Assembly: GCA_944386665.1 (NCBI GenBank)
Contig: CALXBZ010000001.1
Location: 1 to 60,867, forward strand
Reading direction: 5' to 3'
DNA from: an uncultured Clostridia bacterium
Lineage (GTDB): Bacteria > Bacillota > Clostridia > TANB77 > CAG-508
Length of the DNA stretch: 60,867 nt
In this document: positions 1 through 60,867 of the stretch, one piece after another
How the letters are laid out: every line of letters begins with the position of its first letter
Position numbering within the stretch: position 1 is the stretch's first letter
Notes under the pieces: model-generated
Told to the model about the DNA's origin: nothing
The model's input: only the letters and a program-made list of their open reading frames with translations
Database searches by the model: none
Position numbers and translations under genes: made by a program

Positions 1-40
1 ATATAATCCATATATTTTGTGTTTTTATTTAATAAATATA

Positions 41-85
41 AAAATCGTGAATTAGAAAAAATATTTTCCAATTCACGATTTTTTT
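41..85. terminator. Rho-independent-type hairpin, potentially bidirectional
   Basis: Perfect 10-bp inverted repeat ATCGTGAATT (44-53) / AATTCACGAT (70-79), preceded by an A-run and followed by a T-run (79-85). Confidence 0.5.
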
Positions 86-268
86 GAGAGCTAATTTTCA
101 GCTACTTTTTCAGCAGCCTCCTTTTATGCTATTCTTTATTTTATAAATCTAAATCGTCATCTTTGTCTTTAATAGGAATCATACCTTCATCAAATAAAGC
201 AGAAATATTTTCAATGTTCTTGATAAATTTGACAATCTCTTCCATCTTTTAAGTAATTTATATAATTT

Positions 269-742
269 TTATAATGTTCTATAATTATTTTTATCTTCTC
301 TTTCATCCTTTTGCATATCATATTTGTTATTTTTGTAAAACCAATCTGTTTTTTTGTCTGTTGGATGAAGTTGTCTGTTTTTATCTAATAGCAAATCGAA
401 AAATGTGAATAGTGGTAGTGCTACTCCAATTAAAGAAAAGAATACTGATATATAGTCATTTATCATTCCTCCAACGGTTAGCATTTGTTGCATATTTTTA
501 AATAATTCTACGCCGAAATATCCAAAATATCCAATCATGTATATGACTGAACCTAAGACTTTTCTTTTAGCTATTAATATAAATGAAAGTAGAGCTACAA
601 AAATCATGATAATTTCCATATTTAAATCTATAGGTTTAATCATAAATTCCATTCCCATTGAATATGTGTATGCAGCTACAATTCTTAGTAACCAAAATAT
701 TACATCTATTGATAAAACCATCCATGTACTAAATTTTTGCAT
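269..742 (-). CDS. Hypothetical polytopic membrane protein (157 aa)
   Basis: Long ORF with several hydrophobic segments and a charged C-terminal tail. No family recognised. Confidence 0.55.
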   Translation of the reverse strand: MQKFSTWMVLSIDVIFWLLRIVAAYTYSMGMEFMIKPIDLNMEIIMIFVALLSFILIAKRKVLGSVIYMIGYFGYFGVELFKNMQQMLTVGGMINDYISVFFSLIGVALPLFTFFDLLLDKNRQLHPTDKKTDWFYKNNKYDMQKDEREDKNNYRTL

Positions 743-833
743 TTTAAATTCCTCCTTATTTTCTGCTTTAGTTTTTATAAATTATTTCTTTTATTTTAAC
801 ACAATTTATCTTTAAAAGTAAATGTTAATATTA

Positions 834-863
834 TAAAAAAATCCAACTCTTATTGAGCTGGAT
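834..863 (-). terminator. Rho-independent terminator after the DUF1292 gene
   Basis: Stem ATCCAACTC (841-849) / GAGCTGGAT (855-863) with one mismatch. The plus-strand A-run 835-840 gives a T-run on the minus strand directly after the stem. Confidence 0.5.
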
Positions 864-906
864 TTTATGTTTTAATTTTCGCATACTATAGTAGCTTCTG
901 CAATTA

Positions 907-1224
907 TTAATCTACAAAATCAAATTCGTCTTTGAATTTGTCTTTGAATATTTCAAATACCCTATTTAATGTTTCTTCACTTTCAACACTTACATAAGAC
1001 TCTTCTTCGCTACCATTATCACTATCTTCAACCTTTAATATTACTACTTCTCCTGGTTCTTCTTCTGTTGCTTCAACTGGCAATAATACCACATATTCTT
1101 CATGATCTAATTCTATTAGATCTAAAAATTCAAATCTTGTTTCTTCTCCATTTTCATCATTTAATACTATTATGTTATCTTCTAATTCTTCTCCTGAATT
1201 ATTTGTTATGTTTTCATTATCCAT
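907..1224 (-). CDS. DUF1292/UPF0473 family acidic protein (YrzB-like)
   Basis: Small, very acidic protein with an EFLDLIELDHEEYVVLLP-type core. It sits directly downstream of ireB-ruvX, as in other Firmicutes. Confidence 0.75.
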   Translation of the reverse strand: MDNENITNNSGEELEDNIIVLNDENGEETRFEFLDLIELDHEEYVVLLPVEATEEEPGEVVILKVEDSDNGSEEESYVSVESEETLNRVFEIFKDKFKDEFDFVD

Positions 1225-1294
1225 TTTTTATTTTTCTCCTTTCGATTTTTCATTTTATTTTAAATCTGTATTTCTACAAAATAAAATCATTTTA

Positions 1295-1323
1295 TTTATA
1301 CTATTATCTTGCCTTTTTGTCAA
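1295..1323 (-). promoter_or_regulatory. Candidate sigma-A promoter upstream of the DUF1292 gene
   Basis: On the minus strand: TTGACA (1318-1323), 17-nt spacer, TATAAA (1295-1300). Confidence 0.3.
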
Positions 1324-1363
1324 TTATATTCAGCTATCTATTTGAAATTATATTTGTTTTTAT

Positions 1364-1792
1364 TTAATTATTTTTTTGCATTTTCATATAGGATTCTAGT
1401 ATGTATACTGCTGAAATTGTGTCTACAATGTCTCTTTTTTTGAATTTGTTTACATTTAGAAAGTTCATTGTCTTATGAGCTTCCACAGTTGTTAGTCTTT
1501 CGTCAATTCTAACTATTTTTATTTTATTGAATTTACATTGTAATTTATGTATGAATTTTTCTGTTACCTCAGCTCTTTCTGTTTTTGTGCCATTCATGTT
1601 TATTGGCATTCCTATCACAAATGTGTCTATTTCATTATTATATTTATTTATAATTTCTTCTAAGCGTCTAAGAACTATTTTATCGTTTCCTTGATGATGT
1701 ATTGTTTCTAATCCTTGAGCTGTATATCCTAGTGGGTCTGTAATAGATATACCAACTCTAGCATCTCCATAGTCAATTCCTAATGCTCTCAT
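1364..1792 (-). CDS. ruvX: Holliday-junction-resolvase-like nuclease RuvX/YqgF
   Basis: N-terminus MRALGIDYGDARVGISITDPLG matches the YqgF signature. Size 142 aa. Follows ireB. Confidence 0.9.
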   Translation of the reverse strand: MRALGIDYGDARVGISITDPLGYTAQGLETIHHQGNDKIVLRRLEEIINKYNNEIDTFVIGMPINMNGTKTERAEVTEKFIHKLQCKFNKIKIVRIDERLTTVEAHKTMNFLNVNKFKKRDIVDTISAVYILESYMKMQKNN

Positions 1793-1793
1793 A

Positions 1794-2048
1794 TTACTTG
1801 TCCAATCCTATATATGTTTTTACCATTTCTTCTAAAAGTTCATCTCTTTCAATTTGTCTTATCAAATTTCTTGCATTATTATGACTAGTAATATATGTTG
1901 GGTCTCCTGAAAGTATGTATCCAACTATTTGATTAATTGGATTATATCCTTTTTCCGCCAACGCATTGTAAACTGATTTTAGGGTTTCTTTCGTTCTAGC
2001 ATTTTTCTCTTTTTCAACATTGTAACTTACTGTTTCATCTGTAACCAT
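1794..2048 (-). CDS. ireB: IreB family regulatory phosphoprotein (UPF0297)
   Basis: 84 aa containing [41 protein letters not shown], typical of UPF0297. Adjacent to ruvX. Confidence 0.85.
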
Positions 2049-2058
2049 ATAAAACCTC

Positions 2059-3156
2059 CTATAAATAATTTATATTATTTTCTAATGGATCTGCTGTATC
2101 TAAGTATTCTTCTAATTTCTTAGTAACACCTACTAAAGCAGTTCCTTTGTAATATGTAGCTAATGCAACATTTATTTTTGGGGATACTTTTGTGCTTTCT
2201 CCATGGTAATCTGTAGCAGAAGAAATTTCTAAGCCTTCAATTTCTTTTTTTACAGTTTTCATAAATTCTTCTACTGCTGGTAGCTCTACTCCTGAAAATA
2301 CTATTGCAAATTTTGGTCCCATATATCTAACAAATAGATATTCATTTGACAAATATTGTTTTATTGTTCTACATATTTGTGTTATTACATCGTTTCCAGT
2401 TTTTCTGCTTATAGTTTCATTTATTTCTACTAGATTTATTATTTTAAATAAACATACTGTTGAAGTTGTGTATTTATCAATAGTTTTTTTACCTTCTGTA
2501 TATAAATATTCGGCTGTTTTTAATTCTGAGTATTGATCATCTCTTACAATCTCTTCTACTACAGATTGATTATTTACTGTTTTAAGTACCGACACTATAT
2601 TGTTCTTTACAACTTCTAGTATTGTTGTATCTACATTGTCAAATTCATGTGGCATGCTGCCTTCAATTATCCAATACCCAATATATACGTTATCAATGTA
2701 TAAAGGGAAAAACATTGCAGCTTTTGCTCTTCCAAATTCCATTTTTTGATATGGCAATTTTTCTCCTTCTCTATCAACTGTTATATATTTTGGAATTCCT
2801 GTTTCTATACTGTCTTTAAATACAGGTTCTGATTGTAAGTTTCTTAATACATCCCAATGCTTTATTGCAACATTTGACGCTTTTATTACAAATTCTGCTC
2901 CATTATAAACAACAATTGTAGAATATTTTATGCTATATTTTTCAATTAATATTTCATTTATTAACTTTAGTTTTTCTTCCACACTTGATGTTTCACTAAG
3001 TGTATCCATGAAGTCTTGTAATACATTTAAACTTGTAATTTGCTGATTAATATTATTAAATGCATCTATTTTTTTATGAATTGACATATTGTACATCATT
3101 AATCCAACTATTATTGCTGCAAGCAGTATTATAATTATTACTGACAAAGTTTTCAC
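2059..3156 (-). CDS. Membrane-anchored GAF-like plus degenerate GGDEF domain protein
   Basis: N-terminal TM helix and a central GAF-like region. In the C-terminal domain the GGDEF signature position reads [11 protein letters not shown], and the upstream metal/substrate Asp positions are not conserved. Confidence 0.6.
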
Positions 3157-3168
3157 CCCTTCTTGTTA

Positions 3169-5661
3169 TTAAAAATTGTTTCTCATTCTATTTAATGTTG
3201 CATTCATATTACTGTTAAATGCTGTATTAGTGTTTATTTTTGTATTCTTTTTACTATAATCGTTATAATTTTTATTTTGAGTATATTTAGCATTTCCTGC
3301 TATTAATGGATATACCATATTACTTAATTTTTCCAATGCTTCTAAGAATATTTTTGAATATCCATTTAATGATATTTCGCAATCAACTAGTCTTTCTAAA
3401 TATCTTGCGTATGTTTGATCTTCAAAAGGTATTGTCGTGTATCTTATCTTTTCTCTATCAAATAATGTGTTTATATATGTTGATGCTGGGTCATTATAAC
3501 AAGAAATTCCTCCTATAATCATTTGATCTGTTAATTTTCTTAATCTTAAAGTTTTGTTTATTACTATTCTTAATTTATTTTGATCTAATATATTTTTATG
3601 TTTTAGTTCATTTAAGAAAGCTGTTAATGGTTGTATTGTAAGTATATCGTATGTTTGAACTAAGTAAATTTCTTGAGAATTTGCAAAATAATTCAAGTCT
3701 GTTTCAAAATCACAGTCCAATAATATTAATGAATAGTTTTTAGCTAAAGTTGCCAGTATACTGCTATAATCATTAAAGCTTGGATTTTCTCCTGGTAAAG
3801 TAGTGTATACAGTAAGATTTTTATTTACTTGAATTCCATCAGCTATACCACTTCTTAGTCCATCTATACATCTGAATGATTTTTCCCTTAGGGCATCTTC
3901 ATTTGATGTGTATATATAATATGCATTTTTATTTCTAGTAAGGTCTAAAATTGCTGTATTAATTCCTTTTCCAGATAAGTTTACTGCTAAATTGTTAACT
4001 AAGAATGAAGTACCATTTTTAGATGTTCCAACAAAAGCAACTATTTTTTTATCTCCTGTTATCAAATTTGCTAAGCCAGCATCAGGTCCGTTTACTGGAT
4101 TAACATTTTGGATTTGCGTATTAATTGTATTAGTATATGAATAATTGCTTGTATTTACATATTGATTATTATTTGTATTCTGATATTGTTCTGCTGGTTG
4201 TGAAATATTTTCATTGCTTAAGCCTGGTAATGAAAAATCGTCCTTAACATCAGTTGAAGTAGTGTTTTCTTCTAATCCTGGCAATATGGTATTTTCTTCT
4301 AATCCCGGTAATATAGTGCTTTCATCAGTAGCTGAATCAACATTTATATTATTTAATACATCATTTACATTATCTGGCTCATCATCTGTTAACACATTAG
4401 GTAAAACAAAGTCTTCTAATTCACCGTTTTCTTCATTTGGTTGTTCTGTAACTTTTTTAGGTCTTCCTCTTCCTTTTTTTACTTTATTTTCTTCTGCAGC
4501 AATTTCTTCTGGAGTTCTTTGTTTTTTAGGTCTTCCTCTTCCTTTTTTTGCTTTTTCTTCTTCATTAAATTGTGAAAGAGGATTTTCTATATTTGTATTA
4601 GCAGTTAAGTTATTAATTTGGCTCTCAAATTCATAACTATTATTTAAGTTTTCCAATGAGTTGCTGTTGTTCATTGCCTTATTCATATCATATATGTTAT
4701 CAGGTTTACTTTCGACATTTTCAACACTATTTTGATACTCTGTTTGATTAACAAAGCTTTTCTCAACTGGTTCTTTTTCTACATTTTTATAAGATTTTTT
4801 AACATTTTGCATGTTAATGGTTGATGGAATTACTACTGGTTTAGTTAATTTTGATTTTTGTAATTCTTTATCTATTAACTCAATCTTGTTAACGTTTTTA
4901 CTTTGTATGTTTGTTGCAGTAAATTGTTTATCACTAGCCTTTTGAGCAGCAACTTGTCCTTTTACACTTCCTATCATTACTTGTTGGTATTTAGGACATT
5001 TTTCTTCTAGTACAGCTCTTACATTTAATGGTAAGAATTTTGTAATTAATTTTAGTTGTGTATCTGTATACTGAGTTGCTATTTCTTCAAAACTTTCAAC
5101 ATATTTTGATTCGTCTTTTCCAATTTTTTTGTAATGCCTTATTATATTTTGTATTTCTATTTCACTAACATTATCTGGATCCACTGCCGAATATCCTACA
5201 TCGTCTGCCTCTACTCTATAATAAGTTTTTGCTTCTTTTTTGGTACGAGGTTGATATATAAGTTTACATACATTATCAATTTTTCTATCCGATCCTAAAA
5301 GGACATTATAAACTCCTATTCCAAATAGTTTAACCAAAAGGCTTTCACCTTTTTCTCTTCTATCTGTTGCAATAAGAATTATAGGAATATCTCCCTCTCT
5401 ACTGTTAGATGCTTCATCACTTATGCTGTCTAGTTTATCATATAAAAAATTATCTATCACTTCATAGTTATTGTTTGCAAAAGGCTCTAAATCTTCGCCT
5501 ATAACTATTCTGTCATAGGATTTATCTTTTTGTAATTCCTTTATTATTGCATTGAAAAAATAAACATTTTTCCATGAAATTATTTCTTTATACATTGTCT
5601 GATATTTTTTTATAATTGCCTCTGAAATCTTTTCATTATTTACTGCAAATAAAACCTTCAT
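3169..5661 (-). CDS. TadZ/CpaE-like protein (830 aa): receiver-like N-domain, low-complexity linker with two AT-hooks, degenerate ParA/MinD-like C-domain
   Basis: The N-terminus (MKVLFAVNNEK...IPIILIATD) looks like a CheY-like fold. The Asn/Glu-rich linker holds KKGRGRPKK twice. The C-terminal part has KKIVAFVGTSKNGTSFLVNNLAVNLSGKGINTAILD and YSLILLDCD, i.e. P-loop NTPase topology without the KGGxGK[ST] lysines. Confidence 0.6.
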   Translation of the reverse strand: MKVLFAVNNEKISEAIIKKYQTMYKEIISWKNVYFFNAIIKELQKDKSYDRIVIGEDLEPFANNNYEVIDNFLYDKLDSISDEASNSREGDIPIILIATDRREKGESLLVKLFGIGVYNVLLGSDRKIDNVCKLIYQPRTKKEAKTYYRVEADDVGYSAVDPDNVSEIEIQNIIRHYKKIGKDESKYVESFEEIATQYTDTQLKLITKFLPLNVRAVLEEKCPKYQQVMIGSVKGQVAAQKASDKQFTATNIQSKNVNKIELIDKELQKSKLTKPVVIPSTINMQNVKKSYKNVEKEPVEKSFVNQTEYQNSVENVESKPDNIYDMNKAMNNSNSLENLNNSYEFESQINNLTANTNIENPLSQFNEEEKAKKGRGRPKKQRTPEEIAAEENKVKKGRGRPKKVTEQPNEENGELEDFVLPNVLTDDEPDNVNDVLNNINVDSATDESTILPGLEENTILPGLEENTTSTDVKDDFSLPGLSNENISQPAEQYQNTNNNQYVNTSNYSYTNTINTQIQNVNPVNGPDAGLANLITGDKKIVAFVGTSKNGTSFLVNNLAVNLSGKGINTAILDLTRNKNAYYIYTSNEDALREKSFRCIDGLRSGIADGIQVNKNLTVYTTLPGENPSFNDYSSILATLAKNYSLILLDCDFETDLNYFANSQEIYLVQTYDILTIQPLTAFLNELKHKNILDQNKLRIVINKTLRLRKLTDQMIIGGISCYNDPASTYINTLFDREKIRYTTIPFEDQTYARYLERLVDCEISLNGYSKIFLEALEKLSNMVYPLIAGNAKYTQNKNYNDYSKKNTKINTNTAFNSNMNATLNRMRNNF
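4264..4317 (-). repeat. In-frame 27-nt tandem duplication within the 830-aa gene
   Basis: Units 4264-4290 and 4291-4317 differ at 4 positions. They encode TILPGLEEN twice, with a third degenerate SLPGLSNEN copy nearby. Confidence 0.85.
4453..4549 (-). repeat. Exact 28-nt direct repeat encoding the two AT-hook motifs
   Basis: TTTTTTAGGTCTTCCTCTTCCTTTTTTT occurs at 4453-4480 and 4522-4549, 69 nt apart start to start. Each copy encodes KKGRGRPKK on the minus strand. Confidence 0.9.
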
Positions 5662-5665
5662 TAGT

Positions 5666-6067
5666 TTAACCCCTCCAACCTTTTACTACTATTGCGAAAA
5701 CAAGTGGTAACACCTGGCATATTACTACAATTGTAACACTTGTAATCATTAGTGCAAAACCTTTATCTCTTACGTCTAGTTTTCTTATTCCAATTATGTA
5801 TTGATATATTGCTGCTATTATAATAGCCACAAATCCAAAAGGTATACTATAAATTCTTATTCTATTTAACAAATATGCTGTTAATCCATACGTGTCTGAA
5901 CCATAGGCATCTCTATATTCTTGTAAAGTTTTTAGTTCTTTGTCTTTTATCTCTATGAGTTTTCCTGTTGTATCTTGTGCAACTTCACTTACTTCATTTC
6001 CAGCATACACAGTTGTACACCCCATTAAACAAAATAAAATAGATATTACTGCCACTACTTTTTTCAT
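5666..6067 (-). CDS. Putative lipoprotein with C-terminal TM helices (133 aa)
   Basis: Signal peptide ending in the lipobox LMGC, with two hydrophobic helices in the C-terminal half. First gene after the mutS terminator. Confidence 0.55.
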   Translation of the reverse strand: MKKVVAVISILFCLMGCTTVYAGNEVSEVAQDTTGKLIEIKDKELKTLQEYRDAYGSDTYGLTAYLLNRIRIYSIPFGFVAIIIAAIYQYIIGIRKLDVRDKGFALMITSVTIVVICQVLPLVFAIVVKGWRG

Positions 6068-6138
6068 ATAATTATCCCTTTCTTTATTTTTCTGCTTTTT
6101 TATAAAACATTATACTTATAACATTTTACACTAGAATG

Positions 6139-6171
6139 AAAAAAATAGCAAGAAAATACTTGCTATTTTTT
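6139..6171 (-). terminator. Rho-independent terminator after mutS
   Basis: Stem ATAGCAAG (6145-6152) / CTTGCTAT (6159-6166) flanked by an A-run and a T-run. Confidence 0.6.
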
Positions 6172-6241
6172 AATATTTTTATAATATTTATTTTCTATTT
6201 TTAATTTAAGCTTATTTAGCATATTTTATGATTTATTATAG

Positions 6242-8857
6242 TTAATGTGTCATCTCTTCTTTTATTTTTACAAGTGTATTTAATGCATCAATTGGAGTCA
6301 ACTCATTTATATTTACTTTATCTAACTCATGAGCGATTTCTGCCAATTTGAAGTTATACATATCCAGCTGTCCATCTACTTTCTTTTTGTTTTCTTTTTC
6401 GGCAAATTTATTAACAAGTACATTTTTTCTTTCTATCTTTTTTAATATTTCATTTGCTCTTTGTGTAACAACTTTTGGAACTCCTGCAAGCTTTGCAACA
6501 TGAACTCCATAACTTTCATCAGTTCCTCCACTTACTATTTTTCTTAAAAAGATTATATCTTCTCCTTTTTCTTTAACTGCTATTGAATAATTTTTTACTC
6601 CTTCTAGTGTGTCTTCTAATTGTGTTAATTCATGGTAGTGTGTTGCAAATAAAGTTTTTGCTCCACATTTTTCTTTATCTGCAATATATTCTGCAACAGC
6701 CCACGCAATAGATAATCCATCATAAGTTGATGTTCCTCTTCCTATTTCGTCTAATATAACTAAGCTATTTGCAGTAGCCTCTTTTAAAATATTTGAAACT
6801 TCCATCATTTCCACCATAAAAGTACTTTGTCCCATACTTAAATCGTCAGATGCTCCAACTCTTGTAAATATCTTATCTACTACGCCTATATGAGCAGATG
6901 AAGCTGGAACAAAACTTCCTATTTGTGCCATTAGGGTAAGTAATGCAACTTGCCTCATATATGTAGATTTACCAGCCATATTAGGTCCTGTTATAATTGA
7001 TAGCCTATTATTATTTTTATCTAGGTATGTGTCGTTTGATACAAAAGACCCACTTGGAAGCATTTTTTCTATTACTGGGTGTCTTCCATCTTTTATATCT
7101 ATAATTCCACTATTATCTACTTGTGGCATGCAATAATTTAAGTCTTCTGCAACTTGTGCAAAAGAGCATAGTACATCTAATTTTGAGACTACTATTGCAG
7201 CTTTTTGTAATCTTTGAATTTGAGTTTTTATTGTTTCTCTTATTTCTGTAAATTTTTTGTATTCTAAAGCAACAACTTTTTCTTCTGCTCCTAAAACTTT
7301 ATTCTCTAATTCTTTTAATTCTTCTGTTATGTATCTTTCTCCTCCAGTTAGAGTCTGTTTTCTTATATATCTATCTGGAACCATTGACAAGTTTGATTTT
7401 GTTACTTCTAAATAGTAGCCAAAAACTTTATTATATCCTACTTTTAGTCCTTTAATTCCTGTTTCTTCTTTTTCTTTAGCTTCTAGTTGTACAAGCCAAG
7501 TTTTACCATCTATCATAGCTTTTTTTAGTTCATCTATTTCTGGATCATATCCCATTTTTATAATTCCACCTTCAGTTATAAGTATTGGTGGTTCTTCAAC
7601 TATAGCTTTATTTATTAAAGCAAATATGTCCTCTAATGGATCTAATTCATCATATAATTTTCTTAGCATATTAGATTTAGTATTGGCTATTAATTTTTTT
7701 ATTTCTGGTAGCTTACTTGCAGATGATTTTAATGAATTTAAGTCTCTTGCATTTGCATTTCCATAAGATATTTTTCCAGCTAGTCTTTCTATATCGTATA
7801 CACCTTTTAGACTTGCAGATAATTCACCTCTTAGCATTAGGTCATCTTTAAATTCTTTTACTGCTTCTAATCTGTTATTTATTTCTGTAACATCTATTAA
7901 TGGATCTGAAAGCCATCTTCTTAAAAGTCTTCCTCCCATTGAAGTTGCTGTTTTATCTAATACCCATAGTAGTGTTCCTTTTTTTGATTTATCTCTTAAT
8001 TTTTCTGTTAATTCTAAGTTTCTTCTGGCATTAATATCTAGAGACATATACTTTGTAATTGTATACATTGTAATTTTGTTTATGTGTTCTAATTTTGTTT
8101 TTTGTGTATCTTCTATATATTTAATTAATCCATTTATTGCTGCTACGGAAAATAAACGATTTTCTAGATTCTTTACAATGTTTCCTTTGTCATCTAATAA
8201 AGCATATTGCATGTAGATGTTTTCTGTGTTTTCACTAAAATTGCTTTCTTCTTCTGTAGATATATATACATTAAAACGTTCTTTTATCTTACTAATTTCT
8301 TCTCTACAATTATATAACATTTCATTTGCAATAATTTCAGATGGAGAATATCTTGATATCTCATCTAACAATCTTTCGAAATTGTTTTCTTCTTTAATTT
8401 CTGCTGAATAAAAGTCACCTGTCGATATATCACATACTGCTATACCAAAAAATATTCCCTTTTTAAATATACTCATTATATAATTGTTACGTTTGTCTTC
8501 TAGTAGGTTTGTCTCTGTAACAGTTCCTGGAGTTACTACTCTTATTACATCTCTTTTAACAATACCTTTTGCAAGTTTAGGATTTTCCAATTGTTCACAT
8601 ATTGCTACTTTATGACCATTTTGCACTAATTTTGCAATATAGCTTTCTGCAGCATGATATGGAATTCCACACATTGGTGCTCTTTCTTCTTGACCGCAAT
8701 CTTTTCCTGTTAGAGTAAGTTCTAGTTCTCTTGACACATTTATTGCATCATCAAAAAACATTTCATAGAAATCACCTAATCTATAAAATAATATACAATC
8801 TTTATATTTTTCTTTTGTTGCAAGGTAATGTTGCATCATTGGTGAATATTCTGCCAT
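6242..8857 (-). CDS. mutS: DNA mismatch repair protein MutS
   Basis: 871 aa. N-terminus TPMMQHYLATKEKYKDCILFYRLGDFYEMFFDDA, Walker A GPNMAGKST, and DEIGRGTSTYDG. Confidence 0.97.
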   Translation of the reverse strand: MAEYSPMMQHYLATKEKYKDCILFYRLGDFYEMFFDDAINVSRELELTLTGKDCGQEERAPMCGIPYHAAESYIAKLVQNGHKVAICEQLENPKLAKGIVKRDVIRVVTPGTVTETNLLEDKRNNYIMSIFKKGIFFGIAVCDISTGDFYSAEIKEENNFERLLDEISRYSPSEIIANEMLYNCREEISKIKERFNVYISTEEESNFSENTENIYMQYALLDDKGNIVKNLENRLFSVAAINGLIKYIEDTQKTKLEHINKITMYTITKYMSLDINARRNLELTEKLRDKSKKGTLLWVLDKTATSMGGRLLRRWLSDPLIDVTEINNRLEAVKEFKDDLMLRGELSASLKGVYDIERLAGKISYGNANARDLNSLKSSASKLPEIKKLIANTKSNMLRKLYDELDPLEDIFALINKAIVEEPPILITEGGIIKMGYDPEIDELKKAMIDGKTWLVQLEAKEKEETGIKGLKVGYNKVFGYYLEVTKSNLSMVPDRYIRKQTLTGGERYITEELKELENKVLGAEEKVVALEYKKFTEIRETIKTQIQRLQKAAIVVSKLDVLCSFAQVAEDLNYCMPQVDNSGIIDIKDGRHPVIEKMLPSGSFVSNDTYLDKNNNRLSIITGPNMAGKSTYMRQVALLTLMAQIGSFVPASSAHIGVVDKIFTRVGASDDLSMGQSTFMVEMMEVSNILKEATANSLVILDEIGRGTSTYDGLSIAWAVAEYIADKEKCGAKTLFATHYHELTQLEDTLEGVKNYSIAVKEKGEDIIFLRKIVSGGTDESYGVHVAKLAGVPKVVTQRANEILKKIERKNVLVNKFAEKENKKKVDGQLDMYNFKLAEIAHELDKVNINELTPIDALNTLVKIKEEMTH

Positions 8858-8859
8858 TT

Positions 8860-9750
8860 TTATTGCTCCCTTCCGTCTGCTCCATCTAAGTTCTGTTTTG
8901 TATCTTTTTCTTTTAATTCTTGTAATCTTTTTAATTCTTCTAGTTCTAATAATCTTCTTCTAATTGTACTAATTCCTACTCCTAATTCTTCTGCAATCTG
9001 TTGTTTATTTTTTCCTTCTTTTGATAATTTTTCGACTTTCATCTTGAATTCTTGTAATTGTTTATGTCTTTTCTCACTATCAGTTTCATTGTCCTCTATA
9101 GTTACAAATGTCATATTCTTTTTTATTTCAGTAACAATTCTTCCATATAGTCTTTTTTCAGTAGCACTTAATTTTTCATGTCTCATCTTTTTTTCCGCAC
9201 ATATTTTAGCAATATCATATAATCTTTGATCTTGTTCTTCCTCACTTTGGCCTAATTTTTCTAATTCTCTTGATACTGTTCTAATTGGAATTCCATATAA
9301 TTGTGCCATTTCCGATTGTGACATATCTTGTTCTATAAGTTCTATAAATAGCCTTCTAAAATTAATCCCAGAATAATCTCCTCTTTGGCTTTTATATCTT
9401 ATATAATATTGAATGTACTCTGGTGATGAATTTGCTAATTCGTCAATCTTTCTTTGTAGAGTTTCTCTATCAATTCCATATTTTTCTGAAGTTTGCCTTG
9501 TAGATAGCTCTCCTTTTAATATTTTAATAATTATTTCTTTTAGATTGTCATCTATTTTTATTGTTTTATTTGCTTTATTTCCTAATAGTATTTGTTCTAA
9601 TTGTTCTTGTTCCTCTTGATTGCATATTCTCATTATAGCTCTTTTTAAAGCATCTCTATCAGTATTAAGATTAATACTTAACTGTCTTAAACTAACCTGT
9701 CCTGATAGTAATTGTTCTTTTGCTTTTTCTATTGTTTCATACGAAATCAT
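8860..9750 (-). CDS. Protein built of four helix-turn-helix-like repeats (296 aa)
   Basis: Four spaced modules: LRQLSINLNTDRDALKRAI, TRQTSEKYGIDRETLQRKI, QSEMAQLYGIPIRTVSRELEKL and KQQIAEELGVGISTIRRRLLEL. Its stop lies 2 nt from the mutS start. Confidence 0.6.
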   Translation of the reverse strand: MISYETIEKAKEQLLSGQVSLRQLSINLNTDRDALKRAIMRICNQEEQEQLEQILLGNKANKTIKIDDNLKEIIIKILKGELSTRQTSEKYGIDRETLQRKIDELANSSPEYIQYYIRYKSQRGDYSGINFRRLFIELIEQDMSQSEMAQLYGIPIRTVSRELEKLGQSEEEQDQRLYDIAKICAEKKMRHEKLSATEKRLYGRIVTEIKKNMTFVTIEDNETDSEKRHKQLQEFKMKVEKLSKEGKNKQQIAEELGVGISTIRRRLLELEELKRLQELKEKDTKQNLDGADGREQ

Positions 9751-9767
9751 ATTTCTTCCCTTCTTAA

Positions 9768-11174
9768 CTATTTTATTTCACCTTTTAAATACCACATATG
9801 TTCGGATAAAATTTTTAATTCTATTATTTTTCCTATTAAGTCATCAGTTCCTTCGAAGTTTACAACTTTATTTGTGTCAGTTCTACCCGTTAGCATATTT
9901 TCATTTGTTTTACTTTTTCCTTCAACCAATACTTTCTGTACTGTACCTACATATTTTTGATTGTTTTCTTGTATTTGGCTTTCTACTAATTGTTTTAACC
10001 TATTAAATCTTGCATGTTTTATTTCTTCTGAAATTTGATTCTCCATTTTATCTGCCGGGGTTCCTACTCTCCTTGAATATATAAACATGTAAACTTGTTC
10101 GAAGCATACTTTTTGTACAACATCTAATGTTTCTTCAAAGTCTTCTTCTGTTTCTCCTGGGAATCCAACTATTATGTCTGTTGAGAATACAACTCCAGGA
10201 ATTTTTGCTTTCATTCTATCAACTAGTGCTAAATATTGTTCTTTTGTATATTTTCTATTCATTGTTTTTAATATTTCAGAACTACCTGCTTGTAAAGGTA
10301 AGTGTATTATTTTGCAAACCTTTTGGCAGTCTTTTATTGCTTCTATTACATCATCTGTAAAATCCTTTGGATGTGGAGAAATAAAACGAATTCTCTCGAT
10401 TCCTTCAATTTTGTTTACTTCCCTTAATAGTTTTGCAAAAGAATCAATTTCTCCAACGTTTTCTCCTCTTTCTCGTTCTACTCTCATATATGAATTAACA
10501 TTTTGTCCTAATAGTGTAATTTCTTTATATCCCTCTTTTGCCAAACATTGTATTTCTGCTATTATATCTTTTGCATTCCTACTTCTTTCTCTTCCTCTTA
10601 CATATGGAACTATGCAGTATGAGCAAAAGTTATTACATCCGTTCATAATAGCAACAGATGCTTTTATATTATCATCTCTTCTAATTGGCAAACCTTCTAT
10701 AACTTCTCCATCAATATCTAGTATGTCTTCTATTCTTTTTTTGTTTAACATTGTTTCGTAAATATCTTCAGGAAACTTATATAAAGTATGTGGTCCAAAT
10801 ACCACATCAAAAAATGGATAGCTTTGTTTTAGCTTCTCCACAATATGTTTTTCCTGCATCATACAACCACCAATAGCAATTATTGTACCATTGGCTTCTT
10901 TGTATTTTTTTACTTCTCCCAATTTTCCAAATAATTTATCTTCTGCATTCTCTCTAACACAACAAGTATTAAAAGCAATTAAGTTTGCTTCCTCTATTTT
11001 ATTTGTTTTAGTATACCCCATTTCTTCTATCATACCAGATATTTTTTCAGAGTCATTTTCATTTAATTGGCATCCCATTGTTAATATTGTATATTTTAAA
11101 TTTTTTCCAACATTCAATTTTTTTATTTTATTTATATATTCTTGTTGTATTTTTATTTTTTCTTGCATTTCCAT
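9768..11174 (-). CDS. miaB: tRNA-i6A37 methylthiotransferase MiaB
   Basis: N-terminal MGCQLNENDSE motif, radical-SAM CNNFCSYCIVPYVRG, and a C-terminal TRAM-like region. 468 aa. Confidence 0.9.
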   Translation of the reverse strand: MEMQEKIKIQQEYINKIKKLNVGKNLKYTILTMGCQLNENDSEKISGMIEEMGYTKTNKIEEANLIAFNTCCVRENAEDKLFGKLGEVKKYKEANGTIIAIGGCMMQEKHIVEKLKQSYPFFDVVFGPHTLYKFPEDIYETMLNKKRIEDILDIDGEVIEGLPIRRDDNIKASVAIMNGCNNFCSYCIVPYVRGRERSRNAKDIIAEIQCLAKEGYKEITLLGQNVNSYMRVERERGENVGEIDSFAKLLREVNKIEGIERIRFISPHPKDFTDDVIEAIKDCQKVCKIIHLPLQAGSSEILKTMNRKYTKEQYLALVDRMKAKIPGVVFSTDIIVGFPGETEEDFEETLDVVQKVCFEQVYMFIYSRRVGTPADKMENQISEEIKHARFNRLKQLVESQIQENNQKYVGTVQKVLVEGKSKTNENMLTGRTDTNKVVNFEGTDDLIGKIIELKILSEHMWYLKGEIK

Positions 11175-11265
11175 ATTTATATTTTCTTCTCCATTTTTCT
11201 ACTTTTTTAGCCTAATTTTACTATAAAATGAGGAAAATATCAAGCAAAACTTTAAATGCTTTTTA

Positions 11266-11301
11266 TCAAAAAAAATAAAGGAGATGCTTACCATTTCCTT
11301 T
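11266..11301 (-). terminator. Rho-independent terminator after rpmE
   Basis: Minus strand reads AAAGGAAATG-GTAAG-CATCTCCTTT (one mismatch) followed by a T-run. Confidence 0.55.
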
Positions 11302-11322
11302 AAATTTTTTGTTACGTTTTTA

Positions 11323-11532
11323 TTATTGAATTCCGTATTTCTTTTTAAATTTGTCTGCTCTACCACCAGTTGTTTCTCTCTTTAAGTTTCCTGTCCAGAA
11401 TGGATGGCATTTTGAACAAACATCAACTTTAATATCTTTTTTTGTTGAACCTGCTTTTATAACGTTACCACATGCACATGTGATTGTTGTTTCTGCATAA
11501 TTTGGATGTAATCCTTCTTTCATTGTATTCAC
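11323..11532 (-). CDS. rpmE: 50S ribosomal protein L31 (zinc-binding type)
   Basis: 69 aa. MKEGLHPNY start, with CxC...CxxCHPF cysteines. Confidence 0.95.
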
Positions 11533-11622
11533 CTCTCCTCATTATTAATAAAACTGCTAAATAATATAATAACATAATTTTATTATATTTTCAAGTATTA
11601 ATTTATTATTTTTTACTTATAT

Positions 11623-11778
11623 TTAATTTTGCTCATTTACTTTCTTTTCTTCCATATATTGAGCTGCACTTTCTAGTTCGTCTTTTAACGAATATCTTTT
11701 TACTATTTTAGATACCACATTAAATAAACATGCAATTATCAAGATTGCTAATAATAATTTTTTCCAAATTTTAGCCAT
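11623..11778 (-). CDS. Small single-TM protein (51 aa), not in the ORF track
   Basis: My translation: MAKIWKKLLLAILIIACLFNVVSKIVKRYSLKDELESAAQYMEEKKVNEQN. A GGGAGA sequence lies about 8 nt upstream of the ATG. Confidence 0.35.
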   Translation of the reverse strand: MAKIWKKLLLAILIIACLFNVVSKIVKRYSLKDELESAAQYMEEKKVNEQN

Positions 11779-11889
11779 TTGTTTTTCTCCCAAATAAAAA
11801 CTATACTATTATTATACTATATTTATGATTTTTGTCAACTGGTATATATTTTAAAAAATTGAACATACTTATCTATAGAGGTGTAAATT

Positions 11890-12606
11890 ATGGATACAAA
11901 AAGCAAAAAAAGTATGTTTGTTTTTATAATTATTTTAATACTATTGCTAACTATATTACTAGGTTTTATATTTAAGGATAAAATATTTCCACAAAATAAT
12001 AATAACGATAATAATAACAATTATATTGATAACAGTGTAACTAGATTGGCTGAAGAAACGAATAATTTAGGTAATACTGAAAATGTTAATGAGGTTAATA
12101 ACAAGATTGAAAATGCTTTAAATAATACTCAAAATACTATTTCTTCTAGAGTAGAAGAAGAAATAGCTACTTATTCAACCAATCTTAGTGGCAGTACAGA
12201 GAATAGATTAACTAATATAAGAATTACTTGTAACAAATTAAATGGCACTGTTGTAAATAATGGTGACACTTTTTCTTTCTGTAATACTACCGGACCTTCT
12301 GAAGCAAGCGAGGGTTATAAAGAAGCAACAGTTTTCCTTAATGGAGAAAAGGTCCAAGCTCTTGGTGGTGGTAATTGTCAAATTAGTAGTACCTTGTACA
12401 ATTCCGTACTTGCTGTTCCTGACTTACAAGTAATTGAACGTCACGAACATGGGCAAGATGTTTCTTATGTTCCAGAAGGAAAAGATGCTGCGGTTTCATA
12501 TGGTTCTATAGATTTCAAATTTAAAAACAATACTGGTAACGATATTAAATTGTATTTTAGCACGGATAATGTGACTCTTACTGCTACAATTGTAAAATTA
12601 GTTTAA
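11890..12606 (+). CDS. VanW family protein
   Basis: N-terminal TM helix. C-terminal VanW-like core GDTFSFCNTTGP...GGGNCQISSTLYN...ERHEHG. SD GAGGTG upstream. Confidence 0.75.
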   Translation: MDTKSKKSMFVFIIILILLLTILLGFIFKDKIFPQNNNNDNNNNYIDNSVTRLAEETNNLGNTENVNEVNNKIENALNNTQNTISSRVEEEIATYSTNLSGSTENRLTNIRITCNKLNGTVVNNGDTFSFCNTTGPSEASEGYKEATVFLNGEKVQALGGGNCQISSTLYNSVLAVPDLQVIERHEHGQDVSYVPEGKDAAVSYGSIDFKFKNNTGNDIKLYFSTDNVTLTATIVKLV

Positions 12607-12669
12607 AGATTGCATATTTTTCTCCTATTAGAATATTATTTACTAATGTTCTAGCAAGGAGGATTTTTT

Positions 12670-13992
12670 ATGGTCTTTAATAACAATTGTAGTATATCAA
12701 AAGAAAGTAACAGTTCAAATGATATTAGCTCTACTAAAAATATTTTATATAAATTTTTAATAATTATTCTGTGTTTTTGTGTGTTGCTATTTAGCAATAT
12801 TTCTACGTTTGCTGCAAATAATGCTACTACGTATGTATGGTCTAATCAGTCTAAAAAATTAGAAACTGCTGAAACTAGTAGCACAATTTTAAATTCGTCT
12901 TCAAATACAGTTACAGGCAACCCTTTAGGATTAGATTGCGGTTCTGCTTGCCTAATTGAGCAAAATACTGGCCTTATAATATACGATTATAATATGCACG
13001 AACCTTTACGTCCTGCAAGTATTACTAAAATAATGAGCATTTTATTGATTATGGAGGCCTTGGATTCTGGCAAAATAAGTTTAACAGACAAAGTTCCATG
13101 TACAGAAGATGCAGCTGGAATGGGAGGTTCGCAAATATGGTTAGATGTAAGTGAAACCTTAACTGTTGATGAAATGTTAAAAGCAATTTGTGTTGTTTCT
13201 GCTAATGATTGTGTTGTTGCTATGGCTAATTATTTAGAAGGAAGTCAGGAAGCTTTTGTGAAAAAGATGAATCAAAAAGCTAAAGAATTGGGTATGAATG
13301 ATACCTGTTTTAAAAATTGTCATGGAATAGATGAGGAAGGTCATGTAACTTCTGCATATGATATTGCTATTATGTCTCGTGAGCTATTAGTAAATCATCC
13401 TACTATTACAAAATACACTACAATATGGATGGACTCTTTGCGAGATGGTAAATCAAGTCTTGTAAATACTAACAAACTCGTGAGAAATTATAATGGATGT
13501 ACTGGTTTAAAAACTGGCTCTACATCTCTTGCACTTTATAATCTCGCAGCTTCTGCCACAAGATCAGATTTATCTTTAATATGTGTAATAATGAAAGCTC
13601 CAACTACTAAAGTTAGATTTGCTAATGCTCAACAACTTTTAGATTATGGTTTTAGTAATTATTCTATAAAATCTTTTGGTAAAAAAGGTGAAAAGATAAA
13701 AAGTATTAAAGTTAATAAAGGTACTTCTCAGTCTGTTAATGTTGTTTTTGAAGATAATGCAGAAATTTTATTTTCAAAGAATAACAACAATGAAATAACT
13801 CAAGAAATGATTTTAGAAGATTCAATTGATGCTCCTATATTAGAAAAACAAAAATTGGGAGAAATTAAATTTAGTATTAATGGTAGTGTTGTTTCTTCTG
13901 TTAATTTAGTTGCTGATAAAAAAATAGATAGATTAAGTTTTGCAAGTATGGCTAAATCTATAATGTATACATGGTTTAATTTATGCAGATAG
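12670..13992 (+). CDS. D-alanyl-D-alanine carboxypeptidase (PBP5/DacB-like, S11 family)
   Basis: SxxK (ASITKIM), SxN (SAND) and KTG (LKTGST) motifs in the canonical order. Signal/TM N-terminus. SD AGGAGG upstream. Confidence 0.85.
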   Translation: MVFNNNCSISKESNSSNDISSTKNILYKFLIIILCFCVLLFSNISTFAANNATTYVWSNQSKKLETAETSSTILNSSSNTVTGNPLGLDCGSACLIEQNTGLIIYDYNMHEPLRPASITKIMSILLIMEALDSGKISLTDKVPCTEDAAGMGGSQIWLDVSETLTVDEMLKAICVVSANDCVVAMANYLEGSQEAFVKKMNQKAKELGMNDTCFKNCHGIDEEGHVTSAYDIAIMSRELLVNHPTITKYTTIWMDSLRDGKSSLVNTNKLVRNYNGCTGLKTGSTSLALYNLAASATRSDLSLICVIMKAPTTKVRFANAQQLLDYGFSNYSIKSFGKKGEKIKSIKVNKGTSQSVNVVFEDNAEILFSKNNNNEITQEMILEDSIDAPILEKQKLGEIKFSINGSVVSSVNLVADKKIDRLSFASMAKSIMYTWFNLCR

Positions 13993-14018
13993 CTAGAGGA
14001 TATACCTCTAGCTATTTT
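13991..14018. terminator. Bidirectional hairpin between the convergent dac gene and the filament locus
   Basis: AGCTAGAGG (13991-13999) / CCTCTAGCT (14005-14013), 5-nt loop, T-rich tail. Confidence 0.6.
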
Positions 14019-14052
14019 CCTAAATATATAAAATAAACACAATTTTATGCTT

Positions 14053-15795
14053 TTAATACCCAAAATATCCATTTGTTACGTATAGATTATATCTGGACCT
14101 TGCTAAAGCTGTTAAATATAGTTGTCGTAAGTTTGTTCCTCCAAGATTAGTTACTTGCACTTTATTTCCATTTTCATCTATTACGTTATCTGCTATTATA
14201 TTATCTGTGCTATAAGTTTTCGAGGCAGTTACTATGCAATCATAACAAGGAGTATATGCTTCTGGATAATAATAAGCATATTTTCCTGAATCTGCTCCCA
14301 ATATTTGACTATGAGCATTTGAATCTTCTCCTGTAATTGAAACAGTTTTTCTTTCAAATTCACTAGATGGATATGCTCCTTCTATATTCACAGAGTTGCT
14401 TTTTAAATTTTCTATTAATTTTAAACACCCCGGTTTATGATATTCACCATTACTGTCAACTATGAAAATAGAATCATTTCCTACTGTTTCTTGGTTTGTA
14501 TTATTTGAAACAATACAATAGTTATTATAAACCTTTGCTCCGATAGGAACACCTTCAAAGAAGGTTAGCATACATACATTATTTTGTATTTTATCCCATT
14601 CTTCTTCTCCTAATTGTGGCATTGAAAATTCATATCCTATAACAGTATGTGATGTAAATGTTGCTATCGCTGATAATAAATTAGTCTCTATTGATTTTCT
14701 TATTACATTCATTCTATGTTCATTAAATACAGAATCGGTTTTTATAGGATTGTTTTCATCACTAATATCAAATATTTTTTCGTTTCCTATATTTGTTGCA
14801 AAATCTGTAATTGCATTTCCATCCACATCAACTGCATCATTTGGTGTAATATTTCCTAAATATTTATCTACCCAATTTGTAAAGCTAATTGGATCACCAT
14901 TAAAATCTGTAGTTAGCGGATCTAATGATTCAGAATAGTATTTTGTTGCACTGTCACTGCATAAGTATAATTGTCCATTAATATTTCTCAAATGATTATT
15001 TAGATATTCTATATCTGAAATAGTTGTTACATAATTCTTTTTATATTCACTGCTATAGTAAAAATATCTCTTTTTTCCTTTTTCTCCAGTATCGTTTATA
15101 TCCCCCGAAAAAGCATCTGGATTGTTGTCTTTATATATTTTTTGGCTATTGTATACAATATATTGAAAATTTTCTGTAGTTGGCTCTACATTTACATCAT
15201 CACTTAATATTATTAAATTTTCTCTTAATATTTCATCTGCAATAACACTTCTATCTGAATCTGCAATCAAATGTCCCGTCTTTATTACATAATGCCCCTT
15301 TACTGTTCCTATTATGGTTATTGTGTTATCTAATGTATAATTTACTACAAAATCCGTATTGTTACCTGTTTTGTATCTACAAGAATAATAATTAAAAGGT
15401 TTTAGCCCATATCTATATTCACCATATTCAGTATCATAAAAATTAGAATATATATAATATCCATCATATAAAGTAAATAATATTGCTGGTACATATGGTT
15501 GCAAATCTTCTTTACTATATCCCGAAACTCCCATGTTTGTACCAAGTGAATTAAAGAAAACATTTATGGATGCTTCTATATCCCTTATTTTCGAATTTGA
15601 AATTGTTGAATACATATTATTTGCAGTATTTAGTTGAAATGCTTTAATTCCATCATAAGTAGCATTTATTAATATATTGTTATATTTAGTCTGATTTTCT
15701 ATCGTCTTAATATGCATATTTATATATACCGACAATACCAATGATATTGGAACTATTATTATAACAAAAATTATAATTATATGTTGTAGTTTCAT
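14053..15795 (-). CDS. Large secreted or anchored protein (580 aa), last gene of the Tad-like locus
   Basis: A single N-terminal hydrophobic helix (IIIIFVIIIVPISLVLSVYI), then a long Asn/Tyr-rich ectodomain. Co-directional with the locus. Confidence 0.55.
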   Translation of the reverse strand: MKLQHIIIIFVIIIVPISLVLSVYINMHIKTIENQTKYNNILINATYDGIKAFQLNTANNMYSTISNSKIRDIEASINVFFNSLGTNMGVSGYSKEDLQPYVPAILFTLYDGYYIYSNFYDTEYGEYRYGLKPFNYYSCRYKTGNNTDFVVNYTLDNTITIIGTVKGHYVIKTGHLIADSDRSVIADEILRENLIILSDDVNVEPTTENFQYIVYNSQKIYKDNNPDAFSGDINDTGEKGKKRYFYYSSEYKKNYVTTISDIEYLNNHLRNINGQLYLCSDSATKYYSESLDPLTTDFNGDPISFTNWVDKYLGNITPNDAVDVDGNAITDFATNIGNEKIFDISDENNPIKTDSVFNEHRMNVIRKSIETNLLSAIATFTSHTVIGYEFSMPQLGEEEWDKIQNNVCMLTFFEGVPIGAKVYNNYCIVSNNTNQETVGNDSIFIVDSNGEYHKPGCLKLIENLKSNSVNIEGAYPSSEFERKTVSITGEDSNAHSQILGADSGKYAYYYPEAYTPCYDCIVTASKTYSTDNIIADNVIDENGNKVQVTNLGGTNLRQLYLTALARSRYNLYVTNGYFGY

Positions 15796-15814
15796 TAATC
15801 GCTTTACCTTTCTA

Positions 15815-15862
15815 TTATAAAAGGCAGCTCAGAACTAGCTTTTAATAGTTCATAGAGCTGCC
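15815..15862 (-). terminator. Intra-operon hairpin (attenuator-like) between the 177-aa and 580-aa genes
   Basis: GGCAGCTC (15823-15830) / GAGCTGCC (15855-15862) with an inner GAACTA/TAGTTC extension. Followed on the minus strand by TTTTAT. Confidence 0.45.
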
Positions 15863-15875
15863 AAATTTATAAAAT

Positions 15876-16409
15876 CTATTTTGTACCATTTACAGTAACT
15901 ATTCCTGCATGTTGTGCAGCAATTTGATATGTATCATTTCCTGCAATTCTGTACAAGAAATTCCTTAATATTTGAGCTATTGTAGTATTTGTATTTTTTA
16001 CAACGACGGAGATTCTATCTCCTTCTTTTAATGTTAGTCTGTTATTAGTAGAGTCATTAGTTAAGATATCTTCTAATTGGCTTGTGTATAAATTATAATA
16101 TACATTTTCTCCAATCTTGGTTGTCTCTGCTTGCGTGGTTTTCACTCCTGGATTTTCATCTAAAATTTGAGCCTGCATTTCAACATCAAAAGAGTTCCCT
16201 GTTGCAGTTATCGTTTGTACAAATTTATCATAATCATCCAATGTTAATTTGCCTGTAGTTCTAACCTTATCCACAAAATCGGTAGTAGCTGTCTGTACTG
16301 ATAATTGAGATATATCGTCAGTTCTTTCTGAAATTGACATCAAAGGAAAAATGAACATTAATATAGCTGCTAAAAATATTGCAATAATTGTAATAAAACT
16401 ATCTCCCAT
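15876..16409 (-). CDS. Minor-pilin-like protein (177 aa)
   Basis: N-terminus MGDSFITIIAIFLAAILMFIFPLMSI is a single hydrophobic helix, followed by a Thr-rich globular part. Position matches that of TadE/F-like genes. Confidence 0.5.
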   Translation of the reverse strand: MGDSFITIIAIFLAAILMFIFPLMSISERTDDISQLSVQTATTDFVDKVRTTGKLTLDDYDKFVQTITATGNSFDVEMQAQILDENPGVKTTQAETTKIGENVYYNLYTSQLEDILTNDSTNNRLTLKEGDRISVVVKNTNTTIAQILRNFLYRIAGNDTYQIAAQHAGIVTVNGTK

Positions 16410-16448
16410 TTTTCTATTTCCTTTCTTTTTTTACTAATATACATTTCT

Positions 16449-17156
16449 TTATTTTATAAGAATGTATGTAATTATTCTCTTTTTAGTTGTTTTATTTCCT
16501 ATAACTTCATCTTCATTTTCATCAGTATTTATTGTAGTAATCTCTCCTATTTGCTCTACAAATTTATTATTTCTTTTGCTTAACGGATTATTGGCATAAT
16601 TAATAGTGCTAGCTCCCGTCATAAAAGGTATTTTATATTCTCCACCACCAAAAATTGCGTCCAAATGTAATTTAACTTGTTCTGCATTTCCTACCCAAGG
16701 TTCATTTCTTTGAGTTTCTTCTATTATATCAAAAGAACATATTCTTAGCTCAGGATTAGTACTATCTTTATTACTAGTTCCATCAAAATCGTTTATATAA
16801 TTTTTATTCCAATTTTTCGGGTTTGTTGTAGTACTATATATTGGAAGTGGTTCTAACTCTGATAGTGTTCCAGTAGAAGAATCGTATTTTCCTTGTTTAA
16901 ATACAACTTTATATCTTTCTTTATTATATTTATATAAAGTTGGTATGATAGTCTCATAACTAACAATTCTGTTACCAGAAGGATCCTCTGGTAAATCATA
17001 TCTTGTGTAGTCATAATATGCCATTTTGTCTGAACTTTGTAAAACTATCTCTGAAGTTGACCTTGCCTTTGAAAAAAAGGCAATTGAAAGTGATAGAGCT
17101 AGAGTTAGTAGCATAACGGCAAATGCCATTTTTAAAGCTTCTACTGCATTTTCCAT
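16449..17156 (-). CDS. Pilin-like protein (235 aa) with MENAVEAL N-terminus
   Basis: N-terminus MENAVEALKMAFAVMLLTLALSLSIAFF is shared with three neighbouring paralogs. Confidence 0.55.
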   Translation of the reverse strand: MENAVEALKMAFAVMLLTLALSLSIAFFSKARSTSEIVLQSSDKMAYYDYTRYDLPEDPSGNRIVSYETIIPTLYKYNKERYKVVFKQGKYDSSTGTLSELEPLPIYSTTTNPKNWNKNYINDFDGTSNKDSTNPELRICSFDIIEETQRNEPWVGNAEQVKLHLDAIFGGGEYKIPFMTGASTINYANNPLSKRNNKFVEQIGEITTINTDENEDEVIGNKTTKKRIITYILIK

Positions 17157-17183
17157 ATTCTTTTACTCTCTTATTTTTTTAAA

Positions 17184-17609
17184 TTATTTTACTTGTTCTA
17201 TATTACATTTTGTTATATATCCACTCTTGTTATAAGCAAATGTAACACTATATGTTCTTCCTGCTTTTAATGTGTTTGTAGCAATTGTAGCTTCTGAATC
17301 AGGTTCAAATACAGTTCCCTCAGCTATAGCTCCTCCATCTATTGTTAAAGTAACTTGTTGAGAAAAATCATCTGTATTAACTCTGTTGTGTGAAGCAATA
17401 GCTTCATATAATGCTCTTGCATTAGTTCCTGAAATTGTTCCTTCATAATTTTTAAATTTTTGGTTGTAGGCATTTGCCTTTTCCGAATCCATATTTGCTC
17501 CCTCCATTGCACCTGAAGCTTGTTGGTATATAAACATACCTAATCCTATAATTAAAATTGATAATAGTATAGCTCCTGCTATAATTAATGCTTTACTTGC
17601 ATTCTCCAT
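17184..17609 (-). CDS. Pilin-like protein (141 aa) with MENASKAL N-terminus; candidate major subunit
   Basis: MENASKALIIAGAILLSILIIGLGMFIY. Strong SD (AAGGAGGAAAAAATT ATG). It is the smallest paralog. Confidence 0.6.
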   Translation of the reverse strand: MENASKALIIAGAILLSILIIGLGMFIYQQASGAMEGANMDSEKANAYNQKFKNYEGTISGTNARALYEAIASHNRVNTDDFSQQVTLTIDGGAIAEGTVFEPDSEATIATNTLKAGRTYSVTFAYNKSGYITKCNIEQVK

Positions 17610-17663
17610 AATTTTTTCCTCCTTAGATTATTTATATATAATTTTTAAAATTTTATAACTTGT

Positions 17664-18101
17664 TTATATTTGTTCAAAGTACATACTTTTCACATTGTTT
17701 GTTTTTGTATGATATTCAATATTGGTGCATTTAAAGCTTAATGCTCCAAAATTTAACCAAAATTGTTGCATACCCACTTCATTTATTCTTTCCATAGTTA
17801 TAATTTGATCTAACTCTTTAAATTTTAGTTCTATTTCTATGGAATTTTCAAAGTTATCTATGTAATTTCCTTTTTCATCTTTTTCTACTTGATTATGTTC
17901 ATTACTATCAATAGCTTTATTTATTATAGATATAACATCTGTACCTAATATTTCTTTATTATAAAAACTTTCATAGCTTTTATTTTCTTTAACAGCTTGC
18001 TCTATAGCTACTTTTTTATAGTAAATTCTATAACCTATAATTAATGCTATTGTTAAAAATATTGTTGATATTAAAATTACAATTTTTTTCATAATTTTCA
18101 T
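17664..18101 (-). CDS. Pilin-like or accessory protein (145 aa) with C-terminal FKCT motif
   Basis: N-terminal helix KKIVILISTIFLTIALIIGY. C-terminus SFKCTNIEYHTKTNNVKSMYFEQI resembles the neighbouring paralogs. Confidence 0.5.
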   Translation of the reverse strand: MKIMKKIVILISTIFLTIALIIGYRIYYKKVAIEQAVKENKSYESFYNKEILGTDVISIINKAIDSNEHNQVEKDEKGNYIDNFENSIEIELKFKELDQIITMERINEVGMQQFWLNFGALSFKCTNIEYHTKTNNVKSMYFEQI

Positions 18102-18155
18102 TCTTTCTTAATTATAACATTTAAATTTTTTATATGCAATAATTAATTTTAATTT

Positions 18156-18668
18156 TTATAATTGTTCAAATGTAACACTGCATACTCTTTTACTGTCTGG
18201 ATTTATTATTATATTAGTACATTTAAAATAAGTTACAACATATTTATTATTAACTTCTTCACCTGAATATTTCTTTAAGAATTCTTTATAATCCTCTAAT
18301 GAACTATCCTCAAAATTATTAATAGTATGTGATCCTTGTTTGACTATTACTTTTACATAATAAAATCCATTATTTTGATCTGCAATCGTATAGTCGTATT
18401 TACTATTGTTTTCTTTAGCTGTATTAGCAATAGTTACTACATCTTGAGCTCTGCAAGTATTTCTCCATTCTCCTGTACTATCATCTTGATAAGATTCATA
18501 TTTAATAAATTGTGCATTAAATTCGTTAATATCCTTTTCTGATAATTTTTTTGACATGTCTGCACTAAAATCCCCAAAAACAGTAAATAGATATACTCCT
18601 AAAGATAGTAATAGTACTCCAACTAACACAGTAGCAGCCATTAATAAGGCTTTACTCGCATTTTCCAC
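18156..18668 (-). CDS. Pilin-like protein (170 aa) with MENASKAL N-terminus and FKCT C-terminus
   Basis: GTG start preceded by AGGAGG. N-terminus (M)ENASKALLMAATVLVGVLLLSLGVYLF. C-terminus YFKCTNIIINPDSKRVCSVTFEQL. Confidence 0.6.
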   Translation of the reverse strand: MENASKALLMAATVLVGVLLLSLGVYLFTVFGDFSADMSKKLSEKDINEFNAQFIKYESYQDDSTGEWRNTCRAQDVVTIANTAKENNSKYDYTIADQNNGFYYVKVIVKQGSHTINNFEDSSLEDYKEFLKKYSGEEVNNKYVVTYFKCTNIIINPDSKRVCSVTFEQL

Positions 18669-18686
18669 TATTTTTTCCTCCTAAAT

Positions 18687-26244: not shown

Positions 26245-26760
26245 TTAGTTTCTGTAGTAGTTATTCCAATTGCCGTTATAATTACAAATACCACTACGTC
26301 CGTTATTGCAGTTGTTATTTCTATTTCGACAGATGTTACAATTGTTATTACAATTATTGATTCCATTGCGTATAATATTGCAATTGCAACCGTTGCCGTC
26401 TTGGTTGTTATCTTCTGCATCATCATTATTATCATTTTCTAAAATCTTATTTGTTCTTAGTACATTTGTATTTACTCTTCTCGCATTTATATTCTGCGTA
26501 TTTATATTTCTAAATGTTATGCCATCTTCTGATATGATTTTACATATAAATTTTATTATTAAGGCTGTAATAAAAGAAATTATTGTATATGCAATTGCTA
26601 ACACTAAGAATTCTATATTTCCTATTGTAAATGTCAAAATTAGAAAAATCGCAAAAAATGTTGACGCTACTAGCCATGGACAATTAAGTATTTTTTGAAG
26701 CACTATTGATAATATGATAACAGCCAATGGTATTGCAAAAAATAATAGTAACAAATTCAT
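26245..26760 (-). CDS. Membrane protein with Asn/Cys-rich C-terminal tail (171 aa)
   Basis: About three TM helices, then DGNGCNCNIIRNGINNCNNNCNICRNRNNNCNNGRSGICNYNGNWNNYYRN. Confidence 0.55.
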   Translation of the reverse strand: MNLLLLFFAIPLAVIILSIVLQKILNCPWLVASTFFAIFLILTFTIGNIEFLVLAIAYTIISFITALIIKFICKIISEDGITFRNINTQNINARRVNTNVLRTNKILENDNNDDAEDNNQDGNGCNCNIIRNGINNCNNNCNICRNRNNNCNNGRSGICNYNGNWNNYYRN

Positions 26761-26875
26761 ATTTATTTCTCCTTTTTATTATTGGATTTTATATATAATA
26801 TGATTTGTTACTATTAAAAGTTACACTAAGATATCATTCTTTATGTTTATTTTTTATTTAAGATAATAATATTTA

Positions 26876-27613
26876 TTAATTATATAATACTTCCACTAAA
26901 TATAATCCATGTGCTGGCAAAGTCTTTCCTGCTTTTTGTCTATCTTTTGAATCTATTATATTTTTAATCTCATCAGGTGCTATTTTCCCCATTCCCACTT
27001 CTAATAAAGTTCCAGATATTATTCTAACCATATTATATAAAAAACCATTTCCTGTGAGTTCTATTATTATTCTTTCTCCCTCTTTTTTTACAATTGCTTT
27101 ATAAATGCTTCTAACACTATTTTTTCCACTAGTTCCACTAGATTTAAATGCTTTAAAATCATGTACTCCTTCAAAATATTTTGTTGCCTCTTTCATTTTT
27201 TCTACATCTAGTTCTATTGGAAAACAATATTCTAGGTTTCTATATATAGCTGTTCCAGATTTTGAATTATTAATAATATATCTATATGTTTTTTGTTTTG
27301 CATTATATCTACTATGGAATCTTTCATCTACTACTTCTGCTTTTTTTATAATAATACTATTTTTTAATTGTGAATTTATTGCAAGCGGTAATTTTTCTAT
27401 GGAAATGTTTGAATTAGTTTTAAAATTTGCTATTTGTCCTAATGCATGAACCCCCGCATCTGTTCTTCCCGAGCCAATAAGATCTACTTCTTCTTTCGTT
27501 ATATTATAAATTGCCTTTTCTATTTCGCCTTGTATATTTAATTTATTAGGCTGTTTTTGCCACCCGTTAAAGTCCTTTCCGTCGTATTCTATTGTTAGTT
27601 TTATATTTCTCAT
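26876..27613 (-). CDS. truA: tRNA pseudouridine(38-40) synthase TruA
   Basis: IEYDGKDFNGWQKQ and GSGRTDAGVHALGQ motifs. Start set at the second ATG (27613), preceded by GGGAGA. The track ORF extends to 27625. Confidence 0.9.
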   Translation of the reverse strand: MRNIKLTIEYDGKDFNGWQKQPNKLNIQGEIEKAIYNITKEEVDLIGSGRTDAGVHALGQIANFKTNSNISIEKLPLAINSQLKNSIIIKKAEVVDERFHSRYNAKQKTYRYIINNSKSGTAIYRNLEYCFPIELDVEKMKEATKYFEGVHDFKAFKSSGTSGKNSVRSIYKAIVKKEGERIIIELTGNGFLYNMVRIISGTLLEVGMGKIAPDEIKNIIDSKDRQKAGKTLPAHGLYLVEVLYN

Positions 27614-27705
27614 ATTATCTCCCATAAATATTTTAATTCAGACTAGTATTTTTCACTCATATTAGTCTGAATTTATTTTTTGCTTTTTCTTATATTTTTT
27701 ATTTA

Positions 27706-28677
27706 CTAATTTTCTTTATCTTCATTAGTAACTTTTTGTTTATCATCTGTAGAAATATTACTTTCATTTTCTTTGTTTTTCTTTTTTATTTCTCTCAATC
27801 TTTTTAATCTATTTGTCTTATTCTTTTCCTTATTTTCTAATCTATTTGTTATTATATTTTTTATTAGTATTTTCTTTAACGCTTCCTCGCTTACATCTGC
27901 GATTAAAGTTCCATCTTTTGCAATAGAAACCTTACCAGATTCTTCTGAAACTACTATCGCTATTGCATCATATTCCTTAGATACTCCTACTGCAGCTCTA
28001 TGTCTTGTGCCTAGTTCTCTAGAAATATCTTTACCACTGGCTAGTGGCAATATACACGCTGCTGCTGAAATTTTATTATTTCTAATAACAATAGCTCCAT
28101 CATGTAATGGCGTTTTGGGAACAAATATATTTACTAATAATTGAGGAGATATTTCGCTATTCATAGCCACTCCTGTAGATGTTATATCGCTTAAGCTTAT
28201 ATCTCTTTGTATTACTATTAATGCTCCAGTTTTTGTTTTAGCCATTTCTTCAACAGCTATAACTATTTTATATATATCTTCTCTAGTTTTAGTTTCAATA
28301 CTTTTTTCAATTCCTAAAAAGTTTGTTAATTTATTTGTTCCTAATTGCTCTAAGGCTCTTCGTATTTCTGGTTGAAATATTATTACTAATGCTATTACTC
28401 CAGATGGTAATATTGCTGTTAGTGTTGAATAAACAATATGTAAGTTTAATATCCCACTAACCCAAGTAAACAAAATAATTAATATAATTCCTTTTATTAA
28501 TTGCATTACTCTAGAATCTTTTGCAATTTTTAGTAATTTAATTAAAACAAATATTACTATTGCTAAGTCTAGAATTAGCGATACCAATTTTATTGGATAT
28601 TCTTGCAACAATTTAACATATTCTGTAATATTATATCCCCAGTTATTTATGGCTCCCATTATAAAATTTTCCTTCAT
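27706..28677 (-). CDS. cdaA: Diadenylate cyclase CdaA (DisA_N domain) with a Lys/Glu-rich C-terminal tail
   Basis: Three N-terminal TM helices, then TGALIVIQRD, PLHDGAIVI and LGTRHRAA...VVSEESG motifs. Confidence 0.9.
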   Translation of the reverse strand: MKENFIMGAINNWGYNITEYVKLLQEYPIKLVSLILDLAIVIFVLIKLLKIAKDSRVMQLIKGIILIILFTWVSGILNLHIVYSTLTAILPSGVIALVIIFQPEIRRALEQLGTNKLTNFLGIEKSIETKTREDIYKIVIAVEEMAKTKTGALIVIQRDISLSDITSTGVAMNSEISPQLLVNIFVPKTPLHDGAIVIRNNKISAAACILPLASGKDISRELGTRHRAAVGVSKEYDAIAIVVSEESGKVSIAKDGTLIADVSEEALKKILIKNIITNRLENKEKNKTNRLKRLREIKKKNKENESNISTDDKQKVTNEDKEN

Positions 28678-28772
28678 TTCTTAGTTCTTTCCTTCCATAA
28701 AGTACAAATTGAATTGAAAATAATTACAATTTAACTGTTAATTAAAAAGTAATTATTCTCCAATTTTATACT

Positions 28773-28886
28773 CTAATGTAATAAATAGTATAATAATGTT
28801 GTACATACTGCCAACAGCATTATTCCTGCTAATAGTCCTGCCATTATTCTTACAAATATTTTGTTTGCATCATGTTTTTTTGACAT
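28773..28886 (-). CDS. Small single-TM protein (37 aa), not in the ORF track
   Basis: My translation: MSKKHDANKIFVRIMAGLLAGIMLLAVCTTLLYYLLH. Strong SD GGAGGAATATT before the ATG. Confidence 0.4.
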   Translation of the reverse strand: MSKKHDANKIFVRIMAGLLAGIMLLAVCTTLLYYLLH

Positions 28887-28933
28887 AATATTCCTCCACT
28901 ATTTTTTCTAGTTTTTATTTTAGCATTTTTTAA

Positions 28934-30904
28934 TTATTTTTTCAATATTTCTGCTAATGTTATTACATACATTGCATGAGACCAACCTAATCCTGTTATC
29001 CAAGCAGGTTTCATTGTATTATTATCAACTTGTTCTGCTAGGAATCCTAAAGGAGAAGCACTATTAGTTACAAATTTAAAACAATCTTCAGCCATTTTTT
29101 TATTGCCCGATTTTAAATAATACATTGCCATCCATAAAGTAGCAATTGGCCATGGATTTTTTCCTTCTATGTAGCTATCTTGTTCAAATCTTAAATAACC
29201 ACCTGTATATGTACGCAATGTTAAATTTATTTTTTCTACTGTATTTGTTATTGTCTTTTCTTTATTTCCAAACATTCCGAATGGATATACTGTTCCCAAT
29301 ATACTTATATCCATTTTATTATCATTTAAATTTCTTCGTAAGGTCTTTGTACTCTCATCATACATATTTTTTTCTACATATTTTTTGATATTATTTATTT
29401 CCTTTTCAATTTTTGAAATGTTTTTAGTAATTTGTTCCAGTTTTAATCTATTATTTTCATATTTTGGCTTTATTTCTTCATAAATTCCAAGCATTGCATT
29501 TAATGCACCATATATGCTGGCTAGCGAATATAAGTGAACACCCTCATTCATTTCCCATAGATCATAACTTAAATGTTTATAAATTTTATCTTTTTCTCTT
29601 CCTTCTTCTCTAACTTTATCTTCAATTTCTTTTTTTACTAGATCATTTTCTTCTTTTTCTTCAAATATATTTTCTAAATATTTAAATAGGAAGTGCATTG
29701 CATTTTCACACATTTTTATATTGTTAGATAAAAATTTTATATCTTTGTTTATTTTATAGTGTTGAAAAATTCCATAGATTACACTTGCTGTTTCATCAAT
29801 TTGATATCCCCAACAAGGTGCCAATGTTCCATCTGTGTAGAATCTTTGCTCCCACATTCCATTTTTACTTTGAGTTTTCTTACAAAATACTTCATAAAAC
29901 TTTTCAGTTTCCTTATACATATTTAACTCATCTAAAGCTTTTGTTATAAAAACAGCATCTCTTGGCCAGCAATATGAGTATCTGCCACTTTTTTCTCTAT
30001 TTTCGTCAACTTCTATAGTTGCAGATATTCCTCCTGTTTCTTCATTCTGTAGTAATGGAAATAATAATATTGTACGATTATATATTTTTTTTACTTTTTC
30101 GTTTACAATTTTACTATCAGTTTCTTTTATTTTAAGTCCATCATGTTTTTCTAAATAGCTAGTCCAATATTTTTTAGTTTGATTATATTCTTTATGTATG
30201 TCAATTTTCTTTAGTGTTTCTATTTTTTCTTCTAGCTCTTCCATATTTTTTATATTCTTATTATTATCGATATATATAAATAAAGAAAATTCAATTTGCT
30301 CTCCAGAACTTATTTTTCCTAAATTGTAGCTTATTGCAGAATCTTCAGACATTCCTATGTAATCTTTGTCTTCTAACACAGCATCACGTATGTAATTTTG
30401 CACATCATTTATCCTATGTCCTGAAATGTTCTTATTTGCAAATGTAGAGAAAGAAAAATCGTGATTATATTGAATAAGTCCATTATCAATTACTTTTCCA
30501 GATACCATATTGTTATAGTTTGTATATAATTTTGAGCGAACTATAAAACTTAAATTCAAATCTATTTTATTATTGTTCGTAAAAATATATTTTTTTACTA
30601 TTACGTTTTCTTTTGTCATTACAAAATCAGTCTGTTTTATGTTTATTTTAAAATATGTATTTTCTATTTCTGTATTTAATATGTTTGTATTCTCGGTGTA
30701 ATATTGATAATACCTATTATTTATGTCTTCATGTAAATATATAATTGCTGAATCGTTTATTTTCATTCCTAAATGAAATAAATCTACAAACTGTTTAAAA
30801 TCTACATTTGGGTAATATGCTCTTAGCAACTCTCCTTTATTACTAAATGTTGCTCTTATATTTTTATTTCCTATAATTGCGTCATTAAAAAATTTATTAT
30901 TCAT
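28934..30904 (-). CDS. Glycoside hydrolase family 15 (glucoamylase-like)
   Basis: YSYCWPRDAVFITKAL and DLWEMNEGVHLYS catalytic-region motifs. 656 aa. Confidence 0.75.
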   Translation of the reverse strand: MNNKFFNDAIIGNKNIRATFSNKGELLRAYYPNVDFKQFVDLFHLGMKINDSAIIYLHEDINNRYYQYYTENTNILNTEIENTYFKINIKQTDFVMTKENVIVKKYIFTNNNKIDLNLSFIVRSKLYTNYNNMVSGKVIDNGLIQYNHDFSFSTFANKNISGHRINDVQNYIRDAVLEDKDYIGMSEDSAISYNLGKISSGEQIEFSLFIYIDNNKNIKNMEELEEKIETLKKIDIHKEYNQTKKYWTSYLEKHDGLKIKETDSKIVNEKVKKIYNRTILLFPLLQNEETGGISATIEVDENREKSGRYSYCWPRDAVFITKALDELNMYKETEKFYEVFCKKTQSKNGMWEQRFYTDGTLAPCWGYQIDETASVIYGIFQHYKINKDIKFLSNNIKMCENAMHFLFKYLENIFEEKEENDLVKKEIEDKVREEGREKDKIYKHLSYDLWEMNEGVHLYSLASIYGALNAMLGIYEEIKPKYENNRLKLEQITKNISKIEKEINNIKKYVEKNMYDESTKTLRRNLNDNKMDISILGTVYPFGMFGNKEKTITNTVEKINLTLRTYTGGYLRFEQDSYIEGKNPWPIATLWMAMYYLKSGNKKMAEDCFKFVTNSASPLGFLAEQVDNNTMKPAWITGLGWSHAMYVITLAEILKK

Positions 30905-30923
30905 TAGTATTCTCCTTTATTTA

Positions 30924-32582
30924 CTAACTGTTTTCTATAATCTCTACAATTTTTCTTTCTAATTCTTTTATTTTCTCGTTTACTTTGCTTACATCTTCAT
31001 CGCTTCTTTCTTGTACAAGTAAATCTTCTTTTATTATGTTTTTCATATCTTCAATTTCTTCTTGTAATGTTTCCATTCTATCTAGCACTTCTAATCTTAA
31101 GAAGCGTTTTTCAACTGGATTTTCATATTTTTTCTCCATTTGTAAGCTGTCATCTAAAGTATATTTTTCTCCAAAATTTGGTATTGTTACTGGAATTTCT
31201 GTGCTTTCTACTATTTTGTTTTTAAGCACTAATTGTCCATTTGGTTCACCATGTACTAAAAAGATATGTTTTGGTTTTTTTATAAATGAATATATGAAGT
31301 TTAATAACCATTCTTGGTCAGCATGACCTGAATACCCTTCTATATATTCAATTCTAGCTTTTACACTAAATTCTTCTCCAAAGATTTTCACTTTTTTTGC
31401 ACCATCTACTATTGTTCTTCCTAGTGTTCCTGGTGCTTGGTATCCTACAAAGAGTATTGTACTATTTGGATTCCAAATATTATGTTTTAGATGGTGCTTT
31501 ATTCTTCCTACTTCGCACATACCACTTGCAGATATAATAATTGCTGGTTCGTCACTTTCATTTAATGCTTTTGATTCATCTGCTGTTCTTGTAAATTTAA
31601 GTCCAGAAAATTCTAGTGGATTGTCTCCTCTTTTCATTATTTCTTTTGTTTCGTCATCAAATAAATCTTCATTTTCTTTAAATATTTCTGTTGCAGATAT
31701 TGCAAGAGGGCTATCTACATATACAGGTGCTTTCATTAGCTTTTCATACTCTTCTTGAAATTTTTCGTCTTTGCTTCTTTCTTCTTTTATCATATTTAGC
31801 TCATACAATATTTCTTGTGTTCTGCCAACAGCAAAAGAAGGTATTACAACTGTTCCACCATTATCTAATGTTTCTGATACAATATTTAAAAATGTTTCTG
31901 CTTTTTCATCATTTCTAAGATGAAGTCTATCCCCATATGTAGACTCCATTATTAAGTAATCCGCATCCTCTATCATTGTAGGAGATGCTAAAAGTGGAAT
32001 ATCATTATTGCCCAAATCACCTGTAAATACAGCTTTTGTTGTTTTTCCGTTTTCGTTTACCCATACTTCTATAATTGCAGAGCCCAACATGTGTCCTGCA
32101 TCATTAAATCTTACATGTATATTTTCGTCTATATCTATTATTTCGTCATATTTTACTGGCTCAAATATTTCCAAACATTTAATAGCATCTTCTGCCGTAT
32201 ATAGTGGAGGTTTTTGCTTTTCTCCTTTTCTTTTTCTTTTATTATTTTTCCATTCATTTTCTTGCTCTTGTATGTGACCACTATCTGGCAACATTATTGA
32301 ACACAAATCACATGTTGCTTTTGTTGCATATACTTTTCCTCTAAAACCTTCATTATATAATCTTGGAATTCTTCCTGAGTGATCTATGTGAGCATGTGTT
32401 AATAACATAAAATCTATATCATTTACATCATATAAAAATGGGGCTTCGTTTTCCATTTCATCTGTTGCTTTTCCTTGATACATTCCGCAATCAACTAAGA
32501 ATTTTTTTCCTGCTCCTTCTACCAAAAAGTTAGAGCCTGTAACCATTTTAGTTGCTCCTAAAAAAGTTATATTCATACGCAT
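30924..32582 (-). CDS. MBL-fold beta-CASP family nuclease (putative RNase)
   Basis: LLTHAHIDHSGRIP (HxHxDH), beta-CASP-type spacing and SGHAD near the C-terminus, with a coiled-coil tail. Start moved to an ATG next to AAAGGAG. The track ORF extends to 32627. Confidence 0.75.
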   Translation of the reverse strand: MRMNITFLGATKMVTGSNFLVEGAGKKFLVDCGMYQGKATDEMENEAPFLYDVNDIDFMLLTHAHIDHSGRIPRLYNEGFRGKVYATKATCDLCSIMLPDSGHIQEQENEWKNNKRKRKGEKQKPPLYTAEDAIKCLEIFEPVKYDEIIDIDENIHVRFNDAGHMLGSAIIEVWVNENGKTTKAVFTGDLGNNDIPLLASPTMIEDADYLIMESTYGDRLHLRNDEKAETFLNIVSETLDNGGTVVIPSFAVGRTQEILYELNMIKEERSKDEKFQEEYEKLMKAPVYVDSPLAISATEIFKENEDLFDDETKEIMKRGDNPLEFSGLKFTRTADESKALNESDEPAIIISASGMCEVGRIKHHLKHNIWNPNSTILFVGYQAPGTLGRTIVDGAKKVKIFGEEFSVKARIEYIEGYSGHADQEWLLNFIYSFIKKPKHIFLVHGEPNGQLVLKNKIVESTEIPVTIPNFGEKYTLDDSLQMEKKYENPVEKRFLRLEVLDRMETLQEEIEDMKNIIKEDLLVQERSDEDVSKVNEKIKELERKIVEIIENS

Positions 32583-32676
32583 TTTCTCCTTTCTTATTTT
32601 CATCTTACGTATATAATTCAACTGCAATTTTAGTAATTTATCTAAAATTCATATAATGCATTAAAAATTCATTTTT

Positions 32677-34257
32677 TTAGAATTTAAGAAACAATGGAAT
32701 TTTCTTATTCGTTTTAACATTTAATAGGTCTAAATTGTAAACTACCTCATTATACACATTTTCTAGTTCTTTTAAATCACATACACTTATTGATATATAG
32801 TATTTTGTTTCGTTTACATATTTTTCTGTTTTTATTTTATTTATTTTTATTTGTACTTCTTTTAAATTTATTATTTTTGTAATAAATGCATATTTTAATA
32901 TATTGTAACACAAACTTGCGCTATCAGAAAAATTAGTTATTATTTCTTTATCTATGCAATTATCAATTATACTATTCATAACTTTTTCTATTGATTCTTG
33001 TAATTTTTCTACATCACTTATAGTATTTCTTTGATATATAGGAATTAGACAATAATATCTAAACTCATATATTAACTTTTCAAGGTAATCTTTATTATTT
33101 GAGTTTTGTTCTATTTGTTTCTCAAATCTATTTAAAAATTCTAATTGTAAATTAATCATAGTTTGTTTTTTAGATTCTACATTACTCAAATTTTCTACTA
33201 CATTTTTTAGTAAATCATTTTCATTTTCTATTTTTTGTTTTTGTTTTACAAATTTACTTGGGTCTAAAAAGTTATTTATTCTCTTTATTTCTTTTAATTT
33301 TTCTTCTCTTTCTTTTGCTAATATGTCCAATAAATAACTCACACTAAAAATTTTTTTATTATTTGGCAATTTTGCATTTCTTTTATCATATTCTTTTCTT
33401 AACTTTTCTTTATCGTTTATCGTTTCGTCTATTTTTTTTATTTCATTGAATATATTTTTCTTATTTTCTGAAATTTTATCTAAAAATTTTTTCTTATTTT
33501 CCATTAATTTTAATAATTCAGAAAGTTCATTTAATTTATTTTGTATATTTGTTTTGACATGTTCATTTTGTTCAGAAACCAAAGTTAATATAATAATATA
33601 CATATATTTTTCAAAAGTTTTTGAATCTTGAATAGCCTTTTCAAAGTTTTTATTGTAAAATTCAGGATTGTCTACATTTATATTTAGCATCATAATATTT
33701 TGAAAAATCAAATTATATTCAATATTTTCTATATTTTTTATATTATTATTCCATGACCAGCCATCAAAATCTCTTATTGGCTCACTCTCATTTAGGCATA
33801 TTCCTTTTATTACAAATTCTTTAATTGCGTCTTCATAATATTCTTTATTTGAATTTTTTAATTCATGTACTTTTTTGTATTCTTCTTGTAAAAGATTCAT
33901 TTCTATTAATGAATATAATAAATCTTCTTCATTTGCATATACCAAAATAGAGCCTCTATCTACATCTATTTTGCAAATTTTATTTTCTTGCTCTAGAGGC
34001 TTACTTAGTTCTGTTTTTGGTGTAACAATTTTAATGTCAAAGCATTGTTCTTCTATAATTTTTAATATTTTTTCCATAAAGTTTTCTTTTGGAATAGCTT
34101 TAACTTTAACTTTAGTATAATCATTATATCCATTTTCAATTTTGTACAACATACTTAGTAATAAGTTTTTTACATCTTCATCATAAGTCTTATTATCTAG
34201 TATTTTTTCTAATCTATTATTGTATTCATTAGATGTCATTTTTGAAAATATTTTCAT
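32677..34257 (-). CDS. Hypothetical Lys/Glu/Asn-rich coiled-coil protein (526 aa)
   Basis: Long ORF. No motif recognised. Confidence 0.5.
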   Translation of the reverse strand: MKIFSKMTSNEYNNRLEKILDNKTYDEDVKNLLLSMLYKIENGYNDYTKVKVKAIPKENFMEKILKIIEEQCFDIKIVTPKTELSKPLEQENKICKIDVDRGSILVYANEEDLLYSLIEMNLLQEEYKKVHELKNSNKEYYEDAIKEFVIKGICLNESEPIRDFDGWSWNNNIKNIENIEYNLIFQNIMMLNINVDNPEFYNKNFEKAIQDSKTFEKYMYIIILTLVSEQNEHVKTNIQNKLNELSELLKLMENKKKFLDKISENKKNIFNEIKKIDETINDKEKLRKEYDKRNAKLPNNKKIFSVSYLLDILAKEREEKLKEIKRINNFLDPSKFVKQKQKIENENDLLKNVVENLSNVESKKQTMINLQLEFLNRFEKQIEQNSNNKDYLEKLIYEFRYYCLIPIYQRNTISDVEKLQESIEKVMNSIIDNCIDKEIITNFSDSASLCYNILKYAFITKIINLKEVQIKINKIKTEKYVNETKYYISISVCDLKELENVYNEVVYNLDLLNVKTNKKIPLFLKF

Positions 34258-34345
34258 ATTTCATTCCTTCCATAATGCACAAATCTGGTTGGAAAAAATT
34301 GTTGCTAATTAGTTTATTTTCATTTGTGCTTTACTAATGTTCTTA

Positions 34346-36709
34346 TTAAGAATTTAGTTCGTCCCAACGATCTTTAGTCATAAGAACTTCCCTTGGTTTG
34401 CTTCCTTGGTATCCAGAAATTATGCCTCTTTCCTCCATTTGATCAATTATTCTTCCTGCTCTTGCGTATCCAACTTTAAATTTTCTTTGTATAAAAGAGG
34501 TAGACGCTTGTCCTGTTTCGATTACTGTTTCTATTGCATCATTTAATAGTGGATCTGTTTCATCATCACTATCTAAGGCTCCTTCATCAATTTCTTTGTC
34601 TGTGCTATTTGCCTTTTCTATGTATTCTGTTATATCTTCTCTATATGTAGTTTCTCCTCCATTAGCTTTTATAAAGTTTACTACTTTTTCAACTTCTTTA
34701 TCTGAGATAAAAGCTCCTTGAATTCTAACTGGCTTTGGAGCTCCTGTTGGGAAAAATAACATATCTCCTTTTCCTAATAATTTATCTGCTCCAACTTGAT
34801 CTAATATTGTTCTAGAGTCAACTTGAGATGATACTGCAAAAGCAATTCTTGATGGAATATTTGCTTTAATTAATCCTGTAATTACATCTACTGATGGACG
34901 TTGCGTTGCAATTACCAAGTGCATACCAGCAGCTCTAGCTTTTTGTGCTAATCTACAAATAGCATCTTCAACATCACCTTTTGCAACCATCATTAAATCT
35001 GCAAGCTCATCAATTATTATAACGATATGTGGCAATTTTCCAAAATTATCTTCTTTCTCCACAGCTTCATTATAGCCTTTTAGATCCCTTACACCTTTAG
35101 CAGCAAACATTGCATATCTATTTTCCATTTCTTGAACAGCCCAAGCAAGCGCTCCTGCAGCCTTTTTCGGATCTGTTACTACCGGAATTAATAAATGTGG
35201 TATTCCATTATATACTGATAATTCAACTATTTTTGGATCTATCATTATAAGTTTTGCTTCGCTTGGTTTTGCTTTATATATTATGCTTGAAATTAATGTA
35301 TTTATACAAACACTCTTTCCAGATCCAGTTGCACCTGCAATCAGAACATGTGGCATTTTTGCTATATCAGTTACTATTGAATCTCCTGAAACATCTTTTC
35401 CTAATGCAAATGCAAGTTTAGATTTGTGTTCTTTAAATTTTTCATTTTCTAATATATCTCTTAAATGCACAACTTCGCTTTCTTCATTTGGAACTTCTAT
35501 TCCAACTGCTTGCTTTCCTGGAATTGGAGCTTCTATTCTAATTGTTTTAGCAGCTAAATTTAGTGCAATATCATCGGCTAAATTAGCAATTTTGCTTACA
35601 CGTACACCTTCTGCTGGCTTTAATTCGTATCTTGTTATGGCAGGGCCAACAGACACATTTTCTACTTTTGCAGAAACGCCAAAACTGTACAAAGTTTTTT
35701 GTAGCTTTGAAGCAGTATCAGCTAAAGCCCTTTTTCCACCTTTAATGCCTTTTGCTTCTCCCTCACTTAGTAAAGTTAATGGTGGGAATTCGTAATTTTC
35801 ATCTTCAACAGTAAGTGTATGTTCTAATTGTAACACTTGCTTAGTTTTATCTTCTTTTTTCTCTTCTTGTTGTTTAAACAATGTGTCTTCAATAAATTCT
35901 GGAGCCTGTGTTGGTTCTTCTTTTTCCTTTTCTTTTTTATTTTTCTTTACTTCTTTTTCTACATCAAATAATTTTGATTTTTCTATTTCTTTACCATTTA
36001 AATTAATCTGTAATTGTTCTACATCTAATGCAGCTTTTTCTTTTTCTAATTTTTCTCTTAATTTTCTTTCTTTACTTGTTTCTTTTCTATCATTAATTCC
36101 TATTATTTTATCGTTATCATCATCTTCAATTCTATTATGTATTTGTTTCTTAATCTCTTTTTTATGTTCTGCCTCTTCTATAAAATACGAAATTCTATTT
36201 ACCAAATCAATTCCAAACATAGATACACTTAGAGCTATAATTCCTCCTAAAGCTATTATAATGGTACCTACTTTTTCAAATAGCATTATTAAAGGAATAG
36301 TAGCCACAGCTCCTATAGCTCCTCCTCCAGCTCCTTTGGTGCCAAGTTCATAAAACTGACTTATAATCTCTTGCATTGATTTTCCTTCTATTTGCACCTC
36401 TTTTTGATAAATTTCATATACATTCATTATGATTGAGAAGCATAACAATAATACGGAAAACTGCACAATTTTCCTAGACCACGAAGCTTCCCCTTGATAT
36501 GCAATATAAATTGCCATTGCAAAAACACCTACAGGTAATATATATTTCACATATCCCATTATTCCACCTAGAAAAGGGCTTAAATGTTCGCCAATAAATC
36601 CTGAATTTGTGTATATTAAAACTGCTAGTAATATACTTGCTATTATCATTACAGCAATAACTACATTTATATTTACTTGCTTTTTCTTCTTTCTTCCTCT
36701 TTTTGCCAT
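34346..36709 (-). CDS. ftsK: DNA translocase FtsK/SpoIIIE
   Basis: N-terminal TM helices, Walker [20 protein letters not shown], and a C-terminal gamma winged-helix ([19 protein letters not shown]). Start placed at 36709 after GGGGGAAAAC. Confidence 0.95.
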
Positions 36710-36869
36710 GTTTTCCCCCTTTGTTTTTATCCTTCTTCGTTCCATTATTATATGTAACCATTTTATAACAAAACAATAAAAAAGTACATAGAAAAATAAT
36801 AAAACTTGAATAGTTTGTTATTCATTATTTTCCCTTCATAAAGAAAATAATAGAGCTACACTAGCCCCA

Positions 36870-37307
36870 TTATTTTACTTCTTTTCTATTGTTTTCAATT
36901 ACTTTCAAAGCATCCTCTAGGGTTACTTGTACACTTGCCAAAATGCTATCAGCATATGCCTTTGTTCCACTAGAAATTTCTCTGGCCATATCGTTAGCAT
37001 TTTCAATAATCTTGCTTTTCTGCTCATAAGCTTTTTTAGTGATTTCATGTTCATCTATCATAGATATTATTCTATTTTCTGCTTCTTTCACTATCTCGCT
37101 TGCTTCTTCATTAGCTTTACTTATAATTCTATCATGTTCTTCTTTAATTACTTTAGCTTGTTTTAATTCCTCAGGCAGTTTCAACCTTATCTCTTTTATT
37201 ATTTCTAATAAATCTTCTTTGTTGATAATTGCTTTATGGGTAAAAGGCACTTCTTTACTATTTTCTAACATATCTTCAATTGTTTCTAACAATGTAAATA
37301 TTTCCAT
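36870..37307 (-). CDS. Hypothetical coiled-coil protein (about 145 aa)
   Basis: Charged helical sequence. Start at 37307 preceded by AAGGGGAAAAC. Abuts rsmD. Confidence 0.5.
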   Translation of the reverse strand: MEIFTLLETIEDMLENSKEVPFTHKAIINKEDLLEIIKEIRLKLPEELKQAKVIKEEHDRIISKANEEASEIVKEAENRIISMIDEHEITKKAYEQKSKIIENANDMAREISSGTKAYADSILASVQVTLEDALKVIENNRKEVK

Positions 37308-37318
37308 GTTTTCCCCTT

Positions 37319-37870
37319 TCATTTAAGAAATATCAAGGATACTCTTCCGTATTTTCTTAAATCATATATTTTGTAATCAATATTTATGTTACTTATTTCT
37401 TTTAGATCTCTTTCTGGTTCATCTGTTTCTATTATAATTATTCCACCATTTTTTAGCATTTTCGCTTCATTAATTCTTTTCAAAGCTTCTATTGAGAATT
37501 TTTCTTTATATGGTGGATCTAAAAATATAATATCAAATTGTATGTTCTTTAGTTCTTCAATACATTTAAGGTAATCTTTATTAAATACCTCTGCTTTTTC
37601 TTTTAATTTTGTCTTGTTTAAATTTTGTTCTATCATTTCTATTGCCTTTATAGAAACATCGCAAAAATAAGCTTTTTCTGCTCTTCTACTTAAAAATTCT
37701 ATTCCTATAGCACCACTTCCAGCAAATAAATCTAGTACAGTTGAATCTTCAATTTTGTTTTGTATTATATTAAAAAGTGATTCTTTAACTCTATCTAAAG
37801 TTGGTCTAGTGCTTATGTTATCAATAGAATGTAGTGTTGTGCCTCTAGCTGTTCCGCTTATTACTCTCAT
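37319..37870 (-). CDS. rsmD: 16S rRNA (guanine966-N2)-methyltransferase RsmD
   Basis: MRVISGTARG...RPTLDRVKESLFNI and DLFAGSGAIGIE, with the DPPY motif (FLDPPY). Confidence 0.9.
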   Translation of the reverse strand: MRVISGTARGTTLHSIDNISTRPTLDRVKESLFNIIQNKIEDSTVLDLFAGSGAIGIEFLSRRAEKAYFCDVSIKAIEMIEQNLNKTKLKEKAEVFNKDYLKCIEELKNIQFDIIFLDPPYKEKFSIEALKRINEAKMLKNGGIIIIETDEPERDLKEISNINIDYKIYDLRKYGRVSLIFLK

Positions 37871-37938
37871 GTGTATTCTTCCTCCAACTGCTTATATTGG
37901 TAGATAATAGCAGATATTAATGATAACTTTATATATCT

Positions 37939-37966
37939 ATTTTATATATTTTTTTTCATATGTCAA
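37939..37966 (-). promoter_or_regulatory. Candidate sigma-A promoter for the rsmD unit
   Basis: On the minus strand: TTGACA (37961-37966), 16-nt spacer, TAAAAT (37939-37944). Confidence 0.4.
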
Positions 37967-38064
37967 GATTTATAATGCAATTGTAATATACATTTAATAG
38001 TGCTGTAACATTTTTCTTCTTTTTGTAATTTTTAGTTTGCAAATTATTCTTTCTTAAAAGTAAG

Positions 38065-38099
38065 TAAAAAGATTTGGAAAACATTCCAAATCTTTTTTC
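38065..38099 (-). terminator. Rho-independent terminator after divIVA
   Basis: AGATTTGGA (38070-38078) / TCCAAATCT (38085-38093) flanked by A- and T-runs. Confidence 0.6.
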
Positions 38100-38130
38100 T
38101 TTAGTTTGTATGTAATTTAGCTTTTGATTC

Positions 38131-38586
38131 TTATTCTTGACCTTTATTAACTTCTTTTATTAATTCTAATTGTGATATTAGTAAAGATTCCATTTTTGCT
38201 TTATACACATCAAATTGTTTTTGTAAATCTTCTAGTTCTTTTTGCTTTATTAATATTTGTTGTTCTAATGTAGCTAATGACTGCTTAGACTCAGCTTCTG
38301 CATCTTTTACAATTTGGTCAGCTTGTTGTTTTGCTACATTTTTTATATCTTCTGCTGTTGATTGAGCCATTATAAGTGTATTGTTTAGTGTTCCTTCTAT
38401 TTGTTTATAATGTTCAAGCTTTCCTTGCAATTCTGATATTTTATCTTGGCTTTCACTGTTGTCTTTATATAATTTTTCATAGCAAGCTGTTAAATCATCT
38501 AAAAAATCATCAACTTCTTCTACACTATATCCATTCATCATTTGTTTGGAAAATTTCTTGTTTTCTATTTCTAATGGTGTAATCAT
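38131..38586 (-). CDS. divIVA: Cell-division protein DivIVA
   Basis: MITPLEIENKKFSKQMMNGYSVEEVDDFLD followed by coiled coil. Confidence 0.9.
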   Translation of the reverse strand: MITPLEIENKKFSKQMMNGYSVEEVDDFLDDLTACYEKLYKDNSESQDKISELQGKLEHYKQIEGTLNNTLIMAQSTAEDIKNVAKQQADQIVKDAEAESKQSLATLEQQILIKQKELEDLQKQFDVYKAKMESLLISQLELIKEVNKGQE

Positions 38587-38613
38587 TTTTATTCCTCCTA
38601 AATTATATATTGA

Positions 38614-39081
38614 CTAGTTATTTCCATTGTTTTTCAACCAAGAAACAGATAGCTTGTTTTTTATTTCCTCTCTTGCCATCTCATTTGTTATATCGTAGTT
38701 ATATGGTGCAATTAAGAATATTGAATTTGATACTTTTTGTATATGTCCATCCAAAGCATGAACAGCACCACTAACAACGTCAATAATTCTTCTTGCAATA
38801 TCTTTGTTTACATATTCCAAGTTTACTATTACAGATTGTTTCTCTTTTAATAAATCGCATATATCCTCTGCTTGTTCAAAAGTAGTTGGTTGCGAAATAA
38901 CCATTTTTACTTGTTGTGGTTGAGGCATAGCTACTACTTTAGTGCGTCTTCCCCAAATTTTATTTTCTCTATTATCTTCCTCTTCTACTTCTTCATTGAA
39001 GTCTTCATAATCTTCTTGTTCTTCTTCATTTGAGTCCATTCCAAATGCTCCCCAAATTTTATTCATTATAGCTCCTGACAT
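38614..39081 (-). CDS. sepF: Cell division protein SepF
   Basis: Acidic linker, then the core QPTTFEQAEDICDLLKEKQSVIVNLE...DGHIQKVSNSIFLIAP. SD AGGAGG upstream. Confidence 0.85.
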   Translation of the reverse strand: MSGAIMNKIWGAFGMDSNEEEQEDYEDFNEEVEEEDNRENKIWGRRTKVVAMPQPQQVKMVISQPTTFEQAEDICDLLKEKQSVIVNLEYVNKDIARRIIDVVSGAVHALDGHIQKVSNSIFLIAPYNYDITNEMAREEIKNKLSVSWLKNNGNN

Positions 39082-39198
39082 TATAAACCTCCTAATATTT
39101 ATCGTCCTATGTAAATTACTAGCTATAGTATCTATCTTTTTTTAATTATTGTCAATAGTTTTTTTGTATTGTAATTTTATTTTAAGTGTTTTGTAATA

Positions 39199-40485
39199 TT
39201 ATTGTAACATTTGTTCATCAGTTGGATTTATTACTATCTCGTCATACAATGCAATGTTTTTCATATTATATATTTGTGTATTGCTAAATCCTAATTCTTT
39301 TAATTCTTCACTTTTATATTGTTTAACAATACAATATTCGTCATTTTGTTTTAATATTTTTACTAACATTTTATTATAATAGCCATTTCTGTTTCTAACC
39401 ACATATGATAAACCATTTTCTTCTTTTATTGCATCATTTGGAATTCTAAATCCATCTGCATCCCACCAAATTATATCAAAAGAAATTTTTCGATATGCAA
39501 TTATCTTTTCTACGTTATCTGTAATTTTAATGGTTATTGTTCTACTTCCATCGGTTTCTTCTATTATATTTTCAACGCTTGCATTTACTATATCAGCATT
39601 TTGCAATCTTATTTTAATTGTATTACCTATTTTGGTATCTTTAGCTTCATTTGAGCTAGAATTAAATATTATATAACATTGAAAATTATTTATTATTTTT
39701 CCTACTTCTTCACTACTTGCTACTATTTGACCTGTTTTAATATTTAAATTCTCTAAAAATTCTTTATCTAGGTTTGCAAAATTATCTGTTTTTAATGTTT
39801 CTTCTAGTCCATCCACTCTATAAGAAACTATTCCAGGTTCTGATGCTACTATGTATTCAGCATCTGCATTAAGTCTATTTTCATATTCTTCTTTTTCCGA
39901 TAATAATTGTTTTAAGTACGAACCTGATGGGCTCTGTTCTCCCGATATTTTGGCTTTTTTTGATATATTTGAGTTTATATTTTTTTTGTACTCTTGAATT
40001 TTTTGTATGTTGTTTACTTGGTAAACCGAATTTAATTCTTTTTCTATTTGAGTCTCTAACAGTTTTATATCACTTGTAAATACACTTTGCTCATTTTGCA
40101 TAACCTCTTGTATTTTTGTATCAAGCTCTGCAATTTTTGTTTTTAAATCATTTTCTCCTGATGAGTAATATCTAAATATCGATTCTCCTTTTGCAACTTT
40201 TTCTCCTTCACTTTTTATTTTTACCATACCGTTTTTATAATTCTGACCTTTAACAACAGTTTCTTCTCTAACAATGTAACCTATTGCATTTTCTTCTTGA
40301 GATATTTTTCCATTAGTCACTATAAATGTATTGGTTGGATTTTTTACAAGTTTAATGGCTCCATATATAGCATAAGCAAGTATAATCACTATTAATATAA
40401 TTGTAATTAACAATTTTATATTAAATTTTATTTTGTTATTTTTTTGACGTACCTCTTCGTTAGGTACTTTTGTTTTTTTATTCAC
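39199..40485 (-). CDS. Membrane-anchored HlyD-like (barrel-sandwich/coiled-coil) protein
   Basis: One N-terminal TM helix, a central coiled coil and beta-rich flanks. The family assignment is tentative. Confidence 0.45.
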   Translation of the reverse strand: MNKKTKVPNEEVRQKNNKIKFNIKLLITIILIVIILAYAIYGAIKLVKNPTNTFIVTNGKISQEENAIGYIVREETVVKGQNYKNGMVKIKSEGEKVAKGESIFRYYSSGENDLKTKIAELDTKIQEVMQNEQSVFTSDIKLLETQIEKELNSVYQVNNIQKIQEYKKNINSNISKKAKISGEQSPSGSYLKQLLSEKEEYENRLNADAEYIVASEPGIVSYRVDGLEETLKTDNFANLDKEFLENLNIKTGQIVASSEEVGKIINNFQCYIIFNSSSNEAKDTKIGNTIKIRLQNADIVNASVENIIEETDGSRTITIKITDNVEKIIAYRKISFDIIWWDADGFRIPNDAIKEENGLSYVVRNRNGYYNKMLVKILKQNDEYCIVKQYKSEELKELGFSNTQIYNMKNIALYDEIVINPTDEQMLQ

Positions 40486-41401
40486 TCTTTATTCCCTCCA
40501 AAATAATATTTACATTATTTTGCATATTATTTAGTCCATCTAGCCAAGTTATATTAGGTATTTTTCTAAACCATGTTAATTGTCTTTTTGCGTATCTTCT
40601 TGTCTCCATTTTCACTTTTTCTACCATTTCTTCTTTCGTAATTTCTTTATTTAAGTAGTCTATTACTTCTTTATAGCCTATTCCTTGTGCTGCTGTGCAT
40701 AGTTGTTTTCCATACTTACTATATAATTGTTCCACTTCTTCAATTAGCCCTTTTCCAATCATTATATCTACTCTTTTATTAATTCTATCATATAAAATTT
40801 CTCTTGGCATGTTTATAGCAAATACTTTATATTCATATGGAATACCATTTTTTCTTGATTCTATTTCTAATTCAGTTTTTGTTTTTCCTGTTTCTTTGTA
40901 TATTTCTAAGACTCTTATAATTCTTTTTTTATCATTAACACTTATATTTTTCATGGCTTCTTCATCTATTTCTTTAGCCATTTTATACAAATATTCTAAG
41001 CCTTTTTCATTAGCCATTTCTTCTAATTCTGCTCTATATTTTAAATCTGTTTCTATTTCTGGGTAGTCTATTCCATATATTAACGAATTTACATATAAAC
41101 CTGTTCCTCCCACCACTATGGGACTTTTCTTATTGCTTATTATTTCTTCTATAGCACATATTGCATCTTTTTTATATTCCGAAACGCTATATCTTTTTGA
41201 TGGTGATACAGTTCCTACTAAATAATGTTTTATACCTTGCATTTCTTCTTTGTCTGGTTTAGCTGTTCCAATACTCATTTCATCATATATTTGCATTGAA
41301 TCTGCTGAAACAATTTCACCATTTATTTTTTTAGCTAATTCGATGGATAACGCTGTTTTTCCACTTGCGGTAGGCCCACATATAACTATAACTTTTTGCA
41401 T
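40478..41401 (-). CDS. miaA: tRNA dimethylallyltransferase MiaA
   Basis: VICGPTASGKTALSIELA P-loop, SADSMQIY and RRYAKRQLTWFR motifs. Confidence 0.95.
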   Translation of the reverse strand: MQKVIVICGPTASGKTALSIELAKKINGEIVSADSMQIYDEMSIGTAKPDKEEMQGIKHYLVGTVSPSKRYSVSEYKKDAICAIEEIISNKKSPIVVGGTGLYVNSLIYGIDYPEIETDLKYRAELEEMANEKGLEYLYKMAKEIDEEAMKNISVNDKKRIIRVLEIYKETGKTKTELEIESRKNGIPYEYKVFAINMPREILYDRINKRVDIMIGKGLIEEVEQLYSKYGKQLCTAAQGIGYKEVIDYLNKEITKEEMVEKVKMETRRYAKRQLTWFRKIPNITWLDGLNNMQNNVNIILEGIKSE

Positions 41402-41416
41402 AATTTATTTCCTTCA

Positions 41417-42004
41417 TTATTCTACATTACTAATAGTATTATTTACTATTTCATTTTTAGTTGTATTTTCTGATATTTCATTCTTTTCTTCATTTAACAC
41501 ATTTTCTGTAATTTCATTTAATATTGTTCCATTTTGTATTTCATTATTTTCTAATGTCTCTTGCTTAATATTCTTAGTTTGTTGTTCGTTTATCATGTTG
41601 ATTATTCCTTTTTCAATTTTTCTAAAGTAAAAGAATTCACCTATTATTAATGCAATTCCTATAATAACAACAACTATTGCTCTTTTGTTTAATTGTTCTG
41701 TTGTTATTTCTCTATCTTTGCCTTTTTTAAATGATCTTAATAAAAATGGTACTAGTATAATGGCGTTGACTGGAACAAAGGAAAATATTATCATATCTTT
41801 TGCTTTTTTTGTTGTTTCTTTGTCTAATCCTATAGAGCTAAAGAAGTATATTATTAATACTAATATGTATATTAGTCCCATTGAAATCATTGTATATAGT
41901 AATTTTTTTGTTTTCTCAATATTTCTGTCAAAAGAATGATATATTAAGAGTATTGCTACTACATTTGCAATTAATATAAATAAATAAATTATTAGGTTAC
42001 TCAT
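41417..42004 (-). CDS. Hypothetical membrane protein (195 aa)
   Basis: Four predicted TM helices and an Asn/Glu-rich tail. No motif recognised. Confidence 0.5.
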   Translation of the reverse strand: MSNLIIYLFILIANVVAILLIYHSFDRNIEKTKKLLYTMISMGLIYILVLIIYFFSSIGLDKETTKKAKDMIIFSFVPVNAIILVPFLLRSFKKGKDREITTEQLNKRAIVVVIIGIALIIGEFFYFRKIEKGIINMINEQQTKNIKQETLENNEIQNGTILNEITENVLNEEKNEISENTTKNEIVNNTISNVE

Positions 42005-42046
42005 TTTAAATTTATTCCTTTCTATTTTTGTTTCTACTTATACTTG

Positions 42047-44116
42047 TTATCTTCTAGAAAATTTCTTTTCTATATCATTTTTAGTCATTCTTATTGCGGT
42101 TGGTCTTCCATGTGGACATGTAAAAGGATTAGGTAATTGTAATAATCTGTCTAGCAATTGTGTTACTTCCTCTGTTGCTAACGCCATATGTGCTTTAACA
42201 GCAGCTTTACATGCTACTGTTGCAATAAATTTTTCCTCTATTTCCTGTTTTGCAGTTCTTGCAACTGTATTTATTTCGTCAAGAGTTTCTAAAAATAGTT
42301 CTTTAGTTTCCAAATCAATTAATACGTCTGGTACACCACTTAATTTTATAGTGTTTTCTCCAAACTCTTCTACCATAAATCCTGCTCTTCTGAACATTTC
42401 TCTATTGTCTTTGTATATTTCCATTTCCTTATGAGTTAAAGTTATTATGTCTGGAAGTAACATCAATTGAGAATTTTTTGTATTGTTATTGTAATAGTTT
42501 TCTTTTATTTTTTCATACATAATTCTTTCATGTGCAGCATGTTGATCAATTATGTATAAATCTGATTTCATTTCTATTATTATATAGGTATTAAATGCAA
42601 TTCCAACAAATTTATATATTGGTTTGGTTAAATATTTGCTTTCGTTTTCAAACACGGAAACATTATCTTGTTCATTAATTGGCTTAAACTCTTTTTCAAT
42701 ATTTAGTTCATCCTCTACTGTTTCTTCTTTTTTCTTAGTCGCTATTCCAAAATTTTTTTCATACATCTCTAAAAACTCAGTAGTTGTTTCATTTTCTTTT
42801 TGCATTTCAGTATCTTTTATTTCTGTATTTTCTTTTTTTACATTTGTATTAACATTTTCTATAATGTTTTGCATTCTTTTCAATTTAAACATTACATCTT
42901 CAAAAGCTTCTTCATTCTTTTTTTCGTTTTCTTGTATCTGTTGTTCATCCTTTTTGTATATGTTGTCTGTTATATCTTGAGAATATTGCTTAACACTAGG
43001 ATTTAATATATCTCTAAAATTAGTATCATTTACTTTTTCTATTTTAGGATTCTCTGTTATGGTTTCTGTATTATATTTTGTTTTCTCACTATCTATTTTA
43101 TCTATACTAGATGTATCTGCTACAAGATCTCCATTTATTAATCCTTCTCTTATTGAATGATAAATTGCTTTAAAAATTTTAGTTTCCTCTTGAAATCTAA
43201 CTTCTAATTTTGCAGGATGCACGTTAACATCAACTTTTCTTGGATCCACTTCTATATTCAGTACTAAAAATCCATGTTTTCCAATTGTTACAAAACCTTT
43301 AAAAGCTTGTTCTGCAGCACCTGATAAAGTCTTATCTTTTACAAATCTATTGTTTACAAAAAACAATTGATTGCTTCTATTTGATCTTGATATTACAGGT
43401 TTTCCAATAACTCCTTTGACCAAAATATCTTCATATGTATATTCTATATTTATTAGATTATCTGCAATTTCTTTTCCATAAATATTATATATAACTGGTT
43501 TTATATCTCCATTTCCAGATGTTTGTATTACCGTTTTTCCTGTGTTTATTAGTTTTATAGAGATTTCTGGGTGTACTAAAGCAATTCTTGTTACAACATC
43601 TTCAATATATCCAGATTCTGTAAAATCTTTTTTTAAAAACTTATATCTAACTGGAGTGTTATAGAATAGGTTTTCTATTGTTATGCTTGTACCATTTGGG
43701 CATCCAGTTTCATTTTTGCTTAATATTTTTCCTCCTTCAACTATTACCTCATAGCCATTTTCACTATCTGCTGTTTTTGATACTAAGCTTACTTTAGCAA
43801 TAGATGCAATACTTGCTAAAGCTTCTCCTCTAAACCCCATAGATTTTATTCCATCTAAATCTTCCGCATTTCGTAATTTACTTGTAGCATGTCTTTCAAA
43901 TGCAATTTCTAAGTCATCTTGCATTATTCCCTTTCCATTATCTGTAACACGAATATAAGAAATTCCACCGTTTCTTATTTCTACAGTTATTGCTGTTGCA
44001 CCAGCATCTATTGAATTTTCCATAACTTCTTTTACAACTGATGCTGGTCTTTCAATAACTTCTCCTGCAGCTATTTTATTTATTGTTAAATCATCTAATA
44101 AAACTATTTTTCCCAT
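42047..44116 (-). CDS. mutL: DNA mismatch repair protein MutL
   Basis: NKIAAGEVIERPASVVKEVMENSIDAGAT and GFRGEALASI motifs. The C-terminal endonuclease region has DQHAAHERI and CPHGRP. Confidence 0.97.
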   Translation of the reverse strand: MGKIVLLDDLTINKIAAGEVIERPASVVKEVMENSIDAGATAITVEIRNGGISYIRVTDNGKGIMQDDLEIAFERHATSKLRNAEDLDGIKSMGFRGEALASIASIAKVSLVSKTADSENGYEVIVEGGKILSKNETGCPNGTSITIENLFYNTPVRYKFLKKDFTESGYIEDVVTRIALVHPEISIKLINTGKTVIQTSGNGDIKPVIYNIYGKEIADNLINIEYTYEDILVKGVIGKPVISRSNRSNQLFFVNNRFVKDKTLSGAAEQAFKGFVTIGKHGFLVLNIEVDPRKVDVNVHPAKLEVRFQEETKIFKAIYHSIREGLINGDLVADTSSIDKIDSEKTKYNTETITENPKIEKVNDTNFRDILNPSVKQYSQDITDNIYKKDEQQIQENEKKNEEAFEDVMFKLKRMQNIIENVNTNVKKENTEIKDTEMQKENETTTEFLEMYEKNFGIATKKKEETVEDELNIEKEFKPINEQDNVSVFENESKYLTKPIYKFVGIAFNTYIIIEMKSDLYIIDQHAAHERIMYEKIKENYYNNNTKNSQLMLLPDIITLTHKEMEIYKDNREMFRRAGFMVEEFGENTIKLSGVPDVLIDLETKELFLETLDEINTVARTAKQEIEEKFIATVACKAAVKAHMALATEEVTQLLDRLLQLPNPFTCPHGRPTAIRMTKNDIEKKFSRR

Positions 44117-44317
44117 TATTTTATCCCTTTCACTCTTTTGTCCACTACTTCTTTGTAGATTATATCATTAATTATATTTCTTTGTATAGTTTTTTGCAAA
44201 ATTTCTTTTTAATTTTAAATGTTTATAAATTGTAACACATATTTTAGGTTTGAATAATATATATCATACGAAAGATTAATAAATTATTTATTATCTTTAC
44301 AAAGGGAGGTAATTCAA

Positions 44318-44422
44318 ATGGGAAGAAATTGTTGTAATAGTGAACTTCTTTGGTTCATAATATTGTTCTTATTGTTATTCTGCTGTGGATGCGGAAACAT
44401 ATGTAACAACTCTTGTTGTTAG
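44318..44422 (+). CDS. Tiny Cys-rich transmembrane peptide (34 aa), not in the ORF track
   Basis: My translation: MGRNCCNSELLWFIILFLLLFCCGCGNICNNSCC. SD AAAGGGAGG lies 7 nt upstream of the ATG. Confidence 0.6.
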   Translation: MGRNCCNSELLWFIILFLLLFCCGCGNICNNSCC

Positions 44423-44465
44423 TAAATAATTGCAATTAGTACTTAATATAAAGGAGGTGAATTAA

Positions 44466-44597
44466 ATGCCAGACAATAATAGATGCTGTGGAAACAATTG
44501 TGGTTGTTTCGGAGGTAATAGTTGTATTTGGATTTTCATCATATTAATTATTATATGTTGCTGTTGTGGGCAAAATAACGTAGGTGGATGTTGCTAA
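44466..44597 (+). CDS. Tiny Cys-rich transmembrane peptide (43 aa), paralogous in design to the preceding one
   Basis: My translation: MPDNNRCCGNNCGCFGGNSCIWIFIILIIICCCCGQNNVGGCC. SD AAAGGAGGTG upstream. Followed by a terminator. Confidence 0.6.
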   Translation: MPDNNRCCGNNCGCFGGNSCIWIFIILIIICCCCGQNNVGGCC

Positions 44598-44617
44598 TTA
44601 GTTCGCAAATTTTATAC

Positions 44618-44655
44618 AAAAAATCCAGCTCCCACAGATTGAGCTGGATTTTTTG
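44618..44655. terminator. Bidirectional rho-independent terminator
   Basis: ATCCAGCTC (44623-44631) / GAGCTGGAT (44641-44649), A-run before and T-run after. It lies between convergent genes. Confidence 0.7.
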
Positions 44656-44688
44656 GTTTCTATTTTAGAACATTCTTTTCGTATTCAT

Positions 44689-46203
44689 TTAATATTCATT
44701 AGTATCTTTTGTTGATAGTTCGACATTTCCTTCACTATCTAGTACTATATATTTTTTTAGATATTCTGTATTACTATATTCTGTATAATAATCTAGTTCT
44801 TTACTTCCACTTAATATAATAACTATTCTGTTATTTACTATTTGCATATCTGCACTGTAAATTGAATCCATTGTTGTATCTGCATTCATTTTTTTTATTA
44901 CATTTCCTTTATAGTCAACCATCATTATTGCATCTTTATTGTCATTACCTATTAGTAATATTCTATCTGATAACATTGATATTGCTATTTTATTTCCTAC
45001 AAGTACAGGTTCTATTACATTTTCGCCTGTCGTCAAATCTATTAAATATAAATCATTGTCTATAACTACGGAAAGTTGAGATGCAGTATAGTCCATAGGA
45101 GTGCTATATATGTCAAAATCAGAAGATTTATAATCAAATTCTCTTCCCCATATTTTATTAAAATCTTTGTCATAATAATCCATATATAATTTCTTTGTGC
45201 TTTCTTCATGAGTTGTTACAATAAAATGTTGAAAATCTGCTGATATAAATAAATGTTTGTTAATTGGTACAAAATCTTTACTTGTATATCCTATATATCC
45301 TATTTCCCTTAACATTGCAAATTCCTTAAAGTTGGCATTTGTTTGATTATCTAAAGTTACAATATACATTGGGTCTGCAGCAGAATATCCATATGCTTGT
45401 GTATCCGCTGGTTCCGTAATTTTTATATCATTTCCAAATATGTATTTTGCAACTTTTGTAATATCATCCAAATTAAATCTTCTCTCTTTTGCTATGTCGT
45501 ATGAATATATTGAATTTATTACTGGAACTGTATATGTCTTTCCATTAACTTCAAATTCCTCAACTCCAGTATATATACCATATACTATTATCTCGTCATC
45601 CTTTATATATCTTTCATCTAACTGTTTGCTTTTAATTACAAATAATTCTGATTCTTCATAGCTTTCTAACTCTCCCTCTGGCGAGTCAAATCCTTCATAT
45701 CCTATTACTCCCATGCATATAAATTCATCATTTGTAGATTTTATTACCTTCTTTATTACGCAATCTATTTTTACTTGTGCATCTTGGTATACCTTAGGAT
45801 ATCGTTGCAAGTCTTCAGACTTATATACATAAATATAATTATTATCAAAATATCTTAAAACGTCATATTGTGTATCATCTAGTTTTAAATTTTTATTTCC
45901 GCTTTTCATGTTAGAAAAACTTAATGTTTTAGTGCTTACCACTTGTCCATTTGCACCAATTTGCAGTATTGATTCATTCTTATTGTCTTTATTTGATAGT
46001 AGAAAAACGCCTAATGCTACACACGCAATAACACATAATACAATAATTACAATTAATATAATTGTTAATTTTTTGTTTGTTTTTTTTCTGTGTTCTTGTT
46101 CTGTGTTCTTATTCTGTGTGCCCTCTTCTTCAATCTTATTGCCACATTTAGGGCAAAATAATTCTCCTTCTTTTATTTCATTTCCACATTTGTTACAAAA
46201 CAT
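44689..46203 (-). CDS. Zinc-ribbon, single-TM protein with a large extracytoplasmic domain (504 aa)
   Basis: N-terminus FCNKCGNEIKEGELFCPKCGNKI (double CxxC), a TM helix ILIVIIVLCVIACVALGVFLL, then a beta-rich domain. Confidence 0.6.
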   Translation of the reverse strand: MFCNKCGNEIKEGELFCPKCGNKIEEEGTQNKNTEQEHRKKTNKKLTIILIVIIVLCVIACVALGVFLLSNKDNKNESILQIGANGQVVSTKTLSFSNMKSGNKNLKLDDTQYDVLRYFDNNYIYVYKSEDLQRYPKVYQDAQVKIDCVIKKVIKSTNDEFICMGVIGYEGFDSPEGELESYEESELFVIKSKQLDERYIKDDEIIVYGIYTGVEEFEVNGKTYTVPVINSIYSYDIAKERRFNLDDITKVAKYIFGNDIKITEPADTQAYGYSAADPMYIVTLDNQTNANFKEFAMLREIGYIGYTSKDFVPINKHLFISADFQHFIVTTHEESTKKLYMDYYDKDFNKIWGREFDYKSSDFDIYSTPMDYTASQLSVVIDNDLYLIDLTTGENVIEPVLVGNKIAISMLSDRILLIGNDNKDAIMMVDYKGNVIKKMNADTTMDSIYSADMQIVNNRIVIILSGSKELDYYTEYSNTEYLKKYIVLDSEGNVELSTKDTNEY

Positions 46204-46334
46204 TATTACATATCCTCCTATTTCATTTGTTTCCTTAATAATAGCATACCGTTTTTTTTATGTCCATACTTTTTATTCAAAACGAAAAAGTTCTATAAAT
46301 GTCGAAATTTACATGACTATTGTATTACTTTATA

Positions 46335-46380
46335 TCAAAAAAGCTATGAAGTATTGATATTTCAACACTTCATAGCTTTT
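46335..46380 (-). terminator. Rho-independent terminator after the zeta-like gene
   Basis: 11-bp stem AGCTATGAAGT (46342-46352) / ACTTCATAGCT (46367-46377). The plus-strand A-run 46337-46342 gives the minus-strand T-run. Confidence 0.65.
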
Positions 46381-46398
46381 AATTTAATTAATATATTT

Positions 46399-47355
46399 TT
46401 ATAATTCAATATTTCCATCACTATTATTATTTCTGTCAAATGATAACTCGTTTACAAATTCTCTTTCTAGTTCGGCTAGTTGGGAAATAAATTTTTTTCT
46501 CATGGTTTCTTGTGATAATAGAATGTTAATTTTCTCTCTTGCCATTTTTATTCTTGCTAAATATTTTACAGGTTCACTCATTATTCTTTTATGTTCATTT
46601 TCTCTTGCTTTAGCAACTGCATCGCAAGCATTAGCATATCTAGTTTCGCCTGTAGTGTATATTAGTGCTGGCATGTTAATTGACCTGCCTCTAGCATATA
46701 CATTTACTTCATCACATAATCCTCTTCTAGATATTTCTGCAATTTCTTGTAAGAATGGATAATACATTCTATCATGGTTATGTCTTTCTACTGGTCTTGG
46801 ATCATATCCTAATTCTAATAGTTTTATATCTCTTTCTATACATGATAAGAAACTCTCATATTTATCAACTGCCATAACATTAATTCTTACTCTATAGCCT
46901 TGCTTTTTAAAGGCTTCTATTCCATTATAATCTTTTTCTCCTTTTGTTAAGGAAATTTCTCTTATTATGTTTATTCTATTATCTCTTATAGTTTGATAAA
47001 TATGTGGACTAGCAACTTTTACAAATTCTCTTGAAATTGTATAACATTCGTTTGGTAGTAACTGTATTAACTCATCATAATATTTATGATATGTAGCAAT
47101 TTTATCTGCACCAACTTCTAATACACATTCGCCATTTCTTTGGTATTTTTCACCAATACATCTTCCTAAATTAGTCTTTCCTGCACCTGGTTGTCCAACC
47201 AAATATTCAATTGTTGGATTGTCTGAAGATAAATCTTCTATACTTCTTGCTGTTTTCTTCTGTCTTCTTGCTTCTATTAAAATTTGTGTAAAAAAATCCG
47301 ATATTCCTATATCTATGTCTTCTTGTGTTAGTTTGTATTTCCAATAATCTACCAT
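46399..47355 (-). CDS. Zeta-toxin/AAA_33-like P-loop kinase family protein (318 aa)
   Basis: Walker A GQPGAGKTN about 55 aa from the N-terminus, followed by LEVGADKIATYH. This is the zeta-like layout. Confidence 0.6.
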   Translation of the reverse strand: MVDYWKYKLTQEDIDIGISDFFTQILIEARRQKKTARSIEDLSSDNPTIEYLVGQPGAGKTNLGRCIGEKYQRNGECVLEVGADKIATYHKYYDELIQLLPNECYTISREFVKVASPHIYQTIRDNRINIIREISLTKGEKDYNGIEAFKKQGYRVRINVMAVDKYESFLSCIERDIKLLELGYDPRPVERHNHDRMYYPFLQEIAEISRRGLCDEVNVYARGRSINMPALIYTTGETRYANACDAVAKARENEHKRIMSEPVKYLARIKMAREKINILLSQETMRKKFISQLAELEREFVNELSFDRNNNSDGNIEL

Positions 47356-47383
47356 TTTAATATCCTTTTCTTATTTTTTGTAT

Positions 47384-47539
47384 TTAATTATCCTTTATTT
47401 TTTTAACATCATATTGTTCTATAATTTTTTCTATTTCTTCTCTCAATTTTATTTTACTCATATTTCTATTCTTTTTTATAAAATTTGAAATTTTCAATTG
47501 TTTTATGTATTCTAGTACTTCAACATCACTTTCTTTCAT
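47384..47539 (-). CDS. Small charged protein (51 aa), candidate antitoxin/partner; not in the ORF track
   Basis: My translation: MKESDVEVLEYIKQLKISNFIKKNRNMSKIKLREEIEKIIEQYDVKKIKDN. It ends 28 nt before the zeta-like start and begins 9 nt after the PHP gene stop. Confidence 0.4.
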   Translation of the reverse strand: MKESDVEVLEYIKQLKISNFIKKNRNMSKIKLREEIEKIIEQYDVKKIKDN

Positions 47540-47548
47540 ACACTTCAC

Positions 47549-48427
47549 CTATATCCAATTTTCAACCAAAGAATCTGGAATTTTCAAATTGCCCTTTCCT
47601 ATAGCCATTTCTATATCTTTTTTATTTATTCCATGGTAATCGCTTCCACCACTTCTTAACAGTTTTCTTTTTTCCGTTAAGTCTAAGAGATATTTTATTT
47701 CCTCTTCTGAAAATTCACTATGATAACATTCCAATCCATCAATATCATAATTATTTATTATATCATTAATAAATTCTTCCTTATTTTTGATAGACTTGTA
47801 TATAAACATATGTGGCATAAACACAAGACCTCCAGCATCCCTTATTGCTTTAATAGCAACTTCTAGAGATGGGTAATCTTCACTCTTATCAATATATAGT
47901 GTTGTATTAGGGTCACCACAATATTTTTTATTGAATGTTGTGAAGTCATTTAATATATCTTGTGCATATACTCCTTCGTTTTCTTTGTATTTTTTTAAAT
48001 CTGTATATATTGTAAAACTTGCCCAATCTTTCTTAGGGTCCCAATCTATCTTATCTTTATCCGTTAATTTGAATCCTAATTCTTTACAAGCATCATATGT
48101 TTTATTGAAATATTTTAATTGTAATTTTTCTTTTGACTTATCTTTATAAAATTCTTTTACCCATTTGCTCATTTGTTCTAAATTATATTTATATCCTAGC
48201 ACTTCTATAGTTTTCTTATTGTATATGCATTTAATTTCTATTCCTGTAATAATTTTTCCGGTGTATATTTTTTCTACATCTAATTCTTTTATTTCTTCAT
48301 GAGCATGACAATTATCGTGGTCTGTAATTGAAATATATTTTAATTGTAATTTTTCAGCTTTTCGTAGTAGTTCTTCTGTAGTATCTGCTCCATCAGAATT
48401 ATTGGTATGCATATGTAAATCTATCAT
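47549..48427 (-). CDS. PHP-domain phosphoesterase
   Basis: MIDLHMHTNNSDGADTTEELL...YISITDHD, with a later GGSDYHG motif. Confidence 0.8.
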   Translation of the reverse strand: MIDLHMHTNNSDGADTTEELLRKAEKLQLKYISITDHDNCHAHEEIKELDVEKIYTGKIITGIEIKCIYNKKTIEVLGYKYNLEQMSKWVKEFYKDKSKEKLQLKYFNKTYDACKELGFKLTDKDKIDWDPKKDWASFTIYTDLKKYKENEGVYAQDILNDFTTFNKKYCGDPNTTLYIDKSEDYPSLEVAIKAIRDAGGLVFMPHMFIYKSIKNKEEFINDIINNYDIDGLECYHSEFSEEEIKYLLDLTEKRKLLRSGGSDYHGINKKDIEMAIGKGNLKIPDSLVENWI

Positions 48428-48544
48428 GTTTTTCCTCCATAATACTATTTTTATAACAATTTCAAAATTTATATTATTATACCAAAATTGTAATAATAAG
48501 TCAACTTTACATAATTCTTGATTCTTATCTTAAATTTTAACATA

Positions 48545-48583
48545 ATAAAAAAATTTCTAGTTCAGTAAAAACTAAACTAGAAA
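48545..48583 (-). terminator. Rho-independent terminator after the tRNA pair
   Basis: TTTCTAGTT (48554-48562) / AACTAGAAA (48575-48583), followed on the minus strand by a T7 run. Confidence 0.65.
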
Positions 48584-48586
48584 TTT

Positions 48587-48661
48587 TGGTTGGGCTGGCT
48601 AGATTCGAACTAGCGCATGCATGAGTCAAAGTCATGTGCCTTACCGCTTGGCTACAGCCCA
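48587..48661 (-). tRNA. tRNA-Gln (anticodon UUG), CCA encoded
   Basis: Hand-folded cloverleaf. Acceptor TGGGCTG/CAGCCCA, anticodon stem CATGA/TCATG with loop CTTTGAC, T-arm GCTAG-TTCGAAT-CTAGC. Confidence 0.9.
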
Positions 48662-48669
48662 TTATATAG

Positions 48670-48747
48670 TGGGGTGGAATGTGGGACTCGAACCCACGGT
48701 CTTCAGTGCCACAAACTGACGCGTTAACCAACTACGCTAAATCCACC
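48670..48747 (-). tRNA. tRNA-His (anticodon GUG) with G-1:C73, CCA encoded
   Basis: Hand-folded. Anticodon stem TCAGT/ACTGA with loop TTGTGGC, T-arm GTGGG-TTCGAGT-CCCAC. An extra 5-prime G pairs with C73. One T-T mismatch in the acceptor stem. Confidence 0.85.
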
Positions 48748-48788
48748 ATTAAACAATACATTTAATCTTTCAATCAAATGCATTATTT

Positions 48789-48818
48789 ATTTTAACTCAT
48801 ATTATATGGTTTTGTCAA
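48789..48818 (-). promoter_or_regulatory. Candidate sigma-A promoter for the tRNA-His/tRNA-Gln unit
   Basis: On the minus strand: TTGACA (48813-48818), 18-nt spacer, TAAAAT (48789-48794), about 40 nt upstream of the tRNA-His 5-prime end. Confidence 0.4.
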
Positions 48819-48852
48819 TAAATATATGTAATTTTTTATTATTTTTTTATTT

Positions 48853-49536
48853 TTATTCTTCTACTGCCCAAATTATAAGTCTTCCTTTAGAATTATCTGT
48901 ACAAGTTGATAAAGAAATTTCTCTTTTTCCATTTGTTTCACGTACTATAAAATCACTATCATCAGGTGATGTTTCATATATGTTATATATATTATATTTG
49001 ATTTTTGTACCGGAATTATCTGTTATGTATACTTTATCTCCCACTTTTAATCTATCATTGTTTCCAAAGAAATCTCCATTTCTATAATTATGTCCTACTA
49101 TAACGGTGTTTCCTGGCTTATTTAAACCATTTTCACTATACATTATAGCAACAGCCACCTCTATTGATGAAGGAGTCGCTTTTTCTAATATTGTATATTT
49201 TAAATTTATTGCTGGAATCTCAATTATTCCTTCCATGTTGTATTTACCTTGATATTGTGGTTTTGTAGGTGTTGTTCCAGGATTCTCATTTATATTATTG
49301 TTATTCTCTGTTGATGGCGCCTCTACATTTGGTAATTCTGTGTTTGTATTATCTTGATTGTCGTTAACGATATTTAATATAGAATTTTCAAATTCTGCTA
49401 TCATTTCTTCACTTTCTTTTTTATTCTCAAATTTTTTATATACATCAAAACCTAGAAAGCTTAGTAGTATTAAAACGCCTATTACAACTATAATTAATAT
49501 TATGGTTAATACTTTACCGTATTTTTTTTCTTCCAT
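48853..49536 (-). CDS. Sortase family transpeptidase
   Basis: N-terminal TM anchor, VIVGHN (catalytic His), LSTCT (TLxTC-type Cys) and a downstream Arg (GRLIIW). Confidence 0.8.
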   Translation of the reverse strand: MEEKKYGKVLTIILIIVVIGVLILLSFLGFDVYKKFENKKESEEMIAEFENSILNIVNDNQDNTNTELPNVEAPSTENNNNINENPGTTPTKPQYQGKYNMEGIIEIPAINLKYTILEKATPSSIEVAVAIMYSENGLNKPGNTVIVGHNYRNGDFFGNNDRLKVGDKVYITDNSGTKIKYNIYNIYETSPDDSDFIVRETNGKREISLSTCTDNSKGRLIIWAVEE

Positions 49537-49623
49537 TATTTCCTCCTAATAGTACAATTTCATCATTAATACAATTATACCATATTTCTTCTGTTTTGCA
49601 TATATGTTTTTAATTTTATTTAG

Positions 49624-49968
49624 CTATACAATTTTAGGTCCCATTTTTCCTCCAGCTAATAAGTGAAAGTGTAAGTGCATTACTTCTTGTCCAGCGTCCT
49701 TTCCACAATTATTAATTAATCTAAATCCATCTTTTTCTATTCCTAGTTGCTTTGCTATTTTATTAATCGCTAAAAATATATTTGCAATTATTTCCTTGTT
49801 TTCTGGTTTTATCTCTAGCACATTTTCAATGTGTTGTTTTGGAATTACCAATACATGTATTGGTGCTGCTGGATTTATGTCCTTAAAAGCTAATACTTCT
49901 TCATCTTCATATACTTTTTCTGATGGAATTTCTCCATTTATTATTTTACAAAAAATACAATCTTCCAT
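49624..49968 (-). CDS. HIT family (HinT-like) protein
   Basis: CIFCKIINGEIP and the histidine triad HLHFHLLAG. Start set at 49968 (GAAAGGATAAAT ATG). The track ORF extends to 50016. Confidence 0.9.
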   Translation of the reverse strand: MEDCIFCKIINGEIPSEKVYEDEEVLAFKDINPAAPIHVLVIPKQHIENVLEIKPENKEIIANIFLAINKIAKQLGIEKDGFRLINNCGKDAGQEVMHLHFHLLAGGKMGPKIV

Positions 49969-50015
49969 ATTTATCCTTTCAAAATGTACGTTTGGGGACA
50001 GTTCCCAAACATGCA

Positions 50016-51770
50016 TTATTCTAATATTGCTTTAATTCTTCTTACTCCTGCTGAACTTGCTTCTTCTTTTTTTATTTTGAATGTACCAAGTTCACTAGTA
50101 TTCTTTACATGAGGTCCTCCACATAGCTCTTTTGATACTGTGCCTATTGAGTATACTGTAACTATATCTGGATATTTCTCTATAAACATACATTCTGCAC
50201 CTGATTTTAAGGCTTCTTCTTTTTTCATTTCTTCAACAGTTACAGGTATTGCTTGTTTTATCCATTCATTGACTAATGTTTCTACTTTTTGTTTTTCTTC
50301 GTCTGTCAGTTTATGGTCACAACTAAAGTCAAATCTCATTCTTTCTGGTGTTATATTTGAACCTTTTTGATGCACATCTTTTCCTATAACTACTTTTAAA
50401 GCTGCATTTAACAAATGGGTTGCTGTATGATATTTTGTTTCCATTTCTCCGCTTCCAGATAAGCCGCCTTTAAATTTTTGCTCACTACCTATTCTTGATT
50501 TTTCTTGGTGTTCTTTGAATAATCTATCAAATTCAGAACTATCTATGCTTAGTTTTTGTTCTTTTGCTAAATCAGCTGTTACCTCTGGAGGAAAGCCATA
50601 TGTTTCATATAATGTAAATAAATCCTGTCCTGATATTAAATCTTTTCCTTCATTTCTTAATTTATTTACTATTTTATTAAATTCTCTTTCTCCACGTTCT
50701 AAAGTTTTTTCAAATTTATCTTTTTCTTCTATTATTACAGACTTTATTCTTTCCTTATTTTTTAATAAATCTGGATACATTTCTTTTAATGTTTCTATGT
50801 TTAATTCAATTAATTTTGATAACTCATTTAAATCTATTTGTAATTTTCTTAAATGTCTTACCATTCTACGAATTAGTCTTCTTAAAATGTATCCCCTATC
50901 TACATTACTTGGAAGTCCACCATCTAAAATTATCATCATACTAGCACGAAGATGTTCTGCGACTATTCTTCTACTTGCTATATCATCTATTTGGGCTAAT
51001 TCTAATAGCTTATCCATTACAGGTTTGAATAATTCCGTATCAAAAGGAGTTTGTTTACCTTCTAATAACATAGTCATTCTTTCTAATCCAAGTCCTGTGT
51101 CTACATTATGTTGTTTTAACTTTGTGTATTTTCCATCTTTTGTTTTAAAGAATTCCATAAATACATTGTTCCAAATTTCCACATATTTTCCGCAACCGCA
51201 TGATGGATTACAATTTTCTGAACATTTTGGTTTTCCTGTATCATAAAACATTTCTGTATCTGGTCCACAAGGTCCTTCTTCTCCTGCTATCCACCAATTA
51301 TCCTCTTTACCAAAGAAATATATTCTATCTTCTGGAATTCCTGCTTTTCTCCAACAATCTGCTGTAATATTATCTCTTTGACAATCTTCATCTCCTGCAA
51401 AACATGTTACAGATAATTTTTCTACTGGAATTCCTAATTCTTTTGTTAGGAATTCAAAACTCATAGCAACAGCTTCCTCTTTAAAGTAGTCTCCTAGAGA
51501 CCAATTTCCTAACATTTCAAAATATGTTAAATGTCTATTATCTCCCACTTCATCTATGTCATTCGTACGCAAACATTTTTGGTAATCTGTAAGTCTTGTT
51601 CCTTCTGGATGTTTTTCTCCTAAAAGATATGGTACTAATGGTTGCATTCCAGCTGTTGTAAATAATACAGATGGATCATTTTCTGGAATTAATGGTGCAC
51701 TGGGTATTACTGCATGTCCATGTTTTTTAAAAAATTCTAAGTATTTATTTCTTATTTCTATTGCTTTCAT
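50016..51770 (-). CDS. alaS: Alanine--tRNA ligase-like protein, unusually short (584 aa)
   Basis: AlaRS N-terminus IRNKYLEFFKKHGHAVIPSAPLIP...FTTAGMQPL, WSLGDYFK and DTGLGLERM. Editing-site HTATHLL and CGGPHV. It ends at GVRRIKAILE with no C-terminal (C-Ala) domain. Confidence 0.8.
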   Translation of the reverse strand: MKAIEIRNKYLEFFKKHGHAVIPSAPLIPENDPSVLFTTAGMQPLVPYLLGEKHPEGTRLTDYQKCLRTNDIDEVGDNRHLTYFEMLGNWSLGDYFKEEAVAMSFEFLTKELGIPVEKLSVTCFAGDEDCQRDNITADCWRKAGIPEDRIYFFGKEDNWWIAGEEGPCGPDTEMFYDTGKPKCSENCNPSCGCGKYVEIWNNVFMEFFKTKDGKYTKLKQHNVDTGLGLERMTMLLEGKQTPFDTELFKPVMDKLLELAQIDDIASRRIVAEHLRASMMIILDGGLPSNVDRGYILRRLIRRMVRHLRKLQIDLNELSKLIELNIETLKEMYPDLLKNKERIKSVIIEEKDKFEKTLERGEREFNKIVNKLRNEGKDLISGQDLFTLYETYGFPPEVTADLAKEQKLSIDSSEFDRLFKEHQEKSRIGSEQKFKGGLSGSGEMETKYHTATHLLNAALKVVIGKDVHQKGSNITPERMRFDFSCDHKLTDEEKQKVETLVNEWIKQAIPVTVEEMKKEEALKSGAECMFIEKYPDIVTVYSIGTVSKELCGGPHVKNTSELGTFKIKKEEASSAGVRRIKAILE

Positions 51771-51880
51771 CTAAATTTCCTCTTTTCTTTTCTACTTACA
51801 TTATTAAATGTTTTAAACTTTTGTTCATTATTTAGTTTTTCGCTTATTTATGTATTTTATTATTTTTTACATTTATATAG

Positions 51881-51908
51881 ATTTTATCATCTAATAAAAG
51901 TTTGTCAA
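51881..51908 (-). promoter_or_regulatory. Sigma-A promoter (extended -10) for the alaS-like gene
   Basis: On the minus strand: TTGACA (51903-51908), 16-nt spacer ending in TGA, then TAAAAT (51881-51886). Confidence 0.55.
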
Positions 51909-51960
51909 TTATTTTCTTATATTTTTAATATTGTTCGCCAAAAATACTTATTTTGTTCTT

Positions 51961-52251
51961 TTAATTATCATAATCTAATTCTTCTTTTCTTTTTAAATAT
52001 CTACGCTCAACTAAATTCATTTTATCTTGTAGCTTTTTAAGGTATACTCCTACATGAGCTTGTTTTTCTATTAAAGCTTTTTGTTTTGGATTAATTTTTC
52101 CGTCGTTTATTTCTACGTCGTTTGGTAAAATCAATGTTGGAGAAATTATTGCTTGAAGTTCTCCATTAGGAGTAATTTTTAATAATCTTTCACATACTGT
52201 TATATTTGTATACAAAAATTTCAGATAATAACCTAATTGGCTCTTTTCCAT
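51961..52251 (-). CDS. Hypothetical protein (96 aa as called)
   Basis: ORF with a weak SD. Its frame stays open about 10 codons upstream of the ATG. It overlaps an SD-led ORF in another frame (see the finding at 51961-52351). Confidence 0.45.
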   Translation of the reverse strand: MEKSQLGYYLKFLYTNITVCERLLKITPNGELQAIISPTLILPNDVEINDGKINPKQKALIEKQAHVGVYLKKLQDKMNLVERRYLKRKEELDYDN

Positions 52252-52351
52252 TGTTATGCTTTCTGGTTTGCCTTGGGTCCGCCTTTATTCTGTATAAATC
52301 ACATGCCCTAAAATATTTACTATTATTTTTATATTCTTTTCTGTTTATCAT
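52190..52351 (-). CDS. Alternative or overlapping small ORF (53 aa) with a strong SD
   Basis: GGAGGCAGT ATG at 52351. My translation: MINRKEYKNNSKYFRACDLYRIKADPRQTRKHNNGKEPIRLLSEIFVYKYNSM. It overlaps 51961-52251 by about 60 nt in a different frame. Confidence 0.3.
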   Translation of the reverse strand: MINRKEYKNNSKYFRACDLYRIKADPRQTRKHNNGKEPIRLLSEIFVYKYNSM

Positions 52352-52412
52352 ACTGCCTCCAAAAGTTCATTAATCTTACATTTTTACTTTCTTGTGTTAT
52401 TCATTTTCAAAA

Positions 52413-53741
52413 TTAAAATGTTCCAATTAAATTTCTTGTTTTTTCATCAGTATCTATAATTTTTATTTTTTCTATGTGGTTTATTACATCTTTTTTATTT
52501 TTTTCTGGCACTTCCACCATCATGTAGTTAGTGGTATGTCCTTTATAAGCTCCATCTTCATATTCTTCGAATAAAACATTTACAGTTTTTCCAATATACT
52601 CTTTATTATGCCTGTTTTCATTATTATTTGATAATTCTATTAAATTACTGCTTCTTTCTTCTTTTATGTTGCCATCTACTTGTTTAGGCATCTTTTCTGC
52701 AACAGTTCCTCTTCTAGGCGAATATTTAAATATATGCATTCTATAAAAATCCACACTCTTTAGAAATTCATAAGTTCTATTAAATTCTTCGTCTGTTTCT
52801 CCTGGAAAACCAACTATCACATCTGTTGTTATACTTACATTTGGATAATATTTTCTTAGAATATCTGTTGCTTCTTTATATCTTGCCGTAGTATATTTTC
52901 TATTCATTCTTTTTAAAGTTTCGTCGCATCCACTTTGTAAAGATAAATGAAAGTGGTCACATATTTTTTCTAGTTTAGATAATCTTTTTGCGAATTCTTC
53001 GTCAACTATCGTTGGTTCTAATGAACCTAAACGAATTCTCTCTATTCCGTCTATTTTATTAATTGCTTCTAATAAATCTATAAGTCTAATCTTTTTGTTT
53101 TCATCTGCTGTGTCAAAGTCTTTTCCATAAGATGCAATGTGTATTCCTGTTATTACAACCTCTTTTATTCCTTGTTCTGAAATTTTTTTAATTTCTGATA
53201 CTACATTCTCTATTTTTCTACTTCTTATCCTTCCTCTTGCATATGGTATTATGCAGTATGAGCAAAACATATTACATCCATCTTGTACTTTTATTACAGC
53301 TCTATTTTTTTCTGTATATGTTACATCTCCAAAATCTAAAAATTCATTTTGATGTGCAACGTCAGATACATTTGTCTCTTTTGATTTTCTTTGCTCTTCG
53401 ATATATTTTTCTACAATTTCTACAATATTATTTTTCTCATTTATTCCTAAAATTATATCAATTTCTGGAATTTCTTCCAATTCTTTTTTTGCAACTTGTG
53501 CATAACAACCGCAAACAACTAAAATAGCAGATTTATTAAGTTCTTTTACTCTTCTTAACATCTGTCTAGATTTTCTCTCTGCCATGTTGGTTACAGTGCA
53601 TGTATTTATTACATATATCTCTGCTTTTTCTATATTATTTACTATTTTATATCCACTTTTTATAAACTGCTGTTCCATTGCATTTGTTTCATATTGATTT
53701 ACTTTGCAACCTAGAGTATAAAAAGCAACTGTTTTCTCCAT
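52413..53741 (-). CDS. mtaB: tRNA t6A37 methylthiotransferase MtaB
   Basis: VAFYTLGCKVNQYETNAM N-terminus, radical-SAM CNMFCSYCIIPYARG, and a TRAM-like C-terminus. Confidence 0.85.
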   Translation of the reverse strand: MEKTVAFYTLGCKVNQYETNAMEQQFIKSGYKIVNNIEKAEIYVINTCTVTNMAERKSRQMLRRVKELNKSAILVVCGCYAQVAKKELEEIPEIDIILGINEKNNIVEIVEKYIEEQRKSKETNVSDVAHQNEFLDFGDVTYTEKNRAVIKVQDGCNMFCSYCIIPYARGRIRSRKIENVVSEIKKISEQGIKEVVITGIHIASYGKDFDTADENKKIRLIDLLEAINKIDGIERIRLGSLEPTIVDEEFAKRLSKLEKICDHFHLSLQSGCDETLKRMNRKYTTARYKEATDILRKYYPNVSITTDVIVGFPGETDEEFNRTYEFLKSVDFYRMHIFKYSPRRGTVAEKMPKQVDGNIKEERSSNLIELSNNNENRHNKEYIGKTVNVLFEEYEDGAYKGHTTNYMMVEVPEKNKKDVINHIEKIKIIDTDEKTRNLIGTF

Positions 53742-54071
53742 TTTTTCTTACATTCCTTTCCAAAGGTTAAAATCAAGTTGTAAAAGAATTAAATTGTAAT
53801 TATTTTTCAACCTTCTTCTTCCTCTCAAAACATTTAAAATACTTATTTATATTACCACATTTTTCAAAAAAGTGCAATATCTAGGCGTTTTCGCAATATA
53901 TTTTTATAATTGAGTTTAACTTTTCACTTAATGTTTTATTTTTTATTTTTTGACACATAATAATATCAATTATCAAAATAGTTAGTTTATTTTACTTATT
54001 GATTATCTTTTACTTTTGGGTTTCTGTAAAACTTATTTTATAAATGTTATATTTTTTATAGTAAAAATTCT

Positions 54072-54101
54072 AGATTTTCTCGCTGTTTGCATAGAAAATC
54101 T
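54072..54101 (+). promoter_or_regulatory. Inverted repeat upstream of the XRE regulator gene (candidate operator)
   Basis: AGATTTTCT (54072-54080), 12 nt, AGAAAATCT (54093-54101), about 40 nt upstream of the ATG at 54142. Confidence 0.35.
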
Positions 54102-54141
54102 CAATTTTAACTTTTATTAGATTATCTAAGAGGTGAATTTT

Positions 54142-54471
54142 ATGGCAGTAGATTACCATATTATTGGTTCAAGATTAAAACAAGCTCGATTAAAAGCTGG
54201 TTTAACACAGCAAGAATTAGCAGAAAAAGCAAATCTTTCTGTAGCTTTCATTAGTAGAATTGAAAGAGGAAACTCTCACATAAATTTAAAAAGATTAAGT
54301 GAATTCTGTAGTATTTTAAATACTTCTGAGGGTTATATATTAAATGGAGTTTCTGATAAAGACGAAAAATATTTATATGATGAGTTTAACAATCTATTAA
54401 AAAAATGTTCTCCAGAAAAGCAAAAGTTAATATATAAACTTTCAAAAGTGATAGCAGAAAATGAAGATTAA
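54142..54471 (+). CDS. XRE-family HTH transcriptional regulator
   Basis: IGSRLKQARLKAGLTQQELAEKANLSVAFISRIERG is a classic Cro/CI HTH. ATG at 54142 preceded by AGAGGTG. The track ORF starts at GTG 54133. Confidence 0.85.
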   Translation: MAVDYHIIGSRLKQARLKAGLTQQELAEKANLSVAFISRIERGNSHINLKRLSEFCSILNTSEGYILNGVSDKDEKYLYDEFNNLLKKCSPEKQKLIYKLSKVIAENED

Positions 54472-54700
54472 TTTTAAAAAATTTTGATGTACTCAATATT
54501 TTATGCAAAATACAAAATATGCGTAAATATTGGGTATATTTTTGTTAACTAACTATTAATATTTTGTTAAATTTCATTTTTTTTAAACATTTTTTAAACA
54601 TTCTATATTTTAACACAATTTTTATTGATAAATTTTATTTACTATGTTAATATTAATAATGGAACGTTTATAAATATAAACATTTTAAGGAGGTAAAATT

Positions 54701-56932
54701 ATGGAATTTAAACAATGGAACAATTTTTCAAAAGGTGAATGGACTAAAGAAATTGACGTTAGAGATTTCATTCAAAAAAATTATACTCCATACACTGGAG
54801 ATGAAAGTTTTTTATCAAAAGCTACTGATAAAACTACAAAACTTTGGAATAAGGTTTTAAAATTATATGAAACAGAAAAGGAAAACGGAGTATTAGATGT
54901 AGATACAAAGACTCCTTCTGGAATAAATAGATATGAAGCAGGATATTTAGATAAGGATTTGGAAGAAATTGTTGGCTTCCAAACAGATGCACCTTTAAAA
55001 AGAGCAATTATGCCAAATGGTGGAATAAGAATTGTAGAAAAGTCTTGCGAATCTTATGGTTATAAAGTTGATGACGAAATTGAATATATTTATCATAACT
55101 TAAGGAAAACCCATAATGATGGTGTATTTGACGTTTACACACCAGACATTCGTATTGCTAGATCTCACCATTTATTAACAGGTCTTCCTGACGGTTATGG
55201 TCGTGGACGTATTATTGGTGATTATAGACGTGTTGCTCTATATGGAGTAGATGCTTTAATTAATGAGAAAAAAGATGAGTTAAATACTCTTGATGTTGAT
55301 GAATTTACAGAAGATGTAATTCGTGACAGAGAAGAAATTGCTGAACAAATTAAAGCATTACAAGATTTGAAAAAAATGGCTGAAAAATATGGCTTTGATA
55401 TTTCTATGCCAGCTTCTAACTCTAAAGAAGCTGTTCAATGGTTATATTTTGCATATTTAGGAGCTGTAAAAGATCAAAATGGTGCTGCTATGTCTTTAGG
55501 AAGAACTTCTACTTTCTTAGATATATACTTTGAAAGAGATTTAAAAGCTGGAATAATAACCGAAGAAGAAGTTCAAGAACTTATGGATCAATTTGTTATG
55601 AAATTAAGAATGGTTCGTTTCCTAAGAGCCCCTGAGTACAATGAATTATTTTCTGGTGATCCAGTTTGGGTAACAGAAAGTATTGGTGGTATGGGAGTTG
55701 ATGGTAGAACTCTTGTTACAAAAAACTCTTTTAGAGTTCTTCATACTCTAGAAAATTTAGGTGCTGCTCCTGAGCCAAACTTAACAGTATTGTGGTCTAA
55801 CAAATTACCAAAAGCTTTTAAAGATTATTGTGCAAAAATATCTATCGCTACATCTTCTATTCAATACGAAAATGACGATTTAATGAGAATTACATTAGGT
55901 GATGATTATGGTATTGCATGTTGCGTATCTGCTATGAAAATTGGTAAACAAATGCAGTTCTTTGGTGCAAGAGCAAACCTTGCAAAAGCTTTACTTTATG
56001 CTATTAACGGTGGAAGAGATGAAAACACTGGAAAACAAGTTACACCAATGTTTGCTCCAATTACCTCTGAATATTTAGATTATGATGAAGTAATGTCAAA
56101 ATATACCCAAATGTTGGATTATGTTGCAAAAATATATATGAAATCATTAAACGCTATTCACTATATGCATGATAAATATTCATACGAAGCATTGGAAATG
56201 GCTCTACACGATAGAAATGTACTACGCACTATGGCTTGCGGTATTGCTGGTCTTTCGGTTGCAGTTGACTCTTTATCTGCAATTAAATATGCAAAAGTAA
56301 AAGTTATTAGAGACGAAACAGGTTTAGCAACAGACTATGAAGTTGAAGGGGATTTTCCAAAATACGGAAACGACGATGATAGAGTTGATGAAATCGCTGT
56401 AGAATTAGTAAAAACATTTATGAAAAAGTTAGAAGGTCATAAAACATACAGAAACGCAAAACCAACTCAATCAATTCTTACAATAACATCAAATGTAGTT
56501 TACGGTAAGGCAACTGGAAACACTCCTGATGGAAGAAGTGCAGGAACCCCATTTGGACCAGGTGCAAACCCATTACACGGAAGAGATAGTTCCGGAGCCT
56601 TAGCTGTAATGAACACTATAGCAAAACTTCCTTATGAGTATTCAGAAGATGGTATTTCTTTTACTTTCTCAATTACTCCTGGCACTCTTGGTAAAGATGA
56701 AGAAACAAAAATAAATAATTTGGTAAGCATGCTAGATGGATATTTTATTCAAACAGGACATCATATAAATGTTAATGTTTTTGATAGATCATTATTAATA
56801 GACGCTATGAATCATCCTGAAAAATATCCACAACTTACAATTCGTGTTTCTGGTTATGCTGTAAACTTTGTAAAACTAACTAGAGAACAACAATTAGATG
56901 TAATAAATAGAACAATTCATGAAAGAATTTAG
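54701..56932 (+). CDS. pflB: Formate C-acetyltransferase (pyruvate formate-lyase)
   Basis: Active-site GIACCVSAM (Cys-Cys) and glycyl-radical motif [11 protein letters not shown] near the C-terminus. 743 aa. Confidence 0.97.
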
Positions 56933-56974
56933 ACAATCGAGACGCTTCTCTTAGGACGTTTTTATTCCAAAGGT

Positions 56975-57020
56975 TCAGTTCTCTTTAGTACTTCCTTAGT
57001 TCAAAGAGAACTGATTTTTT
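56975..57020 (+). terminator. Rho-independent terminator/attenuator between pflB and pflA
   Basis: 12-bp stem TCAGTTCTCTTT (56975-56986) / AAAGAGAACTGA (57003-57014) followed by T6. Confidence 0.7.
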
Positions 57021-57065
57021 GGATAGATTTATACCCTTAAATTTTTTAACGGAGGTTATGATTAA

Positions 57066-60867: not shown

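What the first reader, a model, noticed from the sequence alone, without database searches (positions are those of the whole stretch)
3169..5661. TadZ-like protein carrying two canonical AT-hooks and in-frame repeats
The 830-aa protein has three parts: an N-terminal receiver-like domain, a ~350-residue Asn/Glu/Gln-rich linker, and a degenerate ParA/MinD-like C-domain. Receiver plus ATPase domain is the TadZ/CpaE architecture.

Inside the linker the motif KKGRGRPKK occurs twice, 23 residues apart, encoded by an exact 28-nt DNA repeat (4453-4480 and 4522-4549). GRGRP flanked by Lys/Arg is the AT-hook core known from HMGA-type minor-groove binders of AT-rich DNA (established knowledge). It is uncommon in bacteria. 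A 27-nt tandem duplication (TILPGLEEN twice) lies just downstream.

A positioning ATPase-like scaffold tethered to an AT-rich nucleoid through AT-hooks would be an unusual way to localise an envelope machine. The exact nucleotide identity of the two hook-coding units suggests recent duplication or gene conversion.
Basis: partly seen in the sequence, partly recalled or inferred. Interest (0 to 1): 0.7.

Follow-up and report, generated by a model that had tools for sequence, protein, structure and literature searches.

The report
ParA/MinD-like scaffold with AT-hook linker
An unannotated protein conserved across hundreds of uncultured, AT-rich gut Clostridia joins a MinD/ParA-type positioning domain lacking the usual ATP-binding lysines to a eukaryote-style (HMGA-like) pair of DNA "AT-hooks", suggesting a fixed tether to the chromosome in place of the ATP-switched DNA binding such proteins normally use.

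Summary
ORF 3169-5661(-) encodes 830 aa with KKGRGRPKK twice, 23 residues apart, on an exact 28-nt repeat, plus a TILPGLEEN tandem.

The hooks are not incidental. All 200 close homologues examined carry exactly two RGRP hooks inside an otherwise hypervariable, disordered linker. RGRP hooks and the acidic LPG[FL][ED][ED] motif occur nowhere else in 1.44 Mb from these genomes.

The C-domain is a ParA/MinD fold (AF2 pLDDT 89; Foldseek probability 1.0 to ParA, FlhG, Soj and MinD) with a non-canonical P-loop, GTSKNGTS. The "receiver" N-domain is unproven.

The family is closed and unannotated, and it has two clades:
- Clade A is compact and heads Tad-like pilus clusters.
- Clade B, which includes this gene, sits in a conserved operon: small membrane protein, this gene, TM-degenerate GGDEF, IreB, RuvX, DUF1292.

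The Tad-like locus at 14-26 kb is real but is not linked in 79 of 80 other genomes, and it has its own ParA-like genes.

The hooks are ancient and evolve in concert (gene conversion). They are not a recent duplication.

Best reading: a nucleoid-anchored ParA/MinD-type scaffold with an HMGA-like cassette. The cargo is unknown. I rate it a new variant of a known kind.

The parts
3169..5661 (-). Whole gene: 830-aa cytoplasmic protein with no predicted TM segment. It is a member of clade B of an unannotated family built from an N-module plus a ParA/MinD domain.
5212..5661 (-). N-terminal alpha/beta sub-domain (aa 1-150), highly conserved. It shows a (beta-alpha)5-like pattern and may be a pseudo-receiver, but this is unproven.
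   Evidence: Conservation. No Pfam or PDB hit. hhalign against a receiver profile gives E=0.03-0.04, in register but not significant. Homologous to the N-module of the Tad-cluster protein WP_017826339.1 (prob 97.9%).
4789..5211 (-). Conserved helical sub-domain of the N-module (aa 151-291), ending in the invariant motif LTKPVVIP.
   Evidence: (pLDDT about 80 for aa 167-230)
4090..4788 (-). Hypervariable, disordered, HMGA-like linker (aa 292-524). The charge layout is acidic (-9), then a basic hook module (+9), then a strongly acidic segment (-21).
   Evidence: (pLDDT below 35)
4522..4548 (-). AT-hook 1, KKGRGRPKK (aa 372-380).
   Evidence: (Pfam AT_hook 13.9 bits, below threshold)
4453..4479 (-). 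AT-hook 2, KKGRGRPKK (aa 395-403). Its DNA is identical to that of hook 1 over 28 nt.
4264..4317 (-). Tandem TILPGLEEN x2 (aa 449-466): two copies of the family-specific acidic linear motif [DE]-T-[IV]-L-P-G-[FL]-[ED]-[ED].
4213..4239 (-). Third LPG motif (DFSLPGLSN, aa 475-483).
3226..4089 (-). ParA/MinD-fold (SIMIBI) domain, aa 525-812.
   Evidence: AF2 pLDDT 89.4, pTM 0.83. Foldseek against PDB: ParA, FlhG, Soj, MinD, FleN, BcsQ and NifH at probability 1.0. 53 of 54 members give sub-threshold PF01656 hits.
4006..4029 (-). Non-canonical P-loop G545-T-S-K-N-G-T-S552 in the beta1-alpha1 loop. Both lysines of the deviant Walker A motif are missing. The sequence is invariant as F[VI]GT[STP]KNG[TI]SF in 79 of 80 genomes.
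3172..3225 (-). Conserved C-terminal tail (aa 813-830, FNSNMNATLNRMRNNF). It is predicted to be helical and is a candidate amphipathic membrane- or partner-binding helix.
   Evidence: The hydrophobic moment is 0.35, similar to MinD membrane-targeting sequences but not above shuffles. Relatives end in RRGLFG or NKFFGRRK.
5666..6067 (-). Co-transcribed small membrane protein (133 aa): signal/lipobox-like N-terminus plus two TM segments, 4 nt upstream of the gene. It is conserved in 79 of 80 genomes and in hook-less relatives.
2059..3156 (-). Co-transcribed protein with an N-terminal TM segment and a degenerate GGDEF domain (RYMGPKF in place of RxGGDEF). It is conserved in 79 of 80 genomes and in the oral short-linker relative.
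907..2048 (-). Downstream operon genes IreB (1794-2048), RuvX (1364-1792) and DUF1292 (907-1224). This is the family-wide conserved context of clade B.
838..866 (-). Terminator-like hairpin after the DUF1292 gene, the likely end of the operon. This is a pattern match only.
6123..6171 (-). Region between mutS and the operon: a symmetric hairpin (6140-6171) and a promoter-like site (6151-6123). These are pattern matches only.

Best explanation
The gene encodes a cytoplasmic three-part scaffold.

(1) The C-terminal ParA/MinD-fold domain keeps the P-loop glycines, the Ser/Thr after the loop, and the invariant Asp residues at the ends of strands beta2 and beta(LILLDCD). It lacks both Walker-A lysines. 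It is therefore most likely a nucleotide-binding or purely structural dimerisation module, not a fast ATPase. It ends in a conserved helix that could dock on the membrane or on a partner.

(2) The conserved N-terminal alpha/beta plus helical module is a protein-interaction module shared with the first gene of Tad-like pilus clusters.

(3) The disordered linker is an HMGA-like cassette: two AT-hooks followed by acidic LPG[FL][ED][ED] repeats.

Proposed mechanism. The hooks insert into the minor groove of the 27%-GC chromosome and anchor the protein, probably as a dimer with four hooks, on the nucleoid. This replaces the ATP-dependent non-specific DNA binding of classical ParA proteins. The ParA/MinD domain and tail engage the two co-transcribed membrane proteins. 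The protein thereby couples or positions a membrane-associated complex relative to the nucleoid. The acidic repeats may mask or tune the hooks, as the acidic tail does in HMGA proteins.

Shown: the fold of the C-domain, conservation of the hooks, motifs and operon, the clade structure, and concerted evolution of the hooks.

Inferred: DNA binding, loss of ATPase activity, membrane and partner contacts, and the identity of the cargo.
For: - Hooks: exactly two in 120 of 120 and 80 of 80 homologues down to 46% identity, at 20-47 aa spacing, in an otherwise unalignable linker. RGRP hooks occur in no other ORF in 1.44 Mb from these genomes.
- LPG motif: 143 copies in family genes against 0 in 531,000 aa of other ORFs. 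It is found only in hook-bearing members (26/53 against 0/23).
- Charge layout of the linker is -9 / +9 / -21. This matches the HMGA hallmark of hooks plus a flanking acidic region (PMC2919716). The acidic tail of HMGA2 binds its hooks (PMC4482583).
- C-domain: AF2 pLDDT 89.4, Foldseek probability 1.0 to ParA, FlhG, Soj and MinD, PF01656 sub-threshold in 53 of 54 members. Across 106 diverse members G545, G550, D573, D649, Q669, D672 and N702 are invariant.
- Operon with two membrane proteins conserved in 79 of 80 genomes, with intergenic gaps of 4-12 nt.
- Relatives end in MinD-like K/R-GLFG or KFFGRRK tails.
- No TM segment or signal peptide in the protein itself.
Against: - No experiment exists for any member; all source names are 'hypothetical protein'.
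- About 30% of full-length family clusters (23 of 76) lack hooks. Some of those have long E/R/K/Q helical linkers and others E/K/D/N-rich linkers. DNA binding is therefore not the ancestral or universal function of the family.
- The tail's amphipathicity is not statistically distinctive (25% of shuffles reach it). One clade-B member (P0425) has no tail.
- Pfam's AT_hook model scores below its cut-off (13.9 against 17.4 bits).
- Nucleotide binding is untested.
- The cargo is unknown.
Confidence: 0.45

Rival explanations
1. The protein is the TadZ/CpaE-type localisation factor, encoded in trans, of the Tad-like machine at 14-26 kb. The AT-hooks would serve to place that envelope machine relative to the nucleoid.
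For: - A compact homologue of both modules (WP_017826339.1: N-module prob 97.9%, C-domain prob 93.9%) is the first gene of Tad-like clusters on C. botulinum and C. beijerinckii plasmids and in metagenome contigs.
- Those clusters are collinear and homologous with window 14053-26065: ATPase 37% (E 4e-115), polytopic protein 24% (E 1.5e-43), SAF/CpaB-like 32% (E 1.5e-17).
- The window's Tad-like locus has no gene carrying the N-module. The AT-hook protein is the only window homologue of that first gene.
- TadZ also lacks the canonical P-loop lysine; its consensus is [KR]GGxGx[ST] (bioRxiv 10.64898/2026.07.08.737194).
Against: - The gene falls in a separate clade: 40-120 bits to the Tad-cluster clade against 180-590 bits within its own.
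- Clade B is embedded in the IreB-RuvX-DUF1292 operon in 80 of 80 hook-bearing genomes, 3 of 3 hook-less relatives and an oral short-linker relative.
- Tad-like genes lie within 10 kb in at most 1 of 80 other genomes.
- The window's Tad-like locus has its own two small ParA/MinD-like ORFs between the cpaB-like and tadA-like genes.
- TadZ (3fkq) is only rank 50 in Foldseek.
- No curated CpaE/TadZ model hits either clade.
Confidence: 0.2
2. The hooks do not bind DNA in vivo. The basic RGRP units and the acidic LPG repeats would instead be an electrostatic self-association or partner-binding (or RNA-binding) cassette in a spacer. The protein would be a membrane-proximal scaffold of a cell-envelope pathway acting with the two membrane proteins and IreB.
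For: - Hook-less relatives keep the same operon and terminal domains. The core function therefore does not need DNA binding.
- Hooks and acidic LPG motifs co-occur strictly, as expected for mutually interacting elements. HMGA2 hooks bind its own acidic tail (PMC4482583).
- PBP5-type carboxypeptidase genes lie nearby in several contexts, and IreB is in the operon.
Against: - The 9-residue core [KR][KR]GRGRP[KR]K is conserved far beyond what charge alone requires, including an invariant Gly-Arg-Pro.
- Hook-bearing loci are very AT-rich: mean GC 27.5% against 31-35% for two hook-less loci (n=2 only, so this is weak).
- The protein is cytoplasmic with no TM segment.
Confidence: 0.17
3. The protein is an architectural or transcriptional regulator. 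The HMGA-like cassette would remodel AT-rich promoter DNA, as in myxobacterial CarD. The MinD-like domain would act as a FleN-type regulator of a transcription factor.
For: - CarD is the precedent for a prokaryotic HMGA-like domain fused to a protein-interaction domain (PMC2919716).
- FleN and FlhG are among the top structural matches.
Against: - No transcription-factor partner or RNAP-interaction domain was detected.
- The conserved neighbours are membrane proteins and housekeeping genes.
- In a 27%-GC genome AT-hooks offer little site specificity (inference).
Confidence: 0.08
4. The hooks and repeats are incidental low-complexity sequence produced by slippage in a disordered, AT-rich linker, with no function.
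For: - The linker is hypervariable in length and sequence.
- Repeat copy number varies: 1-8 LPG motifs, and one fragment has 6 hooks.
Against: - 200 of 200 close homologues retain two hooks with an invariant RGRP core, while the surrounding sequence is unalignable.
- The differences between the two TILPGLEEN copies are all synonymous.
- The motifs are absent from all other ORFs examined.
Confidence: 0.02

Closest known systems
TadZ/CpaE (ParA/MinD-like localisation factor of Tad/Flp pili; structure 3fkq)
   Same: - Two-module plan: an N-terminal non-phosphorylatable alpha/beta module plus an atypical ParA/MinD domain that lacks the canonical P-loop lysine.
- The family's sister clade (for example WP_017826339.1) occupies the first position of Tad-like clusters.
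- 3fkq is a significant Foldseek match (E 4.6e-6).
   Different: - The Walker-A-like [KR]GGxGx[ST] motif is absent; this protein has GTSKNGTS.
- The gene is not encoded in a tad locus but in the IreB-RuvX operon.
- It is about 830 aa rather than about 350-400 aa, because of a 233-aa HMGA-like linker.
- TadZ is not the nearest structural neighbour (rank 50).
- The receiver fold of the N-module was not demonstrated.
MinD / ParA (Soj) / FlhG-FleN deviant-Walker-A ATPases
   Same: - Same fold (TM about 0.7 normalised to the targets).
- Conserved Asp residues after beta2 and at the Walker-B-like strand.
- A C-terminal helix in the position of the MinD membrane-targeting sequence.
- The general logic of a positioning protein that uses the nucleoid or the membrane as a surface.
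   Different: - Only 11-18% identity, and Pfam PF01656 is below threshold.
- Both Walker-A lysines are lost.
- DNA contact would come from AT-hooks in a linker, not from the ATP-dimer surface.
- No MinC/MinE/ParB-type partner gene is adjacent.
HMGA proteins and myxobacterial CarD (HMGA-like C-terminal domain)
   Same: - Multiple R-G-R-P cores flanked by Lys/Arg, 20-30 residues apart, in an intrinsically disordered segment with a flanking highly acidic region.
- Like CarD, the cassette is fused to a bacterial protein-interaction domain.
- From my memory, not checked here: KRGRGRPRK, common in this family, is identical to the first hook of human HMGA1a.
   Different: - Two hooks rather than three or four.
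- The cassette is internal, between two globular domains.
- The acidic part carries a specific repeated LPG[FL][ED][ED] motif.
- It occurs in Firmicutes rather than myxobacteria.
- There is no RNAP-binding CarD_CdnL domain.
Noc / RacA-type DNA-membrane or DNA-pole tethers of Firmicutes (comparison from established knowledge, not tested here)
   Same: The proposed logic is the same: simultaneous DNA binding and membrane or partner binding to couple the nucleoid to the envelope.
   Different: There is no ParB-like or HTH DNA-binding domain. The protein would show no sequence-specific sites, only AT-hook minor-groove binding. The fold and ancestry are different.

Membership tests
TadZ/CpaE | ParA/MinD-like domain | tested here: met
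   AF2 model with pLDDT 89.4. Foldseek against PDB gives probability 1.0 to ParA/MinD-family structures, and TadZ 3fkq is at rank 50 with E 4.6e-6.
TadZ/CpaE | Walker-A-like motif [KR]GGxGx[ST] (consensus quoted in bioRxiv 10.64898/2026.07.08.737194) | tested here: not met
   The motif here is G-T-S-K-N-G-T-S, invariant across 80 genomes. It shares with TadZ only the missing P-loop Lys and the final Ser/Thr.
TadZ/CpaE | N-terminal atypical receiver domain | tested here: inconclusive
   There is no Pfam Response_reg hit in 55 members and no PDB hit by profile. hhalign against a receiver profile gives E=0.041 and 0.027. The alignment is in register, but controls give 0.06-0.65. No reliable 3-D model of this part exists.
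TadZ/CpaE | Encoded in a tad locus beside tadA/cpaF ('uniquely found in Tad systems') | tested here: not met
   Eighty of 80 genomes and all deeper clade-B contexts have the IreB-RuvX-DUF1292 operon instead. The sister clade A does meet this feature.
TadZ/CpaE | Needed for polar or site-specific assembly of the pilus machine | not testable with these tools
   This requires genetics and cell biology.
ParA/MinD (deviant Walker A, SIMIBI) | Fold and strand order | tested here: met
ParA/MinD (deviant Walker A, SIMIBI) | Deviant Walker A xKGGxxK[ST] with signature and P-loop lysines | tested here: not met
   The motif is GTSKNGTS, with Thr where the P-loop Lys belongs and no signature Lys at position 2. 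The clade-A relative keeps GKS.
ParA/MinD (deviant Walker A, SIMIBI) | Family HMM above the curated threshold (PF01656 CbiA) | tested here: not met
   The window C-domain scores 13.6 bits against a cut-off of 25.4. Fifty-three of 54 members are sub-threshold, with a best E of 2.8e-6. The clade-A homologue passes at 32.2 bits.
ParA/MinD (deviant Walker A, SIMIBI) | Switch-I and Walker-B aspartates | tested here: inconclusive
   D573, D649, D651 and N702 are invariant and sit at the C-terminal ends of predicted strands beta2, LILLDC and RIVINK. No residue-level superposition or nucleotide docking was done.
MinD specifically | C-terminal amphipathic membrane-targeting helix | tested here: inconclusive
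   The tail is conserved and predicted to be helical. Relatives end in RRGLFG or KFFGRRK.
MinD specifically | MinC/MinE partners | not tested
   None is adjacent, and whole genomes were not available.
AT-hook / HMGA-like domain | R-G-R-P core flanked by Lys/Arg, in multiple copies | tested here: met
   There are two copies, conserved in 200 of 200 close homologues.
AT-hook / HMGA-like domain | Pfam PF02178 above the gathering score | tested here: not met
   13.9 bits against 17.4. The model is very short.
AT-hook / HMGA-like domain | Flanking highly acidic region and intrinsic disorder (hallmarks per PMC2919716) | tested here: met
   Net charge is +9 for the hook module and -21 for the next 118 residues. 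pLDDT is below 35 across the linker.
AT-hook / HMGA-like domain | [quoted passage not shown] | not testable with these tools
   This needs EMSA, footprinting or NMR.
Response-regulator receiver (CheY-like) | Pfam Response_reg match, acidic pocket, phospho-acceptor Asp and conserved Lys | tested here: not met
   There is no HMM hit. In the weak hhalign register, E56/D57 falls near the acceptor position, but the N-terminal acidic pair (NNE) and the Lys are absent.

The most novel reading that the evidence does not exclude
A lineage of very AT-rich, uncultured gut Clostridia has converted a TadZ/MinD-type positioning protein into a constitutive nucleoid tether. It did this by inserting a eukaryote-style HMGA cassette (two AT-hooks plus acidic LPGFEE repeats) between the two globular modules, while both Walker-A lysines are absent. 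ATP-switched DNA binding, the hallmark of ParA-type systems, would thus be replaced by minor-groove hooks that are regulated, if at all, by the acidic repeats. This would be a new mechanism of chromosome-envelope coupling. It would also be the second independent prokaryotic HMGA-like domain after myxobacterial CarD. The two hook units are kept alike by ongoing gene conversion.
Probability: 0.35. Interest if true: 0.75.

Novelty: new variant of a known kind. Interest (0 to 1): 0.6.

Why it matters
ParA/MinD-type proteins organise bacterial cells by cycling on and off the nucleoid or membrane under ATP control. A conserved member that lacks the catalytic lysines yet carries canonical AT-hooks would show a different, fixed way to use the chromosome as a scaffold.

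It would extend HMGA-type DNA binding to Firmicutes. A 2010 paper described this as known only in myxobacterial CarD among prokaryotes.

The family is present in at least 357 species-level genomes of abundant but uncultured human and animal gut bacteria and has no annotation at all. Naming its domains, its two clades and its conserved operon gives annotators and experimentalists a concrete handle. The predictions can be tested cheaply in vitro (AT-selective DNA binding, nucleotide binding, membrane binding).

The analysis also exposes an essentially unannotated Tad-like pilus system shared by these gut bacteria and Clostridium botulinum/beijerinckii plasmids.

Tried and rejected
- Direct Pfam, NCBIfam and PDB sequence searches with the whole protein found nothing usable.
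- Full-length AF2 with a shallow 20-sequence alignment gave a poor model (pLDDT 45.7). I did not use it for fold claims about the N-module.
I rebuilt the alignment from permitted proteins.
- PDB profile searches with both domain alignments gave no significant hit.
- The receiver test of the N-module by hhalign, run twice with growing profiles, stayed non-significant. I report it as inconclusive, not as support.
- The hydrophobic moment of the tail was not distinctive against shuffles.
- Window ORF 27706-28677 had hits at the family gene's position in 2 loci. It is CdaA and is unrelated to the N-module.
- Literature searches for AT-hook with ParA, MinD or Clostridium found no description of such a protein. 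The TadZ structure paper (PMC3272108) is not held.
- I tried to prove genome-level co-occurrence with the Tad-like locus through shared contigs.
- There is no relative in phage records.


Full report
**1. Observation**

The minus-strand ORF 3169-5661 encodes 830 aa. KKGRGRPKK occurs at residues 372-380 and 395-403. The two coding units (4522-4549 and 4453-4480) are identical over 28 nt and 93% identical over 42 nt. With the window's own codon usage, identical DNA for an identical 9-residue peptide has a probability of about 0.02. TILPGLEEN is duplicated in tandem (nt 4264-4317). The two 27-nt copies differ at four positions, all synonymous, and a third LPGL motif follows. The window has 26-30% GC throughout.

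**2. The hooks are conserved, clade-wide features**

The protein has thousands of unnamed homologues. All 120 listed carry two [KR][KR]GRGRP[KR]K units exactly 23 residues apart.

A scan of one genome per species found relatives in 357 species-level genomes. The best 80 are all uncultured gut 'Clostridia' or Clostridium sp. MAGs, such as Clostridium sp. CAG:245. In all 80, at 46-69% identity, the orthologue has exactly two RGRP hooks 20-47 residues apart.

In the alignment, the hooks and the short segment between them are the main alignable islands in an otherwise hypervariable linker. AF2 gives that linker pLDDT below 35. In 1.44 Mb of DNA from these genomes, no other ORF has such a hook.

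The linker's charge layout is acidic (-9), basic hook module (+9), strongly acidic (-21). This matches the HMGA hallmark of AT-hooks plus a flanking acidic region (PMC2919716).

A second family-specific linear motif, [DE]-T-[IV]-L-P-G-[FL]-[ED]-[ED], occurs 1-8 times in 80 of 81 proteins. I counted 143 copies inside family genes and none in 531,000 aa of other ORF translations. Among 76 full-length cluster representatives, it occurs only in hook-bearing proteins (26/53 against 0/23). Hooks and acidic motifs therefore form one co-evolving cassette.

**3. Concerted evolution, not recent duplication**

Both hooks are present in every close homologue, so the duplication is old. Yet the two units within one genome resemble each other more than orthologous units do between genomes.

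| Comparison (flanks only) | nt identity | aa identity |
|---|---|---|
| Hook 1 vs hook 2, same genome | 0.66 | 0.52 |
| Orthologous hooks, between genomes | 0.55-0.56 | 0.36-0.38 |

Hook 1 against hook 1 between genomes is no closer than hook 1 against hook 2 (0.56 against 0.55). A permutation test gave p below 2e-4.

Among 34 genomes whose two 9-residue peptides are identical, 5 also have identical DNA. One metagenomic fragment has six hooks at a 25-residue period. This is the signature of gene conversion or repeated re-duplication.

**4. The C-terminal domain**

Pfam, NCBIfam and PDB sequence searches do not recognise it. With a 106-sequence alignment of permitted proteins, AF2 gave a confident model of aa 525-830 (pLDDT 89.4, pTM 0.83).

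Foldseek against the PDB returned ParA (5tvk), FlhG (4rz3), Soj (2bek), MinD (4v02, 1g3q), FleN, BcsQ, NifH and HypB. All had probability 1.00, TM about 0.7 normalised to the target, and 11-18% identity. TadZ (3fkq) came at rank 50. Scanned one by one, 53 of 54 family C-domains give sub-threshold hits to PF01656.

The loop between beta1 and alpha1 reads G545-T-S-K-N-G-T-S552. This is invariant in the hook clade and reads G-A-N-K-S-G-T-T in distant members. Both lysines of the deviant Walker A are missing. G545, G550, D573, D649, Q669, D672 and N702 are invariant over 106 diverse sequences.

I infer a nucleotide-binding or structural dimerisation module with little or no ATPase activity. This was not tested.

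The last 16-18 residues (F..SNMN.TLNKM[KR]NN[FY]) are conserved and predicted to be helical. The hydrophobic moment of 0.35 equals that of MinD membrane-targeting sequences, but it is not above shuffles. Relatives end in RRGLFG, KGKGLFG or NKFFGRRK, which look like Firmicute amphipathic membrane tails. That last comparison rests on my own knowledge.

**5. The N-terminal module**

Residues 1-291 are the best-conserved part of the protein, but they match nothing in Pfam or the PDB. It aligns in register (LFAV to LVVD; VIGED to VISDW; ILIAT to LMVTA). The scores are only E=0.041 and 0.027, against controls of 0.06-0.65. 'Receiver-like' is therefore possible but not shown.

**6. Family structure and genomic context**

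An exhaustive profile search of 1.84 billion cluster representatives found only 722 matches (253 at E of 1e-30 or better). This is a closed family that does not merge with ordinary ParA/MinD proteins at the sequence level.

The gene sits in a tight co-directional block, with gaps of 4-12 nt on either side of it:
- a 133-aa membrane protein (79/80 genomes)
- this gene (80/80)
- a protein with an N-terminal TM segment and a degenerate GGDEF domain, RYMGPKF (79/80)
- IreB (77/80)
- RuvX (77/80)
- DUF1292 (75/80)

The mutS gene upstream is linked in only 11 of 80 genomes.

Three distant relatives (P0234, P0246, P0252) have no hooks, and the two whose sequences I read (P0234, P0246) have long E/R/K/Q helical linkers. 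All three still sit in [small protein]-gene-IreB-RuvX-DUF1292. In the two with retrievable DNA (P0234, P0246), the small protein is homologous to the window's 133-aa protein (38-41% identity, E 1e-19 to 1e-24).

A short-linker oral member (P0425, 553 aa) has the same operon. It includes a homologue of the GGDEF-like protein (33% identity, E 3e-58).

**7. The Tad connection**

tblastn against plasmids hit 'hypothetical proteins' on C. botulinum and C. beijerinckii plasmids. One of them, WP_017826339.1 (546 aa), has these properties:
- It is homologous to both modules (N: prob 97.9%, E 4e-13; C: prob 93.9%, E 1.5e-7).
- It passes PF01656.
- It keeps GKS in its P-loop, has a short linker without hooks, and ends in NKFFGRRK.
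- It is the first gene of a cluster: SAF/CpaB-like, a 277-aa ORF, a T2SS/T4P/T4SS ATPase, a 669-aa polytopic protein, a pilin-like ORF and a cell-wall hydrolase. The same layout recurs in metagenome contigs.

The window's 14053-26065 region is the collinear homologue of that cluster:

| Component | Identity | E-value |
|---|---|---|
| ATPase | 37% | 4e-115 |
| Polytopic protein | 24% | 1.5e-43 |
| SAF/CpaB-like | 32% | 1.5e-17 |
| ~280-aa ORF | 21% | 4e-4 |
| Pilin-like ORFs | 27-30% | 1e-6 to 5e-4 |

However, four points weaken a functional link to the locus:
- Summed BLAST scores separate a Tad-cluster clade A from the IreB-operon clade B, which contains our gene (40-120 bits between clades, 180-610 within).
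- The window's Tad-like locus has its own two small ParA/MinD-like ORFs in the TadZ slot.
- The locus lies within 10 kb of the gene in at most 1 of 80 other genomes.
- No curated CpaE/TadZ model recognises either clade.

The TadZ motif [KR]GGxGx[ST] (bioRxiv 10.64898/2026.07.08.737194) is not present. TadZ does share the missing P-loop lysine.

**8. Mechanism**

This is the best-supported explanation; its steps are inferred unless marked as shown. The protein is a cytoplasmic scaffold. Its HMGA-like cassette anchors it in the minor groove of the AT-rich chromosome. Its ParA/MinD-fold domain and tail dimerise and contact the membrane or the two co-encoded membrane proteins. Its N-module binds a further partner. 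In this way it couples or positions a membrane complex relative to the nucleoid. The hooks would replace the ATP-dependent DNA binding of classical ParA. The acidic LPG repeats may mask the hooks, as the acidic tail of HMGA2 binds its own hooks (PMC4482583).

Because 23 of 76 family clusters lack hooks, DNA anchoring is a lineage-specific addition to an older two-module scaffold. The cargo is unknown. The Tad-like machine is one candidate (rival 1, 0.2), and a cell-envelope complex linked to IreB is another.

**9. Novelty and verdict**

No source names any member. No paper in the library describes a ParA/MinD-type protein with AT-hooks. A 2010 paper called CarD the only prokaryotic HMGA-like protein. 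I rate this a new variant of a known kind: a ParA/MinD-superfamily scaffold of TadZ-like ancestry with an HMGA-like insertion and a lysine-less P-loop. Interest is 0.6. It is surprising to specialists and testable in vitro. It is limited by the lack of any experimental system, the unproven DNA binding and the unknown cargo.

Noticed in passing
window 14053-26065 (- strand): An almost entirely unannotated Tad/type-IV-filament-like locus. Its genes, in order: a CpaB/SAF-like ORF, two small degenerate ParA/MinD-like ORFs (231 and 280 aa), a TadA/CpaF-family ATPase with a 340-aa N-terminal extension, a 667-aa polytopic platform-like protein, four pilin-like ORFs starting MENA[STV]KAL, and two larger N-terminally anchored proteins. 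It is collinear with clusters on C. botulinum and C. beijerinckii plasmids. The ATPase is at least 90% identical across the 120 best-matching proteins, which come from gut metagenome and MAG assemblies.
   Followed up: partly
window 2059-3156 (-): A protein with an N-terminal TM segment and a degenerate GGDEF domain: RYMGPKF replaces RxGGDEF, and no RxxD I-site is seen. It is conserved next to the AT-hook gene in 79 of 80 genomes and in an oral relative (33% identity, same RYMGP.F). It is probably a catalytically dead scaffold or receptor domain.
   Followed up: partly
window 5666-6067 (-): A 133-aa protein with a lipobox-like N-terminus (LMGC) and two further hydrophobic segments. It ends 4 nt upstream of the AT-hook gene's start codon. 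It is homologous to the small upstream gene in hook-less relatives whose extracytoplasmic acidic segment is much longer.
   Followed up: partly
window 8860-9750 (-): A 296-aa ORF made of several helix-turn-helix units (many HTH Pfam families hit at 2-3 places), wedged between the miaB-like gene and mutS. It has no counterpart in any of the 80 related loci, and in a related genome miaB abuts mutS directly. It looks like a lineage-specific insertion.
   Followed up: no
P0212, P0234, P0246 (distant family members); loci L083, L084: The linker between the same two terminal modules is replaced by about 220-290 residues of E/R/K/Q/A-rich repeats (for example EEARRQAEEERAKQEAE), which look like a single-alpha-helix or coiled-coil spacer. 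K/R-GLFG motifs appear at the C-terminus and, in P0246, also just after the N-module.
   Followed up: partly
P0196 (618-aa metagenomic fragment): It carries six consecutive hooks ([KR][KR]GRGRPRK[IL]) at an exact 25-residue period. This shows that hook copy number can expand by tandem duplication.
   Followed up: no
window 6140-6171: A symmetric 13-bp-stem hairpin flanked by A-runs and T-runs lies between mutS and the operon. It could act as a bidirectional terminator, and it overlaps a promoter-like site at 6151-6123. This is a pattern match only.
   Followed up: no
window 26245-28677 (-): The genes directly upstream of the Tad-like locus are ordinary: DUF2651, TruA and the diadenylate cyclase CdaA (DAC plus CdaA_N). 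These fix the locus boundary at about 26065.
   Followed up: yes

Follow-up and report, generated by a model that had tools for sequence, protein, structure and literature searches.

Two tandem genes for tiny cysteine-rich peptides, ORF1 and ORF2, are located in the window, that is, the whole 60,867-nt stretch of DNA analyzed here, from an uncultured Clostridia bacterium. Region 44232-44655 is predicted to be a self-contained two-gene operon consisting of a sigma-K-type promoter, two genes led by Shine-Dalgarno (SD) sequences and one terminator (Table 1). The encoded peptides are probably small components of the spore envelope. Judging from profile searches, ORF2 is a member of a large unnamed family spread over Clostridia, usually in genomes with sporulation genes.

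Table 1. Coordinates of the two-gene locus, its signals and its neighbors in the window.
Feature	Position	Strand	Description
-35 region, sigma-K-type	44232-44238	+	GTAACAC, with 'AC' at 44235-44236; in 20/21 aligned genus/family loci
-10 element, mother-cell sigma type	44253-44261	+	AATAATATA, 16 nt past AC; CATAnnnTA with first C replaced by A
SD of ORF1	44304-44309	+	GGGAGG, ATG 8 nt downstream; SD before ORF1 in 21/21 loci
ORF1	44318-44422	+	34 aa, 8 Cys, single hydrophobic helix; MGRNCCNSELLWFIILFLLLFCCGCGNICNNSCC / LLWFIILFLLLFCC
SD of ORF2	44452-44459	+	AGGAGGTG, ATG 6 nt downstream
ORF2	44466-44597	+	43 aa, 11 Cys, hydrophobic helix at about residues 19-34; MPDNNRCCGNNCGCFGGNSCIWIFIILIIICCCCGQNNVGGCC / CIWIFIILIIICCCC
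Intrinsic terminator hairpin	44617-44655	.	15-bp stem, A-run 5', U-run 3'
mutL	42047-44116	-	Divergent neighbor of the ORF pair
Zinc-ribbon membrane protein, 504 aa	44689-46203	-	Convergent neighbor

Both genes fit into the 572-nt gap that runs from the mutL start (44116) to the stop codon of its convergent neighbor (44689), a region given as 570 nt in the first-pass annotation, and are separated from each other by a spacer of 43 nt. That annotation had placed the pair at the same span (44318-44597) and with identical sequences; its Cys counts (9 and 12) were one too many each, since a recount gives 8 for ORF1 and 11 for ORF2. The strong SD that it claimed for each gene was located in both cases. 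The common terminator that it proposed was found as a 15-bp hairpin with a folding energy of -21.5 kcal/mol (z = -5.9; 0 of 200 shuffled sequences as stable). This hairpin is common to ORF1 and ORF2 and probably also serves the convergent gene. It has a loop of 9 bases and was for this reason overlooked by a consensus pattern scanner.

Both peptides are composed of a Cys/Gly/Asn-rich head, a very hydrophobic single helix ending in CC(C)(C)G and a short tail ending in Cys. The best 15-residue window has a hydropathy of 2.9-3.3, and charged residues are nearly absent, with a single Arg in each peptide. The Cys clusters occupy fixed positions: CC or CxC in the head, CCC(C)G at the end of the helix and CC at the terminus. 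From base composition (28% G+C), 34 codons would contain 8 or more Cys by chance with a probability of about 2e-6 (ORF1), and 43 codons would contain 11 or more with one of about 7e-9 (ORF2). The AlphaFold2 model of ORF2 is a lone helix at residues 19-32 with disordered ends, at a mean pLDDT of 54.6 (low confidence). Membrane insertion via the single helix is the mode suggested by the sequences of both peptides.

The same design had been described in the first-pass annotation (Cys/Gly/Asn head, W-(F/I)-I-I-L, hydrophobic core, CC(C)(C)G, Cys tail) and is borne out by profile-profile comparison of the ORF1 and ORF2 families (probability 90%, E = 1.4e-6), the only link of ORF1 to the ORF2 family. 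This comparison identifies the two genes as paralogues. The ORF1 type (SELLWFIILFLLLFCCGCG) is restricted to the taxonomic family of the window, and in the related lineage GCA_949443805.1 (L186) the same mutL-divergent promoter stands directly before a single ORF2-type gene, ORF1 being absent. It follows that ORF1, a paralogue of ORF2, is a duplicate specific to this lineage and located between the promoter and ORF2.

The search for additional copies, a point raised in the first-pass annotation, yielded a third paralogue of 66 aa (MQDDNR...CGGLFGGLFG...ILFFIIIFLLLFTNNGCGCR) on contig C40, which is kept in 13 of the 15 other searched genomes of the genus. It surfaced only via a position weight matrix (PWM) of the promoter; when ORF2 served as the query in a tblastn-type search of the same genome, nothing beyond ORF2 itself was retrieved.

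ORF1 and ORF2 are real genes under purifying selection, preserved as a pair. In a DNA search of 40 relatives, 19 of the 21 further genomes of the genus had the locus, as did two sister genera, with 67-83% identity from the promoter through the stop codon of ORF2. Conservation of the reading frames in related genomes, on which the first-pass annotation had made its proposal depend, is seen in about 20 genomes: every one of the 20 retrieved loci has both frames open, SD-led and in unchanged order, one fragmentary contig (L012) having ORF2 cut. In codon alignments pN/pS is 0.12 (ORF1) and 0.18 (ORF2), with synonymous divergence saturated. Variation is heaviest at the third codon position, the variable columns at positions 1/2/3 numbering 12/6/22 in ORF1 and 10/4/19 in ORF2. 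The invariant residues include non-Cys ones, S-E-x-L-W-F-I-I-L-F in ORF1 and R6, F-G-G, W-I-x-I and N37 in ORF2, and the most strongly conserved part of the peptides is the hydrophobic helix of 14-15 residues. Because of the open frames, the SDs, the pN/pS values and the invariant non-Cys residues, the pair is read as translated genes and not as Cys-codon leaders or RNA elements.

Upstream of the first gene of the family loci is a promoter motif of the late-sporulation (sigma-K) type, AC-N16/17-CATAnnnTA. Across all 21 genus/family loci, GTAACAC-N13-GAATAnTATATA hardly varies, unlike its flanks, and the one exception to GTAACAC is TCACAC (L029). The -35 region of sigma-K promoters is 'AC' and that of sigma-E promoters is 'ATA'; the sigma-K consensus combines this AC with a CATATAAT-like -10 element, for example CATATAAT at sigK P2 (PMC3789822). 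In the window's genus the -10 element reads AATAnTATA, so that the highly conserved C of CATA is substituted, which counts against the sigma-K reading. The aligned -10 element of a sister genus (g16, L052) is a perfect CATATTATA, and the promoter of the C40 paralogue is a perfect GTAACAC-N15-CATACTATA.

In distant loci the strict motif AC-N15-17-CATAnnnT[AG] was found upstream of 11 of 17 first genes, and a relaxed pattern upstream of 16 of 17. The strict motif was present before none of 9 second genes and none of 59 control ORFs of these loci, and shuffled upstream regions contained it 0.28 times on average (maximum 3). The spacing from AC to CATAnnnTA in distant family members is 16-17 nt. 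Since the motif precedes the first genes and not the second, the second gene seems to depend on the promoter of the first, so that the pair forms an operon. Consensus sequences for sigma-E, sigma-G/F, sigma-H and sigma-A, compared by eye, were also considered; only sigma-K fits the positions conserved across distant genomes.

The exact promoter string has its sole full genome-wide match at the locus itself, and five looser matches (GTAACA[CT]-N11-15-GAATA) all come without the remainder of the conserved block. Within the genome of the window, the strict sigma-K motif picks out 10 of 935 SD-led ORFs. These ten are Cys-rich or coat-like candidates mixed with housekeeping genes and do not form a clean spore-coat set; a regulon is therefore not validated by the genome-wide motif search alone.

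The genome (1.22 Mb, 28% G+C, 97% complete) encodes Spo0A, SpoIVA and SigK (scores of 380, 747 and 305 bits, respectively; cut-off for sigK 298.65 bits) and therefore possesses core sporulation machinery. SpoIVA was detected in 302 of the 399 sampled Clostridia genomes (76%), namely in 70 of 78 family carriers versus 232 of 321 non-carriers (odds ratio 3.4, Fisher p = 0.001). The enrichment is modest because most sampled Clostridia retain spoIVA. Among the strongest carriers (E <= 1e-6) SpoIVA is present in 24 of 25; eight carriers have no SpoIVA match, and three of those genomes are 97-99% complete.

Alternatively, the peptides could be vegetative or stress-induced small membrane proteins, for instance membrane-anchored thiol or metal buffers, expressed from a sigma-A-type promoter and unrelated to sporulation. 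The dense CC and CxC motifs recall metallothioneins, the eight carrier genomes without a SpoIVA match are compatible with such a role, and a weak sigma-A-like pair (TTGTAA-17-AATAAT, 9/12) overlaps the conserved promoter block. However, it is AC-N16/17-CATAnnnTA and not TTGACA/TATAAT that distant genomes conserve. A sigma-A promoter in this genome looks rather like that of the nearby mutL, a textbook sequence with extended -10 (TATACA-18-TGATATAAT). The near-constant presence of SpoIVA in the strongest carriers also speaks for sporulation, and the vegetative role is considered rather unlikely.

The ORF2 family is defined by the pattern MPENRGCGCG...C(I/L)WIII...CCCG...GCC. An exhaustive HMM search with the alignment of ORF2 orthologues (A1) gave 75 representative clusters, a typical member being MPENRGCGCGFGFGDDCIWIIIVLILICCCCGGNRGGCC, and a word-indexed profile search gave 140 clusters, some of them on hundreds of contigs. 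A few clusters are fused two-copy proteins. ORF2 matches the family profile A3 with E = 6.6e-14, being itself among the 24 rows of this profile. A six-frame profile search of 399 Clostridia genomes from 216 genera was positive for 78 genomes in 46 genera; in many of the carrying genomes two copies lie 70-300 nt apart. Locus searches with A1 and A3 gave 10 and 4 tblastn-confirmed loci, respectively, the majority of candidates not passing this confirmation; all were in metagenome-derived (uncultured) assemblies, and the named family matches are metagenome-assembled genomes of Oscillospiraceae, Ruminococcaceae and 'uncultured Clostridium/Clostridia'.

In the searched sources the clusters of this family are named 'hypothetical protein' at most, and no curated model, informative name or paper on the family was found in the databases and literature searched. 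Comparison of ORF1 and ORF2 with Pfam and NCBIfam at E <= 10 gave no match except that of ORF2 to Pfam WBP-1, which is meaningless (E = 2.8, 9 bits versus a 28-bit cut-off). The Cys-rich clostridial family is distinct and undescribed in public resources; tiny sporulation-linked tandem membrane peptides as such are already known from YjcZ.

The first-pass annotation had likened the pair to the YjcZ-type sporulation peptides of Firmicutes. As an analogy this comparison is sustained by size, architecture, tandem copies, occurrence in spore formers and promoter class; as a claim of family membership it fails. YjcZ peptides are tiny (about 27-60 aa) and have a variable Gly-rich head, sometimes with CGCG. 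One very hydrophobic helix follows, ending in an invariant Gly, and then a short tail, often with Cys. They are found in spore formers (Bacilli), frequently with 2-3 tandem copies per locus, comparable to the ORF1/ORF2 pair in all 21 genus/family loci. The sigma-K regulon of B. subtilis includes yjcZ (PMC517825). AC-N15-17-CATAnnnT[AG] occurs upstream of 29 of the 79 bona fide Bacilli YjcZ genes, whose peptides were gathered by a back-translated pattern.

In the HMM comparison suggested earlier for this family, ORF1, ORF2, the C40 paralogue and typical family members gave no match to TIGR01732 (NCBIfam 'tiny_TM_bacill') or PF09680 (Pfam YjcZ_2) at E <= 10 (curated cut-offs of 21.35 and 21 bits, respectively), whereas Bacillus-type controls scored 39-47 bits with both models. 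A genome-wide TIGR01732 search found nothing at the family loci and was positive for the B. subtilis control genome. Comparison of the family alignment A3 with the YjcZ alignment A4, in which the block VVLFILLIIVG is invariant, by hhalign gave a probability of 13% and one aligned column, indicating no homology between the two alignments.

The two families also differ in the consensus of the helix, which is C(I/L)WI(I/F)I.LI..CCCG in the clostridial family and FALIVVLFILLIIVG in YjcZ. About a quarter of the residues in the clostridial family are Cys, at fixed positions on either side of the helix, and both ends are conserved (MPENR at the N-terminus, GCC at the C-terminus), all of this unlike YjcZ. 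The taxonomic ranges are complementary: TIGR01732 is matched in 1 of 400 Clostridia genomes (L064) and the clostridial family in 78 of 399. The L064 match was judged probably spurious, as no small ORF fits it and a permease-like membrane gene is found immediately upstream. By analogy, the clostridial family reads as a functional counterpart of Bacillus YjcZ, with no detectable homology.

Cys-rich outer spore layers are held together by disulfide cross-links. Cys-rich proteins encoded by late mother-cell genes form the outermost layers of the spore (PMC6101409, PMC7333573). The ORF peptides resemble CdeC/CdeM of C. difficile, CsxA of Clostridium and CotY/CotZ/ExsY of Bacillus in being Cys-rich. 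In contrast, those proteins are soluble, of about 15-45 kDa, and self-assemble into lattices, whereas a membrane-type helix dominates peptides of 34-43 aa; sequence similarity to them is absent.

In size the peptides could be compared with SpoVM, CmpA and similar mother-cell micro-peptides of B. subtilis, which have fewer than 40 aa, act in coat assembly at the outer membrane of the forespore and are routinely overlooked by annotation. SpoVM, an amphipathic Cys-free helix under sigma-E control, has no resemblance to the ORF peptides in sequence or composition. Eukaryotic CYSTM tail-anchored proteins are likewise small and have a Cys-rich stretch merged with a single transmembrane helix; their Cys lie only within the C-terminal helix, and functions in stress or in the handling of metals have been suggested for them. 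We know of no evidence of common descent between CYSTM proteins and the ORF peptides.

With moderate confidence, the pair is assigned to late mother-cell (sigma-K) membrane micro-peptides of the spore envelope, the Cys clusters of which may link to outer layers or bind metal. In the proposed mechanism, RNA polymerase with sigma-K would transcribe the operon at a late stage of sporulation, in the mother cell. The single helix would insert the peptides into a membrane derived from the mother cell, most plausibly the outer membrane of the forespore, beneath the coat. On either side of the helix, the Cys clusters could then serve as cross-linking or metal-binding sites tying this membrane to the cysteine-rich outer spore layers. 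Disulfide cross-linking and metal binding are both candidate chemistries, equally compatible with the observations. A more specific version is put forward tentatively and is open to doubt: a new peptide family widespread in sporulating Clostridia, mostly overlooked by gene callers and standing where Bacilli have YjcZ, could be made under sigma-K and supply membrane-anchored, metallothionein-like or disulfide-forming 'rivets' between the outer forespore membrane and a Cys-rich lattice of coat or exosporium, with ORF1 and ORF2 forming a hetero-oligomer.

The late mother-cell promoter type would also match the timing of lysis, and small size, a lone hydrophobic helix and the lack of an enzyme partner fit small membrane toxins or holins. 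The peptides could accordingly be holin- or toxin-like, membrane-active agents aiding mother-cell lysis and spore release, or type I toxins in general. However, invariant Cys clusters and conserved MPENR and GCC ends are foreign to known holins and type I toxins, and the nearly uncharged peptides have no charged tail of the kind usual in the latter. No conserved antisense element was seen at the locus, where minus-strand promoter-like sites reach just 9/12, and the pairs occupy stable chromosomal positions and not mobile contexts. A lytic or toxic function is thus judged quite improbable.

The genes flanking the family loci differ among genomes and include mutL, the gene for the zinc-ribbon membrane protein, tRNA genes, groES/groEL and unrelated genes. 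The first-pass annotation had noted that no maturase is adjacent, and this applies to all loci. Short, very Cys-rich peptides in tandem copies could be precursors of ribosomally synthesized and modified peptides (RiPPs; ranthipeptide-, sactipeptide- or SCIFF-like) or secreted bacteriocins, with Cys modified by a maturase encoded elsewhere. This is very improbable, since none of the loci is accompanied by a gene for a radical-SAM enzyme, cyclase, protease or transporter, the conserved helix is atypical of a RiPP core or leader, and NCBIfam models of RiPP precursors gave no match. An untranslated element, either a regulatory RNA or a leader sensing the supply of cysteine or tRNA-Cys, is suggested by the Cys-codon-rich frames and the short transcript closed by a terminator but is scarcely credible, as the next gene downstream is convergent and not on the same strand, selection acts on non-Cys W, F, I, L, G, N and R with third codon positions spared, and strong SDs are kept in every genome.

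About one fifth of the sampled Clostridia genomes, many of them from uncultured gut species with reduced genomes, keep one to three such genes. The genes are usually uncalled and never named, and are therefore absent from spore gene inventories and from 'sporulation signature' analyses of gut Firmicutes. For a bacterial peptide, a Cys content of one quarter around a membrane helix is an unusual chemistry. If the peptides act as a membrane-coat linker or a metal store, they would be a new component of spore envelope assembly in anaerobes. If true, this would also offer a way into the function of the Bacillus YjcZ peptides, which are just as unexplained.

A third Cys/Gly/Asn-rich micro-protein with one helix is encoded on contig C40 of the same genome, and its sequence is MQDDNRGNGCGCACDDMQRGNCCNNNCGGLFGGLFGRNGCGSGDNGILFFIIIFLLLFTNNGCGCR. 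The gene has a perfect promoter of its own (GTAACAC-N15-CATACTATA), an AGGAGG Shine–Dalgarno sequence and a terminator, and it is adjoined by a tRNA gene. Both the micro-protein and its promoter are kept in 13 of the 15 other same-genus genomes that were searched.

Three metagenomic proteins from the family search (P0027, P0045 and P0052) each carry, within one ORF, two complete Cys-rich units of the head–helix–tail type. They look like the tandem micro-peptide pair in fused form. In the window, the promoter of this pair stands back to back with that of the divergent gene mutL; the mutL promoter has a TG upstream of its −10 element (extended −10) and is kept across the genus.

Features located in the window and on other contigs of its genome
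Feature	Location	Strand	Remarks
Third Cys/Gly/Asn-rich one-helix micro-protein, locus L191	C40:1920-2182	minus	66 aa
Hydrophobic protein, unannotated	C31:11930-12166	minus	78 aa; 8 Cys
Protein with weak carboxypeptidase-regulatory-like beta-sandwich match	C15:1173-1628	plus	151 aa
Membrane protein, DUF2651 (PF10852) match	window 34108-34623	minus	171 aa; 28 bits
mutL promoter, TATACA-18-TATAAT	window 44159-44188	minus	upstream TG

SpoIVA is a single frame of 510 aa in the genome of the window; in eight same-genus genomes (G001, G003, G005, G006, G007, G009, G010 and G012) it is found in two adjacent pieces, covering HMM positions 1 to ~84 and ~81–492. A frameshift or a recoding site could lie behind this arrangement, as could an artefact of assembly. 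In the window's genome, the SigK model also gives sigma-factor-like matches at C26:1321-2379 and C5:15379-16185, which are split across adjacent frames or interrupted by stop codons. These matches could be further sigma genes of sporulation that are frameshifted or recoded, or they could reflect errors in the assembly.

Other Cys-rich candidates are present in the genome. The protein encoded on contig C31 is very hydrophobic and is probably a multi-pass membrane protein. Its N-terminus carries CC and its C-terminus CC...CCC...C, and a relaxed sigma-K-like motif lies upstream of its gene. A Pfam search with this protein gave no match. The C15 protein, whose tail is rich in Cys, Lys and Pro (CTECHHSGECLKGVEMDCKKDECKPCKPEKPCNPC) and whose gene is preceded by GTA-AC-N16-CATAATATA, is a candidate spore-coat protein. 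The DUF2651 protein has a C-terminal tail rich in Cys and Asn (NGCNCN...NNCNNNCNICRNRNNNCNN), with GTA-AC-N17-CATATTATA located 33 nt upstream of the start codon, and may be a further Cys-rich membrane protein of late sporulation.
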